A stretch of DNA of 64,000 nt from positions 2,272,001-2,336,000 of the forward strand of contig CBDETY010000003.1 in NCBI GenBank assembly GCA_965243025.1. The letters run 5' to 3'. Below the pieces are notes generated by a model. The model worked only from the letters and a program-made list of their open reading frames with translations. It made no database searches and was not told the origin of the DNA. A program made the translations under genes and the position numbers. This stretch comes from Candidatus Latescibacterota bacterium. GTDB taxonomy: Bacteria > Latescibacterota > UBA2968 > UBA8231. Of the stretch, positions 1 through 64,000 are shown piece after piece (the stretch's first letter is position 1; the number at the start of each line of letters is the position of its first letter).

Positions 1-591
1 GTAGCTGGACAATACCGCCAGTACTTCCCGCTCGCTGAGGGATTGAAACATTGTGTCAATTGCTTCAGGGGTGAAGGTGGCATACCTACATTCGGGACCA
101 CTGCACCGGCAGCCAAGGGAGGTATCTTGGGGCACGAAAGCCCGTATCATTGGACCTTGTTTCGCTCGTGCCTCCACTGTGGAAGCTGGATAAGCCGATC
201 TATCCACAACACCCAACCCGGAAAGGTTGGCAAGGTCGATTACTCTCGTGCCGTCTTCGTAGTGTTCGGAAATCACTTCAAATTCCGCTGATAATCCGCG
301 AAGGACGCCAGAACTAACGAGGGTAAGGGTATCTCTTGCCTCTGAGGTTTCAGGCAGTACAGCCTCCATTTTCAAGCTTTCCGGTCCGTCTCTGAGAATC
401 AGCCCGGCACCGGTACGGGCAAGGGGTCTGTCCCGCTGATGTTGACGGTTCAAAACAACATCGCTACAGAGAAGGGAGCCGGGAGCGAACCTTTCAGGCT
501 GACCACCAACAACAGCAATGTCGCCGTAGTTGATGACTGTACCGAGAAGTCTTTTCCCGTCTGCCCTTATCTCTGTAAAACGTGTTTCCAT
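1..591 (-). CDS. HK97-family prohead (maturation) protease with C-terminal extension; runs off the left edge
   Basis: Not in the ORF track; translated by hand from ATG 591, immediately after the capsid stop: METRFTEIRADGKRLLGTVINYGD...ERFAPGS...LNRQHQRDRPLARTG...LPETSEARD...GVLRGLSAEF...GVVDRSAYPASTVEAR. His and GLS-Ser positions match the S78 protease pattern; frame stays open to position 1. Confidence 0.85.
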   Translation of the reverse strand, partial: METRFTEIRADGKRLLGTVINYGDIAVVGGQPERFAPGSLLCSDVVLNRQHQRDRPLARTGAGLILRDGPESLKMEAVLPETSEARDTLTLVSSGVLRGLSAEFEVISEHYEDGTRVIDLANLSGLGVVDRSAYPASTVEARAKQGPMIRAFVPQDTSLGCRCSGPECRYATFTPEAIDTMFQSLSEREVLAVLSSY

Positions 592-1812
592 CTATGCGGC
601 AACCTGAAATTTCAACAGCTCCCAACCGTCTGCCCTTGGCACGTCGAAGGCAAACAGAACGTGCAAGGTGAGCCCGACAATTCCCTTGCTGGCATCGGTG
701 TACGGATCGCGGATCAATCGCGGAGCCTGCCAGATTGGAGCGACGGCGGAGCCCATCTTTCGACAGGCAAGGGCAAGCTGGATCTTGCTGGCTACGTCTG
801 GAACATGGGCAGAAACCCGGCAACCTCCCGAGATCCGCTTGACGTGTTCCGCTGCGGTTGTGTCGCTGTTGGTTCCCCCGAACTTGCTTGACATATGAGC
901 GTTTGTCTTGGCGCCAATCAGCAACTTGATATCGCCGTTTTCGAGTGCGTACTTGCCGTCTACACTGTCGGCAATGGCTGCGATATAGTCCGACCTTCCT
1001 GCCTCTGCGGTTGGATCAGATGGAGCCGTAAGGGGTCCAGAGGACGAATCGAAGAATCCCGACACGTGTTGATCTGTCCCTTCTCCCGCGAGGATTTCCT
1101 TATCCATCTCTTGCGCGATTGCCCCGGAAAGGTCGTCTCGAAGGGCAGCCTCCATACCCTGAAATACTGCCGCGTCTTCGATGGCGAAGGTATACCGGGC
1201 AGTCATTCTCTTCGGAGAAAGCGTCTTCACGCTCCACGTCGCAGCCGTCGAATCGTGAGCGGCTGCCTTCTCTTTCAATGCGGGAGTGTTCCCGCCAGTG
1301 AGTACGGGATACTGACGCTCGCCAACACCAACAGACGGAAACCGAACGCCAGCCCACAGTGCCGCGCCTTTGGCGAACACCCTTGAAAGAATCGGGTCTT
1401 GAGCGGCTGGCACATCGGCGGGAGCGGTTGTGTTGGCATCGGCTCGCCGCTCTACCGGTGCGATAGCCTCCCACGGAACCGAGAAATCAGGCAGGTTGTG
1501 CTCTTTCTGCCATTCGTGTTCTGCTCCGTCTGCAATCCGTTCTTCCGTTGCGGCTGCCCCGAGGTACCGACGTAATTCCAGTTTCCCGGCAAGTTCCCGT
1601 TTCTCGGTTTCTTCCCGGCTGCCTTCCTCTGCCGTCTCGGTTCCGTCAAGTACGATTGCTGCCCGTACTTCGGTCTCAAGTTCCTGAAGTCGCTTTGTCA
1701 GCCCGTCGAGGGTCTGCCGTTCTTCTGTACTGAGGGATTCCTTAGCAAGTAACGAGCCTGCCTTTTCGCGGTGCTCGCTTTGTTCGAGTTGGAGTTTCTG
1801 AAGCTTTGTCAT
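592..1812 (-). CDS. HK97-fold phage major capsid protein with N-terminal coiled-coil delta domain
   Basis: 406 aa; helical N-terminus, then TLSPKRMTARYTF...LRDDLSGAIAQEMDKEILAGEG and C-terminal LIRDPYTDASKGIV typical of HK97-like capsids; lies between HNH and protease genes. Confidence 0.85.
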   Translation of the reverse strand: MTKLQKLQLEQSEHREKAGSLLAKESLSTEERQTLDGLTKRLQELETEVRAAIVLDGTETAEEGSREETEKRELAGKLELRRYLGAAATEERIADGAEHEWQKEHNLPDFSVPWEAIAPVERRADANTTAPADVPAAQDPILSRVFAKGAALWAGVRFPSVGVGERQYPVLTGGNTPALKEKAAAHDSTAATWSVKTLSPKRMTARYTFAIEDAAVFQGMEAALRDDLSGAIAQEMDKEILAGEGTDQHVSGFFDSSSGPLTAPSDPTAEAGRSDYIAAIADSVDGKYALENGDIKLLIGAKTNAHMSSKFGGTNSDTTAAEHVKRISGGCRVSAHVPDVASKIQLALACRKMGSAVAPIWQAPRLIRDPYTDASKGIVGLTLHVLFAFDVPRADGWELLKFQVAA

Positions 1813-2113
1813 TGGTTTTCTCCTTCAAGAGATTTCGTATGTATGCCTTGAAAAATTTCACCTCAAGCAACCCGTGCCGCTCGTGAATTTGGGTATGGCA
1901 CTGGCAGCAAAGGCTGACAAGGTTGGTCAGTTTGTAACCGATTTCCTCAGCAACAACCGGAGAGAGTCTCTTTCCCCTGTTGGGAAGGGGGATACGGTGA
2001 TGTACGTGCAATTTTCCACGTCGATAGCAACTCTTGCACTCGTACCCGTCTCGCTCAAGTGCCTGTTTTCGGACTCGCTGCCATCTGGCGGTTTTGTAGA
2101 GGTTAGAAATCAC
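1742..2113 (-). CDS. Packaging-associated HNH endonuclease (HK97 gp74-like)
   Basis: YKTARWQRVRKQALERDGYECKSC...HVHHRIP...NLVSLCCQCHTQIH; adjacent to terminase. Confidence 0.85.
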   Translation of the reverse strand: MISNLYKTARWQRVRKQALERDGYECKSCYRRGKLHVHHRIPLPNRGKRLSPVVAEEIGYKLTNLVSLCCQCHTQIHERHGLLEVKFFKAYIRNLLKEKTNDKASETPTRTKRAPRKGRLVTC

Positions 2114-2144
2114 GGGTTTCCCTATCTCCTATTTTTGGAGAATC

Positions 2145-3743
2145 CTACACCGCAGCCGCTCGCAAGGGTCTCCGCAGACGGGTTTTCGTCATCAGAGGTT
2201 CAGCGATACCCGCAGCAATCACGGCGGCTGACAGGAGGTCGATACGGCCCCTTGACGTTGATTTATCGAGACCGGGGTTTCCGTTGCCATCTCTTCGAAT
2301 CGCGGAATTGGAAACCGCCGTTGCGAAACTCAACGATTCCCTCAGCTTCAATTTTTTGCCGATGAAAAGGCGTTGTAAGGCTCGAACATCTCTCCCGCCA
2401 TCCTTCCCGGCACCAACACGGCGAAACTCGTATGGCCATCGAAGTTCCGCATTTTCCAGGAAATCCTTTACCTCAGCATCCTTGTAGCCATCCGCAGCCA
2501 GCCGATACACGGTACAACCCTTCAGATCGGCAGCCACGTCTCCAAGAAACTGGGATACTGGCGTAACCCTTCCCGGATAGGTGCAAAGTTCTCCCCCTTG
2601 AATCATCATATCATATCTGGCGCCATCTCGTTTCCCTCGCTCGATGGGAGAAGGATTGTCCCCGAAAGCCATCCACGTTTCGCACCTTCCCGTTGCTGGC
2701 CATATGGCGAACACGGCACTTGCCGCCGTCGCTTCCCCCATATCCAACCCAAGGCACACCACACCTTGACGGGGAGGAAGTTCGTCAACCAGACACCCCC
2801 GATAGTCTGAAAGCGTGAAGATCATTTCGCGGGTTGGCGATTGGGGGAGGTTTAAATCGAAGGCGAGGAAGGTTGATCTATCCGAAGGGGTAGCCTCGAC
2901 TCTGGCTGCTTCGTCTCGCATCCATTCAGCGGATTTGATCCCGCAAGGGATTCCAGGGTTACCGGCTGCCCATACCTCGGGACTGTGTATGTCAACGTCC
3001 TCCCCGTCTGGCGCGTACAAGTGTACGGCGGTTGTAGGGAGGTTCTGACGCTCAAGCAGCTCCTCAAGGAGTGGAGACTCCCCCCGGATAGATAGCGCAA
3101 GGAAACGCCCGTTGCGGGCGCTTGTGGCGGTTCTGAGTCCCGCGATCAATTCACGGTCTCGCTCCGTCATCAAACCCAATTCGTCAGCAATCGAAAAATC
3201 GAATCCGCTGGAATGTCCCGCTGATTTGTCGGCACTCAGAAACTCCGCCGTCGATCCGTTCTCCGTGTTTACCCATCCCGGAGCGGGAGACTTGCGGAAA
3301 TCCAGATCATCGAGGTTCGAAGCCTTCGCGATCTCTTCCATTTGCCGCAGAAGCTCAGCCGCTTTCTCTCGTGTTACCGAGACCGTACCGATCCGCAGCC
3401 CCGCCCGTTTCAAGGGTCCCGCGAGGAGTGCCAGACATAGCACCGCGACAATTGCAGACTTGGCGTTTTTTCGTCCGAGACAGAGAAGGGATTCCCGGTG
3501 TGTCAGTGCATCGCGTATGAAGCTGATACCGTACTCGGGCAACTCCATAGGCTGCCCCGCGAGAGGATGGCCAGGGGGTACCTTCAGGCAATCTCGCGAC
3601 CATTCCGCTACGGCTTGGGCAGGGTCTGCCGGTGTTGGCGGTAAAGGTTGTGCCTTCTGTTTCTTCAGCTTCTTACGAGCACGGCACTTGCGTTGTCGTT
3701 CTCTCGCGGCTAACCGTTCTGCTGTCTTGTCTTTGTATGGCAT
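2145..3743 (-). CDS. Terminase large subunit (HK97/Terminase_1-like) with basic N-terminal extension
   Basis: Walker A-like GRKNAKS, Walker B FSIADELG, nuclease GLD motif (CLGLDMG) and C-terminal RGRIDLLSAAVIA. Confidence 0.9.
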   Translation of the reverse strand: MPYKDKTAERLAARERQRKCRARKKLKKQKAQPLPPTPADPAQAVAEWSRDCLKVPPGHPLAGQPMELPEYGISFIRDALTHRESLLCLGRKNAKSAIVAVLCLALLAGPLKRAGLRIGTVSVTREKAAELLRQMEEIAKASNLDDLDFRKSPAPGWVNTENGSTAEFLSADKSAGHSSGFDFSIADELGLMTERDRELIAGLRTATSARNGRFLALSIRGESPLLEELLERQNLPTTAVHLYAPDGEDVDIHSPEVWAAGNPGIPCGIKSAEWMRDEAARVEATPSDRSTFLAFDLNLPQSPTREMIFTLSDYRGCLVDELPPRQGVVCLGLDMGEATAASAVFAIWPATGRCETWMAFGDNPSPIERGKRDGARYDMMIQGGELCTYPGRVTPVSQFLGDVAADLKGCTVYRLAADGYKDAEVKDFLENAELRWPYEFRRVGAGKDGGRDVRALQRLFIGKKLKLRESLSFATAVSNSAIRRDGNGNPGLDKSTSRGRIDLLSAAVIAAGIAEPLMTKTRLRRPLRAAAV

Positions 3744-3878
3744 AAGTCAATTTGGCACGTCACACCCGGTCACGGCGTGACACCATTCGAGCACAGATCA
3801 GGAACCCCCACGGTCCCTGGTCCCTCTTTTCCAATTTGCTACAGGGTCCCGAAGGGGTCGTACTGTCATGTTGACATC

Positions 3879-4535
3879 TATCTGCGAGATTCTCGAAGAT
3901 GGAATTGGGCAGGATCGCTTAGGGATTGGGTATCCAGCCTGCGCTTGAATGCCACTGCAAAGAATCTCAATCATCAGGGGAAGTGCCGAGACGAAGTTTC
4001 TCGCAAATCCCCTCTCGAAAACAACTATCCACGACTATTGGAGAGGAGGGACATTGCCTCTCTGGATTGCTGTTTCTGACGCTTTTGTACCGTCGCCTAT
4101 TACCATATACGCGCACGATTAAAGTACTACCATATATTTTCTGTATCTTGTTCATTGTCAATGAGTTTTTCATTGTCAACGTAACCTAAGTACTTAAATA
4201 ACTACCTATATGTACAACGCATCTTTCCGTACTACCCCCCAAGTACGGACGAGCGGTACCCGACAACCGCGCGCGTACGCGTGTGCGCGGTAATGGTAAT
4301 AGGCGAGGGCAAAATACGGGGCAACGCTCCACTTTTCGGGGGAGCCTTGTTCGACAGTACCTGAAACTTGCCCGATTCGGGGCAAAAACAGCTCTACAAT
4401 CGCTTATCGCCTTCATACCCTACTTCCGACATCCTACCACATTTGAGCACCGTTACAAGCCCTCAAATTTGCCCCGATTCGGGCAAATGATTTTTGGCAG
4501 GTTTTGAGATTTTATCTGCGAGATTCTCGCAGATA
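3879..4535. repeat. Non-coding region with nested palindromes and inverted repeats (candidate cos/ori/regulatory hub)
   Basis: TATCTGCGAGATTCTCG(A/C)AGAT at 3879 and 4513; exact 14-bp inverted repeat TCGCCTATTACCAT 4093-4106 / 4293-4306; TAAGTACTTA 4187-4196; related palindromes at 4368-4385 and 4468-4487. Confidence 0.7.
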
Positions 4536-4719
4536 GCCAGCCCGGTACCGTCTGTTTACCGATTCTCCAAAAGTAGTAGACAGGAAAAAACATTTTTCAA
4601 GCCCGGTTCCTCTACCCGGCTGTGGCAACCGGGCAAGGGAAGCTGGCGGATTACCCTTCGGGGCTGCCAGCTTCCCAACTACCTCCAAGATTGCCCCGGA
4701 AAGCCCTCAAATCTCGCAT

Positions 4720-5418
4720 ATGGCAGCCAAACGAACCGCACCCCATACGCACACCCTCGAATACACTGGCGATTACGTAGAGTGCCGAGATTGCCCCTTT
4801 TTGCTGCACCTTGGGGAGATCGGAATACCGGAGCGGTTCGAGGTTATGTCTTGGCCAAACGAAGAAATGGCGAGACTTCGAGAAGCGGAGTCGAGATACT
4901 GGGGAAGACCCTTCAGTTATCGGATTTCCGGGATGGACGAATACGGAAAGCCCGTCAACTCTGAACAGGGAACCGAAGCGAAAGAGGAAGAGCGGGAAGG
5001 ATTTCCAGACCGTCCACCCGGCAGAATTGGAAAATGGCGGTTGTTGAAGTGCCGAACCTTTCACACTTGCAGCATTTGCGAAGGGGAGATTTTCGAGGGG
5101 ACCTTGTGCTATCGGACGGCGGGAACAACCGGGGGAAGAGGTGGGAAATACCGCAAGCGGTATGCCTGTCTCGATTGCACTGACGAAATCACACCGCAAG
5201 CGGCAGAGCGGGAAACGGATCCTGACGTAATAGAGCGGCTACGGAAGGCACTGGCGGAAGGCAAGGGAGAGGCTCGAAGGCTCAAACTGCCTCGGCCCTG
5301 CCAGCTATGCGGAATGATCCTGCACCGGGGACAGAATGGGTTACGATGGCGTACCGCGGCGTACGAGAATGGGAAGCGTCGAGGGTTGGACCTATTCGTG
5401 CATCCCGAGTGCTCGTAA
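4720..5418 (+). CDS. Hypothetical multi-zinc-finger protein
   Basis: 232 aa with HTH...CRDC, CSIC...CLDC and CQLC...HPEC ligand pairs. Confidence 0.6.
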   Translation: MAAKRTAPHTHTLEYTGDYVECRDCPFLLHLGEIGIPERFEVMSWPNEEMARLREAESRYWGRPFSYRISGMDEYGKPVNSEQGTEAKEEEREGFPDRPPGRIGKWRLLKCRTFHTCSICEGEIFEGTLCYRTAGTTGGRGGKYRKRYACLDCTDEITPQAAERETDPDVIERLRKALAEGKGEARRLKLPRPCQLCGMILHRGQNGLRWRTAAYENGKRRGLDLFVHPECS

Positions 5419-5560
5419 ACTTTACCGAATTTTGTGGTTTTTTTTAACAAAAACTACCTTTTCGTAGTTTCATAACCTTCACAAAAACAATCAGTTGCGA
5501 AGCTGTTTTTTCAATGCTCTAAACCCAATAAAAACACGAGTTTATACATAGCTTGTACTT

Positions 5561-5589
5561 TTGACAGAACCAACCTAATGCCCTACCTT
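5561..5589 (+). promoter_or_regulatory. Sigma70-type promoter
   Basis: TTGACA (5561-5566), 17 nt spacer, TACCTT (5584-5589) in AT-rich DNA upstream of two small ORFs. Confidence 0.55.
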
Positions 5590-5674
5590 TATCTCTATGT
5601 CTGGTGCATTCGGCACTGGGCACGGAAACTCTCGACTACTTTGCGTAGTCGAGCAACGAAAGGATAAAGCAAAA

Positions 5675-6049
5675 ATGAGGAATTGTGTGATCTACGCAGA
5701 CGAGGCGGAGAAAGATAGGTACTTCTTCGACCGGGAACTCCACAAACAAGAGGACTTCGACATGGGATGCGTTGTCGCTGGCGTCTTCCAGCCACCGACT
5801 AACGCATCGTTTGGCGCCAAAGATGGGGTTACTCACTTGGTCATATCAGAACGTTATTACAGTGCTCATGATGTGATGAAGGGTGAGGAAATCAAACCCT
5901 TCAAGGGAAAGGGAGTTGATACCGTCGAGCTTCTTTGGATCGCAGAGGATTTCAAGCATATTTCGACACGAGAGCCCCGCCTCACTTCCGCTGAACTCCT
6001 CAAACGCACTGCCGATAATCAACCCCCAAGTTCGATACCAAAGTGGTGA
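5675..6049 (+). CDS. Hypothetical protein (element cargo); alternative start 5597
   Basis: Open frame downstream of the promoter; AAGGA upstream of ATG 5675; no family recognised. Confidence 0.5.
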   Translation: MRNCVIYADEAEKDRYFFDRELHKQEDFDMGCVVAGVFQPPTNASFGAKDGVTHLVISERYYSAHDVMKGEEIKPFKGKGVDTVELLWIAEDFKHISTREPRLTSAELLKRTADNQPPSSIPKW

Positions 6050-6073
6050 GGAACCTTTTTTTGGAGACAGTCA

Positions 6074-6259
6074 ATGAATGAATTCAAGGTAGGGGATGTT
6101 GTTCGTCTTCGTAGCGGGGGACCCAAAATGACCGTAGACACTTCTCAGCCTGGGGACATCAACCCCAATGAAATACCCACAACATGGATTGAGAGAGGAA
6201 CCGCCAAAAGAGGAAATTTTGCCCCCGAACTTCTGAAACTCGTAGACGAAGAAGACTGA
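6074..6259 (+). CDS. YodC/DUF2158 family small protein
   Basis: Signature FKVGDVVRLRSGGPKMTV...W...F.PE.L; GGAG RBS. Confidence 0.85.
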   Translation: MNEFKVGDVVRLRSGGPKMTVDTSQPGDINPNEIPTTWIERGTAKRGNFAPELLKLVDEED

Positions 6260-6275
6260 GAAACCCCGCCAAGCG

Positions 6276-6310
6276 AAAGCCCCGGAATCACTCGATTCTG
6301 GGGCTTTTTC
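6276..6310 (+). terminator. Intrinsic terminator
   Basis: AAAGCCCCGGAATC-ACTC-GATTCTGGGGCTTT followed by T-run, after the YodC stop. Confidence 0.8.
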
Positions 6311-6601
6311 ATGTATTTTCCCCAATCCTTAGCGCCACCTTTACGAGGTTGAGCACTCATGTAGGTAACTGCTCGTTTGGATTGAAGTGCTCAAATGAGC
6401 ACAAACTGGCTATTTCCATGAAAATATCGTAACCTATTGTTTTTATTGAAATTAACGAATACTTGCTATTTCCAGTAGATTCGCATGGTATCCTCAAGTA
6501 GTGTGGGAAACAGGAAAAACAGAAACCCGGAGTAGTACTCCCTTCTTGACAAACGTCTGCATTGCAGTCATATCAACAAGGAAGATCAAGGAGAGTGCCA
6601 A

Positions 6602-6967
6602 GTGGAATGGAGCAGCTTCATCGCGCCCGGCGTTGTCGGAGGGTTGCTCGGGCTTTACCTGAAGAGCATCGGCCAGCGAATCGATGACCTGAAAACTTCC
6701 ACGGCACAGCAATTCGAAGTGATAGACAAGCGGTTTGACGAGACAAGCAAGCGGTTTGACGAAACAAGCAAGCGATTTGACGAAACAAGCAGGCGACTCG
6801 ATGCCTTGCAGATCGAGGTAACCTCGCTGGGCAAGGGAGTGGCTCGAATAGAGGGACGGCTCGATCCCTACGACCGCACAACGAGCAGCCCACACTCGGT
6901 AAAAGAGGAACGGATGAAGACAGCTTCCCCCCCATCCTCCCAGGAACCGCCGGGTCAGGGCCAGTAA
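6602..6967 (+). CDS. Membrane-anchored coiled-coil protein with heptad repeats (KRFDETS x3)
   Basis: Hydrophobic N-terminus FIAPGVVGGLLGLYL, 7-aa repeats, C-terminal VARIEGRL; AAGGAG RBS; TTGACA at 6546 upstream. Confidence 0.75.
   Translation: MEWSSFIAPGVVGGLLGLYLKSIGQRIDDLKTSTAQQFEVIDKRFDETSKRFDETSKRFDETSRRLDALQIEVTSLGKGVARIEGRLDPYDRTTSSPHSVKEERMKTASPPSSQEPPGQGQ
6727..6789 (+). repeat. 21-bp tandem repeat, 3 copies (in-frame VNTR)
   Basis: CAAGCG(G/A)TTTGACGA(G/A)ACAAG at 6727, 6748 and 6769. Confidence 0.9.
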
Positions 6968-7188
6968 TGGATTGGAGCAGCTTCATCGCGCCTGGGGTTG
7001 TCGGGGCTTTGCTCGGGCTTTATTTGAAGAGCATCAGTCAGCGTATCGATGACGGAACCAAGCGACTTGACGAGATAGGCAGGCGAATCGATGCCGTGCA
7101 GACCGAAGTAACGTCCCAGGGCAAGGCTCTGGCGCGAATCGAAGGCCGGCTCGATCCATACGACCTGGAGAAGAACCGCAGCGAGTAG
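6967..7188 (+). CDS. Short paralog of the preceding coiled-coil protein
   Basis: MDWSSFIAPGVVGALLGLYLKSISQRIDD...LARIEGRLDPYD; TAATG stop/start overlap. Confidence 0.75.
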   Translation: MDWSSFIAPGVVGALLGLYLKSISQRIDDGTKRLDEIGRRIDAVQTEVTSQGKALARIEGRLDPYDLEKNRSE

Positions 7189-7214
7189 CCAATCCCCTGC
7201 GGGACACCCAAACC

Positions 7215-7250
7215 AGCCCCCGGAATCGGTCCTGTTCCGGGGGCTTTTGT
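7215..7250 (+). terminator. Intrinsic terminator between convergent genes
   Basis: AGCCCCCGGAA-loop-TTCCGGGGGCT followed by TTTGT. Confidence 0.75.
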
Positions 7251-7330
7251 ATTCCGGAAACACAACCGGAAGACAGGTACAGGGGATTCACCAAACCGCC
7301 GCCACCCGGATCCGGCCAGGGCCGAGCCTG

Positions 7331-8101
7331 CTATATCGCGGTCCAGCCGCCGTCGACGTACAGGGTCTGCCCGGTGATCAGGCCGGCCGCGTCGCTGGCG
7401 AGAAACACCGCGGCCCCGGTGACGTCCCCGGGCATGCCGACTCTTCCCATGGGAATGCGGGCGAGCAGGTCCTGCCTGATGTCGGGGTCGTCGAAAGAAG
7501 ACTGGGTCAGCGCGGTGAGGATGAAGGTGGGGCCGATGGCGTTGACGTTGATGCCGTAGGGGGCCCACTCGATGGCCAGCACCCGGGTCAGGTTGACGAT
7601 CCCGGCCTTGCTCGAGCAGTAGGCGGCGCGGTTGTAGTAACCGACGGCCCCCATGATGCTGGCGATGTTGATGATCCTGCCGCCGCCGGCATCCTTCATT
7701 CTGCGGCCCATCCGCTGCGACAGGAAGAACGGCCCCTTGAGGTTGACCCCGAGGATGCGGTCCCAGTCCTCCTCGGTGACGTCGAGGGCCGCGGCCGGCG
7801 CGTTGACCCCGGCATTGTTGACGAGGATGTCGACGCGGCCCATCTCCCCGAAGGCGGCTTCGGTGAAGGCGTCGATGCTGTCGAGGTCGGGCAGCTCGAG
7901 GGGAAGGGGCAGGGCCTTCCTGCCGGCGTCCCGCACCGACTCGCAGACCGGGTCGAGGTCCCCCATGCGCCCGGGAAGCTCGCCGAGCACGCAGTCCGCC
8001 CCCGCCGCGGCCAGGGCTCCGCCGAGGGCGCTGCCGATGCCGCCGCCGGCCCCGGTCACGACGGCGACCTTGCCGTCGAGCCGCATCGAGAGGTCGGTCA
8101 C
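7331..8101 (-). CDS. SDR oxidoreductase (gluconate 5-DH/KduD-like)
   Basis: TGAGGGIG, NNAG, YCSSK, C-terminal VDGG; GTG start overlaps the upstream stop. Confidence 0.9.
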   Translation of the reverse strand: MTDLSMRLDGKVAVVTGAGGGIGSALGGALAAAGADCVLGELPGRMGDLDPVCESVRDAGRKALPLPLELPDLDSIDAFTEAAFGEMGRVDILVNNAGVNAPAAALDVTEEDWDRILGVNLKGPFFLSQRMGRRMKDAGGGRIINIASIMGAVGYYNRAAYCSSKAGIVNLTRVLAIEWAPYGINVNAIGPTFILTALTQSSFDDPDIRQDLLARIPMGRVGMPGDVTGAAVFLASDAAGLITGQTLYVDGGWTAI

Positions 8102-9012
8102 TGTCCCTCCTCCTGCTCCGGATAGCGCACCTCCACTCCCATGACCTGCTCCCACACCTTGATCATCGCCCCCTTGCTCTCCTCTCCGAAGCCGCGGGCA
8201 AGGGCCGTCTTGTAGGTCTGCATCGCCGCCGAAGCGACCGGCAGGGGCACCCGCAGGGCGTCGGCGTTCTCCATCACCGTCTTCATGTCCTTGAAGGCGG
8301 CCGCCATCGGGTAGCCCTCGTCGAACACCCCCCTGAGGGCGCGCTCGGAGAAGTAGTCGAAGCCGAAGCTCTGCCCCGAGCCCGAGCCCACCGCCAGGCG
8401 CATCTTCTCCGGGTCGAGGCCGAGGCGCGCGGCGAACGGGAGCATCTCGGCCATGGCGGCGCAGGAGATGTTGTAGAGCACGTTGTTGGTCATCTTGGCG
8501 AGCTGGCCGTTGCCCGGCTCCCCCATGTGCAGGACGAGGCTGCCGATCCGCTCCAGGACCGGGAGCACCGCGGCGAAGGCATCCTCGTCACCCCCGACCA
8601 TCACCGTCAGGGTTCCCGCCTCGGCGCGGGTCTCCATCCCGGTGACCGGGGCGTCGAGGAAGAAGGCGCGGCGGCCGGCCAGGCGGCGGGCGGTGGCGCG
8701 GGTGTACTCCGGGTGGGTTGTGCCGCAGTCGACGACGATGTCCCCCTCCTCCAGGGAGGCGAAAAGCCCCCCTTCCCCGAACACCACCTCGTCGACCGCA
8801 TCGGCGTCCGGCAGCGAGAGCAGGATCCGGTTGCAGGTCGCGGCTATATCGGTGACATTGTCAGCCGCCCCGGCGCCCCTGGCGGCGACCTCGGCCACCG
8901 CATCCCCGCGCAGGTCGAACACCGACGTGGGAAAGCCGCCGCAGATGTTGGCGGCCATGCGCCGCCCCATCGAACCGAGACCGATGAACCCGACTTTTTC
9001 CTTCAACCTCAT
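8098..9012 (-). CDS. NAD(P)-dependent beta-hydroxyacid dehydrogenase (3-hydroxyisobutyrate DH family)
   Basis: VGFIGLGSMG, LDAPVTG, GTLTVMVGG, GQLAKMTNN. Confidence 0.9.
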   Translation of the reverse strand: MRLKEKVGFIGLGSMGRRMAANICGGFPTSVFDLRGDAVAEVAARGAGAADNVTDIAATCNRILLSLPDADAVDEVVFGEGGLFASLEEGDIVVDCGTTHPEYTRATARRLAGRRAFFLDAPVTGMETRAEAGTLTVMVGGDEDAFAAVLPVLERIGSLVLHMGEPGNGQLAKMTNNVLYNISCAAMAEMLPFAARLGLDPEKMRLAVGSGSGQSFGFDYFSERALRGVFDEGYPMAAAFKDMKTVMENADALRVPLPVASAAMQTYKTALARGFGEESKGAMIKVWEQVMGVEVRYPEQEEGQ

Positions 9013-9063
9013 CACCCCTTTCTCTTTCCTGACGCCGACCCCGGCCGTCCCGAGCCGCCGCAC

Positions 9064-9630
9064 ATGAGCAGATTCAGGCAGTTGGACCGCACCGACCTCG
9101 ACACCGAGCAGACTCGCATCTACGACGACATCGTCGATACCCGGGGCAGCATCGACGGCCCGTTCCGCACCTGGCTGCACAGCCCCGAGCTCGCCGACCG
9201 CGCCCAGAAACTGGGGGAATTCGTCCGCTACCGCACCAGCCTGGGGCCGCGCCTGAGCGAGCTGGGGATCCTCGTCACGGCGCGCTTCTGGGACTGCCAG
9301 GTCGAGTGGACCCTGCACGAGCCGCCGGCCATCGAGGCCGGCCTCAACCGCAACACCATCGACGCGATCCGCCACAGCCAGTACCCGGAGTTCAACCGCA
9401 AGGACGAGCGCGCCGTGTACGACTACACCAGCGAGCTGCTCTACAACCGCTTCGTCCAGGACCGCTCCTTCGCCGCGGCCAACGAGGAGCTGGGCAAGAC
9501 CGGCGTCGTCGAGCTGACCGGCCTGATCGGCTACTACAGCATGGTGGCCCTGACCCTGAACGGGTTCCAGGTGCCGGTCCCCGACAACTACGCGCCCTCC
9601 CTCGTCGACTGCCCCACCTTCCGGCGCTGA
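9064..9630 (+). CDS. Carboxymuconolactone decarboxylase/AhpD-like protein
   Basis: GPFRTWLHSPELA...LGEFVRY...ELGILVTAR...EWTLH...GVVELTGLIGYY. Confidence 0.85.
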   Translation: MSRFRQLDRTDLDTEQTRIYDDIVDTRGSIDGPFRTWLHSPELADRAQKLGEFVRYRTSLGPRLSELGILVTARFWDCQVEWTLHEPPAIEAGLNRNTIDAIRHSQYPEFNRKDERAVYDYTSELLYNRFVQDRSFAAANEELGKTGVVELTGLIGYYSMVALTLNGFQVPVPDNYAPSLVDCPTFRR

Positions 9631-9846
9631 AGCCCGGGCTCTCAGGGAGGGTCCGGTTTCCTTGCGCAGCATTCATCGCCAGCAGGTTCCGCTCCGGCTG
9701 ACGGACTGCGCGAAGGGGGGCTCGACCCTACGAGGTCTTCCTGACCTGCCGTATTCCAAAAGGGGTGGCTCGGCCATACACCCCTGCCCTTCATGCACCC
9801 ATCCCCCAGCTGGCGTTGCCCCGGTCGCCCGGTACCGGCCGAACCC

Positions 9847-10755
9847 CTACGCCAGTACCTCGCAAGCCTGCCGGATCTGCTCCGGGCGCTTGATCCCGAG
9901 CAGGATGCTGGTGATCCCGGGAACCGCGACGGTCTCCTTCAGCACGTGCTCGTAGAGGCTCCGCCCCTGCTCCAGGGCAGCTTCCCGCAGCTTGCTCACC
10001 TGCCCCATGATCTCCTCGTCGTCGAGTTGCGAAATCCACGCCGGGTTGTCCTTCGCCCGGCTGCCGGACGGAATCCCCCCTTCGTACTTGCCACTCAGCA
10101 GGCCGCTCTCCAGCACCCGGTACGGGACCAGGCCGATTCCCGCGCCGCGGCAGAGCGGCATCAGGTCCGCCTCGATGCCGCGGAAAACGAGGCTGTACTG
10201 CGGCTGATGCAGCACCGGCCGCGGCCAGCCGTCGGCGTCGCAGGCGGCAAGAAGGTCCCTGGTCTGTCCGCTGTCGAAGTTGGAGATCCCCCAGAAGCGG
10301 ACCTTCCCCTCCTCGATCAGTTTCGCCATCGCCTCGATGGACTCCTCGAGCGGGGTGGCCTCGTCCGGGGTGTGCATGTAGTAGACGTCGATCCGGTCGG
10401 TCCGCAGGCGGCGCAGGCTGCGCTCGCACTCCCGCCGCATGTGGGGGGCGCTCAGGCCGCGGTCCCCTGCCTCCGGCCCGATGGCCATCCCGACCTTGGT
10501 CGCGACCACCGCTTCCCCCCTGCGGCCGGCAAGGGCTTTCCCGAGGAGCTCCTCCGAGAGGCCGCCGGCAGACCCGATGTAGCGGGTGTAGCCCTCGTAC
10601 ATGTTGGCGGTGTCGAAGAAGTTGGCGCCGCCGTCGAGGGCGGCGTCGACGATGGCCGCGGCCTCGGCTTCCCCGACCGGGGTGCCGAAGAGCATGGTTC
10701 CGACGCATACCGCGGAGACCTCGATGTCGGTGTTGGGGATCAGCCTCGATTGCAC
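9847..10755 (-). CDS. Aldo/keto reductase
   Basis: GTMLFG, FFDTANMY, VVATKVG, SLRRLRTDRIDVYYMH, GISNF. Confidence 0.92.
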   Translation of the reverse strand: MQSRLIPNTDIEVSAVCVGTMLFGTPVGEAEAAAIVDAALDGGANFFDTANMYEGYTRYIGSAGGLSEELLGKALAGRRGEAVVATKVGMAIGPEAGDRGLSAPHMRRECERSLRRLRTDRIDVYYMHTPDEATPLEESIEAMAKLIEEGKVRFWGISNFDSGQTRDLLAACDADGWPRPVLHQPQYSLVFRGIEADLMPLCRGAGIGLVPYRVLESGLLSGKYEGGIPSGSRAKDNPAWISQLDDEEIMGQVSKLREAALEQGRSLYEHVLKETVAVPGITSILLGIKRPEQIRQACEVLA

Positions 10756-11133
10756 GTCGTTTGCCTGCCTGTCCGGTAATGAGGGGGGTGCGTTTCCGCC
10801 AGGGGCTTCCCGGCGCGCGCGGCTCTAATCAGGGCGCCGGGGCCCCGGGTCGCAACCGCGGTGGGTCTGGACCCGGGCGAAGCAGAGCAGAGCCCGGGGC
10901 TCTGCCGTGTTGCCGGACAGGGCGCGGAACTGGCTCCAAACCGGCCGAAGCCGATCCGCCCCCACGGGACACCGGACCCGCGGGGCGCTGCAGAACGGAG
11001 CAGCGCATGACCGCTCCCGGCCGTCCGCGGGCTTGCCGAACCCGCCATTCCCCCGGTCAGCGGGAGGCCCAAACCGCGCCAGGTCAGCGGCGGCTTTACC
11101 CATCCATAAGCCCGGCTCCATATTGTCCGCTCC

Positions 11134-12306
11134 ATGCCCTGGAAACGCCACAACGTTATCTACAAGAAGGCCGGTTCCTACTCCTGTTTTCCGGACCTGA
11201 GCAAGCAGGCGGACGGGACCCTTGTGGCCGCGGTGACCGAGCGGGAGTGGCCCTCCCACTCCTCCACCGGACAGGTGCGGGTTTTCCTGTCCCGGGACGG
11301 CGAGCAGTGGGAGGAGAGCGGCGACACCTCCCTGCCGCCGCTCTGGCCGGGGGCGACGGGCAAGTTCCGCTCCGAACTGCCTGACGGCGCCTGGCTCGAC
11401 GTCGGAGCCGGCGGGCTCGACGGCCACGCCGACGCTCCCGGAGTGCGTCCCGTGTCGGAGCGGCCGCGGTGGGAGGCCGAGGGCTGCCTCACCGCGGACC
11501 ACGAAAAGGACGACACCCTCTTCTACCTCAGCGGCCGCGACCTGAACGTCTCCAGGTCCGGCGACGGCGGCAGGACCTGGGAGAGACAGTCGATCCCGGC
11601 GCCTGAAGGGATGAGGAATCTCTGCGGCTTTCGCGGCCTGCGCCTGACCGACGGGACCCTGCTGTTCCCCGCGGGCGGCAGGTTCGATCTGCCCGGTGTC
11701 GATCCGGGCGGGAACGGGGACGGTCCCTGGCGGCAGTGGGTCGCCCGCTCGGCCGACGACGGCCGCACCTGGGAGTGGGTGCCGATGGTCGAGGACGCCA
11801 CCGGCTCCTTCACCGAGGAGACCAGCCTGCTCGAGCTGCCAGGCAGCCGCGTCCTGGCGATGACGCGCTGCCACCGGCCCGGCCCCACCGGGTACCTGTG
11901 GCAGCAGTGGTCGGCCGACGGGGGCCGCTCCTGGAGCGAGCCGGTCGAGACCCGGGTCTGGGGCTACCCCTGCCACCTGCTGCGCCTGCGGGACGGCGGC
12001 ATCCTGTGCAGCTACGGGTACCGCTTCAAGCCGGCCGGCATCCGCGCCGTGGTCAGCCCCAACGGCTGGTTCTGGGACCTCGAGGGGATGCGGGTCCTGC
12101 GCGACGACGGCGGCGCCCCGGCCCTGGGCTGGGGCGAGGAGCAACTGCGCAAGTTCGAGGAGCGCGGCGTCGCCGGCGCCGATCTCGGCTACCCCCTTAC
12201 CGAGCAACTCGAGGACGGGTCCCTCGTCACCGTGTATTACATCACCGGCCCCGACCGGATCACCCACGCGGCGGCGACCCGGTGGCGGCTCGAAGGGGAG
12301 CTGTAG
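11134..12306 (+). CDS. BNR/Asp-box sialidase-like beta-propeller protein
   Basis: Multiple SxDxGxTW Asp-boxes; C-terminal DLGYP...LEDGSLVTVYY. Confidence 0.8.
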   Translation: MPWKRHNVIYKKAGSYSCFPDLSKQADGTLVAAVTEREWPSHSSTGQVRVFLSRDGEQWEESGDTSLPPLWPGATGKFRSELPDGAWLDVGAGGLDGHADAPGVRPVSERPRWEAEGCLTADHEKDDTLFYLSGRDLNVSRSGDGGRTWERQSIPAPEGMRNLCGFRGLRLTDGTLLFPAGGRFDLPGVDPGGNGDGPWRQWVARSADDGRTWEWVPMVEDATGSFTEETSLLELPGSRVLAMTRCHRPGPTGYLWQQWSADGGRSWSEPVETRVWGYPCHLLRLRDGGILCSYGYRFKPAGIRAVVSPNGWFWDLEGMRVLRDDGGAPALGWGEEQLRKFEERGVAGADLGYPLTEQLEDGSLVTVYYITGPDRITHAAATRWRLEGEL

Positions 12307-12464
12307 GGCGGATCTGCCTGCAGTCATTGCCCCCACCTGCCCACCGGTTCATCGCCGGGCGGGATCCGGGGGGAACTCCTGCCTGGTCCGGAAAACTCCG
12401 CCGGCGAGCGCCGGCTGGCGCGATGACCGCAGGGGACTGGTGCAGTCGGGCGGTAAGGTGGAGA

Positions 12465-14759
12465 ATGGATCGATTGAGAAGAGCGGTTACCTGGACCATG
12501 GCGGCTGTCGCAACCGCGGCTCTGAACGGCGCCTCCTCCGCGGTTCCCGATGACCCGGTGGCCGAAAGCCCGGCCACCCTCAGCGGCTTCATCCGCGACC
12601 GCAGCGACGGCGAGCGCCTCCCCAACGCCACGGTGGCGGTCGGGGACCGGCAAATGGGCACCCTCAGCAACGCCGAAGGCTACTACGCCCTGCCCGGAAT
12701 CCCGCCGGGAACCTGGGTGATCGCCGTTTCCTACATCGGCTACGCCGTCCACCGGGACACCGTCCACCTCGACGCCGGCCAGGAGCTGCGCCTGGATGTC
12801 GAGCTGGATCCGGAGGAGCTGAGGATGGAAGCCGTCGTCGTCGAAGCCGAGGGGGAGCGGGTGAAGAGCGAGTTGAGCCAGCAGACGAGCGTCGTCGTCC
12901 TGCCGATGACATCCCTGAAGAAGATGCCGGCCATGGGCGAGCCCGACCTGCTGCGCAGCCTGCAGCTGCTGCCCGGCGTCCAGACGTCGTCGGATTACAG
13001 CAGCGGGCTCTACGTCCGCGGCGGCGGACCCGACCAGACCGGCATCCTGCTCGACCAGGTGCGGCTCTACAACCCGTCCCACGCCTTCGGTTTCTTCTCC
13101 ACCTTCAACCCGGATGCCATCAAGGACGTCACCTTCTACAAGGGGGCTTACCCGGCCCGGTACGGCGGCAACCTCGGGGCCGTTCTCGACGTGCAGAACC
13201 GCGACGGCAACCGCCGCCGGTTCAGCAACCGCGGGGGAGTCAGCCTGATCTCCAGCCGCTTCATGAGCGAGGGGCCCCTCGGCCGGGGCTCGTGGATGGC
13301 GGCCGGGAGGCGCACCTACATCGATCCGGCCCTGCGGGCGTTGCGCAGAGCCGTCGACGACCTCGACGGCCTGGGCTACTGGTTCTACGACCTCAACGCC
13401 AGGATCAACACCCAGCTGACCCCTGACGACAACCTCATGGTCAGCGCCTACGGGGGTGAAGACCATCTCGACATCTCGGTGGGCGACAGCACCAACACCC
13501 TCGGCTTCGCCAACGAGTGGGGCAACCGCGCCCTCACGGGACGCTGGACGCACCTGTTCTCGCCGTCGCTCTTCGGGCGCGCCATCCTTCTGTATTCCAG
13601 GTACCACAGCGACATCATCATCGACCTGTTCGGCACTCCGATCGAGATACGCAACAAGGTGCGGGACGTCACTCTCAAGGGGGATCTCGACTGGTTCGCC
13701 TCCCCGAACCACACGTTGCGCGGGGGAATCGACATCACCCGTTTCCGCTTCGACTACGGGGTGCGCTTCGACGAGTACGAAGAGAACCAGGTCGTACAGC
13801 CGTACCTGCTCTCCGCCTATATCGAGGACGACTGGCAGGCGACGCCACTGACCGAGGCCCTGCTGGGTCTGCGCGCAACCTGGTACGAGGAGGGAGGGCA
13901 TTTGTCCCTGAACCCGCGCCTTTCGCTCAGCCGGGTGTTGCGGGAGGGCTTGCGCGTCAAGCTCGCCGGCGGAAGCTACCGGCAATACCTGCAGCTGGTG
14001 TCGACGGAGGGGTTCGGCGGCGGCGACGTCTGGGGCTCCCTCGACGAGACCGTGGATCCCGGGCGCTCCTGGCAGGGGGTCTCGGGACTGGAGTGGGAGC
14101 CCTCCGGAATCTGGCGGTTCAGCCTCGAGTCCTACTACACCGACCTGGCCAACCTGGTGGTCCTCGACGAGGACCGGGAGGAGAACGCGGAACAGCAGAC
14201 CTCGGAGGACGTGTTCAAGACCGGGGGGGAGGGGTACGCCACCGGACTCGAGCTGTTCGCGGAAAAACGGCGGGGGGCACTGACCGGCTGGCTGGGCTAT
14301 ACCCTCGGATGGACGCGGAGGAAGTTCCCGGAGATCGACGAGGGGCGCTCCTTTCCGCCCAAGTACGACCGCCGGCACGACGTCTCGCTGACCGCCAGGT
14401 ACTCCTCGGGCCGCTGGACCTGGACGGCCAATTTCGTCCACGGCACCGGCCAGGCCTACACCCCGGCGGGGGCCCGCTACACCCTGCGCGACCCGGCGTC
14501 GGACCGCCCGGTCGACCGCCTCCTGGCGGCGCGTCGCAACAGCGCCCGGCTGCTCCCCTACCACCGCCTCGATGCCGGGGCGCGGCGCCAGGTCCGGCTC
14601 TTCGGAGCCGAGGCCGAGTTCTACCTGCAGGTCTTCAATCTCTACAACCGCCGCAACGAGTGGTTCATCCAGTACCACCCCGAGGATTCCGAAAAGGAAC
14701 CCACCGTGGTCAGGATGCTGCCGGTTCTGCCGACCTTCGGCTTCGACTTCAGGTTCTGA
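12465..14759 (+). CDS. TonB-dependent receptor with N-terminal carboxypeptidase-regulatory-like domain
   Basis: LSGFIRD...GERLPNATV; plug GEPDLLRSLQLLPGV...VRGGGPDQ; YKGAYPARYGG; terminal FDFRF. Confidence 0.92.
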   Translation: MDRLRRAVTWTMAAVATAALNGASSAVPDDPVAESPATLSGFIRDRSDGERLPNATVAVGDRQMGTLSNAEGYYALPGIPPGTWVIAVSYIGYAVHRDTVHLDAGQELRLDVELDPEELRMEAVVVEAEGERVKSELSQQTSVVVLPMTSLKKMPAMGEPDLLRSLQLLPGVQTSSDYSSGLYVRGGGPDQTGILLDQVRLYNPSHAFGFFSTFNPDAIKDVTFYKGAYPARYGGNLGAVLDVQNRDGNRRRFSNRGGVSLISSRFMSEGPLGRGSWMAAGRRTYIDPALRALRRAVDDLDGLGYWFYDLNARINTQLTPDDNLMVSAYGGEDHLDISVGDSTNTLGFANEWGNRALTGRWTHLFSPSLFGRAILLYSRYHSDIIIDLFGTPIEIRNKVRDVTLKGDLDWFASPNHTLRGGIDITRFRFDYGVRFDEYEENQVVQPYLLSAYIEDDWQATPLTEALLGLRATWYEEGGHLSLNPRLSLSRVLREGLRVKLAGGSYRQYLQLVSTEGFGGGDVWGSLDETVDPGRSWQGVSGLEWEPSGIWRFSLESYYTDLANLVVLDEDREENAEQQTSEDVFKTGGEGYATGLELFAEKRRGALTGWLGYTLGWTRRKFPEIDEGRSFPPKYDRRHDVSLTARYSSGRWTWTANFVHGTGQAYTPAGARYTLRDPASDRPVDRLLAARRNSARLLPYHRLDAGARRQVRLFGAEAEFYLQVFNLYNRRNEWFIQYHPEDSEKEPTVVRMLPVLPTFGFDFRF

Positions 14760-14763
14760 TACG

Positions 14764-15780
14764 ATGACTGCATGGCTTTTGCTGCTGGCTCTTCTGCCGC
14801 TCCTGTCCTGCGACGCCCCGGGCCCCCTGGCGGCCGACCGGGATCCCGGGGAGCTGTTCGGCCCCGGCGAGGAGAAGCTGATCGTGGTCGACGCCGTCCT
14901 CGTCGTCGACGCGCCGCTGCCGCCGGTCATGTTGCGGCGCACCGAGGCCCCCGGAGTTCCCTACGAGGCGGCGGCAACCGGCCTGACCGGGGCGGAGGTT
15001 CTCGTTCGGAGCGGCGATGCCCTGTTCGAGTACGGCCCAGACCCGGAAACGGCCGGGCGCTACCTGCCGCCCGGAGGCGCCCCGCGGGTCGAGCCCGGCC
15101 GCGTTTACGAGTTGCAGGCGACAAGCGGCGACGCCCCGGTGGTGCGCGCCCGGACCCGGACGCCCGGGCGGGTGCGCATCGAGGAGCTGGTCTGGATCGA
15201 CGACGACCTGGAGACCGAGCTGCAGCAGCTCCGGCTTTTCTCCGAGATCGGGGACGAGGTCTACGGCGCCGGGGAGAACCAGCTGGAGTACACCCGGGGA
15301 CTGCTGATAGCCCGGCTCGGGGACGGCGGGGAAACCGGGTTCTACCAGTTCGCCACGTCCAACCTCGAGAGCTCCAGTCCGTACCTGTTCGACACCGACT
15401 GGATCGAGGAGGGAGACCTGGAGGACGAGGAGGGTTTCGAGCTGGAGCGCGACAACACCTCCCCCCTGTTCCGCGCCGAGGAAAGCGAGCTCTACCTCCC
15501 CTGGGACGGCATCTATTACATGGGGCGTTACAAGGTCAGGCTCTACGCCGTCGACCGGAACTGGTACGACCTCGTGCGCACCGACAACATCGATTCGGAG
15601 CGCGGCACGGGGGAGGCCGGCCAGTCGTTTCAACGGCCCCTGTTCCACGTCGAGAACGGGATCGGCCTGTTCGCCTCGGCCTCGGTGGATTCCTTCGGCT
15701 TCTTCGTCCGGCCCCAGGGAACCCCGGCCTGCTCCGGGTGCGAGTGCTGGGAGTGCGGGGAAGCCTCGCCGGACGAGTGA
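14764..15780 (+). CDS. DUF4249-like lipoprotein, partner of the TonB receptor
   Basis: Lipobox LLSC; KLIVVDAVL; C-terminal HVENGIGLFAS; 4 nt after the receptor stop. Confidence 0.75.
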   Translation: MTAWLLLLALLPLLSCDAPGPLAADRDPGELFGPGEEKLIVVDAVLVVDAPLPPVMLRRTEAPGVPYEAAATGLTGAEVLVRSGDALFEYGPDPETAGRYLPPGGAPRVEPGRVYELQATSGDAPVVRARTRTPGRVRIEELVWIDDDLETELQQLRLFSEIGDEVYGAGENQLEYTRGLLIARLGDGGETGFYQFATSNLESSSPYLFDTDWIEEGDLEDEEGFELERDNTSPLFRAEESELYLPWDGIYYMGRYKVRLYAVDRNWYDLVRTDNIDSERGTGEAGQSFQRPLFHVENGIGLFASASVDSFGFFVRPQGTPACSGCECWECGEASPDE

Positions 15781-15837
15781 TCGGCGCCGTCGACCGGACA
15801 CTGCGGCCGGGGTACCGGCCGCTCCCGGCTCCTGACC

Positions 15838-17715
15838 TCAGAAGACCAGCCGCGCCAGGCTGTGCCGGGGAAGCCTGAAGGCAACCCCGCCGTCAATCGG
15901 CTCGACCTCGAGGCTGCCGGTTTCGAACCTCGACGCCGGCAGGAAATCAGGGCTGCTCATCAGCACTCCCTCCGACAGCCCGGCCGGCTCTCCAGCGAAC
16001 GACAGCCGCACCCCTGCCGCTGCGGCCGGGCTCCGGTTGACGAGGGTGACGACCAGCCGCCCGGAAGCGGGGTCCTTCGACGCGAGGCCGTCGACCTGCC
16101 CCCCGCCGTCGCCGCGCATCGCCACCAGGCTGTTTCCCGAATGCGCCCTGAACAGGGAGAACGCCTGGCCGACAGGCGTAAGCCGGGAGGCGAACCGCTC
16201 GACGACGATCGCCCCCTCGTTCACCGGCTCGAAGTAGCAGCCGATGGTCACCCCGGCTTCCGCGGCGGTGCGGCAGAGCGAGTGCAGCATGCCCCCGGCG
16301 TAGATACCCTCGGCCACCCCGGGGGTGCGGTACCAGGAGTACCACACGTTCCACTCGTCGAAGGAGATCCCGACCTCCTTCCCGGGCGGGGTGACCGCGT
16401 CGAGCCGGGCGCGCACGTCGCGGAACCGCTGCTCGGTGCGGGACGGGGCCCCCGCGAGGCGGGCGAACTGCTCCTCCGCCTCCGCCCCGAGGTAGGTGGA
16501 CAGCTCCCGGTCGTACTGGTGCAGGGCGATGTGGTCGACGATCCCGGCCAGCGGCGGCAGCCCTTCGCTGAACCACTCCTCCCGGCGCCACTCCCCCGAC
16601 ATCACCAGCTCGAGGTCGGCGCCGGCGGCGCGCAGGGCCTCGGCGCAGGCCCGCGCCTTTTCCGCGTACTCCCGGGTGGAGTTGGGGCCCTCCATGTGGC
16701 CGTACCCCAGCTCGTTCCCCAGCGACCAGTAGCGCACCCCGTACGGTTCGGGGTGCCCCCTTTCGATGCGCAGGCGCCCCCACTCGCTCTCCTCGCCGGC
16801 GTTGCAGTACTCGACCCAGGCGGCGCATTCCTGAGGCCGGTCCCAGGCGAGGTTGAGGGAGATGAACGGCTCGGCCCCCACCTCCCGGCACAGGGCAACG
16901 AACTCGTCGATGCCGACCTCGTGAAAGTCGAAGCCGAAGCTGTGCGGCAGGGTCTCGACCTCCTGCCAGGTGTTGATCGGGGGGCGCATGTCGGTTTCGA
17001 GGAGGCCGTCCTGCCAGCGGTAGTCCCCGGCGAAGTTGCCGCCCGGCCAGCGCAGGATCGGGCAGCCGATCTCCTTGAGCAGGGCGACGACGTCGGGCCG
17101 CATGCCGTGGAAACTGCCGGCGTCGAGCAGCGACACGCTGCCGATGCGGACCTCGGCCGCCCCCTCGAAGGTGATCTCGAGGCGGGCGCCGGGATCGGCC
17201 GCCGCGGCGGTGAAGCTGAACTCGTGCGCCCCCCAGCGGTCGGACAGCTCCGCCTCCCCGGTGAACAGCGGATTGCCTCCGGAGCCCCCGGTCAGGGCGA
17301 CGGTCACGGACGGGGCCGTTCCCCTGGCCGCCACCCGCAGCCGGTACTCGCGGCCCCCTTCGAGGGGGATTCCCTCCTGGCCGATGCCGCACCGTTGTCC
17401 CGGGGCGCATCCCTGCACGAGCTGGCTGTGGATGTTGTTGTGGCGCCGGGCGCGCTGCAGGCGGCCCGTCATCCAGGGGCGGGTGTACGCGTCCTCGGCG
17501 TCGAGGGTCAGGAAGGTCTGCGGGGGGCCGATCCGGTACCACTCCATGGCGGCGCCGCTGAGCTGCTGCGGCTTGCCGGCGAACTTGCGGTTGCGGACCA
17601 GCTGGGAGCAGAGGCCGCGCCAGGTGCAGCTGCGGGTGTGCTCCAGGTTGTGGCCGAACAGGAGCGGCTCTATGCGCGCCCCCGCGGCCCCGGGATCTAT
17701 CGAAAACTCCGTCAT
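15838..17715 (-). CDS. GH51 alpha-L-arabinofuranosidase
   Basis: LFGHNLEH, LRWPGGNFA, YWSLGNE (acid/base), SFDEWN (nucleophile). Confidence 0.9.
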   Translation of the reverse strand: MTEFSIDPGAAGARIEPLLFGHNLEHTRSCTWRGLCSQLVRNRKFAGKPQQLSGAAMEWYRIGPPQTFLTLDAEDAYTRPWMTGRLQRARRHNNIHSQLVQGCAPGQRCGIGQEGIPLEGGREYRLRVAARGTAPSVTVALTGGSGGNPLFTGEAELSDRWGAHEFSFTAAAADPGARLEITFEGAAEVRIGSVSLLDAGSFHGMRPDVVALLKEIGCPILRWPGGNFAGDYRWQDGLLETDMRPPINTWQEVETLPHSFGFDFHEVGIDEFVALCREVGAEPFISLNLAWDRPQECAAWVEYCNAGEESEWGRLRIERGHPEPYGVRYWSLGNELGYGHMEGPNSTREYAEKARACAEALRAAGADLELVMSGEWRREEWFSEGLPPLAGIVDHIALHQYDRELSTYLGAEAEEQFARLAGAPSRTEQRFRDVRARLDAVTPPGKEVGISFDEWNVWYSWYRTPGVAEGIYAGGMLHSLCRTAAEAGVTIGCYFEPVNEGAIVVERFASRLTPVGQAFSLFRAHSGNSLVAMRGDGGGQVDGLASKDPASGRLVVTLVNRSPAAAAGVRLSFAGEPAGLSEGVLMSSPDFLPASRFETGSLEVEPIDGGVAFRLPRHSLARLVF

Positions 17716-17870
17716 GCCTGCCTTCTTCATCTCTTCTCTCTTTATCGAGTACACCGGGCTCGCATCCCCGGCGTTTCTTGAGATACAGGGCGGCTATCGT
17801 TTCCTTCCACCCCCTGCCGCGAAGGCAGGCAACCTCCAACTGAAACCAGCTTCAAAAAAGGGAGACTGTC

Positions 17871-18641
17871 ATGAACTCGGAACATCCCGGCCGCGTCGCC
17901 GGCAAAACAGCCATCGTCACCGGGGCCGCCTCGGGGATCGGGGAGGCGACCGCCAGGCGGCTGGCCGAGGAGGGAGCCTCGGTCACGGTCGCCGACATCG
18001 ACGATATCAACGGCAAGCGCGTCGCCGGGGAGATCAGGGCGGCCGGGGGAAACGCCCTTTTCATCAGGACCGACCTGAGCAGGACCCCCCAGATCGAGCG
18101 CATGATCGACCGCACCGAGCAGCACTTCGGACGCCTCGACATCCTCCACAACAACGCCATCGCCTTCCAGCACGGCTCGGCAACCGAGCTCGACGAATCC
18201 GGCTGGGACCTGACCCTGAACGTCGGCCTGAAGGCGGTTTTCCTGGCGTCGAAATACGGCATCCCGGCAATGCGCCGGACCGGAGGGGGGGTCATCATCA
18301 ATACCGGCTCGGTCCACTCGCTCGTCAGCTTCGCCACCTGCACCGCCTACGACTCGGCCAAGGCCGGAATCCTCGGGCTGACGCGGGTCCTCGCCCTCGA
18401 CTACGGCCCCGACATCCGCGTCAACGCGGTGCTGCCCGGGGCCATCCTCACCCCTTTGTGGGACAACCTCGAGGTGCCGGAGAAGGAGCGGCAGCGCTAC
18501 GCAGACATGGTGCCGGCCAAGCGGCTCGGCAACGGCGACGACATCGCCAACGCCGTGCTCTTCCTGGCGTCGGAGGAAGCCTCGTTCGTCACCGGCACCC
18601 ACCTCGTCGTCGACGGCGGGATGCTCTGCCGCGCCGAGTAG
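17871..18641 (+). CDS. SDR oxidoreductase
   Basis: TGAASGIG, NNA, YDSAK, VVDGG. Confidence 0.92.
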   Translation: MNSEHPGRVAGKTAIVTGAASGIGEATARRLAEEGASVTVADIDDINGKRVAGEIRAAGGNALFIRTDLSRTPQIERMIDRTEQHFGRLDILHNNAIAFQHGSATELDESGWDLTLNVGLKAVFLASKYGIPAMRRTGGGVIINTGSVHSLVSFATCTAYDSAKAGILGLTRVLALDYGPDIRVNAVLPGAILTPLWDNLEVPEKERQRYADMVPAKRLGNGDDIANAVLFLASEEASFVTGTHLVVDGGMLCRAE

Positions 18642-18767
18642 GAGCCTCCCGGTCCCGGGTGTATGGGCGGCATTCCCGTCCGAACGGGGAGGCCCCCGTT
18701 CTCCGCTTGAAACCCGCTCGCCCGGCCTCCGGCCCGCAAGCCAGCCCTGCCCGCCCGGAGGCACAGG

Positions 18768-20639
18768 CTAACGGCCGTCCCGGAGGAGGGTCAGAACCTG
18801 GTTGGCCGCCACCCCGGACAGCTCCTGCACCGCCCCGTCCGGCCAGCGCACCCTCAGCAGGTCGACCTCGGGAGCCGGCCCCAGGCCGAAGTGCAGGCGG
18901 GTGTCGTCCTGGGACAGGTAGCTGCCGCCGGCGCGCACCTCCCGGACCATCCGCAGCCTTCCCGCCCAGGCCGTCACCCGCGCCCCGACCGCATGGGTGT
19001 TGGGGCCCCGGTCCCTGAGCCGCAGAATCAGCCAGTTGCCGCGGCCGCCCCCGTCGTTGCGCAGCAGGGTCGGGGCGGCGTCGAGGTTGGAGACGGCGAT
19101 GTCGAGGTCGCCGTCGCCGTCGAGGTCCCCGAGGGCGGACCCGCGGCTCGACAGCTCGACCTCGAACCCGGGGCCCGAAAGCGGCGAGACGTCGATGAAG
19201 CGCCCCGCACCGGTGTTCTCGTAGAGCTGGTTGGGCTGGCGGTACCTCGTCCCGAGGCCGCCGCGGTCGACCGCCGGGAAGACGTGCCCGTTGGCGACGA
19301 ACAGGTCCTCGTCGCCGTCGTGGTCGCAGTCGAAGAAACCGGCCCCCCAGCCCAGGTACGACAGGCTCGACAGCCCGAGTCCGGCCTTCCAGCTGACGTC
19401 GAGGAAGCCGGCGGGGCCGCGGTTCTCGTAGTAGGTGTTGTGGTCGTGGGAGAAGTTGGTGACGAAGAGATCGAGGTCCCCGTCCCCGTCCGGGTCCCCG
19501 GCGGCAACCCCCATTCCCGACTGCTCCCGCCCGTCCTTCTCGAAGGCCGCCCCGGCGGCGACGGCGATGTCGACGAACCGACCCCCGTCGTTGCGGTAGA
19601 GCACGTTCGGGGTCGAGTCGTTGGCGACGTAGACGTCGAGGTCGCCGTCGTCGTCGTAATCCCCGGCCACCGCGCCGAGGCCGTAGTACTCGTACTCCCG
19701 CAGGCCGGCCTCGTCCCCGGCCTCGGCGAAGACCCACCCGCTTTCCGGCCCCTCGTTGCGGAAGTAGCTGTCCCTTGCCCCGGGCAGCCCGTTGGGCCCG
19801 CAGAACACGTCGGTGAGCCCCCGCCAGTTGCAGTAGGCGTCGCGGTCCTCGGGGACGAAGCCGGGATCGAAGTCGACGTAGTTGGCCAGGTAGAAGTCGA
19901 GGTCGCCGTCGCCGTCGTAATCCCCGAACGCTGCGGCAGACCCCCATCCGGGGTGGGCGACTCCGGCGGCCCCGGCGACCTCCCGGAAGCGCTCCCCTTC
20001 GTTCCGGTAGAGGGCGTTGGCCCCGTAGTTGGCGAGGTACAGGTCGACGCGTCCGTCGCCGTCCCAGTCCGCCGCGGCGACCCCCATGCCCCAGCCGGCG
20101 TGGGCGGCCCCGAGCTCGCCGGCGGCCTCTGCGAAGCGCCACTCCCCGCGGTTGCGGTACAGGGAGGCGCGCGGCTCCTCCCCCTCGGGGAAGCCGCCGA
20201 GGCGGGAGCCGTTGGCGAAGAAGATCTCGAGGTCGCCGTCGCCGTCCTGGTCGAACAGTGCGACCCCCCCGGTGGTGCTCTCGACGATATGCTTCTTTTC
20301 GGCGCCGCCGCCGATTACGGGAATTGTGAGCCCCGACTCGGCGGCGACGTCGACGAAGCGGGCGGGCCCCTCCCCGGGGGCCGCCGAACCGGGGAAACGG
20401 GCCTGGTCCCGGGCAATTGCAGGCCGGGCGAAAAGGTCCGCGGCTGCAACGACAGCTTCCGCCCCGGCGGCAACGGCTGTGCCATGGGGAGAACCGGACC
20501 GACCCGGGGGCACCCGCGTTCCGGAAGAGGGGTCGGACGCTCCCGCCTCAGATCCCGCTCCGGGGGCACCGGCTGCGGCAAGGACGATTCCGAGAAGGGT
20601 CAGCTTCGCGCAAGGAGCCGCGGCCCTGCTCCTGTCCAT
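18768..20639 (-). CDS. CRTAC1/ASPIC-UnbV family protein (FG-GAP repeats)
   Basis: Repeated DxDxDGDLD motifs; C-terminal GGSYLSQDDTRLHFGLG...VRWPDG. Confidence 0.9.
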   Translation of the reverse strand: MDRSRAAAPCAKLTLLGIVLAAAGAPGAGSEAGASDPSSGTRVPPGRSGSPHGTAVAAGAEAVVAAADLFARPAIARDQARFPGSAAPGEGPARFVDVAAESGLTIPVIGGGAEKKHIVESTTGGVALFDQDGDGDLEIFFANGSRLGGFPEGEEPRASLYRNRGEWRFAEAAGELGAAHAGWGMGVAAADWDGDGRVDLYLANYGANALYRNEGERFREVAGAAGVAHPGWGSAAAFGDYDGDGDLDFYLANYVDFDPGFVPEDRDAYCNWRGLTDVFCGPNGLPGARDSYFRNEGPESGWVFAEAGDEAGLREYEYYGLGAVAGDYDDDGDLDVYVANDSTPNVLYRNDGGRFVDIAVAAGAAFEKDGREQSGMGVAAGDPDGDGDLDLFVTNFSHDHNTYYENRGPAGFLDVSWKAGLGLSSLSYLGWGAGFFDCDHDGDEDLFVANGHVFPAVDRGGLGTRYRQPNQLYENTGAGRFIDVSPLSGPGFEVELSSRGSALGDLDGDGDLDIAVSNLDAAPTLLRNDGGGRGNWLILRLRDRGPNTHAVGARVTAWAGRLRMVREVRAGGSYLSQDDTRLHFGLGPAPEVDLLRVRWPDGAVQELSGVAANQVLTLLRDGR

Positions 20640-20757
20640 GAGGCGGCGCCGCCGTCCTGCCCGATGGCCGCTTCCCTGACGGCTGGCAAACTGCGACCGC
20701 ACTGCGAGGCCGGGCCGACCGACGGAGCCAGCCGGCGGGACCGGCCGGCCCTTGCCT

Positions 20758-22494
20758 TCAGGCGGTGAAGAAGGCGACGACGGTCCAGCAGATCGCCGCA
20801 AGGCAGGCCGCGAAGGAGGCCTGTGGGATCTGCGTCTTGACGTGGTCCATCAGGTCGCAGCCGGTGCACATCGAGCTGAGCACGGTGGTGTCTGAGATCG
20901 GCGAGCACTGGTCGCCGTACACGCTGCCGTCCATTACCGCGGCGAAGCAGAGGGTCATGAACAGCTCGGGATGGGCAAGGCCGTGAGCCCCGGCCACCGC
21001 CCAGGCCAGCGGCATGGCCAGCGGGAAGGCGACCGCGTAGGTGCCCCAGCTCGTCCCGGTGGAGAAGGCGATGACCATGGTCATGATCTGCAGCAGCACC
21101 GGCAGCAGGAAGTAGGGAATCGCCTCCCCGAGCTGCTCGACCAGGAAGATGCCGCCCCCCGTCTCCTTGTTTATCCCCCCGATGGTGATGGCGAGCAGGA
21201 GAATGACGGAGCCGAGAACCACCCCCTTGAGGCCGTCGTGGAATCCCGCGACCAGGTCCTTGAGCGACATCCCCTTGGCCAGGGCCATTCCCGCGGCGAG
21301 CAATAGGGCTATGCCGAAGGCCCACTGCACGTTGGGGGAGCCCCTGACGATGAAGGTGCCGACGGCGATGCCGATGAGGGCGATCAGGGGCAGGAAGAAC
21401 TCCAGCACGTGCGGGGTGTAGCCCTCCGGCACGTTGCTTCCCTGCAGCTCCTTGGCGCTCAGGGGGTTGGCCCCTTCGGCGTCGAGCTGCCCGGTGGCGC
21501 GGGAGCGCTCCATCGCCGCCTTGAGCCGCTTGCCGAGGAACAGGGGCCTCTCGACGCTGAGGAGGAAGGTGCCGAGCACGGCGAAGATCGCGTAGAAGCA
21601 GAACGGCACGCTCTGGAAGAAGAAGGTGATGCGGTCCGCCTCGGTGGCGAGGAAGCCGACCCCGGAGACGAAGATGAAAGCCTGGACGTACCCCGGCCAG
21701 GCGTTGAAGGCGAGCTGGGAGGCGATCGGCGAGGCGGTCGAGTCGACGATGTAGGCGAGCTCTTCGTGGCTGACCTTTTCGTTGTCGGCGATCGGCTTGA
21801 CCGTGGTGCCGACCAGCACGGTGCTGACCGTGCCCCCCTGGAAGAAGATGACCCCGAGCGCCCAGGACACGAGCTTGGCGCTGCGCGGGCCGCGCACGAA
21901 GCGCACGGTCATGAATTCGGCGAACGCCTGCGCCGCCCCGGTCCGCGACCAGATCCCCATGAGGCCGCCCAGCAGCCACAGGTAGAGCAGCAGGACCCCG
22001 GCGGAGCTGGTCGTGGCCAGCGAGGGGATCAGCACGTCGCCGGTGAAGTCGTAGCGGCTCAGCACCAGGGCTCCCGACAGGATGCCGCCGAGGAGGGAGG
22101 TGACCGGCTCCCGGGTGAGCCAGCACAGGACCACGGCGACCACCGCGGGCAGCAGGGACCAGAAGCCCCAGTGGTGCTTGGCCAGCAGCTGGTAGTAGAA
22201 GGTCCGGGGCTCCCCCTCCTCCATCCTGACCACGGAGGCGAACTCCTCCTTCACCACCGGGGCCTCGCGCGAGCCTTCCATTCTCTCGGGGTTGAGCCGC
22301 GCGTCTTCGATGGGGACGGCTTCGAAGTAGGCCGGCTTGTCCCGGTATATGTAGTAGAGCCTGCCCTCGCTGTCGCTGCGGGCGTCGAGGGCGATCTGCT
22401 CGACCGTCCAGGTCGGGGCGACGTTGATGCCGATGATCCAGGATACGACCAGGGCGATGGCGAAGACGATGAACTTGCGGATACCGGGGCTCAT
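20758..22494 (-). CDS. NhaC-family Na+/H+ antiporter or amino-acid transporter
   Basis: WSLLPAVVAVVL, LAYIVDSTASP, AFSTGTSWGT, GDQCSPISDTTVLSS. Confidence 0.88.
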   Translation of the reverse strand: MSPGIRKFIVFAIALVVSWIIGINVAPTWTVEQIALDARSDSEGRLYYIYRDKPAYFEAVPIEDARLNPERMEGSREAPVVKEEFASVVRMEEGEPRTFYYQLLAKHHWGFWSLLPAVVAVVLCWLTREPVTSLLGGILSGALVLSRYDFTGDVLIPSLATTSSAGVLLLYLWLLGGLMGIWSRTGAAQAFAEFMTVRFVRGPRSAKLVSWALGVIFFQGGTVSTVLVGTTVKPIADNEKVSHEELAYIVDSTASPIASQLAFNAWPGYVQAFIFVSGVGFLATEADRITFFFQSVPFCFYAIFAVLGTFLLSVERPLFLGKRLKAAMERSRATGQLDAEGANPLSAKELQGSNVPEGYTPHVLEFFLPLIALIGIAVGTFIVRGSPNVQWAFGIALLLAAGMALAKGMSLKDLVAGFHDGLKGVVLGSVILLLAITIGGINKETGGGIFLVEQLGEAIPYFLLPVLLQIMTMVIAFSTGTSWGTYAVAFPLAMPLAWAVAGAHGLAHPELFMTLCFAAVMDGSVYGDQCSPISDTTVLSSMCTGCDLMDHVKTQIPQASFAACLAAICWTVVAFFTA

Positions 22495-22686
22495 CTCGTT
22501 CTCCGGATGAAGAAAGCGGGTGCCTTGTCATTGACATGCCCGCGATTCGGTGGTGGGCCACCGGGCGGTTGCGGCCAGGTGGCCCCTGGGGAAAGCCGCC
22601 CCCGATAAAGCGGGTTGGGTATGCCGTGGTCAAGGGACCGGCCCGGTCTCTGCCGCCGGCTCCGGCGGCCGTTCCCTGCCCCCGGT

Positions 22687-23997
22687 TCAGCCCAGCAGTT
22701 CGAGGACGTTGCGGTGAGGCCGGTTGTCCAGCCCTTTTTCCGGGCCGCTTCCCGGGCCGGGCTGGTAGTCGTTCGGGTAGCGGGCGGCATATTCGCGCGC
22801 GGTCACGTCCCGCAGCGGGGTGGAACCACCCTCGGGACCGGGTACGCGGATATTCGCCCTGACCGCGGGATCCGCCCCGTTTGCGAGAAGCAGCCGCAGC
22901 ACCGGAAAGCTGCGGTTGTGGTTCGAGGCGACGGCGTGAAAGACCGGGGTCTGGTTCCCGAACCCCTCCCCGTCGGGCTGCGCCCTGCCGTTGACGTCCG
23001 CCCCGGCGGCGATCAGGACCCGGGCCGCCTCGAGCGCCCCGTACTCGGCGCAGATATGCAGGAGGGTCGGCCGGTGGAGGGGCGCCCCTCCGAAAAAGCC
23101 GCCGAATCCCGCTCCCCCGTCCTGCCGGAAACCGGAGTGGGCGTCCACGAGCCGGGGATCCCCGGCCAGCCTCGCCCGCAGCAGGTCGATCCGACCCCTG
23201 AGGATGTCCATCTCCGCGCCGTCCGTGTAGCTGGCCCCTGCCTGGACCAGGAGCTCCAGGCACTCCTCGCGGTGCTCGTGCTGGTAGGTGTTCAGGACCA
23301 TGTCGAGGGCGCTTCCGTCCCTGTCCCGGTAGTTCGGGTCGGCCCCGTGCTCGAGCAGAAATCGCAGGCCGTCCGGGTTCAGGCTTTCGCAGGGCCCCAT
23401 GATGGTGCCGCCGCCGTTGTGGGTGGCCGGGTCGACCCCGTGGGCGAGCAGCTCCTCCATCACCGGAACATTCCCCTGCGTGGCGGCGCGTGAGAGGACG
23501 TCGTCCTGCGGGTCCGCCCCGCTTTCGATCAGCAAGCGGACGATGGCGACCTGGTTGGGCCCCTCGGCGTTGTCCCCCGCGGCGAAGCGCAGAGGGGTCC
23601 AGCGCCGGGCGCGGTCGGCGGTCATGTTGACCTCGACGATGTGGGGATGCGCCTCGAGCACCCTGCGCACGCCGACGACGTCGCCGGTGTTGATGGCTTT
23701 GCGCAGCTGTGCGATCTGAGCTGACAGCTCCGGGCCGGGAGCGATCGCCGCGACGAGCCGGGGCCACTCCGGGTAACCGTGCTCCCTGGCGATGACGCGC
23801 CGCGCCTCCTGCAGGGTCAGGTCCGTTTCCGTGTTCCCCCGGGCCGGCTCCCCGGACAGGGGCCGGTAAGTGTCTGCCCGCAACCGTGCCCGCGCTCTGC
23901 CCTCCCGGTAATCCTGCAGCAGGTCTTCGGCCTGCTTCTCGAAATCCGCCAGGCGGGCTTTCCTGGGAAGTCTTTGGGACATGCGGGGTTCGCTCAT
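22687..23997 (-). CDS. Ankyrin-repeat protein with N-terminal helical domain; start may be 23982
   Basis: N-terminal LP...EKQAEDLL...EARRVIAREHGYPEWPRL; ankyrin motifs TPLRFAA, TLLHICA, TPVFHAV, GADP/GADVN. Confidence 0.85.
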   Translation of the reverse strand: MSEPRMSQRLPRKARLADFEKQAEDLLQDYREGRARARLRADTYRPLSGEPARGNTETDLTLQEARRVIAREHGYPEWPRLVAAIAPGPELSAQIAQLRKAINTGDVVGVRRVLEAHPHIVEVNMTADRARRWTPLRFAAGDNAEGPNQVAIVRLLIESGADPQDDVLSRAATQGNVPVMEELLAHGVDPATHNGGGTIMGPCESLNPDGLRFLLEHGADPNYRDRDGSALDMVLNTYQHEHREECLELLVQAGASYTDGAEMDILRGRIDLLRARLAGDPRLVDAHSGFRQDGGAGFGGFFGGAPLHRPTLLHICAEYGALEAARVLIAAGADVNGRAQPDGEGFGNQTPVFHAVASNHNRSFPVLRLLLANGADPAVRANIRVPGPEGGSTPLRDVTAREYAARYPNDYQPGPGSGPEKGLDNRPHRNVLELLG

Positions 23998-24089
23998 GGA
24001 CAAGGCCGGCTCTTCAGAGGAGGCGCCCCCACATCTTCACCGTTGAGATAAGACGGAAAGTGTTTCCGTGATGATCGCGGGATAGAATG

Positions 24090-24290
24090 CCCCGGCCATC
24101 CGGCGACCAGATCGGTCGAGGTGGACGGGTCAGGGGCAATGAAGTTCCGGTTGGTCTTGAAATCCCGCAGCGTCATGTTGGGTTCGCCGATCTCATCCCT
24201 TCGTCGGTAAACCCTTCGCGCAGATCGATCTTCTCCCAGCATCCCATGCGTAAGCTCGTAGAAGCTGTCGGGGACGACGCGCTGCCCGGA
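24090..24290 (-). pseudogene. Frameshifted fragment related to the CBM9-like paralogs at 56.7-59.6 kb
   Basis: Across frames: GQRVVP..FYELT..ML/EKIDLREG..DE/DEIGEPNMTLRDF...DPS, compared with GDRVYPFYEIT...IDVTDGSIEDWEELFGEPSLTSLDF...NPSDLD. Confidence 0.5.
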
Positions 24291-24357
24291 CTCCTCCAGC
24301 GACTTGGGGCGAAGCGCAACCGAAGGTCCCGCAAGGTCGAATTCAGGAGGGACACCC

Positions 24358-25239
24358 TCAATCCTCGGTGACCGTGGCGCTCTGCATGGCCTCGAGCAGG
24401 GTATCGGGGGATAGCCGGAGCCCGAGGATGCAGCAGGGCATGCCCCGGGGTATCTCCAGTCCTTCATCGGTGGCGGCGATCCCCTCGAAGCCGCGCACCG
24501 GCTCGACGGGGATCCTGCGGTTGGGCCGGTCGACGACGAGATCGGCGTGCAGGGTGATCCCCGCGGCGTTCTCCACCGTCACCTTGTTGCAGTCGACGGG
24601 GATCCGGATCCTGCCTGCGGCCCCGCTGTCGTGCCTCCTGAACCCCTCGATGAACAGGCCGACCGAAAAGCCGAGGGGGCTTTCGAACAGGTAGCCCCGC
24701 ACCGGGCTGCCGGGAAGCAGGAAGTGGGTGACGAGCTCCGCTTTACAGAGGAGGCGTTCGTCCGGCACCGTCATGTCGAAGTCGACGAACGGCGGAGTTT
24801 CGAGGCCGAGATGCCGGGCGAGGGCGGTTCCGTATCCGTAGACGCAGCCGGTGAACGACTCCCCCCAGAGCTCCAGCCGGGTGGTCTCGAGGTCGAGGTC
24901 GTGCCCCTTGGCGGCGAGCTGCGCCAGGAAGGAGTCGCTCAGCTCCCGCCGGTAGTCCTCGATCTCCTTGCCGTCGCGCCACTCCGCCCGCGGCTCGATG
25001 ACGCGGTCCTCGCCCAGCTGCTGTCTGGCCCAGGCGAGAAACTCACTTCCCCCGGCGAGCTGGGCGTAGAGGGCATCCGGTTCCAGCTGGCGGACCGCCT
25101 CCCTCCAGCGCCGCTCGCACAGCCGCTCGCGTTCGAGGTAGATGCCGGCGTTGGTGTCGCGCAGGACCCGCGGATCCCGGGCCGCCAGCGAGCTGTAGAT
25201 CATCGAGTGAATCAGGTAGACGACTCTTTTCGCTTTCAT
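24358..25239 (-). CDS. Hypothetical protein
   Basis: Frame with host-like codon usage from ATG 25239 (MKAKRVVYLIH...LELWGESFTGCVYGY). Confidence 0.7.
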   Translation of the reverse strand: MKAKRVVYLIHSMIYSSLAARDPRVLRDTNAGIYLERERLCERRWREAVRQLEPDALYAQLAGGSEFLAWARQQLGEDRVIEPRAEWRDGKEIEDYRRELSDSFLAQLAAKGHDLDLETTRLELWGESFTGCVYGYGTALARHLGLETPPFVDFDMTVPDERLLCKAELVTHFLLPGSPVRGYLFESPLGFSVGLFIEGFRRHDSGAAGRIRIPVDCNKVTVENAAGITLHADLVVDRPNRRIPVEPVRGFEGIAATDEGLEIPRGMPCCILGLRLSPDTLLEAMQSATVTED

Positions 25240-25267
25240 GTCGGCGCATCGGGCGGCCGCGGCCGCC

Positions 25268-26011
25268 TCACTCCCCCGGGAATTGCCCCCGGTACTCCAG
25301 CCCGAGGAGGTCGCGGGAGCGGGCTGCGTTGCAGTGCCGGTCCGCCTCAGGGTGGCTGGCGGTGTGCATGATGTCGAAATCGATGGTTGCGTTCTCCAGG
25401 GCGAGGTGGCAGGCCTCGGCCAGGTCGTGCCGGCACACCCAGCCGATGCCGCCGCGGGCGGGGCTGCCGTCGCGGTTGATGCCGAGCCTGCTGTCGCCGA
25501 TGCCGCAGGGCCGCAGGACGATGACGCGGCTGCCCCAGGCCTCGTGGTACTGGCGGCAGATCTCCTCCTGGAGGCGCTTGGTGATCCCGTAGAGGTCCCC
25601 CTCCATGCTGCGGACCTCCGAGGACAGGAAGACCCCGTCCGGGCGCTGCACCACGCAGGAGCCCATCTGCACCACCCGCCCGAGCCCATGGCGACGTGCG
25701 GATTCCAGGATGTTCCACATCCCCTTCACGTTGACGAGGAACGGCTCGACGCTGTCCTCGGGCGGGACCCCTTCGCCGAAGAAGGCCGACAGGTTGACGA
25801 CCCCCTCCATCCCCTCCAGGGCGCGGTCGATGTCGTGAAAGTCGGCGACGTCGCCGTACACTTTCTCCCCTTCCCAGTCCCCGTCGAAGCGGCGGTACAC
25901 CTCCCAGGCCTCCCGGCTGCGGTCGAAGGCGCGCACCTCGTGGCGGCCGGCGAAGCTTTCCAGCACCGCCCGGCCCACCCATCCGGCGGCGCCGATGACG
26001 GCGACTTTCAC
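25268..26011 (-). CDS. NAD-dependent epimerase/dehydratase (uronate dehydrogenase-like)
   Basis: VAVIGAAGWVG, VNVKG, LYGITK; GGAGG RBS before GTG. Confidence 0.85.
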   Translation of the reverse strand: MKVAVIGAAGWVGRAVLESFAGRHEVRAFDRSREAWEVYRRFDGDWEGEKVYGDVADFHDIDRALEGMEGVVNLSAFFGEGVPPEDSVEPFLVNVKGMWNILESARRHGLGRVVQMGSCVVQRPDGVFLSSEVRSMEGDLYGITKRLQEEICRQYHEAWGSRVIVLRPCGIGDSRLGINRDGSPARGGIGWVCRHDLAEACHLALENATIDFDIMHTASHPEADRHCNAARSRDLLGLEYRGQFPGE

Positions 26012-26151
26012 GGTCTCCCCTCCTCCGTGGATTTTGCGGAAATCATTGGAAATCCCGGGTTGAATCCGGTAATTCTGCGGCACGGGCCAAGCTTCACCGC
26101 CCAGACGGCGGCAACCTCCCCGCCGGCTCGGCCCGAAGAAAGGAGCCTGTC

Positions 26152-26820
26152 ATGGCAGATCGCAGGATAACCGGACTCGCCCCCGGCTTGCTGCTGGCGG
26201 CGCTGGCGCTTTGGGGCTGTCCGGGGTCTCCCTCCCACATGTCGACCCTTCCTTCGGAGGCCCCTCCGCCTCAACCGGGCACCCTGACCGCACAGGTCCC
26301 GGACGGTTCGGGGCTGATCATCGAAGCAGGCAGCACCTACGACCTCACCAGGGAGCTGGAGTTGATTGAGGCAGATTGGGAGCTCGCCGACATGAACCGC
26401 CTGGCCGGTCCCATGATGGCATTCCTCGGGTCGCATGATGATCGCTACATCTCCTCCCAGGTTTCCGATATCCACCGCTCCATCCTGCCGCGGTTGGTCC
26501 GGAAGATCGAGCAATCTCCTCTCCGATACGAACGCTGGAACGGCGCCTTCCGCCTCTCGTTCCACGTCTGGTCGCTCTATTTCATGTTCGAGAACCAGAA
26601 CAGGGTGGTCTGGCCCCATCCCATCTGCTCGACGGAGATCGGCGTTTCCCTGTACGAGACCGCCGGGGACAGTCTGCTCTTCAGACAGGATCCCAACCTT
26701 GTCGTAGAGGTAAGGAAAGAGACTCCCCCAGGCAGGTCGACGCTGGAGCAGGTGTATGAGGAAGCCGCACAGGGGATATTCGAAGCCTTCGACGGGTACT
26801 GGTCCTCCAAGCCGAGGTGA
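26152..26820 (+). CDS. Putative lipoprotein, paralog 1
   Basis: AAGGAG RBS; lipobox LALWGC; clear paralog at 27013. Confidence 0.75.
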   Translation: MADRRITGLAPGLLLAALALWGCPGSPSHMSTLPSEAPPPQPGTLTAQVPDGSGLIIEAGSTYDLTRELELIEADWELADMNRLAGPMMAFLGSHDDRYISSQVSDIHRSILPRLVRKIEQSPLRYERWNGAFRLSFHVWSLYFMFENQNRVVWPHPICSTEIGVSLYETAGDSLLFRQDPNLVVEVRKETPPGRSTLEQVYEEAAQGIFEAFDGYWSSKPR

Positions 26821-27012
26821 TCTTTTGCAACCTCCCGGTCCTCAAGGACCGGGACCGCCGAACGGTCGGCGCGGCGCTTGCCGCCTCTCCCAAACGTGCG
26901 GAATTCATTGGAAATCCCGGATTTTATCCGGTTATTCAGCCGTACCGGCCAGGCTGCACCCCCCGACGGCGGGAACCTCCCCGCCGGCTCGACCCGAAGA
27001 AAGGAGCCTGCC

Positions 27013-27699
27013 ATGGCAGATCGCAGGATAACCGGACTCTCCCCCGGCTTGCTGCTGGCGGCGCTGGCGCTTCTGGGCTGTCCGGGTTCGCCCTCCCGTA
27101 CGTCGACCCCCCCTTACCAGGCTCCCCTGCCGCCGCCAGGCACCCTGACCGAACGGGTTACCCACGGTTCGGGGTTGATCATCGAAGCAGGCAGCAATTA
27201 CGACCTCACAAGGGAGCTGGAGTTGATCGGGGCAGATTGGGAACTCGCCCAAGCTGGCGGGGCCGATGCCATGATGGTATACCTCGGGACCCGTGACAGC
27301 CGCTACATCTCCTCCCAGGTCACGGACATCCATCGCTTCATTCTGCCTCGGTTGAGCCGGAAGATCACACAATCCCCCCTGGGGTTGGAACCGTGGAACG
27401 GGGCTTTCCGCCTCTCGTTCAACGTCTGGTCGCTTTATTTCATGATCGAGACCGATCCCAGGGTGGAGCGGCCCCACCCCAGCTGCTGGATGGAGATCGG
27501 CGTTTCCCTTCACGAGACCGCCGGGGACAGTCTGCTCTTCCGGCAGCAACAACTGATCGTCAGGGAAAGGCATCCCGATCCGATCGGACCGGTAAGTAAA
27601 GAGACTCCCGCAGGCAGGTCGACGCTGGAGCCGGTGCACGAGAAGGCCGCACAGGCGATATTCGACGCCTTCAACGCGTACTGGTCTTCCAGGCCGTGA
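27013..27699 (+). CDS. Putative lipoprotein, paralog 2
   Basis: Same signal peptide (LALLGC) and conserved blocks GSGLIIEAGS.YDLTRELELI, WNGAFRLSF, ETAGDSLLFRQ. Confidence 0.75.
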   Translation: MADRRITGLSPGLLLAALALLGCPGSPSRTSTPPYQAPLPPPGTLTERVTHGSGLIIEAGSNYDLTRELELIGADWELAQAGGADAMMVYLGTRDSRYISSQVTDIHRFILPRLSRKITQSPLGLEPWNGAFRLSFNVWSLYFMIETDPRVERPHPSCWMEIGVSLHETAGDSLLFRQQQLIVRERHPDPIGPVSKETPAGRSTLEPVHEKAAQAIFDAFNAYWSSRP

Positions 27700-27725
27700 C
27701 GATCCTGTAGAACCCCCAGGTCACC

Positions 27726-28964
27726 ATGAACCGCGACCTCCGGACGGTCGGCGCGGCGCTGGCCGCCTCCCTCGCCCTGCACCTGATCCTCATCTCCGTC
27801 CGCCTCGCCGACAAGGAGGCGGAAGTCCGGCGTTTTCACATCCGCAAGTGGCCGGACCTGTTCTGGACGCCGCGATTCCAGGCCACCGACCCGGACCTTC
27901 CCGACCCCCTGATGGACAAGCTCGCGTCCCCGTCCCCTTCCCATCCCCGCACCCGTCTCGACCACTCCCCTTCCATCCTCCCGATACCGCGGATCTACCT
28001 GCCCGAAAGACTCGGCGAACCGGCGGGAACCGGGGCGCGGCCCGAGGAGTTCGTCGCCGGCGACCTCGGCCTGCCCACCCTGGAGGAGCTGGAGATGGCC
28101 GCGGCGCTCCGCAAGAGGAGGTGGGAGCGCTACGAGCGCTTCGCCTACCTGCCGCTGGCGCTGATCGACTCGACGACAGCGGGCCAGCGCATGGCGCGGC
28201 GGATCGTCATGAGGGCGGTCGGGGCGATGGGAGGAGTAGCCGCACTGGCGAGAATCACCCGGTTGCAGAAGCGGGTGTGGGTCGAGGCGCACGAGCACGT
28301 GGCCGGGCGCCGGACCATCCCCAAGAAGATGTTCCTCTACCCGGTGGAGACCTGGCACGCCTCCGGGCTCGACTCTCTCGACAAGCGTCCGGTCCCCATC
28401 GAGGTTTCGTACGACCTGGATCGCCCCAACGCCGAGTACCAGGTGTACAATCCCGCCAGGACTCTGGAGAAGTACGGCCGGCTGATTGCCTCCGTCTGGC
28501 ATTCCTGGCCGCTTATGCCGGATGAGGCGATGGAGCTCAGGCGCCGCGGACGGAAGACCCGATGGCACTTCCTTGATCGATTCCTGGGTGAGGGTATCGG
28601 GCTCGAGTACCTCGGCCGGGAACATCTGCAGCGGGACCGCAGCAGGAACGTTACCGGCCGCGCGAGGGTGGACGTCGTCGAGGTGAGGGACTACGAGTTC
28701 GGCACCTACCTGCAGGCGAGTTTCGACGTCGAGACCGGGTTGCTCGTCGCCACCCGGGAAGGACTGAACCCCGCCGAGGAAGACTGGTACCGCCCGCGGT
28801 TCCCGGGGGAACCTCCGGCCTGGACCACTGAGTACGGCGATTACCGGCCTGTGCAGGACGTGCTTATGCCCCACCGGATGGAGGCCTACGACGACTGGCC
28901 GCTCAGGGTCGTACTGAGGCTCGAAATCGCCGCGAACGACGATACTCTCCGCTCCCTGCCCTGA
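27726..28964 (+). CDS. Membrane-anchored hypothetical protein (possible LolA-like C-terminal half)
   Basis: N-terminal TM ALAASLALHLILI; AVGAMGGVAAL...FDVETGLL...YGDYRPVQDVLMPHR resembles lipoprotein-sorting-like folds. Confidence 0.65.
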   Translation: MNRDLRTVGAALAASLALHLILISVRLADKEAEVRRFHIRKWPDLFWTPRFQATDPDLPDPLMDKLASPSPSHPRTRLDHSPSILPIPRIYLPERLGEPAGTGARPEEFVAGDLGLPTLEELEMAAALRKRRWERYERFAYLPLALIDSTTAGQRMARRIVMRAVGAMGGVAALARITRLQKRVWVEAHEHVAGRRTIPKKMFLYPVETWHASGLDSLDKRPVPIEVSYDLDRPNAEYQVYNPARTLEKYGRLIASVWHSWPLMPDEAMELRRRGRKTRWHFLDRFLGEGIGLEYLGREHLQRDRSRNVTGRARVDVVEVRDYEFGTYLQASFDVETGLLVATREGLNPAEEDWYRPRFPGEPPAWTTEYGDYRPVQDVLMPHRMEAYDDWPLRVVLRLEIAANDDTLRSLP

Positions 28965-28996
28965 ATCCCCTCCCCTGGGACAGGCCTCCCGCAGGT

Positions 28997-29785
28997 TCAG
29001 CCATCCGGCCCGGCGGGCTCGAAACCCAGCTCGACCAGCTTCGATATCATCCGCCGGATGCGCGGGCGCCCGCTGTTCAGCATCGCCTCGGTCGGCCGCA
29101 CGCTCCACCGGGTCCTGTCGTGGACTTCCCTGACTTCTGCGACCTGGGCATCGGTCCGGGGGTTGGTGAAGAAGTTGACGGCGTGCTGGTGGCGGCCCGG
29201 CCTGCCGCCGAACGCCCCGTGCAGCACGGACTCGGTGAAGACGACGATGTCGCCCGGCTCCACCTCGAGGGGGACGTGGGGAATCTCCTCCTGGGCGAGC
29301 CCGAAGGGCCTGTAACCGGGGTCCATGCCGGTCCGACGCAGGGGCGCCATCGGGTCGGGGTTGCGCGGGATGTGCGTTCCGGGGACGACGCGCAGGCAGC
29401 CGCTGTCGCGGGTCAGGGTCTCGGGGTAGAACCCGATCTTGATCCAGCGCAGGCCGCTGGGAAAGGGATCCCCCGCATGCCACGCCGTGGGCTCGACGCG
29501 CAGCCTCCCCTCCGTCTGGTCGAGAACGAAGTCGGGGCCGCACAGATCGACCCCGATGTCGTAGATGCGGTCGTCGTCGAGCAGGCTGAACAAGAAAGGC
29601 CGCCGCTCGAAGAAAGGCTGGACGTACTCGGTCGTCTCTCCCGAAAACGGCTGCCCGCCCCGGTCCTCTTCGAAAACCTCCTCGGCCTCGCGCTTCAGGG
29701 TCGCCGCCTCCCCGGGGTCGAGGAGCCGGGGCAACAGGAGGAACCCGAAGGCTTCGAAGTGGGCTATCTGTTCGGGTGACAGCAT
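28997..29785 (-). CDS. Phytanoyl-CoA dioxygenase family (Fe/2OG) protein
   Basis: MLSPEQIAHFEAFGFL, TAWHAGD, GCLRVVPGTH, PGDIVVF...LHG. Confidence 0.88.
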   Translation of the reverse strand: MLSPEQIAHFEAFGFLLLPRLLDPGEAATLKREAEEVFEEDRGGQPFSGETTEYVQPFFERRPFLFSLLDDDRIYDIGVDLCGPDFVLDQTEGRLRVEPTAWHAGDPFPSGLRWIKIGFYPETLTRDSGCLRVVPGTHIPRNPDPMAPLRRTGMDPGYRPFGLAQEEIPHVPLEVEPGDIVVFTESVLHGAFGGRPGRHQHAVNFFTNPRTDAQVAEVREVHDRTRWSVRPTEAMLNSGRPRIRRMISKLVELGFEPAGPDG

Positions 29786-29887
29786 GTCGGCCTCTCCGGT
29801 TTCAGTGCAGTGCGGGTTTCCGCGTCAGTTCTCATGCAGCTGCATCCGGAGCCAGCCGGCGAGGAGCTCGCCTGCCGGCGCCCGAAC

Positions 29888-31465
29888 TCAGGGTACCGCA
29901 TGGCCCGCCATCACCCCCGTGCAGCGCTCCTCGTCGACGGCGATCTGCCCGTTGACCAGCACGAAGGGAATGCCCGCGGGATACTGCTTCGGGTCGTCGT
30001 AGGTCGCGGTGTCGATGACGCGGTCCGGATCGAACAGGACGACGTCGGCGAAGCAGCCTTTCTCCAGGCGCCCCCGCGAGCGGATACCGAACCGGCGCGC
30101 CGGGTTGTCGGTCATGCGCTGAATCATCTGTTCGAGGCTCAGGACCCCGAAGCGCCGCCGCAGGCGGCCGAGAAAGCGGGGGTAGGCTCCGTAACAACGC
30201 GGGTGGGGCATGCCCCCTGCAGGGGTTATGTCGCTGCAGGCCATGTAGTCGGGACGGGCGAGCAGCTCGAGCGAATCGCGGCTGACCTGCCTCCAGAGAC
30301 CGGTGTTCACCGGCGGCGCGGACAGGTAGCCGATCTTCAACTCCTCCTCCAGCAGCAGTTGGCACAGCGTCTCCCCCAGCGGCAGGCCGCGGCCCCCGGC
30401 GACATCGATCAGGCTCATTCCCTCGAGCCCGGGGTTCTTCGGCAGGCAGGTGAACACGACCTCGTCCAGGGGTTCGTACTCCTCCTCAAGGAAGCGGGCC
30501 ATGCGCGCACGCTGCGCCGGGTCCGCGAGCCGCTCGAGAATGGCGTCCGGCCCCCCTTCCTGGGCGAATCCCGGGAGGGAGGCCACGCTGATACTGCTGC
30601 CGGTGGGGTAGGGATAGATGTCGAAGCTGCTGTCGACCCCTTCGGCCTTCGCCCTGTCGATGGGCTCCAGAAGGGCTTCCACCTGTCCGGCGTTGCGGGC
30701 CGCTGTCCTGAAGTGGGCGAAGTGGACCTTGACGCCGGTTTCCCGGCCGACGTGAAGCGCCTCCTCGACGCCGTTCCCTCCCCGGGCGCGGTCGAGCTCG
30801 ACCAGTCTCGGCTCGACCACGTAGATCCTGCCGGCGTCGGCGACGGTGCGGCACAGGTCGACGAACTCGGCGGTGTCTCCCCAGGGACTGGGATAGTAGC
30901 TGGCCCCCGTCGAAAAGCCGACCGCCCCCTCCTCCAGGCCCTGGGCGATCATGCGCCTTGCCGCCCGGGCGTCGTCGCCCGTCAGCGGAACGTCGCGAAA
31001 CCCGAGGACCTCGAGACGGATGGCGCCGTGGGGAACGAGATAAGCCGTGTTGATGGCGACCCGGCGATGGTAGTGGCTGCGGAAAGCGGCGACCGAATCC
31101 ATCGCCAGGCCGGGGATCGGGTCGCCGAGCAGGCCGGCAAGCCAGCGCCGGTAGGTGAGGTGATTGGCCGCGGACAGGGGGGCGAAGGACATTCCGTCGA
31201 GACCCATGACCTCGGTGGTGATCCCCTGGCGCAGCCCGTTGGCGTGCTGCGGGTCGGCGAGCAGGTCCCCCTCGGAGTGGGTGTGGGTGTCGATGAAGCC
31301 GGGGGCCACCGCCAGGCCGCGGGCATCGATGGCGCGGGCCGCCTCGGCCCCGGCGAGGTCGCCGACCTCCTCGATGCGCTCGCCGAGGATGCCGACGTCG
31401 GCTTGCCGGCCGGGAGCCCCGGTCCCGTCGTACACGGTGCCGCCGCGGATTACGATGTCGAAAAT
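29888..31465 (-). CDS. N-acyl-D-amino-acid deacylase (amidohydrolase); apparent ATT start
   Basis: FDIVIRGGTVYDGTG, APGFIDTHTHS, HPRCYGAYPRFLG, ADVVLFDP; homology extends 10 codons upstream of the tracked GTG. Confidence 0.88.
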   Translation of the reverse strand: MFDIVIRGGTVYDGTGAPGRQADVGILGERIEEVGDLAGAEAARAIDARGLAVAPGFIDTHTHSEGDLLADPQHANGLRQGITTEVMGLDGMSFAPLSAANHLTYRRWLAGLLGDPIPGLAMDSVAAFRSHYHRRVAINTAYLVPHGAIRLEVLGFRDVPLTGDDARAARRMIAQGLEEGAVGFSTGASYYPSPWGDTAEFVDLCRTVADAGRIYVVEPRLVELDRARGGNGVEEALHVGRETGVKVHFAHFRTAARNAGQVEALLEPIDRAKAEGVDSSFDIYPYPTGSSISVASLPGFAQEGGPDAILERLADPAQRARMARFLEEEYEPLDEVVFTCLPKNPGLEGMSLIDVAGGRGLPLGETLCQLLLEEELKIGYLSAPPVNTGLWRQVSRDSLELLARPDYMACSDITPAGGMPHPRCYGAYPRFLGRLRRRFGVLSLEQMIQRMTDNPARRFGIRSRGRLEKGCFADVVLFDPDRVIDTATYDDPKQYPAGIPFVLVNGQIAVDEERCTGVMAGHAVP

Positions 31466-32014
31466 GATGCCCTCCCTCGAGGATCTCTACCGCCGGTTTT
31501 GAGCACTGGCAAGTCGGCAGGCTTCAGGATACGATCCTCTCGACCTCCCACTTGCCGTTCCCGGCCACCGCCCTCATCCCCCGCTGCTCGGGCTCCATGG
31601 CGGCGCAACTGCTCTTCAGTCAACACGGGATCTTCTTCCCCCATAGGTTTCCCGGGAACCGGGCGAACACGGGACCTTTCCGGAACAGGCGCAGCATGGC
31701 GCTTTGTCAGCCGACGATATTGCAATGCCCGCCTCCCGGCAATCTCCTTCGCAGGCGTGACTCGAGGAGGAAGTGAGGACACCGGCGATCGGAGCTGGAG
31801 GAACCCTCGGGGGAAATCGGAATCCGTTTCGTTCCCCCGCCGTCGCATTCCTGGAACACCCCTCCCGTACGCATGGCAGTCCGGGCCCCTCGGCGATCGG
31901 GTTCCGGCGGTCTATTTTTCCGGACCGGCTGTTGTGTCCCGAGCCGATAAACATTTTAAACCGGCCGACCGCGGATGAGCCTGGAAGGCTCCATGGCCGC
32001 GGCCGCAACCACCG

Positions 32015-33484
32015 ATGCTGTTCATCGACGACTATCACATCCACTCGAGCCAGGGCCTCGAGAGGCGGTTCCACCGCCTCAACAAGCACCCCGGCAACCC
32101 GGTGAAGGTATTCACCGACCCCTGGGGCTCGTCGGTCGTCAACCACGGCGGCTTCGAGCGCGATCCGGATACCGGCGAGTTCGTGCTCTGGTACTCGACC
32201 GGGCCGGCCGATCCGGCCAGCGTGGTCGAGCGGCGCTTCGTCTGCCAGGGGAGGTCGAGCGACGGCCTGACCTGGGAAACGCCCCCCCTCGGGCTGTACG
32301 AGTTCCGCGGCAGCCGCGACAACAACATCTGCATCACCGGCTACACCTACGCGGGGGTCTGCGACGAGCCGCACGAGTTCACCGGTCCGGCGATCCTGCG
32401 CGACCCCCTCGACCCGGATCTGTCGGCGCGCTACAAGATGGCCCTGTGGCGCTACAACCGCGGCAGCAACCCCGCCACCGGCGAGCCGCTCTACGAGTCG
32501 AAGGACACACCCTACCCGACGGGACTCTACACCGCCACCTCTCCCGACGGCATCCGCTGGCCGGCGCGCGAACGCCTCGTGCACACCCATGCCGACGGCT
32601 TCGGCGACACCTGTACCTGGATGCTCGACACCCTGCGCCGGGGGTACCGCCTCTTCGGCAAGCGCCTCTACTGGGACGACCGCTTCGACAGCGGCAAGAT
32701 CCGCCATGGCCGCCCGGGAATCTGGGTGCGGCTGCGCCATACCTGCTGGAGCCCGGACTTCGCCTCGTGGTCGCCGCACGTCCCGATCCTGCCGATCGAC
32801 GGGGAGGACCGCCCCCATGACCAGATCTACATGAACAACGGCTTCGTGTACGACGACATGTACCTCGGGTTCGCCCAGATCCTGCACGCCCTCGACGACT
32901 GGGCCCTCGACATCGACTTCGCCTGCTCCCGGGACGGGGAGGAATGGCAGCGGCCGGCAGCGGCCCGGCGCATCCTGCCGCGGGGCGAGGAAGACGAATG
33001 GGACAGCGGGCGCCTGGCGATGTTCCCGTCGCCCCCGGTGCGGGAGGGAGACGAGCTGTTCTTCTACTACACCGCCGGCTCCCAGTATCACAAGCCGGCC
33101 CCGAAGCGGGAGCTGCCCCCGGGGAGGGAGCGCCCCAACGGCCTCTGCCTGGCCACCCTGCGGGTCGACGGGTTCGCGGGGATGCGCGCCGCGGGTTCGG
33201 GAAAGCTGCGCGCGCGGCCGATGTTCATCCGGCACCGGGACCTGGCGGTCAACGTCGACGCCGCCGGGGGCGCCTGCCGGGTCCGCCTGCTCGACGAAGG
33301 CGGGGTGGAGCTTCCCGGCTTCGGCTTCGACGACATGGAAGCGGTCGCCGCCGACGCGGTGGAGCATCCCCTGCGGTGGCGGGGCGGCGACTCGGTGGCG
33401 GCCCTGCACGGACGCTGGATCACCCTCGAGATCGAGCTGCGGGGAGCGGAGCTGTTCGCCGTGCACAACCGGACGCGGACCTGA
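32015..33484 (+). CDS. Putative five-bladed beta-propeller glycoside hydrolase-like protein
   Basis: LFIDD, KHPGNPV, SSDGLTWE.P.LGL, SRDG..W, LATLRVDGF, C-terminal beta-sandwich. Confidence 0.7.
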   Translation: MLFIDDYHIHSSQGLERRFHRLNKHPGNPVKVFTDPWGSSVVNHGGFERDPDTGEFVLWYSTGPADPASVVERRFVCQGRSSDGLTWETPPLGLYEFRGSRDNNICITGYTYAGVCDEPHEFTGPAILRDPLDPDLSARYKMALWRYNRGSNPATGEPLYESKDTPYPTGLYTATSPDGIRWPARERLVHTHADGFGDTCTWMLDTLRRGYRLFGKRLYWDDRFDSGKIRHGRPGIWVRLRHTCWSPDFASWSPHVPILPIDGEDRPHDQIYMNNGFVYDDMYLGFAQILHALDDWALDIDFACSRDGEEWQRPAAARRILPRGEEDEWDSGRLAMFPSPPVREGDELFFYYTAGSQYHKPAPKRELPPGRERPNGLCLATLRVDGFAGMRAAGSGKLRARPMFIRHRDLAVNVDAAGGACRVRLLDEGGVELPGFGFDDMEAVAADAVEHPLRWRGGDSVAALHGRWITLEIELRGAELFAVHNRTRT

Positions 33485-33560
33485 GGGGAATGCCCGGGGA
33501 AGTCGCCGGGAGCCGCGCGATTGCCGACTCGATGGCGAACCGCGAGACAAGGAGATCCAG

Positions 33561-34994
33561 ATGAACAGGGCTGATGCGGCTTCCTTCGACGAGTTCCTCG
33601 CCGGCGGGATCTTCTCCTCGCCGGAAACCCGGATCAACCTCGAGATCCTCTGCGACGACTTCGGCAGCTGTTTCGCCGGCACCCGCGGAGAAGAAGAGGC
33701 GGCCCGCTTCCTCGAGGGCAAGCTGCGCGAGTACGGTCTCGAAAACGTCCGCACCGAGCCGTTCGAGTACAACGGCTGGACGCGGGGAGCCGCCCGCCTG
33801 TCGATGACCTCGCCGCGGCAGCGCGACCTGGAATCCCTGTCGATGCCGATGGCGGCCCCGGGCCTGGTCCGCGGGCGCGTCATCGATCTCGGGTACGGCG
33901 CCCCGGAGGACTTCGAGGCCCGACGCGGCGAGCTCGCCGGCAACATCGCCCTCGTCGCCGGCACCAACCCCCCGGGAGCCGGCCGCTGGATCCACCGCAT
34001 CGAGAAGTACAACCGCTCGGTCCTCGCCGGCGCCGCCGGGTTCATCTGGACCGGGCACAGCGAAGGGGTGGGTCCCTTCACCGGGGCCGTCGGCTTCAAT
34101 CGCTGGGGCCTGATCCCCGCGGTCATGGTCTCCCTGGAGACCGGGCTGCTGCTGCGCCGGCTCATCGGCCGGCACCGGGCGGTCGAGGCGGAAATCGAGA
34201 GCGCCGACGTCCAGGAGCGCAAGACCTCCTGGAACATCATCGGCGACACCGGCGGCGGCGGAGCCGGCGACGACGGGGAGATGGTCGTCATCGGCAACCA
34301 CTACGACGGCCACGACATCTCCCAGGGGGCCGAGGATCCGAAGTCGGGATTGGTGGCCGCCCTCGACATCGCCCGCGCGCTGCCGCAGTGCGCCGGCCGC
34401 CTCGACCGCCGGGTGCGCTTCGTCCTCTTCGGGGTCGAGGAGCTGGGCCTGATCGGGGCGCACGCGTACGTCGACACCCACCCCGCCGACATCGCCCGCA
34501 CCCGCTGCATGTTCAACCTCGATGCCGCGGGCGGACGCGGGACAAAGGGGCTGAGCCTGTACGGTCCCGACACCCTGTCTTTCTTCCAGCCCCTGGCCGC
34601 CGCCCTCGGGGAAGGGCTCCAAGTCGAGAGGGAAACCTCGCCGCTGGCCGAACCGCCGCATCTGTCCGCCGACCACTACCCCTTCGTCGCGCAGGGGATC
34701 CCCTGCGGCTTCATCCGCGACCCCGACCAGGGGGTCATCATCACCCGCTACTACCACACCCCCCACGACACGGTCGACAAGCTGCGGGTCGCCGACATCC
34801 GGCAGGCGGCCTTCCTGTGCGCCCGCCTCGCCTGGAGGGTCGCCAACGCCGGGGACTGGCCCCAAATCAGGCCGGATGCCGCCGGGGTGGCGCGGGCTCA
34901 GGCGGAGTACGACGCCAGCCAGGTCAGCAGGCAGTTGGAGGCGGAGATCGAGGAGCTGAGGAAACGCCGGCAGTCAGACCCCGCGGAGGACTGA
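33561..34994 (+). CDS. M28 family metallopeptidase with PA domain
   Basis: NHYDGHD, GAED..SG, EELGLIG, NLD, SADHYPF, YYHTPHDT. Confidence 0.9.
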   Translation: MNRADAASFDEFLAGGIFSSPETRINLEILCDDFGSCFAGTRGEEEAARFLEGKLREYGLENVRTEPFEYNGWTRGAARLSMTSPRQRDLESLSMPMAAPGLVRGRVIDLGYGAPEDFEARRGELAGNIALVAGTNPPGAGRWIHRIEKYNRSVLAGAAGFIWTGHSEGVGPFTGAVGFNRWGLIPAVMVSLETGLLLRRLIGRHRAVEAEIESADVQERKTSWNIIGDTGGGGAGDDGEMVVIGNHYDGHDISQGAEDPKSGLVAALDIARALPQCAGRLDRRVRFVLFGVEELGLIGAHAYVDTHPADIARTRCMFNLDAAGGRGTKGLSLYGPDTLSFFQPLAAALGEGLQVERETSPLAEPPHLSADHYPFVAQGIPCGFIRDPDQGVIITRYYHTPHDTVDKLRVADIRQAAFLCARLAWRVANAGDWPQIRPDAAGVARAQAEYDASQVSRQLEAEIEELRKRRQSDPAED

Positions 34995-35166
34995 GACGCT
35001 GCCGGTTCGGTGCGGCCTCCCTCGAATCTGCAAGGATCGAAGCGGAAGGTGGGAAGCACGTCTCCCCAATGCCGGCCTGCCGGACGCAGCAACGGCCGCG
35101 TCAGCCCTGGTGAATCAGCCGGGCGGGGACTGACCGGATCGCAATTCCGTGTACCCAGGGCAGCCT

Positions 35167-36438
35167 CTACCGCGCCTGCTCCCAGGCCGGCCCCGACTCC
35201 GTGGCCGCCCACCAGCGCTCGAAGGCTTCGGGATCCTCCGCCCCGTCCCAGTGGTCGGCGACTACCGGGGCGGCGTAGGAGGGGACGTTCGAGGGGGCGT
35301 CGAGCCCGTGCAGGCGCTCCAGGGAGCGCATGGAGTCGGTTCTGCCCGGCTGGTCGGGGTCGTGGCGGACGTAGACGGCCGTGCCGTCGGCGTAGCGCAC
35401 CCGCACCAGGAAACGCCCCCTGTCCATCGGCTGCTGCGAGGCGCACTTCTCCAGCCTTTCCCGGTCGAGAGTGACCCCGAGACCCGGCCCTTCCGGCACC
35501 TGCACGGTTCCGCCGACCACCGGCATCTCTTCGGCGGTGACGTCCTCCTTCCAAAGGTGGCAGATGTCGACGTGGTCGATGGTCGCCGCGGGAAAGACCG
35601 CGGCCTGGTGGGCGAGGAAGGCCTGGTTGATTACGCCGCCGGCGTTCTGCAGCATCAGCGGCGTGCGCGTCATCTCGGCCACCGCCGCGAGTTTGGCCGC
35701 GCTCCCGACCGGGGCGTGGCCGCTCATGAAGCCGTCGCAGATCCTCCTGACCATGAACTCGGCGGGCCCGTGGTGGGTGATGATCGGCAGCTTGCACTTC
35801 TCCTTGAGCAGTCGGTAGCCGTCCTCGTCCCCGGGATCCATCGGGTCCTCGATGCGGCCGGCCACCGGGAAGCGCTCCAGCTCGAGCAGGATCGGGCAGA
35901 TGGTGTAGAAGGAGAGGTTGGCGTTGAAGTCGTAGTGAACGCGGAACCCTTCCGGGGCGGCCTCCTGCATGGCCGCGGTCTGGTCGAGGATGTTCTGCAC
36001 CTGGTCGAGGTGGAACTTGATCCAGCGGTAGCCCGCGGCCGCGGCGCGGCGCACCTCCTCGGCCATGTCCGCCGGGGGCCGGGCAACCGTCCAGGCCGCC
36101 ACCGGCACCCAGGACCGCACCTTCGGCCCGATCAGCTTCCAGGCCGGCACCCCCAGCATCTTCCCCATCAGGTCGTAGGCGGCCATGCAGATCGGCAGGT
36201 CGACCTGTGAGTTGATCCAGTCGAACGGGTCGGTGCCGACGTAGCGCCGGCGCAGCGCCTCGACGTCGGCGCCCAGGCCCCACTGCTCCCCCAGGCCCTC
36301 CAGGCCGTCGTCGGTGCGGACGATGAAGACGACGCGTCCCTGGGTCTGGCGGCCGTGGGTGCGCGCGAGGTAGAGGCCGTTGAAGTCCTGGTATTCCGGG
36401 TAGATTTCGAAGGCTTCGATCTCGGTTATCCGGGCCAT
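35167..36438 (-). CDS. Mandelate racemase/muconate lactonizing enzyme family protein
   Basis: VRTDDGLEGLGE, AAYDLMGKMLGVPAWKLIG, YDFNAN, IEDP, VPEGPGLGVTLD. Confidence 0.85.
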   Translation of the reverse strand: MARITEIEAFEIYPEYQDFNGLYLARTHGRQTQGRVVFIVRTDDGLEGLGEQWGLGADVEALRRRYVGTDPFDWINSQVDLPICMAAYDLMGKMLGVPAWKLIGPKVRSWVPVAAWTVARPPADMAEEVRRAAAAGYRWIKFHLDQVQNILDQTAAMQEAAPEGFRVHYDFNANLSFYTICPILLELERFPVAGRIEDPMDPGDEDGYRLLKEKCKLPIITHHGPAEFMVRRICDGFMSGHAPVGSAAKLAAVAEMTRTPLMLQNAGGVINQAFLAHQAAVFPAATIDHVDICHLWKEDVTAEEMPVVGGTVQVPEGPGLGVTLDRERLEKCASQQPMDRGRFLVRVRYADGTAVYVRHDPDQPGRTDSMRSLERLHGLDAPSNVPSYAAPVVADHWDGAEDPEAFERWWAATESGPAWEQAR

Positions 36439-36643
36439 GCTCCCCTCCTGTCGGTGGCGGGGTAACCTACGCCCCCCGGATTTCACCGTCTACGCGGTGC
36501 AGGCATGGGGCGATCCGTTCTTGACAGCTATCGGGGGCGCTACCAACTTGCCGGGGTTGCCCGAAACTTCAGCGGCGCCGGGCTGAAAACCCGGCTGTTC
36601 CGCCGCCCATCTTTCGCAAAAGAAATCGAAAAGGAACACAGGT

Positions 36644-37504
36644 TTGAAAACGTTCGGATCCGGCGATCACACCTACAGGGCGGTCGAAGGCTGGGGCCGC
36701 GGACCCGAAGGCTGGGACTTCGGCATCGTCTCGTCGATGGCCACCGACTCCGAGGACAACGTCTACGTCATCGACCGCGAGCCGAACCCCGCCATCGTCG
36801 TCCTCGACCGGAACGGCAGGCTGCTGGCCACCTGGGGCCAGGATTTCTTCAAGGTCCCCCACTCGATATGGATCGGGGGGGGCCGCGTCTACATCACCGA
36901 CTGCACCCTGCACACCGCCACCATCCACACCCTTCAGGGGGAGCTGCTGCGGACCCTGGGCACCCCCGGCGAGCCCGGAGAGCCGGGCAAGCCGTTCAAC
37001 TCCCCCACCTGGATGGTGCCCGGCAACCACAACGACCTCTACGTCACCGACGGGTACCGGCAGAACTACGTGCACCGGTTCTCCAGCGCCGGCGAGCTTC
37101 TGTGCACCTGGGGCGGCGACGGCACCGGGCCGGGTCAGTTCGACACCCCGCACTGCGTCCGCGTCGACAGGAACGACCGCGTCCTCGTCCTCGACCGCAG
37201 CAACTCCCGCGTCCAGATATTCGACGCCGAAGGCGGTTTCCTGGAGGCCTGGACCCACCTGTTTCCGGGCAACGATCTCTTCATCGACGGCGACGACACC
37301 GTCTACCTCGCCGAATCGGAGAAGCGGATCAGCATCCTCGACCTCGGGGGTGCCATCATCTGCCAGTGGGGCGAGGAAGGGGAAGAGCCGGGGCAGATCG
37401 TCGACGCCCCGCACGGCATCTGGGTCGACTCGCGCGGCGACATCTACATGTGCGAGGTCCCCTGGACCCCGAACCGGCTGACCAAGTACGAACGCGTGAG
37501 ATAA
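36644..37504 (+). CDS. NHL-repeat beta-propeller protein
   Basis: Repeated PH.i.vD / YVTDGY / WG..G..PGQF..PH motifs. Confidence 0.88.
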   Translation: MKTFGSGDHTYRAVEGWGRGPEGWDFGIVSSMATDSEDNVYVIDREPNPAIVVLDRNGRLLATWGQDFFKVPHSIWIGGGRVYITDCTLHTATIHTLQGELLRTLGTPGEPGEPGKPFNSPTWMVPGNHNDLYVTDGYRQNYVHRFSSAGELLCTWGGDGTGPGQFDTPHCVRVDRNDRVLVLDRSNSRVQIFDAEGGFLEAWTHLFPGNDLFIDGDDTVYLAESEKRISILDLGGAIICQWGEEGEEPGQIVDAPHGIWVDSRGDIYMCEVPWTPNRLTKYERVR

Positions 37505-37519
37505 GCGGAGGCCGTATCG

Positions 37520-39499
37520 ATGAAGCGCATGCAATGGCTGGCTGCCTGGACCGCGGTCGCCTGCACGGCCTCGGCGAGCGGGGCGCTGACCCTGTTCCGC
37601 GTGGGGGGCGAGGGTCTGCCGGAGCCGGAGCTGGAAGTTCCCTTCGAGTTCGTCCAGCTCTCCTGGGAAGAGCCGGACGCCAACCGCTTCGGCGACGAAA
37701 TCAGCCTCGACCGCCGGCCGGAGTTGATTACACCGGAGGTGAGCGACCCCGGGGTGAACCTGTCCCCCACCATGCTGCAGGGCAACCTGGTCTTCCTGGC
37801 GGGAGGAGACTGGGCGATTCCGGAACGGGTGCCCGGATGGATGGACGTGCGCTTTTCGGTGCGCATGGCCGACGAGGACAGCGAGTCCTACTACACCGAT
37901 CACAACAGCATGATCTACATGTTCGACCTGCAGCGGCAGATCCATCTCCGCCGCGTCCGTTTCTTCACCCGCCCTGACGACGGCAACCTCGTCACCTGCG
38001 GCTTCGGCATGGCCGAAACCCTCACGGTCTGCCGCTCCGGCGGCATCGACCCGGTGCCGCGGTTCCTGATCGCCGTCAGCGACGGCGACCCCGCCAAGGC
38101 AGGGACGCGTCCCTACACCCTGCAGTACAACAACAAGACCCACCCGTCGCGGCGCCACGACTTCGACGTCATCCACGAGGGTACCGGGGGCAAGCTCATC
38201 GACCTCGACTTCCCCTCGGTGCCGACGCGGCGCCTGCTCTTCCGCATCTTCGCCCAGGAAGGGGTGGACTGGGAGATCGCCGAGTTCGAGATCTACGGCA
38301 GCGGGTTCGTCCCCTTCTCCAGGTACACCTCCAACGTCATCGACCTCGGGGAGGTGCTCAGCATCGGCGACCTGACCTGGTCCGGAAGGCAGGGAGAAGA
38401 GGTCGGGACCCGCGTCGACATCACCATGCGCAGCGGCGACGACGACCAGCCCGAGGTCTACTGGCGCTACACCTTCCGCGGGGGCGAGCAGGTGCCGTTC
38501 TCCGAAACCGGGACGCCGCTGACCAAGGCCCAGTACCGGCGCCTCGAAATCCCCGAGCAGGGGGACATCCGCCACGACAAGGACAACTGGCTTACCTGGA
38601 ACACCCCTTACGATTTCACCGCGGGAAGCGGCACCGCCCACGCCGGCAGGCCGCGGCGTTTCGTGCAGTTCGACGTCGCCTTCCACTCGACACCGGAGTC
38701 GGGCAGCGAGGTCGACTACCTGCAGTTCGCCGCCTCTCCTCCCCTGGTCACGGGGGCCGCCGCCGAGATCAACCCCAACACCGCCGCGGCCGGGGAGCTC
38801 ACCACCTTCACCTGCCGCCTGCGCCCCCACCTCGAGCCGGGGGACAACGGCTTCGACCTGATCGCCATCGACACCCCGGCGCAGGTCTCCGGCGTCGACC
38901 CGGTCGCCCGCATCGGCGGAGCGGAGATCGACATCGAAGTGACGCGCATGGACGGGGAAGGCTTCGCGGTGAAAGTTCCCCGCGTCGACCCCGGGAGCAC
39001 AGGCGAGCTGATCGAGCTGACCTTCGAGGCGCGGGTGTTCGAGTACGGAACCCCCTTCATCCCGCGGCTCTCCGACAGCGAGCTCCCCTTCGAGGTGCCC
39101 CAGCCGGTGGTCGAGGGGGAGGCCGACGAAAACAGCGACGGCAAACGCCTGCGGGTCGCCCTGACCTCGATTCCCGAGGACCCGATTCGCAACCTTCGCC
39201 TCTCCTCCCCCGTGGTCACCCCCAACGGCGACGGCGCCAACGACCGCGTCGAGATCGAGTACCAACTGCTCAACCTGACCGGTGAAGTCCCCGCGGCCAT
39301 CGGGATCTACGAGCTGTCGGGGCGGAAGGTGGGTGAGATCGGCGTCGGCGCCGGCCCGGTCAGCGGGCTGTTCCGGGTCGAATGGGACGGCTCCGGGGAG
39401 AGGGGGCTAATGCCTCCCGGGCTCTACCTCCTGCAGGTGGAGGTCGACGCAGACACCGGGCGGAACCAGGCCGGCCGGCTGGTTTCGGTCGCCTACTGA
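37520..39499 (+). CDS. Secreted protein with C-terminal FlgD/CHU_C-like Ig domain
   Basis: Signal peptide; WEIAEFEIYGSGFVP; C-terminal VTPNGDGANDRVEIEY...IYELSGRKV...WDG...PPGLYL. Confidence 0.75.
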   Translation: MKRMQWLAAWTAVACTASASGALTLFRVGGEGLPEPELEVPFEFVQLSWEEPDANRFGDEISLDRRPELITPEVSDPGVNLSPTMLQGNLVFLAGGDWAIPERVPGWMDVRFSVRMADEDSESYYTDHNSMIYMFDLQRQIHLRRVRFFTRPDDGNLVTCGFGMAETLTVCRSGGIDPVPRFLIAVSDGDPAKAGTRPYTLQYNNKTHPSRRHDFDVIHEGTGGKLIDLDFPSVPTRRLLFRIFAQEGVDWEIAEFEIYGSGFVPFSRYTSNVIDLGEVLSIGDLTWSGRQGEEVGTRVDITMRSGDDDQPEVYWRYTFRGGEQVPFSETGTPLTKAQYRRLEIPEQGDIRHDKDNWLTWNTPYDFTAGSGTAHAGRPRRFVQFDVAFHSTPESGSEVDYLQFAASPPLVTGAAAEINPNTAAAGELTTFTCRLRPHLEPGDNGFDLIAIDTPAQVSGVDPVARIGGAEIDIEVTRMDGEGFAVKVPRVDPGSTGELIELTFEARVFEYGTPFIPRLSDSELPFEVPQPVVEGEADENSDGKRLRVALTSIPEDPIRNLRLSSPVVTPNGDGANDRVEIEYQLLNLTGEVPAAIGIYELSGRKVGEIGVGAGPVSGLFRVEWDGSGERGLMPPGLYLLQVEVDADTGRNQAGRLVSVAY

Positions 39500-39682
39500 G
39501 CCGCGGGCTTCGCCGGCTGCGAACCGCCCCAGTCCGTGCAGGCGACGTTCACCTGCAATCCCGGGCAGGCGATATCGGTCGCTTTTCCGAAGCGCCCTCA
39601 GGCTGCGGCCGCTCCCCAAGCCGGGCAGGGCCCTCCCCTTTACCGGACAGTCAGGAACGGCCCCGGCCTTTGCCCTCGCTGG

Positions 39683-40801
39683 CTAAACACCGTCCTCGCC
39701 GTCGGTCAGCCAGTCGAGCGAGAAGCGGGCGAAGATCGTCCGCGGCCCCATCCACAACCAGTAGAGCAGTCCGATCTCGTTGTTGGCCAGCACGGTCAGG
39801 CAGGAGTAGGCCACCGGCCCCTCGTAGATCAGCCTGGCGACCGGCCACGTCTTCCCCTCGTCGTAGCTGAGCTTGACCGTCATCCTTTCGCGCGCCGTGC
39901 TCGCCGGGTTGGAGAACAGGATGCGGCTCCTGCCGCCGTCTTGTGCGAAGGAGTAGCGGATCGAGCAGCCCTGGCAGTGCGAGTCGACGAGCTCCTCGTT
40001 GCAGACCATCTCCGACCAGGTGTCGCCGCCGTCGCCGCTGTGCGCCATGCCGCGGCACTTGGGCCCGGTGTACTGCCGCATGTTGAGCTGCAGCGAGCCG
40101 TCCTCGAGCTCGACCACGTGGCACTCGTCGGTGTCGGGGGGCAGGCTGCCGCCGACCTTCCAGGTCTCCCCGCGGTCGTCGCTGTAGAAGACGTGCGAGT
40201 GCTGGGCGTGGTGGATGCCGCCGTGCTCGAAGTAGTCGAGGAAGGGCTCGACCCGCTCGCTGTGGTCGCAGGGGATGAGGATGCGGCCCTTGTGCGGCTC
40301 CCGCTGCTTCTGGATTCCCGCCCCGGGACCGCAGGCGTAGAACCCCCAGCCGGGGCGCCTCACCTGCTCGGTGATGTCGCGCGGCGGCGACCAGGTGGCC
40401 CCGTCGTCGTGGTAGTCGCTGTGGATGGCCTTGACCTGGTTGTCGTTTGCGAACACCCCGTCGCGGACCTTCTCCCGCTCCTGGTGGTTGTAGGTCAGCC
40501 AGATGGCCCCGGAGACCCGGTCGACGACGGCGCAGGGGTTGGTGATCTGCTTCCCCCGCGGGGACTCGGCCAGCAGCTGCAGGCCGCCCCAGGTGCGGCC
40601 GTTGTCGAAGCTGCGCTTGAGGACGATGTGGGAGGTGTAGCGCTCCTGCGGGGTCTTGCGGTTCTCCCGCCACGCCGACTCGCAGAAGGCGAGGAGCGTC
40701 CCCTTCCTGCTGGTGACGATGGAGGGGACTCCATACTCATCGAACCCTTCCTCCCCGTCGACGAAGACATCGGTCTCGAAAAGTCCATCTGTCGTGCTCA
40801 T
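39683..40801 (-). CDS. GH33 sialidase-like protein
   Basis: Asp-boxes SFDNGRTW, SDDRGETW, SYDEGKTW; GPGAGIQ; DEC.VVEL; AYSCL. Confidence 0.85.
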   Translation of the reverse strand: MSTTDGLFETDVFVDGEEGFDEYGVPSIVTSRKGTLLAFCESAWRENRKTPQERYTSHIVLKRSFDNGRTWGGLQLLAESPRGKQITNPCAVVDRVSGAIWLTYNHQEREKVRDGVFANDNQVKAIHSDYHDDGATWSPPRDITEQVRRPGWGFYACGPGAGIQKQREPHKGRILIPCDHSERVEPFLDYFEHGGIHHAQHSHVFYSDDRGETWKVGGSLPPDTDECHVVELEDGSLQLNMRQYTGPKCRGMAHSGDGGDTWSEMVCNEELVDSHCQGCSIRYSFAQDGGRSRILFSNPASTARERMTVKLSYDEGKTWPVARLIYEGPVAYSCLTVLANNEIGLLYWLWMGPRTIFARFSLDWLTDGEDGV

Positions 40802-40986
40802 GGAATCGATCCTTTCAGTTGGTGCCGTGGCAGTCGTCCCAGGGTCGTGCGGAACATCGGGCAAAATACAACCTGATCGGGACGACTCCGACAGTCAGTG
40901 CCCCCGGCGACTCCGGGGCCCACCTCGCATCGTCAGCAGCCGGAAGGGGAAGGGTCGAAGGTTCGTTCCCCGCCGCTTTCATGCGC

Positions 40987-42882
40987 TCAGGCGGCTCGTC
41001 CGTTCTGCACAGGTGAGGCGGTCAGCTCGAGGGCGCCGCCGATCTCGACCTCGATGTCGAGGCTGGCGGCGCCTTTGTCGACGGGAAGCTGCAGGCTCCG
41101 CCGCTCCTCGAGGAAGCGGTCTCGAACCCCCGCCTTCAGCCGCCCGGCCTGCCACCCCTCCAGCCGGCAGCAGAGCCGGGTCCGGCTGCTGCCGTTGAGT
41201 ATCCACAGGCGCCGCACCTGCGGCGGCAGCTCGAAAACCCCGGGTGCATCCGGCGTGAAGATCCCCCACACCCCCTCTTCCCCCTTGCAGATGGAGAACA
41301 GCGAGTGGTGGGCATCGGCCCCCAGAACCCGGTGGCGGCCGAACAGCAGCAGGTCCCGGTGCTCGCGGTACCACCCGAGCCAGGCGCGAACCGCGCGCCG
41401 GTGCTCCCGAGGAAGGGCGCGCAGGTCCATCGACAGCATGGGGACGGCGCTGGTGACCAGGCTGGCCATGAAGCGGGCGACGTTCTCCACCGGCTCCTGC
41501 GGCAGCCAGTAGGCGGGGTCGGTGTGCGGGGCGACGTTGCCTTCGCGGCCGGCCCCGGGATCGAGGATACAGCTCCTCAGGCGGGTGCACATGCGGCGGA
41601 TGTGGTCGCCGTCGAAGGGGGCGTCCTGGGCGCGGTGGCTGGTGGCGAAGGGGCGCGTCGCCAGGGTCGAGTAGTTCATGCGGAACTCGATCAGGGCGTC
41701 GGGGCGCACCGCCGTGATCGAGCGGTGTATCCCCGCGAGCAGCTCCCGCACCGCTTCGCCATACTCCTCGATGTCGTGGGCGTGCGCCCCCTGGCAGGGC
41801 AGGGCGGCGCGCTCCATCAGGGGATCGATGAAGTCGGTCTTGAGGCCGTCGACCGGGTAGGTGCGCAGCAGGTGCCCGACCATGCGGGCGGCATAGGCGC
41901 GCACCCGCGGGCTGCGCGGGCAGAGGAACTGCTCGGGGTTCTCCTGCCCCTGCGGGTGAAACAGGTGCCCGGCCACGAACGGCTCCCCGGCGATCTCGCC
42001 GAGGCGGAAGACCGGCGCGCACCAGAGCAGGATTTTCAGGCCGGCCTCCTGCACCTGGCGGGCGAGCCCGCCCATGTCGGGGAACTTGCTCTCGTCGGCA
42101 ATGTAGTGGCCGGTCTCCTCGTCGAAATGGTCGCGCACGAACCAGCCGTCGTCGACGATGATCGACCCGAACCCCCAGTCCCTCAGCAGCGGCGCCATGC
42201 CGAGGATGTAGGCGGCGTCGACGTTCCCCTTGATCCCGTACCAGGAGCACCAGACCGGGTCCCAGGCCGCCGCCGGTGCCCCGGCGATCCGCACGCGGTG
42301 GAAGCGGTCGTGCTCGCGGGCGAAGGCGCGCACCGCGTCGAAGAGGTGGCGCGGGACACGAGACAGGTAGATGCCGTCCCGCCACTCGGAGGTGCTGAAG
42401 GAAGGGCGCTTCAGCTCCACCGCCGAGTCCTCGTCGTAGCAGCTCTGGCGGATGTCGGCAACGCGGACGTGGTCCATGAAGCCGATGCAGAAGCGGTTGG
42501 CGTCGTCGCGGTTGAGCAGGGCGATGAAGGGGAAGGACCAGGTGGCGAAGGTGCGCTCCTCCACCCCCCAGGGCAGGCTGATCAGGTCGGTCTTGCCGAT
42601 CGCCTCGTGGAGGGCCGGCACGAACACGCGGTGCAGGTCGACCGCCGGCACCCCGGTCGAGACGGTGCAGTCCACGACCTCGAAGGGGGCGCCGTCGCGG
42701 CGGCGCAGCGACCAGCCCAGGAGCCGGCTGTCCGCATCGGGGGCGGCGACCTCGGTTCCCCACTCGTAGAGGCCGCCTGCTCCCTGCCCCGGGGAGACCG
42801 GGTCGAACCCCTCGACGGGGGGATCCGTTTCGATCGATACGGTCAGTGTCAGACCGGCGAAATCGAAGGTGTGGGGCATCAT
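40987..42882 (-). CDS. GH36-like alpha-galactosidase
   Basis: PVWCSWY, IVDDGWF, KFPDM, LLWCAP, GLKTDF. Confidence 0.82.
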   Translation of the reverse strand: MMPHTFDFAGLTLTVSIETDPPVEGFDPVSPGQGAGGLYEWGTEVAAPDADSRLLGWSLRRRDGAPFEVVDCTVSTGVPAVDLHRVFVPALHEAIGKTDLISLPWGVEERTFATWSFPFIALLNRDDANRFCIGFMDHVRVADIRQSCYDEDSAVELKRPSFSTSEWRDGIYLSRVPRHLFDAVRAFAREHDRFHRVRIAGAPAAAWDPVWCSWYGIKGNVDAAYILGMAPLLRDWGFGSIIVDDGWFVRDHFDEETGHYIADESKFPDMGGLARQVQEAGLKILLWCAPVFRLGEIAGEPFVAGHLFHPQGQENPEQFLCPRSPRVRAYAARMVGHLLRTYPVDGLKTDFIDPLMERAALPCQGAHAHDIEEYGEAVRELLAGIHRSITAVRPDALIEFRMNYSTLATRPFATSHRAQDAPFDGDHIRRMCTRLRSCILDPGAGREGNVAPHTDPAYWLPQEPVENVARFMASLVTSAVPMLSMDLRALPREHRRAVRAWLGWYREHRDLLLFGRHRVLGADAHHSLFSICKGEEGVWGIFTPDAPGVFELPPQVRRLWILNGSSRTRLCCRLEGWQAGRLKAGVRDRFLEERRSLQLPVDKGAASLDIEVEIGGALELTASPVQNGRAA

Positions 42883-42990
42883 GCTCCTCCCGGCAGGGGC
42901 CCGGGGTTGGCCACCCGCGCCCCGCTGACATCATCGTTGCGTTCGCCCCCCGGAAAATGCCAAACGGATGTCCATGGGGCGGGACTGCCC

Positions 42991-43776
42991 TCAGCCCACG
43001 ACCGGCCAGGCGCCCCGGATGCTGCCCTCGTGGCGAACCAGGTCCCCGAAACCGTCCGACTGCGGATCGGGCGTCACCGGTTTCTCCCCGTCGAGATAAA
43101 GCATCCCCACCTCCCCGGGAGGCAGGGAATCCACCAGTTCGCGGGCCTCTTCGAGGGCATTCAGCCACTTCCTTTTCAGGATCCCCAGATCGAGGGGCTC
43201 CCGCAGGTCCAGGCGATCGAGGTCGGCCTGGGCGTAGGCCGCGTGGCGCCCCGCGTGCTCGAGCAGGAACCCGGGAGTGAACCCAGGGTCCTTTCCGCAG
43301 GCGGCCCAGGCCAGCGAGCCGAGGTGCAGGTAGGAGCCGTGGAGGTGAAGGATGTCGACGAAGTCGCGGATCTCCTGCCTGCCCGCCAGGGCCAGAACCT
43401 TGTTGACCGCGGCGTCGGCATGGTGCAGGCGGTACCCGCACTGGACGTCTTCCACAACCGGGAAGAAGCGGAAGGCGCTGTCCTGCGCCCACTCGATCCG
43501 CAGCTGCTCCCCTTCCGCCGACAGGACCGCGCGGTAGAAGGCCGGGGTGCGCAGCAGCCACTTCAGCTCGAAACCCGCCTCGCGCAAGGTCGTTGCATCC
43601 GCTTCCGCGCACAGGGCCACGCTGTCGGCGAGGTCGTGGAACAGGTCGAGATCCCCGGAGAAGCGGGGCGTATCCCGTTCCCGATGGAGGACCGTGGCCC
43701 CGGCCAGGTAGCTGTCGGGACTGCGGTTCGCGGCGATGGTCCTGAGCGCCCGCGTCTGGATCGGGGTCAGGGGCAC
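42991..43776 (-). CDS. AbiEii-type nucleotidyltransferase toxin (type IV TA)
   Basis: YLAGATVL...RFSGDLDLF, NKVLALAGR.EIRDFVD; GTG start overlaps the upstream small gene. Confidence 0.8.
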   Translation of the reverse strand: MPLTPIQTRALRTIAANRSPDSYLAGATVLHRERDTPRFSGDLDLFHDLADSVALCAEADATTLREAGFELKWLLRTPAFYRAVLSAEGEQLRIEWAQDSAFRFFPVVEDVQCGYRLHHADAAVNKVLALAGRQEIRDFVDILHLHGSYLHLGSLAWAACGKDPGFTPGFLLEHAGRHAAYAQADLDRLDLREPLDLGILKRKWLNALEEARELVDSLPPGEVGMLYLDGEKPVTPDPQSDGFGDLVRHEGSIRGAWPVVG

Positions 43777-44051
43777 AGTCTTGCCGCGAGAAGGAAACCC
43801 CGGCGGCCACCGTGCTGCCGCAGGCCGCGGGCAACCTCGGGTACGTCCTCCAGGGTGACCTTCAAGTCGGATGGCATGTACCAGAAGCATTGCGCGTGGA
43901 AGTCGCGGAAGGCGCGGCGGGCTTCGCGGACCCGGACCATGTCGAGGGCATCCTCCGAGGACAGGTGCCGGCGGCTCTTCCTGCCGCCTTTGCGCCCGAT
44001 CTCCGCCAGCCAGGCGCTCACGTTTGTTGAAGGGGTATCCATTGTCAACAT
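43767..44051 (-). CDS. Small putative antitoxin/DNA-binding partner
   Basis: IGRKGGRKS N-terminus, CFWY...V..GLRQHGG C-terminus; overlaps the toxin start. Confidence 0.65.
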   Translation of the reverse strand: MLTMDTPSTNVSAWLAEIGRKGGRKSRRHLSSEDALDMVRVREARRAFRDFHAQCFWYMPSDLKVTLEDVPEVARGLRQHGGRRGFLLAARLCP

Positions 44052-44059
44052 ATCCTTAT

Positions 44060-44080
44060 CATAAGCCGCTTATGTTAAAG
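44060..44080. promoter_or_regulatory. Palindromic operator upstream of the TA pair, overlapping an XerD-arm-like sequence
   Basis: CATAAGC-C-GCTTATG (44060-44074); TTATGTTAAAG at 44070-44080. Confidence 0.55.
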
Positions 44081-44189
44081 CAAGCCCAATCCCGTCCCGC
44101 CCGCAAGAGGACCCGATGCAACTGTCCGACCTCGATGCCCGGCGGTTCGCACCGCGAAACCAACCGCCCGGACGGCCGGAGCGCCCCTA

Positions 44190-45074
44190 CTATTCCACCG
44201 AGTTGGCGGCGATGAACGCCTCCATCTCGCGAAATGCCCGGTCGCGCTTCTCCCGCAGATCGTCCCGGGGGCAGATCGCCAGGCAGGTGGTCAATCCGCC
44301 GTCCACGGTGATCTCCTGGCCGGTGACAAAACGGGATTCGTCGGAGGCGAGGTAGACCGCGAGGTAGGCGATGTCGACCGGTTCGCCGACCCTCTCCAGG
44401 GGCTGGAAACTCCAGTGCTCGATGCGGCTGCGGTCCCCGAAGCGCTCGACGAACTCGGCCCGGGCTTCGGGCTTGAGGTTTTCCGGAACCAGGTCGCGGT
44501 CGCCGCCGAGGTAGATGGCCCCGGGACTGATGACGTTGACGCGGATGTTGAAAGGGGCCAGCTCCGCGGCCAGGGCCCGGGTGCCGCCGATGATTCCGGC
44601 CTTTGTGGTGGCGTACACCGTGGCGCCCGGACTGCCCTCGATCCCGTGGACGGAGGCGACGTTGACGATCGCCCCCCGGCCCCGCGCCTTCATCAGGGGG
44701 ACCGCCAGCTGACAGCCGAGGTGCATGCCGCGCAGGTTGGTGTCCATCAGGCGGTCGTAGTCCTCGTCCTTCACCTGCTCGACCGGATCGCCGATGCCGA
44801 TGCCGGCGTTGTTGACGAGGATGTCGAGGCCGCCGAAGCGCTCTTTCACGGCGTCGAACAGGCCCTCCATCTGCCCGCGCACCCCGACATCGGTCGGGAC
44901 CGCCAGGACCTCGCCGCCCGCCTCTTCGATTTCGGATTTCACCCGTTCCAGCTTCTCGGCGGAGCGCGCCGCGATGGCGAGCCTCGCCCCGTGCCCGGCG
45001 AACAGCATGGCGATGCCGCGGCCGATGCCCTGGCCGCCCCCGGTAATGACGGCGATCCTGTCCTTGAGTCTCAT
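44190..45074 (-). CDS. SDR oxidoreductase
   Basis: [21 protein letters not shown]. Confidence 0.92.
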
Positions 45075-45182
45075 GTGCTCTTGTCTCTGGCTTCGGAAGT
45101 TATGCTTGGGATCCGTCGATCAGAATGATTCTTGGTCTCGAAACTTGCTGCGGAATTTGCAGCCTCGCGCAAGGGCTTCCCG

Positions 45183-46121
45183 TCAGGGCTTCCAGGTCTC
45201 GGCCAACTCCGAGTACTCGCGCGCCTGCCCGGCGATGTCGACCCCCACCTCCCGCGACCAGGCATCGAGCAGCTGTTTGTAAACCGGACCTGGCTTGCCG
45301 TCCCCCACGGGGCGAAAATCGAAGCGGGTGATCGGCACCATGCAGATGGTGGTGCTCGTGAACCAGGCCTCGTCGGCGGCGCGCACGTCGTAGGGTTCGA
45401 TGTCGGCCTCGATCACCGGGTTTCCGAGCTTCTCGGCCAGCTCCATGCAGGCGCCGCGGGAAACGCCGCGCAGGATGTCGTGCGGTTTGGGGGTCAGGAT
45501 GCGGCCGTCCCTGACCATGAAGAAGTTGTTCCCCGTGCCCTCGGTGACGAAGCCGCGCTCGTCGGTGAGCAGGGCCATGGCCCCCTCTTCCATCCGCGCC
45601 ACCTGGGTATCGGCGATCTTGTAGAAAATGCGGCTGCGGTTCTTGGCCTTGGGGTCGATGTAGCGGGCCGGCACCGACTGTTGCCGCGGGATCGCGAAGT
45701 GGGCGCCGGTGTCGAACTTGGCGGCCATCCCCCCGATGTGCCGGACCAGCGGGATGACGTTGATGGTGACGATCGGCGTCTCCCCCTCGCGCACCAGCTC
45801 GGCGTAGAGCCCGAGGACCCCGCGGGTGACGTCGTGCATGATCTGGAAGTCGTAGCCGCCGAGGGCCTCGCGGTTCTTCTCGATGGTCGCGAAGGTCGCC
45901 TCCTCCATCCCGTCGATGGTCATGTCGAGGTCGATCCCGGCGTACTTGATCGATTCGTAGAGGCGCTCGAGGTGGTGGCGCAGCCGATAGGGCTCCTGGT
46001 TGAAGGTCCGCGTCATCTCGAACACCATGTCCCCGAACATCAGGGCCGAGTCGAATATGGAGATGCGCGCTTCGTCTTCGGGGACGAAGTCGCCGTTGAA
46101 GTAGACCAGGCGCTTGGTCAT
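45183..46121 (-). CDS. Class IV (branched-chain/D-amino acid) aminotransferase
   Basis: ISIFDSALMFGDMVFE, HLERL, EGTGNNFF, ILRGVSR, DEAWFTST. Confidence 0.9.
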   Translation of the reverse strand: MTKRLVYFNGDFVPEDEARISIFDSALMFGDMVFEMTRTFNQEPYRLRHHLERLYESIKYAGIDLDMTIDGMEEATFATIEKNREALGGYDFQIMHDVTRGVLGLYAELVREGETPIVTINVIPLVRHIGGMAAKFDTGAHFAIPRQQSVPARYIDPKAKNRSRIFYKIADTQVARMEEGAMALLTDERGFVTEGTGNNFFMVRDGRILTPKPHDILRGVSRGACMELAEKLGNPVIEADIEPYDVRAADEAWFTSTTICMVPITRFDFRPVGDGKPGPVYKQLLDAWSREVGVDIAGQAREYSELAETWKP

Positions 46122-46261
46122 CTGAAATCCCTTTTCGGTTAATGTGCTTGTGACGGCAGCTTCCGGCCGGACCGGCTCGCTGCCGTCCGGTCCTCAGTGG
46201 TTTCGCAACGGCCTCGACCGACCCCGTTCGATGAAGGCCGGGCCCCCCGCGTGAACTCTGC

Positions 46262-47623
46262 TCAGTACCCCAGCTGCCGTCCCACCTCGTCGATGCTCTC
46301 GAGCACGGCCTCGACCGAGCGCCGCACCTCGGCCTCCTCGATGGTGAACGGCGGGCTGACGGCAATGTGGTCGCCGTTGACGCCGTCGATGATGCCGGGC
46401 GCTCCCGGCATGATGAGCACCCCCTTGTCGAAGGCCGCCTTCACCACCGCCGCGGTGACTCCCTCGGCCGGATCGAACGGAGTGCGCAGCTCCTTGTCGC
46501 GCACGAACTCGACCCCGGCCAGCAGCCCGCGGCCGCCGCGCACCTCGCCGACGATCGGCAGGTCGAACCCCTCTTTCAGCAGCTCGAACATCAAATCCCC
46601 CATCTCCGCGCACCGCCGCACCAGGCCGTGGTCGTCGATGTACTTCTGCACCGCCAGCGCCGTGGCGCAGGAGAGCGGGTTGCCGCCGTAGGTGTGGCCG
46701 TGCACGAAGGCCCGGCTCCTGCTGTAGATGGCCTCGTAGATCTCCTCCGTCGCTACGGTCGCGGCGATCGGGGTGTAGCCGCTGCTCAGCCCCTTGCCGG
46801 TGGTCAGGATGTCGGGCACCACCCCCTGCCAGTGCTCGATGCCGAAGTTGAGGCCGGTGCGGCCGAAGCCGGTGACCACCTCGTCGACGATGAACAGGAC
46901 GCCGTAACGGTCGCAGATCTCGCGCACCCGCGGGAAGTAGTCGGGGGGCGGCGCCGCCCCTGCGGCGGACGTGCCGAGGATCGGCTCGGCGATGAAGGCG
47001 GAGATGTTGTGGGCCCCCTCCTGGAGGATGACCCGCTCCAGGGCGTCGGGGGAGCTGAGCGCACACTCGCCGCACTCGCCGCCTTTGTCGCAGCGGTAGG
47101 GGATCGGCGGCGGCAGGTGCGGGAAGTCCATCAGGTAGGGGCCGTAGTCGGCGCGCCAGCTGGTGCGCCCCGACATCGACATCGCCCCGACGGTGTTGCC
47201 GTGCCAGCTCTGCCAGCGGCTGATGACGCGGAACTTTCCCGGGTTGCCGGTCTCGACGTGGTACTTGCGCGCCATCTTCATCGCCGACTCGGTCGCCTCG
47301 GAGCCGCCCGAGGTGAAGAAGACGCGGTTGAGGTCCCCGGGGGCGATGGCGGCGATCCTCTCGGCGAGCTCGATCTGCGGTTCGGTGAGGAACTGCGAGT
47401 AGGTGAAGCAGACCTTGCCCGCCTGCTCGCGCATGGCGTCGGCGACCTCCTGGACCCCGTGGCCGATGCTGATCACGTGCACGCCGGCGCAGGCGTCGAG
47501 ATAGCGCCGGCCTTCGGTGTCGACGAGGTACACCCCCTCGCCGTGCGAAACCACCGGCCAGGACTCCTTCAGCGTCCGGTGGAAGATGCGTTCCCCCGTT
47601 TCCGGGGCTGCTGTAGTCTCCAA
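46262..47623 (-). CDS. Class III aminotransferase
   Basis: SGGSEATE, WHGNT, FIAEPI, IVDEVVTGFGRTG, PDILTTGKGLSSGY, HGHTYGGNP. Confidence 0.93.
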   Translation of the reverse strand: METTAAPETGERIFHRTLKESWPVVSHGEGVYLVDTEGRRYLDACAGVHVISIGHGVQEVADAMREQAGKVCFTYSQFLTEPQIELAERIAAIAPGDLNRVFFTSGGSEATESAMKMARKYHVETGNPGKFRVISRWQSWHGNTVGAMSMSGRTSWRADYGPYLMDFPHLPPPIPYRCDKGGECGECALSSPDALERVILQEGAHNISAFIAEPILGTSAAGAAPPPDYFPRVREICDRYGVLFIVDEVVTGFGRTGLNFGIEHWQGVVPDILTTGKGLSSGYTPIAATVATEEIYEAIYSRSRAFVHGHTYGGNPLSCATALAVQKYIDDHGLVRRCAEMGDLMFELLKEGFDLPIVGEVRGGRGLLAGVEFVRDKELRTPFDPAEGVTAAVVKAAFDKGVLIMPGAPGIIDGVNGDHIAVSPPFTIEEAEVRRSVEAVLESIDEVGRQLGY

Positions 47624-47647
47624 ATCTCTTTCCCTTCCGATGCTGGA

Positions 47648-48460
47648 TTAATGCTGGTCCCGCCTCGGCGGGATCTCCTGTTGTTTCAGCTCGCGGATCA
47701 GCTCGACGAGGCCGTCGACTGCCGCGGCGAGGAACCTCTCCCCCTTCTCGACGGAGGCTTTGGTGGCGTCCCCCATGACGCCGCTGGCGGTCTGCTGGCT
47801 CCAGTACGGGATCAGCCGCGCCGCCGAGCCCTCGGGGTGCCTGCCCGAGATCAGGTCGGTGCGGAAGCTCGGCGACAGGGGCGAGCGCTCGTCGACCGCC
47901 CTGCTCATGTCGACGAGGTCCGGCTTCAGCGCCAGGTACAGGGAGGTCTCGTACTCGCCGGCGTGGGAGGTGCCGCCGTAGTCGGAGTCGCGGATCTTCT
48001 CCCCTTCCTCCTTGACCCTGCGCACGTCCCAGTGGTTGACCGAGGCGCACAGGATGCCGCCGCCGTACTCGATCACCGACAGCCGCGCAGCCAGGTCGAG
48101 GGGGGAGGTGTTGCTGCCGTGGCCGTTGACGACGAGGATGCGCTTGAAGCCGTGGTGGGCCAGCGAGCAGCAGACGTCCTTCACGTAGCGGATGAAGGTG
48201 TCCCAGCCGATGGTCAGGGTGCCGTGGAAGTCCATGTGGTGGGGGCTGTACCCGTGGGGCACGGACGGAACCAGCACCGCCTCCTCCGGGATACGGGCCA
48301 CCGCCCTCTCGCAGATCCCCGTGCACAGCACCACGTCGGTGTCGACCGGCAGGTGCGGCCCGTGGTCCTCGTAGGTGGCGACCGGCAGCACCGCGACGCG
48401 GTCCTGGGCCGCCGCGTCCCGGATCTCGTACCAGATCATCTCGGCGAAGCGGTATTTCAT
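47648..48460 (-). CDS. Creatininase-family amidohydrolase
   Basis: EDHGPHLPVDTD, HHMDFHGT, NGHGSN, HAGEYETS, GVMGDAT.A..EKG. Confidence 0.9.
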   Translation of the reverse strand: MKYRFAEMIWYEIRDAAAQDRVAVLPVATYEDHGPHLPVDTDVVLCTGICERAVARIPEEAVLVPSVPHGYSPHHMDFHGTLTIGWDTFIRYVKDVCCSLAHHGFKRILVVNGHGSNTSPLDLAARLSVIEYGGGILCASVNHWDVRRVKEEGEKIRDSDYGGTSHAGEYETSLYLALKPDLVDMSRAVDERSPLSPSFRTDLISGRHPEGSAARLIPYWSQQTASGVMGDATKASVEKGERFLAAAVDGLVELIRELKQQEIPPRRDQH

Positions 48461-48640
48461 TTTTCCGACTCCTTTTGCAGCGGCGCCGGATCCCCCGGCG
48501 CGCACCATTGCCTGAACCAGGTCGCAGTGCCTGCCCCGGGAACAACGGTTCTCAGGTGCCCTGCGAACCGTGCAGCCCCGGCGCCCCTGCCCGCTGCCCG
48601 CGCCTTCCTCCGGTCCCGTCGCAAACGCGGGACCCCGGAT

Positions 48641-49804
48641 CTACTGGATGCCGAGGTCGGCGTTGATCCCGGCCTGGTACCCCTCGAGCTCGCAGCGTTC
48701 GATCTCCCGCAGGGTCACCGGGCGGCCGTGCCATCCCGACTCGTACACCGCTACGCAGATCGCCTGCGCCTCGAACCCCTCCATGCCGTCGACCTCGGGC
48801 CGGCCCCCGCTGCGCACGGCGCGGGCGAAATCCACCAGCTCGACGGCGACCGGACTGGTCACTCCCCCGGGGAACAGCCGCTCTTCCGCCTCTTCGTCGA
48901 GGCCGGAGCGGAATTCGGCGACGAGCTCCTCGTTCGACAGGTGCTCGCCCTGGCGGGGCCACAGGCCGGTCCCCCAGTCGATGCAGCCCTCGCTGCCGTA
49001 GAGAACGCGGCTCCGAAACCCCTGCCCCGGGGCAGACCCCTGCCACGTCCACTGGACCACGACGTCGTCCTCGAAGGAGACCAGGGCGTGCGACGAGTCC
49101 TCGACGTCGACCGCCCAGGTGCCTGAGCGCGCGGCCACGTCGTCGTAGCGGAACGGCTCGAACTGCCGGGTCACTGCGTACACCTCGCGCGGCTGCAGGC
49201 CGAGGTGGTAGCGGAACATGTCGGCGAAGTGGACGCCGCCGTCGAGCACCCAGCCGCCCCCGGAGTGCTGCCGGAAGCTGCGCCACCCCCACTTTCCCAG
49301 CGACTCGGACACGTCCTGCCAGTAGAAGGTGCGCGGCCTGCCGATGCGGCCGCTGCGGACCGCCCAGTTGCGCGCCCTCTCTTCGGGAGAGCGGCGGTAC
49401 TGCTCGGCAACCGCGAGCAGGCTGCGGCTGCGGGTAGCCGCGTCGAGGATGCGGCGCGCCGCCCGCATCGTCACCCCCAGCGGCTTCTCGATGAGGACGG
49501 CGAGGCCGGCTTCGAGGCAGGGGACGGCGACCTCGTGGTGGGCGGAGTGCAGGGTGCAGATGTCGACGGCCTCGAGCTCCGGGCCGCTCCCCAGCAGGTA
49601 CTCGAGCCGCTCGAACAGGGCCGGCTCCGTGCCCTGGACCTCCGCCACCTGGGCCGCCCGCTGCCGGGCGCGGTCGGTGTCCGGGTCGCAGACGGCGACG
49701 ATTTCGAGGGGGCGGCGGTCAGCCCCGCGCAGCTCCTCGAGCCCGCTCACGTGGGCGGAGGACATGCCGCCGCATCCGACCAGCGCAGTCCGTACCGGTT
49801 CCAT
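48641..49804 (-). CDS. Gfo/Idh/MocA oxidoreductase
   Basis: LVGCGGM, LIEKPL, GGWVLDGGVHFAD. Confidence 0.9.
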   Translation of the reverse strand: MEPVRTALVGCGGMSSAHVSGLEELRGADRRPLEIVAVCDPDTDRARQRAAQVAEVQGTEPALFERLEYLLGSGPELEAVDICTLHSAHHEVAVPCLEAGLAVLIEKPLGVTMRAARRILDAATRSRSLLAVAEQYRRSPEERARNWAVRSGRIGRPRTFYWQDVSESLGKWGWRSFRQHSGGGWVLDGGVHFADMFRYHLGLQPREVYAVTRQFEPFRYDDVAARSGTWAVDVEDSSHALVSFEDDVVVQWTWQGSAPGQGFRSRVLYGSEGCIDWGTGLWPRQGEHLSNEELVAEFRSGLDEEAEERLFPGGVTSPVAVELVDFARAVRSGGRPEVDGMEGFEAQAICVAVYESGWHGRPVTLREIERCELEGYQAGINADLGIQ

Positions 49805-49811
49805 GGCGGGG

Positions 49812-50912
49812 TCAGTTCCCCGCGCGCTGATCGGCGATCCAGGTCATGCTCTCGCCGCGCACCAGGAAGGAGCGCTCGTCCCATATTCCGGGCCGCTCCA
49901 CCGGGATCCTCCCCTCTTCCACGGCGACGTCCAGCGGGTTGTCGCGGGTCTTCAGGGGCAGGTCGACGCGTTCGTGCATGCGCGCCGACTCGTACACCGC
50001 CATCATCACCTCGAGCGTCGCCTTGCCGACCTCCCCGGTGTTGCGGTAGCTCTCGACCTTGCCCTCGATCCAGTCGACGATGCCGTTGGCCTGGTCGGTG
50101 AAGGCGTCCCCGTAGCCGCCTCGCGCCTCTTCCACCGGATCGAACTCCTGCCACCCCGCGGCCCTGGCGGTCATGTACTTCAGGCTGTTGTCGTCGACCA
50201 CCATCATGCCGTCGGTGCCGTAGACCGTGGCTCCGACATTGTAGTTGCCGCTGAGCTCGTTCTCGATCACCCCGGTGGCGCCGCCCTCGTACCCGATCAG
50301 GCCGCAGCAGCGGTCCTCGACCCGGTGGCCGAAGATGTGGTGGTCGGTCTTGCGCTCCACCCCTCCCATGACCCACAGCGCCTTCGGGTCGCCGAGCAGG
50401 CAGAACTGGCAGTCGATGCCGTGGGTGCCGGTGTTCATCATGCCGGCGCGCACACCCGTCCACAGCCGCTCCACCTCGCCGATGGCGCCGTCGGCGATCA
50501 GCCGGGCCGCCTCGTTCCAGGAGGAGTAGAAGCGGCGCTGGTGGCCGATGGCCAGCTTCACGTTGTTGCGCTCGCAGGCGATGATCATCGCCTCCCCCTC
50601 GCCGAGGGAGGTCGCCATCGGCTTCTCGCACACCACCGCCTTCGGCTTGCCGGCCGCCGCGGCGATCGTCATCTCGGCGTGCTGCGGGTCCCAGGAGCAG
50701 ACGCTGACGATGTCGAGCTCCTCCTTGGCCATCATCTCGCGGTAGTCGGGGTAGGTCGATTCCACCCCGAAGTCCCCGGCGTAGCTGGCCAGGGCTTCCG
50801 GGTGGGAGTCGGCGATGGCGACGATCTCGGTCCGTTCACACCGGGTCCAGCCGCGGCCGTGCTCGCGGGCGATGCGTCCGCTGGCGATGACCCCTACGCG
50901 ATACTTTGCCAC
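49812..50912 (-). CDS. Gfo/Idh/MocA oxidoreductase
   Basis: VCEKPMA, IGHQRRF, NTGTHGID. Confidence 0.9.
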   Translation of the reverse strand: MAKYRVGVIASGRIAREHGRGWTRCERTEIVAIADSHPEALASYAGDFGVESTYPDYREMMAKEELDIVSVCSWDPQHAEMTIAAAAGKPKAVVCEKPMATSLGEGEAMIIACERNNVKLAIGHQRRFYSSWNEAARLIADGAIGEVERLWTGVRAGMMNTGTHGIDCQFCLLGDPKALWVMGGVERKTDHHIFGHRVEDRCCGLIGYEGGATGVIENELSGNYNVGATVYGTDGMMVVDDNSLKYMTARAAGWQEFDPVEEARGGYGDAFTDQANGIVDWIEGKVESYRNTGEVGKATLEVMMAVYESARMHERVDLPLKTRDNPLDVAVEEGRIPVERPGIWDERSFLVRGESMTWIADQRAGN

Positions 50913-50913
50913 T

Positions 50914-52770
50914 TCATGCCTCCTTGCTGGTTAGCGCGCTTTTACCGCTGCGCAACGGGTTGTCTTTCGAAAATGGAGTTTTGCTGCTGTTGCGGACCCG
51001 CAGCCAGGACAGGTAGGGGGAGCCCCCTTCCCCGGCGCTGGCGAAGTCGCACAGGCGCACCCTGCCTCCCCCGGCCCCTTCCATGTCGACGGCGACGACC
51101 GGGTCCGACCCGTCGATTTCGGCCAGCTCCGGGTGCGTCTCCTCGGCGTCGAGCTCGGGAAGCCCGGCCGGGTCGAGGCTGTTGAGGCGGCGGTCGTATG
51201 CAAGCAGGACCGGTCCCCGGTACAATGAGGTCTTGCCGCGGCACTGCTTCTCGCCGCGCCAGAAATGGAGGGAGAAGTCGAGGTCGAGGTCGACCCGGTC
51301 CCCCCGCCTCCAGGTGCGGCGGATCTCCGCGTAGGAGCCGGCTTCGGCGGCAACCGGCTCGCCGTTGACGCGCAGGGAGGTCTGCTTCGACCAGTGGGGA
51401 ATGCGCAGCTTGAGGGCGAACTCCGCCGCCCTTGCGGGGCTGACCCGAAGCCGCACCGAGCCCTGTCGCGGGTACTCCGTCTCCTGCTTCAAATCCACGG
51501 AGGTGCCGCCGGCCCGAACCGTCATCGACCCGGGGCCGTACCAGTTGAGGATCAGCCCTCCCCGCTCCCTCATCAGCGCCCAGTCGCCGATCATGCCCAG
51601 CGCCCGCGGGCCGTTGACGCTGCAGCAGTTGAGCTCCGGGCTGCCGGCGCGCGCCTGGAAGACGATGTCGTGGGCGCTGGCGTTGCGCACCCCGTCCATC
51701 GGGGTGTTGTAGGTCACCCAGCGGCCGGAGCGGGAGTGCAGGCCGAAGCCGGAGTTCAGCGTCGCCAGCTCGATCTCGTCGGCGACGACGGAGCTGCCGG
51801 TCACGCGCAGCATCTCGACGCTCATCGCCAGCCAGGCGACCGTGCAGCAGGTCTCGATGGCGGCCCGGTGGTAGGGGTTGCCCTGCGCCTTCTCCCCGGA
51901 AGTGAAGCCGCCGTTGTTGTGGCGGTCGAGCTTGACGATGCTCCACCAGATGTGCTCGAAGGCGGTGCGGAAATCCTCCTCCCCGGTGAGCCAGTAGAGC
52001 TCGGCCATGCCCATGATCGGATGCAGGCTCTCCCAGCGCGGCTTCGGGGTGGCGTAGAACTCCTCTCCGGCCAGGGCGGTGCGCAGGTAGTCCCCGGCGG
52101 GGCCGTCCGGCCCTCTGGCGCCGAACTCGCCGGCGATCTGCAGGGCCATGTCGAGGTAGCGCTGCTCGGGGATCTTGCGGTAGAGCAGGCAGAGGGAGTG
52201 GATGACGGCGAGGTTCATCTCGCTGCTGCCGGTGTCGACGAGGCGCCTGCCGCGCCCCTTGCGGCCGAGGAACTTGCCGCAGACCAGGTCGCCGATGTCC
52301 CGGGCGCACTCGAGGGCCTGGCCGCTGCCGCTCTCCTCGTGCCAGAGCAGCAGCCCGAGCATGGCGTGGTAGTGGCCCCAGGCGTCCCACGTTCTCATGC
52401 CGCGGCGGTTCGGGGCCTTTCCGGTCAGCCGGAAGGCGCGCGGCCAGGGGCCGAGGTACCCGTCCTCCGCCTGCAGCGATGCCAGCTCCGAGGCGAAGCG
52501 CCCGAGGTGGCGGCGCAGGCCGCTCTCCCCGGTGAGCCGCAGGATCTGCACCGAGCTGGTCAGGTACTTGCCGGCGAACTCCCCGGCCCAGGGGACCATG
52601 TCGCGCAGCGGGTAGCGGTCGCGGTCCCGGAACATGTCGAGCATCGCCGGGTTGGCCGCCGGGGCCGGCTTCACCCACTGCTCGGTGACGTTGGCGAGGT
52701 ACTCGGCGGCGAATCCCTCGAGGCGGTAGGCCGTCCTGGCGGGGCGGGTGCAGACAGGTGTGGCGGTCAT
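50914..52770 (-). CDS. GH127-like beta-L-arabinofuranosidase
   Basis: GEFAGKYL, EDGYLG, ETCCTVAW, LNCCSVNG, QETEYP, LRIPHW, YRGPVLLA. Confidence 0.85.
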   Translation of the reverse strand: MTATPVCTRPARTAYRLEGFAAEYLANVTEQWVKPAPAANPAMLDMFRDRDRYPLRDMVPWAGEFAGKYLTSSVQILRLTGESGLRRHLGRFASELASLQAEDGYLGPWPRAFRLTGKAPNRRGMRTWDAWGHYHAMLGLLLWHEESGSGQALECARDIGDLVCGKFLGRKGRGRRLVDTGSSEMNLAVIHSLCLLYRKIPEQRYLDMALQIAGEFGARGPDGPAGDYLRTALAGEEFYATPKPRWESLHPIMGMAELYWLTGEEDFRTAFEHIWWSIVKLDRHNNGGFTSGEKAQGNPYHRAAIETCCTVAWLAMSVEMLRVTGSSVVADEIELATLNSGFGLHSRSGRWVTYNTPMDGVRNASAHDIVFQARAGSPELNCCSVNGPRALGMIGDWALMRERGGLILNWYGPGSMTVRAGGTSVDLKQETEYPRQGSVRLRVSPARAAEFALKLRIPHWSKQTSLRVNGEPVAAEAGSYAEIRRTWRRGDRVDLDLDFSLHFWRGEKQCRGKTSLYRGPVLLAYDRRLNSLDPAGLPELDAEETHPELAEIDGSDPVVAVDMEGAGGGRVRLCDFASAGEGGSPYLSWLRVRNSSKTPFSKDNPLRSGKSALTSKEA

Positions 52771-53039
52771 GCGGTATTCCTGTTGGATGGTGGGGCTGAT
52801 TCGGGGCAACCGCTGCGGGCGGTGAAAGTCGCGACAACGGCGCGGGGGAAGCAATCGGGCCGGCAGCAAGGCGCAAGCGAGCCGAAAAGATAAGGCGGGC
52901 AACGGCAACTGGAGAGAAGGAGGCAGCCGCAACCCTGAGAAATGGCAGCACCGCCCGGGTTTATGAAGACACTACCCGGCGGAGGAGCCTGTTGGAAAGG
53001 AGATCTCCGGATTGGTCAGTTTGCTGCCCGGTCTCGCGA

Positions 53040-53168
53040 TCAGGGCGTTTCTTCGATGTCGTCGACCGCCTCTCCCACCACCTCCATGCCGTCCTGCCCG
53101 GCAAGGAACTCCCTGACGGTTTCCCGCAGCATTTCATGGTCGTCTTCCAGTACTACTCGGATGGTCGT
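53040..53168 (-). pseudogene. Truncated NarL-type receiver-domain remnant
   Basis: TTIRVVLEDDHEMLRETVREFLAGQDGMEVVGEA then stop; ACG where the paralog at 61096 has ATG. Confidence 0.7.
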
Positions 53169-53239
53169 GATTCGGGTCACTCCTTCGCCGCGGCAACAGA
53201 GGCAATATCGGGCACGCCACTCCTGCCCGGGAACTCTCA

Positions 53240-55984
53240 TCAGTGCCGCACGAGCTGATAATCCCGCGCGTACACGAAGTCGTCGTCGTGGTCGCTGTTG
53301 TGACATTCCAGACAGGTCCGTTCCGACGGAAGGCGCCGGACCGTCTCGCTGGAAGGACGCTCGATATGGATGCTTCCAGGTCCGTGACAGACCTCGCACT
53401 GCACGTTTGCCAGGCTGCGGTCCGGTTCGAGAATCGAGAACCCGCTGTCGCGGTTCAGCCCGGCCACGTGGCATTTCACGCACTTGGAAAACTGGTGGCG
53501 GTGCGCGTCGAGCAGGGTCGTATAGGCATCGGCGTGCCGGGTCGACTGCCACTGTTCCCACTGCGCCGAGTGGCAGGTACGGCATTCCTGCGTCCCCACG
53601 TACTTCCTCTCGTCGTGAACCGGGTCCCACTCGAAGAGCGGCGGGATGTTTCCTTCCAGCAGCTCCTCCTGTTCGGCCACGGACCGGTAGTAGGAATCGA
53701 GGTAGGCTTTCATGTCCTCGTCTTCGCGCATCTCGTACAAGGCCAGCAGGTAGTTGCCCTCGAACGAGGTGAATCGGCCCTCTCCATCTATGCCGATATC
53801 GACGTGATGCAGGCCGTACACGTCTGCGTTCGCGTAGATGACCAGCACGTCGTCGAGGAAGCCGTACATCGATTCAGTCCGCTTTCCCCCCTGGCCGTCG
53901 GCGCGTATCACGTCGAGGGCGGGGGCGTGGTGCCCGGTGGTGATGACCAGGTCCAGGGCCGGGAACTCCTGCACCAGGTCATGGACGAGGCCGGTGTTCA
54001 GCTCGCCGATGACCCCGACGAAGTCCGCCTGCTCCCTCAGCCCGGGCAGGTATTCCCGTACCGTCTCCTTCGGGTCGGCTGTCTCCAGGTCCCGGGTGTT
54101 GTCTTCATACAGCGAGGGCTCGATGGCCACCGTCGCCTGCAGCAGACCAATGAAAGCGATCGTGTACGGTCCCACCTCGATGGCGTACGTCGGCGCGCCG
54201 ACGAGGGAACCCTCGTGGTACAGGTTGGCGTTTATCAGGGGCACGGGACTGTTGCGGGCCTGGGTCCGAAGAAACTCGCTGCCGTGGTAGGTCTCGTTGC
54301 GCGCGATGACGGAAAAGCCGTACTCCATCCGCCTCAGCCCTCCGAGGTAGGTCGCCAATTCGCTTTCCGTCAGGGCGTCCATTGCCGGAACGTCCTGTTC
54401 GTGGGGAAAGGCGTTTCCGGCATCGATGACGGCCACGCTCCTGCGCCTTTGTTTTATCTGGTCGATGAGGGTGGCGCGGCGGGTGATCCCGCCCGACATG
54501 TTGGACTTGCAGCCGCAGGCTTCGAGAAAGCTCCTCGTTTTTCCGGTCACGATCAGGGTGATCGTGTCTACCGCGGTCTCCGACCGCGACCACGGCAGGC
54601 GGGGCGGTTGATCACCGGGCACCGGACCGTCGGCGTGCCACAGAGGCTCCGGAGGAGGCGAACCGGGGCCGGGGTTGGTGCGTTCGTACAGCGCCGACAG
54701 AAGATCGGCGCCGGCGACCCGCTCGATCGCGCCTCCCAGATCGACGCCCTCCCGTCGCCAGTAGGCGTACTCCAGAACGTCCTGCAGATCCTGTTCCCCG
54801 TCCGTGCTCCTGGAGATCTGCATATCGAGGTAATGGGCGAGGGCCAGGCCGCTGTGCCTTATCAGCGACTCTTTGGCGGCGCTGTGCGTGTAGTAAGTCT
54901 CCGGGACGATTCCCTTGCTGAAGTGGGACACCCGGAAGCGGTTGTGATTCCTGTACGCTTCGTACAGGTACGGCTCCAGATCGGAAATGACCCCGTGCTT
55001 CCGCAGGCCCTGGAGACCCAGGTACATGCTGGCCCCTTCCACGAACCAGAAGTCGGATGCCTGGGCCAGTTCCATGCGGTGGGGGGCGTGCCGCAGCCAT
55101 CGGTAGGCGATGCGGGTGGCCACCGAGAGCCACCTTCCCGGGGTGGCCGGCTCCATTTCCCCGGCTTGGCCATAAGACGTGCTTGGAATGTGAATGCTCA
55201 TTCCATCCGCCGTCTTGGGGGTCAGAATGACCGTGTACGGTTCTGGAACCGGCGCCTGCAGGGCCCTCGTCATGTACTCGTAGAGGCTCCATGCTCTTCT
55301 GGCCAGCTCCTCCTGCCGTGCGCTCGACCACCCGTCGTACAGCACAACGCGCACGGGAGCCGTCCCGATGGTCATCTCTCGCGCGGTCAATGCGCCCAGG
55401 GCTACTGCGCCGTTGACCAGATCCTCCAGGCCGGTGCCGTACAGGCGCGGTTCGTACGTGCCGGCTTCACCCTTGGCCGGGATCCAGGTGGTCTCGACGG
55501 CCCAGCCTCCGGGTCCCTGGATCGAAACCGCAATGTGATCGAACTGCCCATAGGGAACGAGGAAGAGGTTGCGGCCGGAAACGAGATGGAAATCCTCCCC
55601 CAGGTAGCCGCTGACCTCGGTGGAATGGCGCCCGTGCCCGCCGCCGATCGGCCGTCCCGGCCGCACCCGGTACTCGGCGCGCAGCTCGCTGCCCGGCGCC
55701 TTCACGCGGTAGGTCGTCCGGCCGGTGGCCGATACCCGTTGCGCATGCGGAACGGGCCTGGCCTCGGAGTCGCGGAGTTGCAGCCCCGTAACGCCGATGT
55801 ACGGGTCGGCCTCGAAGGCCTGCAGAAAAACGGAATCGGCCTCGATGCCGCTGATCCTCAACCCGACCGCTACCGACTCCGCGTCAGGCGATTCTACTTG
55901 CACTTGGTACGCGAGCCGCAGGCCCGGGTCCGAGCAGGCGGAGAAAAGCAGCACGGCTGCGGGGAGGAAGCGAGAAAGGATCAT
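53240..55984 (-). CDS. Lipoprotein fusion: HExxH-less M61 peptidase-like + UshA-like (CGC) + tetraheme cytochrome c554-like domain
   Basis: Lipobox LFSAC; WFVEGASMY and LDMQI M61-like blocks; EACGC...GGITRRAT...IDAGN; CRTCH, CVKCH, CEVCH, CLECH. Confidence 0.8.
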   Translation of the reverse strand: MILSRFLPAAVLLFSACSDPGLRLAYQVQVESPDAESVAVGLRISGIEADSVFLQAFEADPYIGVTGLQLRDSEARPVPHAQRVSATGRTTYRVKAPGSELRAEYRVRPGRPIGGGHGRHSTEVSGYLGEDFHLVSGRNLFLVPYGQFDHIAVSIQGPGGWAVETTWIPAKGEAGTYEPRLYGTGLEDLVNGAVALGALTAREMTIGTAPVRVVLYDGWSSARQEELARRAWSLYEYMTRALQAPVPEPYTVILTPKTADGMSIHIPSTSYGQAGEMEPATPGRWLSVATRIAYRWLRHAPHRMELAQASDFWFVEGASMYLGLQGLRKHGVISDLEPYLYEAYRNHNRFRVSHFSKGIVPETYYTHSAAKESLIRHSGLALAHYLDMQISRSTDGEQDLQDVLEYAYWRREGVDLGGAIERVAGADLLSALYERTNPGPGSPPPEPLWHADGPVPGDQPPRLPWSRSETAVDTITLIVTGKTRSFLEACGCKSNMSGGITRRATLIDQIKQRRRSVAVIDAGNAFPHEQDVPAMDALTESELATYLGGLRRMEYGFSVIARNETYHGSEFLRTQARNSPVPLINANLYHEGSLVGAPTYAIEVGPYTIAFIGLLQATVAIEPSLYEDNTRDLETADPKETVREYLPGLREQADFVGVIGELNTGLVHDLVQEFPALDLVITTGHHAPALDVIRADGQGGKRTESMYGFLDDVLVIYANADVYGLHHVDIGIDGEGRFTSFEGNYLLALYEMREDEDMKAYLDSYYRSVAEQEELLEGNIPPLFEWDPVHDERKYVGTQECRTCHSAQWEQWQSTRHADAYTTLLDAHRHQFSKCVKCHVAGLNRDSGFSILEPDRSLANVQCEVCHGPGSIHIERPSSETVRRLPSERTCLECHNSDHDDDFVYARDYQLVRH

Positions 55985-56016
55985 GCCGGTTTTCTCCTGC
56001 GTTCTCTTTTCCCGTT

Positions 56017-56601
56017 CTATATGGATGGACCGAGAAGCGCTTCGATCACCGCGGCCACACTGTCCGCGGCGGTCACCACCCCGCGCTGCTCCAGGTGGAT
56101 CGTCCCATCGCGAGCGACGAGCACCGACAGGGGAATTCCCTTGTCGACGCCATACTGTCGCAAGAGGCTGGTGTCCGCGGTGGCGGGCATCAGGATCGGG
56201 TAGGGGACCTCGAGGTTCTCGACCCACAGCTCCACCGCGAGACGGGTGGAGGATACGGCTATCCCCCATACATCCAGCCCGCGTTCCCGGTACCGGGTGT
56301 AAAGGTCGTTGAGGACCGGCTGTTCCTCCCGGCAGGGACCGCACCAGGTAGCCCAGAAGTTCAGGAGCAGCACCTTGTCCCGTTGCGCCGGGACCTTCAG
56401 GGTGTCGCCGCCAAGCGAGGCAATAGCAAAGCCGGGAGCTGTTTTGCCGGGCGCTGATTTAGCCGGCGCGGGTGGCTCCTCGGCAGCGGGTGCGCAGGAA
56501 TGCAAACAGGCCGCCAACCCCAGGCATGAGAACGCACGGGCGATTCTGCCGAGCTTTATCCAGGCGGTGTTTCGGGGCGGCCTGTTTTGGCGCGTCTTCA
56601 T
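56017..56601 (-). CDS. TlpA/ResA-family thioredoxin-like lipoprotein
   Basis: APGF...LLNFWATWCGPCREE.P; YGV..GIP.SVLV.RDG. Confidence 0.9.
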   Translation of the reverse strand: MKTRQNRPPRNTAWIKLGRIARAFSCLGLAACLHSCAPAAEEPPAPAKSAPGKTAPGFAIASLGGDTLKVPAQRDKVLLLNFWATWCGPCREEQPVLNDLYTRYRERGLDVWGIAVSSTRLAVELWVENLEVPYPILMPATADTSLLRQYGVDKGIPLSVLVARDGTIHLEQRGVVTAADSVAAVIEALLGPSI

Positions 56602-56603
56602 TC

Positions 56604-56693
56604 TCAGAACGGATACACCCGGTCGCCGCCATGCCCGAGGACGGAGTCCATGCCGAACAAGGCGATTACGGCTGAAAGAAGGACCACATGCAT
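56604..56693 (-). pseudogene. 29-aa truncated fourth copy of the CBM9-like gene
   Basis: MHVVLLSAVIALFGMDSVLGHGGDRVYPF then TGA; nearly identical to the starts at 57652 and 58621. Confidence 0.8.
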
Positions 56694-56701
56694 GGTCAAA
56701 C

Positions 56702-57652
56702 CTATTGCGAGAAACTCGCCTTGATGCGCGCCCACGAGTCGGGTGCGACCGCGGTACCACCACCACCACCACTGTCGACGCCGTTCGCCGAAAGCAGAAT
56801 GCCATCCATCATGACAACGTGGTCCCTAATACGACCCTCATCGTAGTGCCCGACCATATGAGTTTCTCGCGCCCTATTGCTGCCCGGCCCATGGGTGGCA
56901 GGCTCATCGAAATCGCCTACAAACACCTGAAACCCGACAATCCGTCCCGCACTCAGATCCGAGACGACGCTGTTTTCCGGCTCCCTCCGGATCAACAGGT
57001 CGAACGGGGTGACGAAGAACTCGGTGATCCAGACAACTGGATTTTCCCCGACTACGGAGCCGCCACCGTCTCCATAGGGAGGATATCCCCACCAGTTCTC
57101 ATCCCACCACATTTCCAAAACAGACAGGCCAACGTGGGAAGTCTCTCGACGAAGCGGCACAGCGCTGTAGAATTGGGACCCTTGACCCATCAGTCCGGAA
57201 TCTTCCCCCTTGTCGTCACGTCTGGCAACGCTTTCATCCCATCCCGGTGAACCGTCATGATCACCATCGACTTCAATGGAGAGATGATCCTCGCCCTCTC
57301 GGTCAAAATAATTGTCAGACTTTTCATCCTCTCCCACATAAACGTCATCTATGCAGATGGCGCCTACATAGATCCGGTTGGAAGCGTCGTTCCATCCCAG
57401 CCAGATTCGAAAATCGAGGTCGGACGGATTGTATCCCGTCACCCATTTGTCTCGGTCGAACGCCGTGAAGTCCAAGCTCGTGAGGGAAGGCTCCCCGAAC
57501 AGCTCCTCCCAGTCTTCTATGGATCCATCGGTCACGTCGATCGCGTTCTCGTCGGTTATCTCGTAGAACGGATACACCCGGTCGCCCCCGTGCCCGAGGA
57601 CGGGGTCCATGCCGAACAAGGCGATTACGGCTGAAAGAAGGATCACATGCAT
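56702..57652 (-). CDS. Secreted acidic CBM9/DOMON-like protein, copy 3
   Basis: Signal peptide; DG..EDW, DFRIWLGWND..RIYV, VDGDHDG, DL.AG.IVGF...DFD; C-terminal TAVAPDSWARIKASFSQ. Confidence 0.75.
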   Translation of the reverse strand: MHVILLSAVIALFGMDPVLGHGGDRVYPFYEITDENAIDVTDGSIEDWEELFGEPSLTSLDFTAFDRDKWVTGYNPSDLDFRIWLGWNDASNRIYVGAICIDDVYVGEDEKSDNYFDREGEDHLSIEVDGDHDGSPGWDESVARRDDKGEDSGLMGQGSQFYSAVPLRRETSHVGLSVLEMWWDENWWGYPPYGDGGGSVVGENPVVWITEFFVTPFDLLIRREPENSVVSDLSAGRIVGFQVFVGDFDEPATHGPGSNRARETHMVGHYDEGRIRDHVVMMDGILLSANGVDSGGGGGTAVAPDSWARIKASFSQ

Positions 57653-57661
57653 GACAGCCTC

Positions 57662-58621
57662 CTATTGCGAGAAGCTCGCCTTGATGCGCGCCCACGAGTC
57701 GGGTGCGACCGCGGTACCACCACCACTGTCGATGCCGTTCGCCGAAAGCAGAATGCCATCCATCCAAGTATCGGTGTCACCAATAACGTCACGAAGAGTG
57801 CCTCCGTAATAGCTACCCAACACATGAAGTTTTCCCGCTCTATTTCCACCAGGCCCACTGATTGCCGGCTCGTCGAAATCTCCGATTGACACACGGAACC
57901 CGACAATCTGCTCCGCACCCAGATCCGAGACGAGGCTGTTTTCCGGTTCCTTGCGAATCAACATGTCGAACGGGGTGACGTAGAACTCCGTGACCCAGAC
58001 CACGGGATTTTCTCCGGCGACCGAGCCGCCACCGTTCCCGTATGGAGGGTATCCCCACCAGCTCTCACCTTCAAAAAAGGTCTCGAAAAAAGGAATTCCG
58101 ACGTTTGACGCTTCACGGCGAACCGGTACCCCCGAATAGACTTGCGCCGCCTGACCGTATTTTCCGGAATCGTCGCCTTCGTCAAGATTGACCTCATCCC
58201 ATTGCGGGAAACCGTCATGATCGCCATCAATCATAAGAGTCACCGAATCCTCACCCTGACGCTCCAGGTACTTAAAAGATCTTTCCTCCTCGCCTATGTA
58301 CCTGTCGTCAATGCAGATAGCGCCTATGTAGATGCGGTCGGAAGCCCCGTTCCAGCCCAGATAGATGCGGAAGTCGAGATCGGACGGGTTGTATCCCATG
58401 CTCTCACCACTAAGGAAGTAGGAGTCGAACCCGGTGAAATCCAGGCTCGTGAGGGAAGGCTCCCCGAACAGCTCCTCCCAGTCTTCTATTGTTCCATCGG
58501 TCACGTCGATCGCGTTCTCGTCGGGTATCTCGTAGAACGGATACACCCGGTCGCCCCCATGCCCGAGGACGGGGTCCATGCCGAATAAGGCGATTACGGC
58601 TGAAAGAAGGATCACATGCAT
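57662..58621 (-). CDS. Secreted acidic CBM9/DOMON-like protein, copy 2
   Basis: Same architecture and tail; GGAGG RBS. Confidence 0.75.
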   Translation of the reverse strand: MHVILLSAVIALFGMDPVLGHGGDRVYPFYEIPDENAIDVTDGTIEDWEELFGEPSLTSLDFTGFDSYFLSGESMGYNPSDLDFRIYLGWNGASDRIYIGAICIDDRYIGEEERSFKYLERQGEDSVTLMIDGDHDGFPQWDEVNLDEGDDSGKYGQAAQVYSGVPVRREASNVGIPFFETFFEGESWWGYPPYGNGGGSVAGENPVVWVTEFYVTPFDMLIRKEPENSLVSDLGAEQIVGFRVSIGDFDEPAISGPGGNRAGKLHVLGSYYGGTLRDVIGDTDTWMDGILLSANGIDSGGGTAVAPDSWARIKASFSQ

Positions 58622-58630
58622 GGCAGCCTC

Positions 58631-59587
58631 CTATTGCGAGAAGCTCGCCTTGATGCGCGCCCACGAGTCGGGCTTGACCGCGGTGCCACCGCCGTCGATG
58701 CCGTTCGCAGGGAGCAGAATGCCATCCATCCAAGTATCGGTGTCACCTAAAGCGTCACGAACAGTGCTTCCGTGATGGCTACCCAACACATGAGGTTTTC
58801 CCGCAAAGTTTCCACCCGGCCCATTGACAGCCGGCTCGTCGAAATCTCCGATTGTCACTCGGAACCCGACAATCTGCTCCGCACCCAGATCCGAGACGAG
58901 GCTGTTTTCCGGTTCCTTGCGAATCAACATGTCGAACGGGGTGACGAAGAACTCCGTGACCCAGACCACGGGGTTTTCGCCGGCGACCGAGCCGCCACCG
59001 TTCCCGTACGGAGGGTATCCCCACCAGTTCTCACCTTCGAAATAGGTCTCGAAAAAAGGAATTCCGACGGTTGACGTTTCACGGCGGACCGGTACCCCCG
59101 AATAAATTTGCGCCGCCTGATCATGTTTTCCGGAATCGTCGCCTTCGTCAAGATTGACTTTATCCCATTGTGAAGAACCGTCGTGATCGCCGTCAATCAA
59201 AAGAGTCACCGAATCCTCACCCTGACGCTCCAGGTAGCCGAAAGATCTTTCCTCCTCACCTATGTACTCGTCGTCGATGCAGATGGCGCCTATGTAGATT
59301 TGGTCGGAAGCCCCGTTCCAGCCCAGATAAATGCGGAAGTCGAGATCGGACGGGTTGTAATCCATGCTCTCCCCGGAACTCTGGTAAGAGGTAAAACCGG
59401 TAAAATCCAGGCTCGTGAGAGACGGCTCTCCGAAAAGCTCTTCCCAGTCTTCTATCGATCCATCGGTCACGTCGATCGCGTTCTGGTCGGGTATCTCGTA
59501 GAACGGATACACCCGGTCGCCGCCATGTCCGTGGGCGGCGCCGAAGCCGAATAAGGCGATTACGGCTGAAAACAATATGATGCCCAT
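58631..59587 (-). CDS. Secreted acidic CBM9/DOMON-like protein, copy 1
   Basis: GAGGAGG RBS before ATG 59587; very similar to copy 2; tail TAVKPDSWARIKASFSQ. Confidence 0.75.
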   Translation of the reverse strand: MGIILFSAVIALFGFGAAHGHGGDRVYPFYEIPDQNAIDVTDGSIEDWEELFGEPSLTSLDFTGFTSYQSSGESMDYNPSDLDFRIYLGWNGASDQIYIGAICIDDEYIGEEERSFGYLERQGEDSVTLLIDGDHDGSSQWDKVNLDEGDDSGKHDQAAQIYSGVPVRRETSTVGIPFFETYFEGENWWGYPPYGNGGGSVAGENPVVWVTEFFVTPFDMLIRKEPENSLVSDLGAEQIVGFRVTIGDFDEPAVNGPGGNFAGKPHVLGSHHGSTVRDALGDTDTWMDGILLPANGIDGGGTAVKPDSWARIKASFSQ

Positions 59588-59625
59588 GGCTCCTCCTCGT
59601 CTGGTGTTTAGGACTCGGGAAATGG

Positions 59626-59657
59626 AAGCAGGGGGCGCTGCGCGGCGCCCCCTGCTT
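59626..59657. terminator. 13-bp perfect stem-loop after the Cys-rich peptide gene
   Basis: AAGCAGGGGGCGC-TGCGCG-GCGCCCCCTGCTT; only a weak U-tract in the minus (transcribed) direction. Confidence 0.7.
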
Positions 59658-59735
59658 TTGTGTGCAGGCGATCCAATCATCAGAGGGTCCGAACCCTCAC
59701 CGATCATTGAATCGGCTTGCTTCGTCGCTCTCTTG

Positions 59736-60026
59736 CTAATCGCAGAGGCTGTCGTGGCAACCACCACCACCACCATCGCAAGGCTGGCAGTTCAATGCGA
59801 GAGTCTCGGGGATGCAATCTCCGCTACCTGCGCAGATCTGGTAGTCGCAGGAGGCCGCCGCCGGGGGCACCAGCAAGGGCTCCAGGGCTGCGTACGGCCC
59901 CGAGTTGGTCTCCGTCCCGGTGAACGGGATGAAGGCGAACACCACCCACACGGCCAAGGTGGCGACGAACGCCGCCAGACTGCGCGGCAGGATGAGCCGC
60001 GGCAACGTCGCGATGAGGTCTTTCAT
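59736..60026 (-). CDS. Small membrane-anchored protein with C-terminal 7-Cys peptide (precursor-like); alternative GTG start 60224
   Basis: TM SLAAFVATLAVWVVFAFIPF, linker ending PPAAA, core SCDYQICAGSGDCIPETLALNCQPCDGGGGGCHDSLCD; GGAG before ATG 60026 and AAGGAGGT before GTG 60224. Confidence 0.65.
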   Translation of the reverse strand: MKDLIATLPRLILPRSLAAFVATLAVWVVFAFIPFTGTETNSGPYAALEPLLVPPAAASCDYQICAGSGDCIPETLALNCQPCDGGGGGCHDSLCD

Positions 60027-60308
60027 GGTCTTTCGTTCTCCAGTTGAGAATGATTGCGAGTTTTGGCTCCTCTTGGGTGCCCACGGGGCAGCGGCGTGCG
60101 CGTTACCGTTTTTCTTCTCCTTTCCCATGCCCTGGATTTTCTCCCTCCCAGCTCCCGGTGTAGCCTTCGGGATGCCGCGTCGTATCGCGGTGCGGTGTAC
60201 TTCCTGTCGGGCGTTGACGGCCACGGGACGTGACCTCCTTTCCGAGAGCCTTTGGGGGCCTTTCGTTTGTCTGAGAACGAAGATCGCACCGGACAGACGG
60301 CTCCGGTA

Positions 60309-60352
60309 TCACCCGAACGGGTACATTTTTGTCACCCGAAAGGGTACATTTT
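60309..60352. promoter_or_regulatory. Tandem 21-bp repeats with internal palindrome, candidate NarL/LuxR operators
   Basis: TCACCCGAACGGGTACATTTT (60309-60329) and TCACCCGAAAGGGTACATTTT (60332-60352). Confidence 0.7.
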
Positions 60353-60460
60353 CCGAAAAATGGGGGGATTTGCCCGGAAAAACCGGGTTTGCGGGGCTCG
60401 GGACTGCCTGCGGAATTGGCGCCGAACCCGGAAAGGGAGTGACTGCCGCGAAGAGGGCAG

Positions 60461-61096
60461 CTACAGCGAGGTGAGCCCGGTGCTGATCGCGTACCTGGTC
60501 AAAGCGGCAATGCTGTGCAGGTCGAGCTTGTCCATGATGCGTTTCCGGTACGTGTTGACGGTGTTATCGCTCAAGTTCAGTCGTTTGGCAATTTCCGCTG
60601 TCTTCAAGCCCTTGCTGATGAGCCGTACCACCTCGCGCTCCTGCGCGCTCAGTTTCGGGTGGCCGGCAAGGGTCTGCACCTGGTCGTACACGGCCCCGGC
60701 CAACTCCGGGCTCAGGTAGGTGCCGCCGGCGAGGGCCGCCCGGGCGGCCCGCATCACCTCGGCCCCGGTCCGGGCGGCCCCTTTGACCACGTACCCCGAG
60801 GCCCCCGCCTCCAGCATGCCGGCGACGAAGTGCGGTTCTTCGTGCATCGACAGGGCTACCACCTTCACCTCCGGGGCCTGGGCGAGGATCTGGCGCGTCG
60901 CCTCCACCCCGCTCAGGTCGGGCAGGGCTACGTCCATGACCACGATGTCGGGCCGGCAGGCCGCGGCCTGCTCCACCGCGGTGCGCGCGTCCCCGGCTTC
61001 GCCCACCACCTCGAACCCGTCGTCCTGCGCGAACCTGGCCCTCAACGCCTCGCGCATCAGCTCGTGATCGTCCACCAGCAAAACCCGGATCGTCAT
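60461..61096 (-). CDS. NarL/LuxR-family response regulator
   Basis: VLLVDDH, PDIVVMD, GASGYVVK, LSAQEREVV...EIAKRLNLS.NTV.TY...IMDKL. Confidence 0.93.
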   Translation of the reverse strand: MTIRVLLVDDHELMREALRARFAQDDGFEVVGEAGDARTAVEQAAACRPDIVVMDVALPDLSGVEATRQILAQAPEVKVVALSMHEEPHFVAGMLEAGASGYVVKGAARTGAEVMRAARAALAGGTYLSPELAGAVYDQVQTLAGHPKLSAQEREVVRLISKGLKTAEIAKRLNLSDNTVNTYRKRIMDKLDLHSIAALTRYAISTGLTSL

Positions 61097-62145
61097 CGGG
61101 AACTCTCCTTTTTCTCGAGCAGCGAGGAAGGAATCGCCAGCACGCAACGCGTGCCCTGCCCCGGCGTCGATTCGATGTCGAAGGAGCCGCCGGCCTGCCT
61201 CAGGCACTCGCCGATGCTGAACAGGCCGAAACCGGTCCCCTGCCGGGGGTCCTCCGGAGAAGGATCGAAGCCGCGGCCGCGGTCGGCGACCGCCAGGCTC
61301 AGTCCGGTCCCGTCGCGGCGCAGGGACACCGCGGCCGCGTCCGTGCCGGCGTGCCGGACGACGTTGAGCAACAGCTCGCGAAGGCAGCGGAACAGCGTAG
61401 CTCGCAGACCTTCCTCCGCCACCTCGCAGTCCCCCTCGCATACCAGGCTGACCCGCAGCCCGTGCTCCTTCTCGAGCTGCCCGGCCAGCGAGTGCAGAGC
61501 GGCGACGAGCCCGTAGTAGTGGAGCTCGGGCGGACTGAGATCGAAAACCAGCGTGCGCAGTTCTTCCATCGTCCGCTCGAGCAGGCCGTCTATGTCGTGG
61601 AGCAGGGTCTGGCGTTCCTTCTCGTCCGCCTGCCGCAGGTCCTCGATCTTCATCCGCGACGCGGCCAGGGTCTGGCCGGCGCGGTCGTGCAAGTCGGCGG
61701 CAATGCGGCGGCGCTCGCGGTCTTCGACGGCGACCAACTCCGCCACCATGCGCCTTGCCTCGGTGACGTCGCGGACGATGCTCTGGTAGCCGCGGACGCT
61801 GCCGTCGGCGGCGCGCCGCACCACGTTGGTCAACAGGCAGTCGAGGCGGCGCCCGTCCCGGGTTACGAAAACGACCTCGTAGTCGCGGACGTACCCTTCG
61901 CGCTCGATCCTTTCCTGGTAGCGGGCGCGGTCTTCGGGATTGGCGTAGACGCCGAGGATGTTCATGCCGAGGAACCGTTCATGGGGCCAGTCGAACATTT
62001 CGCTCGCCGCGTGGTTGGCTTCGAGGATGGTCCCGTCGCGCGCGGTGACTATCATGGCGTCGTGGCACTCCTCGAACAGCTGGCGGTAATCCTCCGCGTT
62101 CAGCCGACCGCTCCCTTTACTCCGCTGTCGCTTCTGCCCACTCAT
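61093..62145 (-). CDS. Cytoplasmic PAS-domain histidine kinase (HisKA_3)
   Basis: PAS, ERRRIAADLHD, ELLLNVVRHA, DRGRGF, GFGL; no TM segment; ATGA overlap with the regulator. Confidence 0.92.
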   Translation of the reverse strand: MSGQKRQRSKGSGRLNAEDYRQLFEECHDAMIVTARDGTILEANHAASEMFDWPHERFLGMNILGVYANPEDRARYQERIEREGYVRDYEVVFVTRDGRRLDCLLTNVVRRAADGSVRGYQSIVRDVTEARRMVAELVAVEDRERRRIAADLHDRAGQTLAASRMKIEDLRQADEKERQTLLHDIDGLLERTMEELRTLVFDLSPPELHYYGLVAALHSLAGQLEKEHGLRVSLVCEGDCEVAEEGLRATLFRCLRELLLNVVRHAGTDAAAVSLRRDGTGLSLAVADRGRGFDPSPEDPRQGTGFGLFSIGECLRQAGGSFDIESTPGQGTRCVLAIPSSLLEKKESSR

Positions 62146-62212
62146 ACGTGTCGTGCCCCAAGTTGACTTGTGATCTCCCGGGGCCGGAATACGGGGTTTT
62201 TTTGAGCAGCCG

Positions 62213-63706
<1,494 letters not shown>

Positions 63707-63729
63707 TTTATAGCTCCGTGCCTGCCGCC

Positions 63730-64000
63730 TCAGGGGAGCCCGGCGGCCCGCCTGGCGGCGAGAATGGTGTTGAAGAGCAGCATCGCGATGGTCATCGGCC
63801 CCACCCCTCCCGGGACCGGGGTGATGGCGCCCGCCTTCTCGCGGACGCGGTCGAAGTCGACGTTCCCGACCAGGCGATGGCCGCTGCGGCGCGTGGAATC
63901 CTCGACGCGCACCACCCCGACGTCGATCACCACGGCGCCCTCGGCGACCATGTCCGCGCTGATGATGTGGGGGCGGTCGGCCGCGGCGATGAGGATGTCG
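63730..64000 (-). CDS. folD: Methylenetetrahydrofolate dehydrogenase/cyclohydrolase, 3' part (5' end outside window)
   Basis: DILIAAA...GAVVIDVG...[19 protein letters not shown]. Confidence 0.93.

Follow-up and report, generated by a model that had tools for sequence, protein, structure and literature searches.

The conserved core of this locus is, as far as sequence comparison reaches, a pair of genes. One encodes a lipoprotein that joins a peptidase-like fold, an UshA-like domain and four c-type hemes, and the other a small Sec-exported protein rich in cysteine. Together they form a module that is horizontally mobile and found in several bacterial phyla. We read the module as a cytochrome-linked extracytoplasmic disulfide oxidoreductase that would fold or redox-cycle the small protein, with the dead peptidase as its docking site, and put the probability of this reading at about 45%. 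Our literature search found no description of a system composed of a small six-Cys protein and a heme-thiol lipoprotein. If the reading is correct, the module would represent a new route to make or break disulfides outside the cytoplasm, and a small disulfide-rich secreted family would have been uncovered in uncultured sponge-associated and soil bacteria.

The earlier note on the window (the whole 64,000-nt stretch of DNA analysed) had described one run of genes as a candidate system. All of the listed genes and DNA signals were found at the coordinates given there, the genes all on the minus strand (Table 1), but the conserved unit covers only part of that run.

Table 1. Features of the locus, in window coordinates
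Feature	Coordinates	Strand	Details
Response-regulator 5' end remnant, 35 aa	53061..53165	-	63% identical to the cluster regulator's N-terminus
Lipoprotein fusion, 914 aa	53240..55984	-	M61-like fold at ~residues 18-465, UshA-like domain, four CxxCH hemes
TlpA/ResA-like thioredoxin-fold protein, 194 aa	56017..56601	-	WCGPC; lipobox-like LAAC; Pfam AhpC-TSA 9e-18, Redoxin 6e-17
Fourth-paralog remnant, first ~30 codons	56604..56693	-	88% identical to residues 1-32; the stretch matched has 2 TGA
CBM9-fold secreted paralog P3, 316 aa	56702..57652	-
CBM9-fold secreted paralog P2, 319 aa	57662..58621	-	Model pLDDT 80.4
CBM9-fold secreted paralog P1, 318 aa	58631..59587	-
GC-rich hairpin directly 3' of the small gene	59626..59657	-	16-nt arms, 94% complementary
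Small exported Cys-rich protein, 96 aa, 7 Cys	59736..60026	-	N-terminal hydrophobic segment, GPYAAL leader motif, C-terminal Cys domain
Leader block, ~50-100 nt 5' of the small gene	60070..60125	-	Alignment A3; conserved between the window and two same-genus loci
Two tandem 21-nt direct repeats, candidate operator for the regulator	60309-60329 and 60332-60352	.	Palindrome ACCCG-AA-CGGGT in each
NarL/GerE-type response regulator, 211 aa	60461..61096	-	Pfam Response_reg 6e-25, GerE 1e-17
PAS + HisKA_3 + HATPase_c histidine kinase, soluble, 350 aa	61093..62145	-	Pfam PAS 5e-18, HisKA_3 9e-12, HATPase_c 2e-13

Domains of the heme lipoprotein

The N-terminal domain of the fusion was modelled (pLDDT 89.8) as a two-lobed M1/M61 aminopeptidase fold. 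Its best Foldseek matches were M61 structures (4fgm, 7xyo and 8j9c; E 5e-22 to 7e-19), and a profile of the fusion matched 7xyo at 1e-5. The domain thus shares its fold with the M61 glycyl aminopeptidases (7XYO, 8J9C, 4FGM). Unlike these enzymes it constitutes the N-terminal region of a heme lipoprotein, and the zinc-binding HExxH motif occurred in 0/25 aligned homologs anywhere in the sequence. The Pfam match of the window protein (PF17899/PF05299) reached 20.5 bits against a gathering score of 23, which is below the cut-off; PF17899 was matched by 13 and PF05299 by 3 of the 25 homologs (E <= 0.01).

The UshA-like domain has diverged from its enzymatic relatives at corresponding positions. 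The fusion profile matched 5'-nucleotidases at 1e-16 to 1e-19, but in the alignment with 5h7w the metal-ligand motifs GD and GNHE of the 5'-nucleotidase/calcineurin-like metallophosphoesterases are replaced by GN and ARNE, and the first motif region reads ACGCK. Judged by these motifs, both catalytic metal sites, the M61 zinc site and that of the UshA fold, are lost. The CGC lies at residues 490-492 of the window fusion and the heme-binding CxxCH motifs at 801, 835, 863 and 891; all 25 homologs carry the CGC and at least four CxxCH. With its four CxxCH motifs and 60.2 bits against a cut-off of 20.8 for PF13435, the C-terminal region belongs to the cytochrome c554 family, and the fusion profile matched the c554 structure 1bvb at 1e-18. 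The pseudo-M61/UshA-like/tetraheme lipoprotein of the earlier note is therefore borne out by the fold, the missing zinc motif and the invariant CGC and hemes.

The closest curated family is the NCBIfam UshA-like (seleno)protein NF041198. The C-terminal ~440 residues of the window protein match the full profile, scoring 215.8 bits against a curated cut-off of 275, and display its hallmark, a C-x-U/C where the UshA fold begins, together with C-terminal c554-type hemes. In contrast to that family, the window protein has cysteine in place of selenocysteine, an additional 465-aa M61-like domain and a small-protein partner.

The small protein and its association with the fusion

A TM-anchored peptide with seven cysteines had been claimed upstream, and ORF 60026-59736 indeed combines an N-terminal hydrophobic segment with 7 Cys; one residue follows the last of these at the end of the C-terminal Cys domain. 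A longer 162-aa reading from a GTG at 60224 has no conserved counterpart in sister locus L032. The protein matched no Pfam or NCBIfam family. Its own family comprised 32 members among 1.84 billion representatives, and an alignment of 38 family members (A6) displayed a PY.SAL leader with an invariant Tyr, an A.A preceding the first Cys, and a six-Cys frame. Between these cysteines the sequence is highly variable, the Cys domain having a mean column identity of 22%. In nearly all members the last Cys is at or next to the C-terminus, often behind a Gly-rich GGGGGC or SGGGTC, and the SoxY-type carrier motif GGCGG was present in 0/38.

The strong stem-loop noted earlier after the peptide gene recurred 3' of the small gene in all five loci folded (window, L031, L032, L033 and L044). 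In the window the spacer of 151 nt has a folding energy of -64 kcal/mol (z = -4.8), a value equalled by 0/200 shuffles. A generic terminator scan, whose sites were no more numerous than in shuffles, left the hairpin at 59626-59657 unflagged. The hairpin probably terminates transcription in part or stabilises the transcript, and would raise expression of the small gene above that of the rest of the operon.

A conserved leader ahead of a core that varies within a fixed Cys frame is what is expected of a RiPP precursor. The fusion could accordingly install a non-disulfide link (a thioether, a Cys-Tyr or another oxidative cross-link) outside the cytoplasm, to be followed by leader removal. The terminator-like hairpin, the ability of a peptidase fold to serve leader recognition and the several genomes with many scattered precursor genes and few enzymes (9 versus 4 in the case given below) all agree with such a maturation. 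We nevertheless consider it quite improbable, because the module has neither a conserved leader protease nor a conserved exporter, its peptidase domain is a dead one (HExxH 0/25) and the DsbA-like fusions among relatives indicate plain thiol-disulfide chemistry. Bufferins, which are Sec-exported Cys-rich RiPP precursors, offer the nearest comparison: they share the N-terminal export signal, the Cys-rich variable core and the occurrence of several genes per genome. The module differs from them in having no MNIO/DUF692-type enzyme; its candidate enzyme is extracytoplasmic and heme-linked, and any modification is only putative.

Fusion homologs had been predicted to co-occur with small Cys-rich ORFs, and they did so at the level of both loci and genomes. 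In 9/16 fusion loci a small PY.SAL/six-Cys ORF adjoins the fusion, and the adjacent pairs come from records labelled Gemmatimonadota-like, Acidobacteriota, Eisenbacteria and Poribacteria, that is from at least four phylum-level groups. The small protein was found in 5 of 61 relative genomes, and the 4 that carried the full-length fusion were all among these, although the four co-occurrences represent three genera and kin genomes are not independent. In keeping with mobility of the module, the flanking genes differed in every locus. Adjacency is not universal, because some genomes have their small genes dispersed at a distance from the fusions: one Acidobacteriota genome holds 9 small genes and 4 fusions, every one on a different contig.

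These distributions also bear on a looser relationship, in which the fusion would be an independent periplasmic electron-transfer enzyme and the small proteins secreted effectors folded by general Dsb proteins, the two sharing nothing but mobile islands. Small genes often stand alone in unrelated contexts. Two fusion-bearing genomes contained no small gene of the PY.SAL family and, conversely, the small gene was present in a 93% complete genome (G001) where the fusion was not found. The module lies in low-GC3, transposase-bearing regions. Despite this support the looser relationship appears quite unlikely, since small gene and fusion, where they adjoin, are separated by 29-167 nt, and such pairs occur in distant phyla and in both gene orders; every one of the four fusion genomes among the 61 relatives carries the small gene; and the loci of non-M61 relatives gave no ORF match to the small-protein profile.

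Redox relatives and the proposed function

The relatives of the UshA/heme part were informative about its chemistry. Among the non-fused relatives examined, 14/15 have an in-frame TGA that gives PCGU at the CGC position, which in the fifteenth is cut off by the locus end. In 17/18 relatives of ~950 aa, DsbA/GILT/thioredoxin-like matches follow the UshA/heme module at one and the same place. These stretches carry CPYG and CxxC motifs, and their DsbA-like Pfam matches are mostly below the gathering score, which 3/17 reach. It is the selenocysteine at the CGC site or the DsbA-like fusion in these relatives that leads us to see in the module a cytochrome-linked thiol-disulfide oxidoreductase. The CGC, at the former metal site of the UshA fold, would engage the small protein in thiol/disulfide exchange, whether directly or via the neighbouring TlpA-like thioredoxin. 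The four hemes would pass electrons to or from the respiratory chain, and the dead M61-like domain would be the likely docking site of the leader.

Known envelope disulfide systems either generate disulfides (DsbA-DsbB/VKOR) or reduce them (TlpA/ResA with CcdA). The module resembles them in its extracytoplasmic WCxPC thioredoxin-fold partner, in having relatives fused to DsbA-like domains and, as we propose, in coupling a thiol-disulfide relay to an electron-transport chain. In contrast to these systems, its proposed engine is an UshA-fold CxC/CxU with four c-type hemes rather than a quinone-reducing membrane protein, and it appears dedicated to one small-protein family. A further proposal, which we regard as somewhat doubtful, is that this combination is an unrecognised disulfide-generating or peptide cross-linking enzyme that operates outside the cytoplasm and needs neither DsbB/VKOR nor quinones, with the PY.SAL/six-Cys proteins as leader-guided substrates. 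If true, uncultured symbionts and soil bacteria would be the source of knotted peptides of a new class, exported by Sec and matured in the periplasm.

The WCGPC thioredoxin reported beside the fusion was confirmed, and a TlpA/ResA-like homolog adjoins the fusion in 5/12 loci. The window protein has the thioredoxin fold, WCxPC motif and export signal of the TlpA/ResA/DsbE group. Its Redoxin and AhpC-TSA matches exceed the Pfam cut-offs, and its scores are below the NCBIfam equivalog cut-offs (ResA 94/170, TlpA 53.6/230 and DsbE 57.5/123 bits). TlpA-type proteins are usually reductants; such a partner does not fit easily into an oxidase model.

Small Cys protein, c-type hemes and UshA-family fold also come together in the periplasm in the Sox system (SoxYZ, SoxAX, SoxB), where SoxB has the UshA fold of the 5'-nucleotidase family and SoxAX uses hemes for S-S bond formation on SoxY. 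By analogy, the small protein could serve as a swinging-arm carrier with a sulfur or selenium species bound covalently to its C-terminal Cys, and the heme/CGC enzyme could oxidise or reduce the adduct; since the enzyme would then act on this adduct, the module would serve inorganic S/Se handling and not protein folding. Such a carrier would account for a last Cys at or near the C-terminus, often after a Gly-rich stretch, for the union of UshA fold and c-type hemes in one enzyme, for the selenocysteine of relatives and for a rhodanese gene near the G004 locus. We judge it unlikely all the same. The six conserved Cys suggest structural disulfides, and the low column identity of the Cys domain (22%) is unlike that of a carrier with a fixed active-site motif. 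Furthermore, in contrast to Sox, the SoxB-type metal ligands are lost, the GGCGG motif is missing and the neighbourhood of the module has no other conserved sulfur-oxidation (sox) genes.

The UshA-like CxU selenoprotein family (COG0737, GOS survey) has been catalogued since a 2008 ocean survey and stands in the tabulations of PMC2398784 and PMC13188914 without an assigned function. The DsbA-like fusions, the dead-peptidase fusion and the new six-Cys partner family now allow a proposal that can be tested, namely that it may act on envelope proteins as a heme-linked thiol/selenol oxidoreductase.

Local genes of the window

The kinase and regulator had been counted as part of the system, a claim that did not survive comparison with other loci. 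The two genes form a NarL-type two-component pair, with a HisKA_3 kinase adjoining a REC-GerE regulator; the stop of the kinase gene and the start of the regulator gene share 4 nt. The pair was present in 1/12 fusion loci scanned, this window, and none of the other 11 contained a kinase homolog. The kinase is a local regulator outside the conserved module. The candidate operator repeats are 95% alike and 23 nt apart. Both copies of the strict operator motif in the 6.8-Mb genome are in this tandem pair, and the other fusion/small-gene loci examined had none. The PAS kinase/NarL regulator pair with its genome-unique tandem operator probably drives the operon here. The leader block at 60070..60125 had no Rfam match, and the regulator remnant (53061..53165) has no start codon and an early stop.

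From P1 through P2, P3 and the thioredoxin to the fusion, successive genes are spaced by 9, 9, 100 and 32 nt. The three secreted CBM9-like paralogs were present as described and are 73-87% identical in pairwise comparison, and the remnant of a fourth (ORF 56604-56735) ends at the thioredoxin start codon. None of the three matched an NCBIfam family, nor any Pfam family, including CBM9_1 and CBM9_2, at E <= 0.01. The P2 model matched CBM9 1i82 by Foldseek (E 2e-8, TM (target) 0.70) as well as 7nwn/7nwo. The paralogs are accordingly predicted to adopt a CBM9 beta-sandwich fold, with carbohydrate binding only a candidate property. They share this predicted fold with CBM9/DOMON-like sandwiches (1I82; NxrC 7B04; EbdC 2IVF), but differ in having no Pfam CBM9 match and in carrying a conserved N-terminal His behind the signal peptide, the motif DGDHSGG and, at the C-terminus, a SWARIKAS tag. 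As a conserved part of the system they failed, with CBM9-like genes in 3/12 fusion loci, all of one genus. The genome holds 91 copies of this gene family, which does not extend beyond the taxonomic family and, with its own C-terminal tag, constitutes a striking lineage-specific expansion.

Composition of the gene run and of the 914-aa lipoprotein

All genes listed in the earlier note for the minus-strand run at 53240-62145 were recovered (see table). The three ~318-aa paralogs had no matching family in Pfam or NCBIfam. In loci fetched for comparison, genes were called by GC3-based or stop-to-stop ORF scripts rather than by an annotation pipeline.

Positions of features in the window and in fetched loci of fusion relatives
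Sequence	Feature	Position	Strand	Matches or remarks
Window	soluble PAS/HisKA_3/HATPase kinase	62145-61093	-	Pfam, NCBIfam
Window	NarL/GerE regulator	61096-60461	-	Pfam, NCBIfam
Window	tandem palindromic repeats	60309-60352		ACCCG-AA-CGGGT in each
Window	leader block	60070-60125	-
Window	Cys-rich ORF, 96 aa (small gene)	60026-59736	-	no Pfam or NCBIfam match
Window	stem-loop	59626-59657
Window	three secreted paralogs, P1-P3	59587-56702	-
Window	fourth-paralog remnant	56604-56693	-	first ~30 codons
Window	thioredoxin-fold protein with WCGPC	56601-56017	-	Pfam, NCBIfam
Window	914-aa lipoprotein (fusion)	55984-53240	-	weak Peptidase_M61_N; NCBIfam 'UshA-like (seleno)protein', 216 bits; cytochrome c554
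Window	response-regulator 5'-end remnant	53061-53165	-	35 aa
L031, L032 (same genus)	small gene	upstream of fusion		one paralog and thioredoxin gene between
L033 (another genus)	small gene	103 nt downstream of fusion
L034 (another family)	small gene	121 nt downstream of fusion		second copy elsewhere in locus
L034 (genome G047)	two small gene/TPR pairs	6791-9623, 16686-19615
L040 (Acidobacteriota)	small gene	29 nt downstream of fusion		second candidate behind
L040	small secreted ORF rich in Cys, Gly and Lys	3276-3731	-	CAGANSCKGKGEC-type repeats
L042 (Eisenbacteria)	small gene	167 nt downstream of fusion
L043 (Eisenbacteria)	769-aa protein	6903-9209	+	DUF5916, weak CBM9_1
L044 (Poribacteria)	small gene	106 nt downstream of fusion
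G065, contig C81	small gene	87 nt upstream of fusion

A database search returned 41 relatives of the fusion, ~38 of them full length, with identities down to 27%. Across 25 aligned homologs the lipobox cysteine was nearly invariant; no variation was seen at E488, C490, G491 or C492 or in any of the four CxxCH motifs. The N-terminal domain had been proposed to be a dead peptidase, and modelling bore this out at the level of predicted fold: the best structural matches of the model (pLDDT 89.8) were the M61 structures 4fgm, 7xyo and 8j9c, and HExxH was missing from all 25 homologs. The family profile likewise reached 7xyo at 1e-5. Profile and fold searches were the informative ones here, the domain as a single-sequence PDB query giving a chance match only. 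When the middle domain was aligned with 5'-nucleotidases, GD was replaced by GN and GNHE by ARNE, and the CGC region stood in place of the first metal motif. The absence of HExxH and the altered nucleotidase metal motifs therefore describe a protein of two dead hydrolase folds and four hemes. Its 11 cysteines comprise one in the lipobox, two in CGC and eight that bind heme, which leaves CGC as the sole free thiol pair. The top PDB sequence match, the nonaheme cytochrome OcwA (6i5b), covered the heme part only.

The UshA-like and heme half also occurs in proteins lacking the M61-like domain. We chose 15 loci with shorter relatives whose open frame started just after the CGC position. In 14 of these an in-frame TGA at that position gives PCGU (L051, L053-L056, L063, L065, L070, L073, L083, L095, L098, L105 and L117), and the 15th frame ends with its locus. 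The 14 are probably UshA-like selenoproteins and agree with the catalogued 'UshA-like CxU' selenoprotein family, whose table entries in PMC2398784 and PMC13188914 give no function. Relatives of ~950 aa in the same class and in Latescibacterota records begin with the UshA/heme module and continue into further domains. DsbA/GILT/thioredoxin-like Pfam matches fell at one shared place in 17 of 18 such proteins, only three of the 17 meeting the gathering score; CPYG and CxxC motifs were conserved in this region in the four proteins inspected. Proteins joining a UshA CGC/four-heme part to a DsbA/GILT/thioredoxin-like part are encoded at L035, L037, L038, L047-L049 and L015-L030. With DsbA-like domains or a peptide-binding fold attached to it, and with selenocysteine in some members, the module would most simply perform heme-coupled thiol-disulfide chemistry.

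A family of small six-cysteine proteins beside the fusion

The expectation that fusion homologs co-occur with small Cys-rich ORFs held for 9 of the 16 full-length fusion loci examined. The adjoining ORFs share a basic hydrophobic N-terminus, a PY.(S)AL motif and a Cys-rich end. Among the seven loci lacking such a neighbour, L039 is a contig of 4.7 kb only; L043 also has none, and three further fusions in genome G064 lie on contigs devoid of the small gene. L045 and L046 contain a Cys-rich ORF with a signal peptide and no PY motif. Of 1.84 billion representatives searched with a profile built from eight small proteins, 35 matched at E <= 0.001; 32 of these were 74-118-aa proteins spanning the whole profile. 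The resulting 38-row alignment contains an invariant Tyr and 4-6 aligned Cys, and in its members the last Cys is terminal or almost so. At the loci of the non-M61 relatives this profile matched no ORF. The nearest ESM Atlas clusters, unnamed 88-90-aa proteins of Acidobacteriota and Eisenbacteria, scored <0.9 and are a lead only. A 162-aa reading of the window's small gene was discarded, the extension being closed in L032.

We favour, at a probability of about 0.45, a module working as a cytochrome-linked thiol-disulfide oxidoreductase with the small protein as its substrate. The heme-linked fusion would carry out thiol-disulfide exchange on the six-Cys protein, with the dead M61 fold as docking domain, and the TlpA-like protein would act as intermediary or proof-reader. 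Prediction of a complex between fusion residues 18-914 and small-protein residues 36-96 yielded ipSAE values of 0.02 and 0.05, which we count neither in favour of binding nor against it. A model in which the small protein is instead a Sox-like carrier seems to us unlikely. The oxidoreductase module can be placed with known kinds, namely envelope thiol-disulfide systems and UshA-like selenoproteins, and the C-terminal half of the fusion lies near the catalogued, uncharacterised selenoprotein family. In the literature searched we found no account of the M61-fused architecture, of the small-protein partner family or of the DsbA-fused relatives. 'UshA-like' selenoproteins appeared there in family lists only; queries combining multiheme, selenocysteine and nucleotidase found nothing, and those on cytochrome c554 with DsbA or on M61, multiheme, lipoprotein and cysteine-rich returned unrelated work only. 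That the module is an enzyme of a new kind, one that generates disulfides or matures peptides, is a tentative proposal that we regard as doubtful.

Two side observations concern these loci. Each small-gene copy in L034 is followed by a ~800-aa TPR protein, the two having identical endings, and a DDE transposase gene lies between the pairs. The small gene has local partners of another kind in this genome. In L040 the Cys-, Gly- and Lys-rich ORF lies just upstream of the fusion on the opposite strand and has no Pfam match at E <= 0.001.

Distribution across genomes

Among 61 relatives searched, the small gene was present in five genomes and the full-length fusion in four, all of them within the five. 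The four represent three genera and so are not independent events. The fifth, G001 (93% complete), carries an orphan small gene among IS-like genes. Other genomes speak against strict pairing: G064 has nine small genes and four fusions, every one on a different contig, and both small genes of G061 are away from its fusion. Whole-genome searches of five records revealed no small gene of this family in G062 and G063, where fusions are present. Each scattered small gene stands by itself, in an unrelated context. This pattern, together with fusions that lack the small gene, would also fit two mobile genes that are loosely associated, an explanation we consider rather improbable. By analogy, the scattered copies resemble many dispersed precursor genes served by few enzymes. 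A true RiPP carrying non-disulfide cross-links is, in our estimate, quite improbable.

Flanking genes differ in every module locus and the GC content of the module is below that of its surroundings, which fits a mobile island. The relatives include a Gemmatimonas record, and sponge metagenome runs contain the 8.9-kb gene run of the window.

Accessory genes and expression signals

A TlpA-like gene, whose co-occurrence with the fusion had been anticipated, is adjacent in 5 of 12 loci scanned. Two other groups counted as system parts in the earlier note were not supported as conserved parts: the kinase and regulator were present in the window alone among 12 fusion loci scanned, and the CBM9-like paralogs sit between the small and thioredoxin genes in one genus only. 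A third locus in G002 has a small gene within a paralog array and no fusion nearby. Given this placement, the paralogs are a lineage-specific addition, and in this genus they may be linked in function to the small protein. The paralog model (pLDDT 80.4) has a CBM9 fold, with 1i82, 7nwn and 7nwo as top matches and two heme-binding subunits, NxrC and EbdC, next. The window's genome holds 91 copies that are near full length, spread over 60 sites in arrays of four at most; all 36 genomes searched in the same taxonomic family carry such paralogs, against 0 of 24 from the remaining families of the class. The copies share a His directly behind the predicted signal-peptide cleavage site (AxA-H-GDRVYP), the motif DGDHSGG and a helix, SWARIKAS(L/F), at the C-terminus. 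The corresponding tag, [ST]W[AG]x[IVL]K[AS]x[FLY], ends 91 ORFs in this genome, 71 of them full-length family members. A few more bearers are proteins of another kind (273-657 aa), and a role of the tag in sorting or anchoring is therefore possible.

The fourth-paralog remnant, between P3 and the thioredoxin gene, ends at the start codon of the latter, as if left behind when the tandem paralogs underwent unequal crossing-over. Directly downstream of the L043 fusion is a protein with a weak CBM9_1 match; CBM9-type neighbours therefore also occur outside the window's lineage.

The predicted strong stem-loop was confirmed (z = -4.8; 0 of 200 shuffles fold as well). In each of the five loci folded (window, L031, L032, L033 and L044) the small gene was followed by a hairpin regardless of gene order, with a clear U-tract in L032. 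The leader block upstream of the small gene is conserved in three same-genus loci (window, L031 and L032; consensus AACGG..A.GCGC.CG...CTG.CCCGTG.GCA), where coding regions are only ~50% identical. Rfam left this block unmatched, and over the run gave one sub-threshold match, proV RNA inside the fusion coding region (28.9 bits versus 88.5). A generic promoter and terminator scan performed no better than shuffles. The tandem palindromes reported earlier as operators are present; in the 6.8-Mb genome the strict motif has the window copies only, and in the sister loci the stretch preceding the small gene lacks it. Just downstream of the fusion stop codon lies the response-regulator remnant, which has 63% identity with the N-terminus of the cluster's own regulator, lacks a start codon and contains an early stop; an old rearrangement may have left it at the edge of the island.
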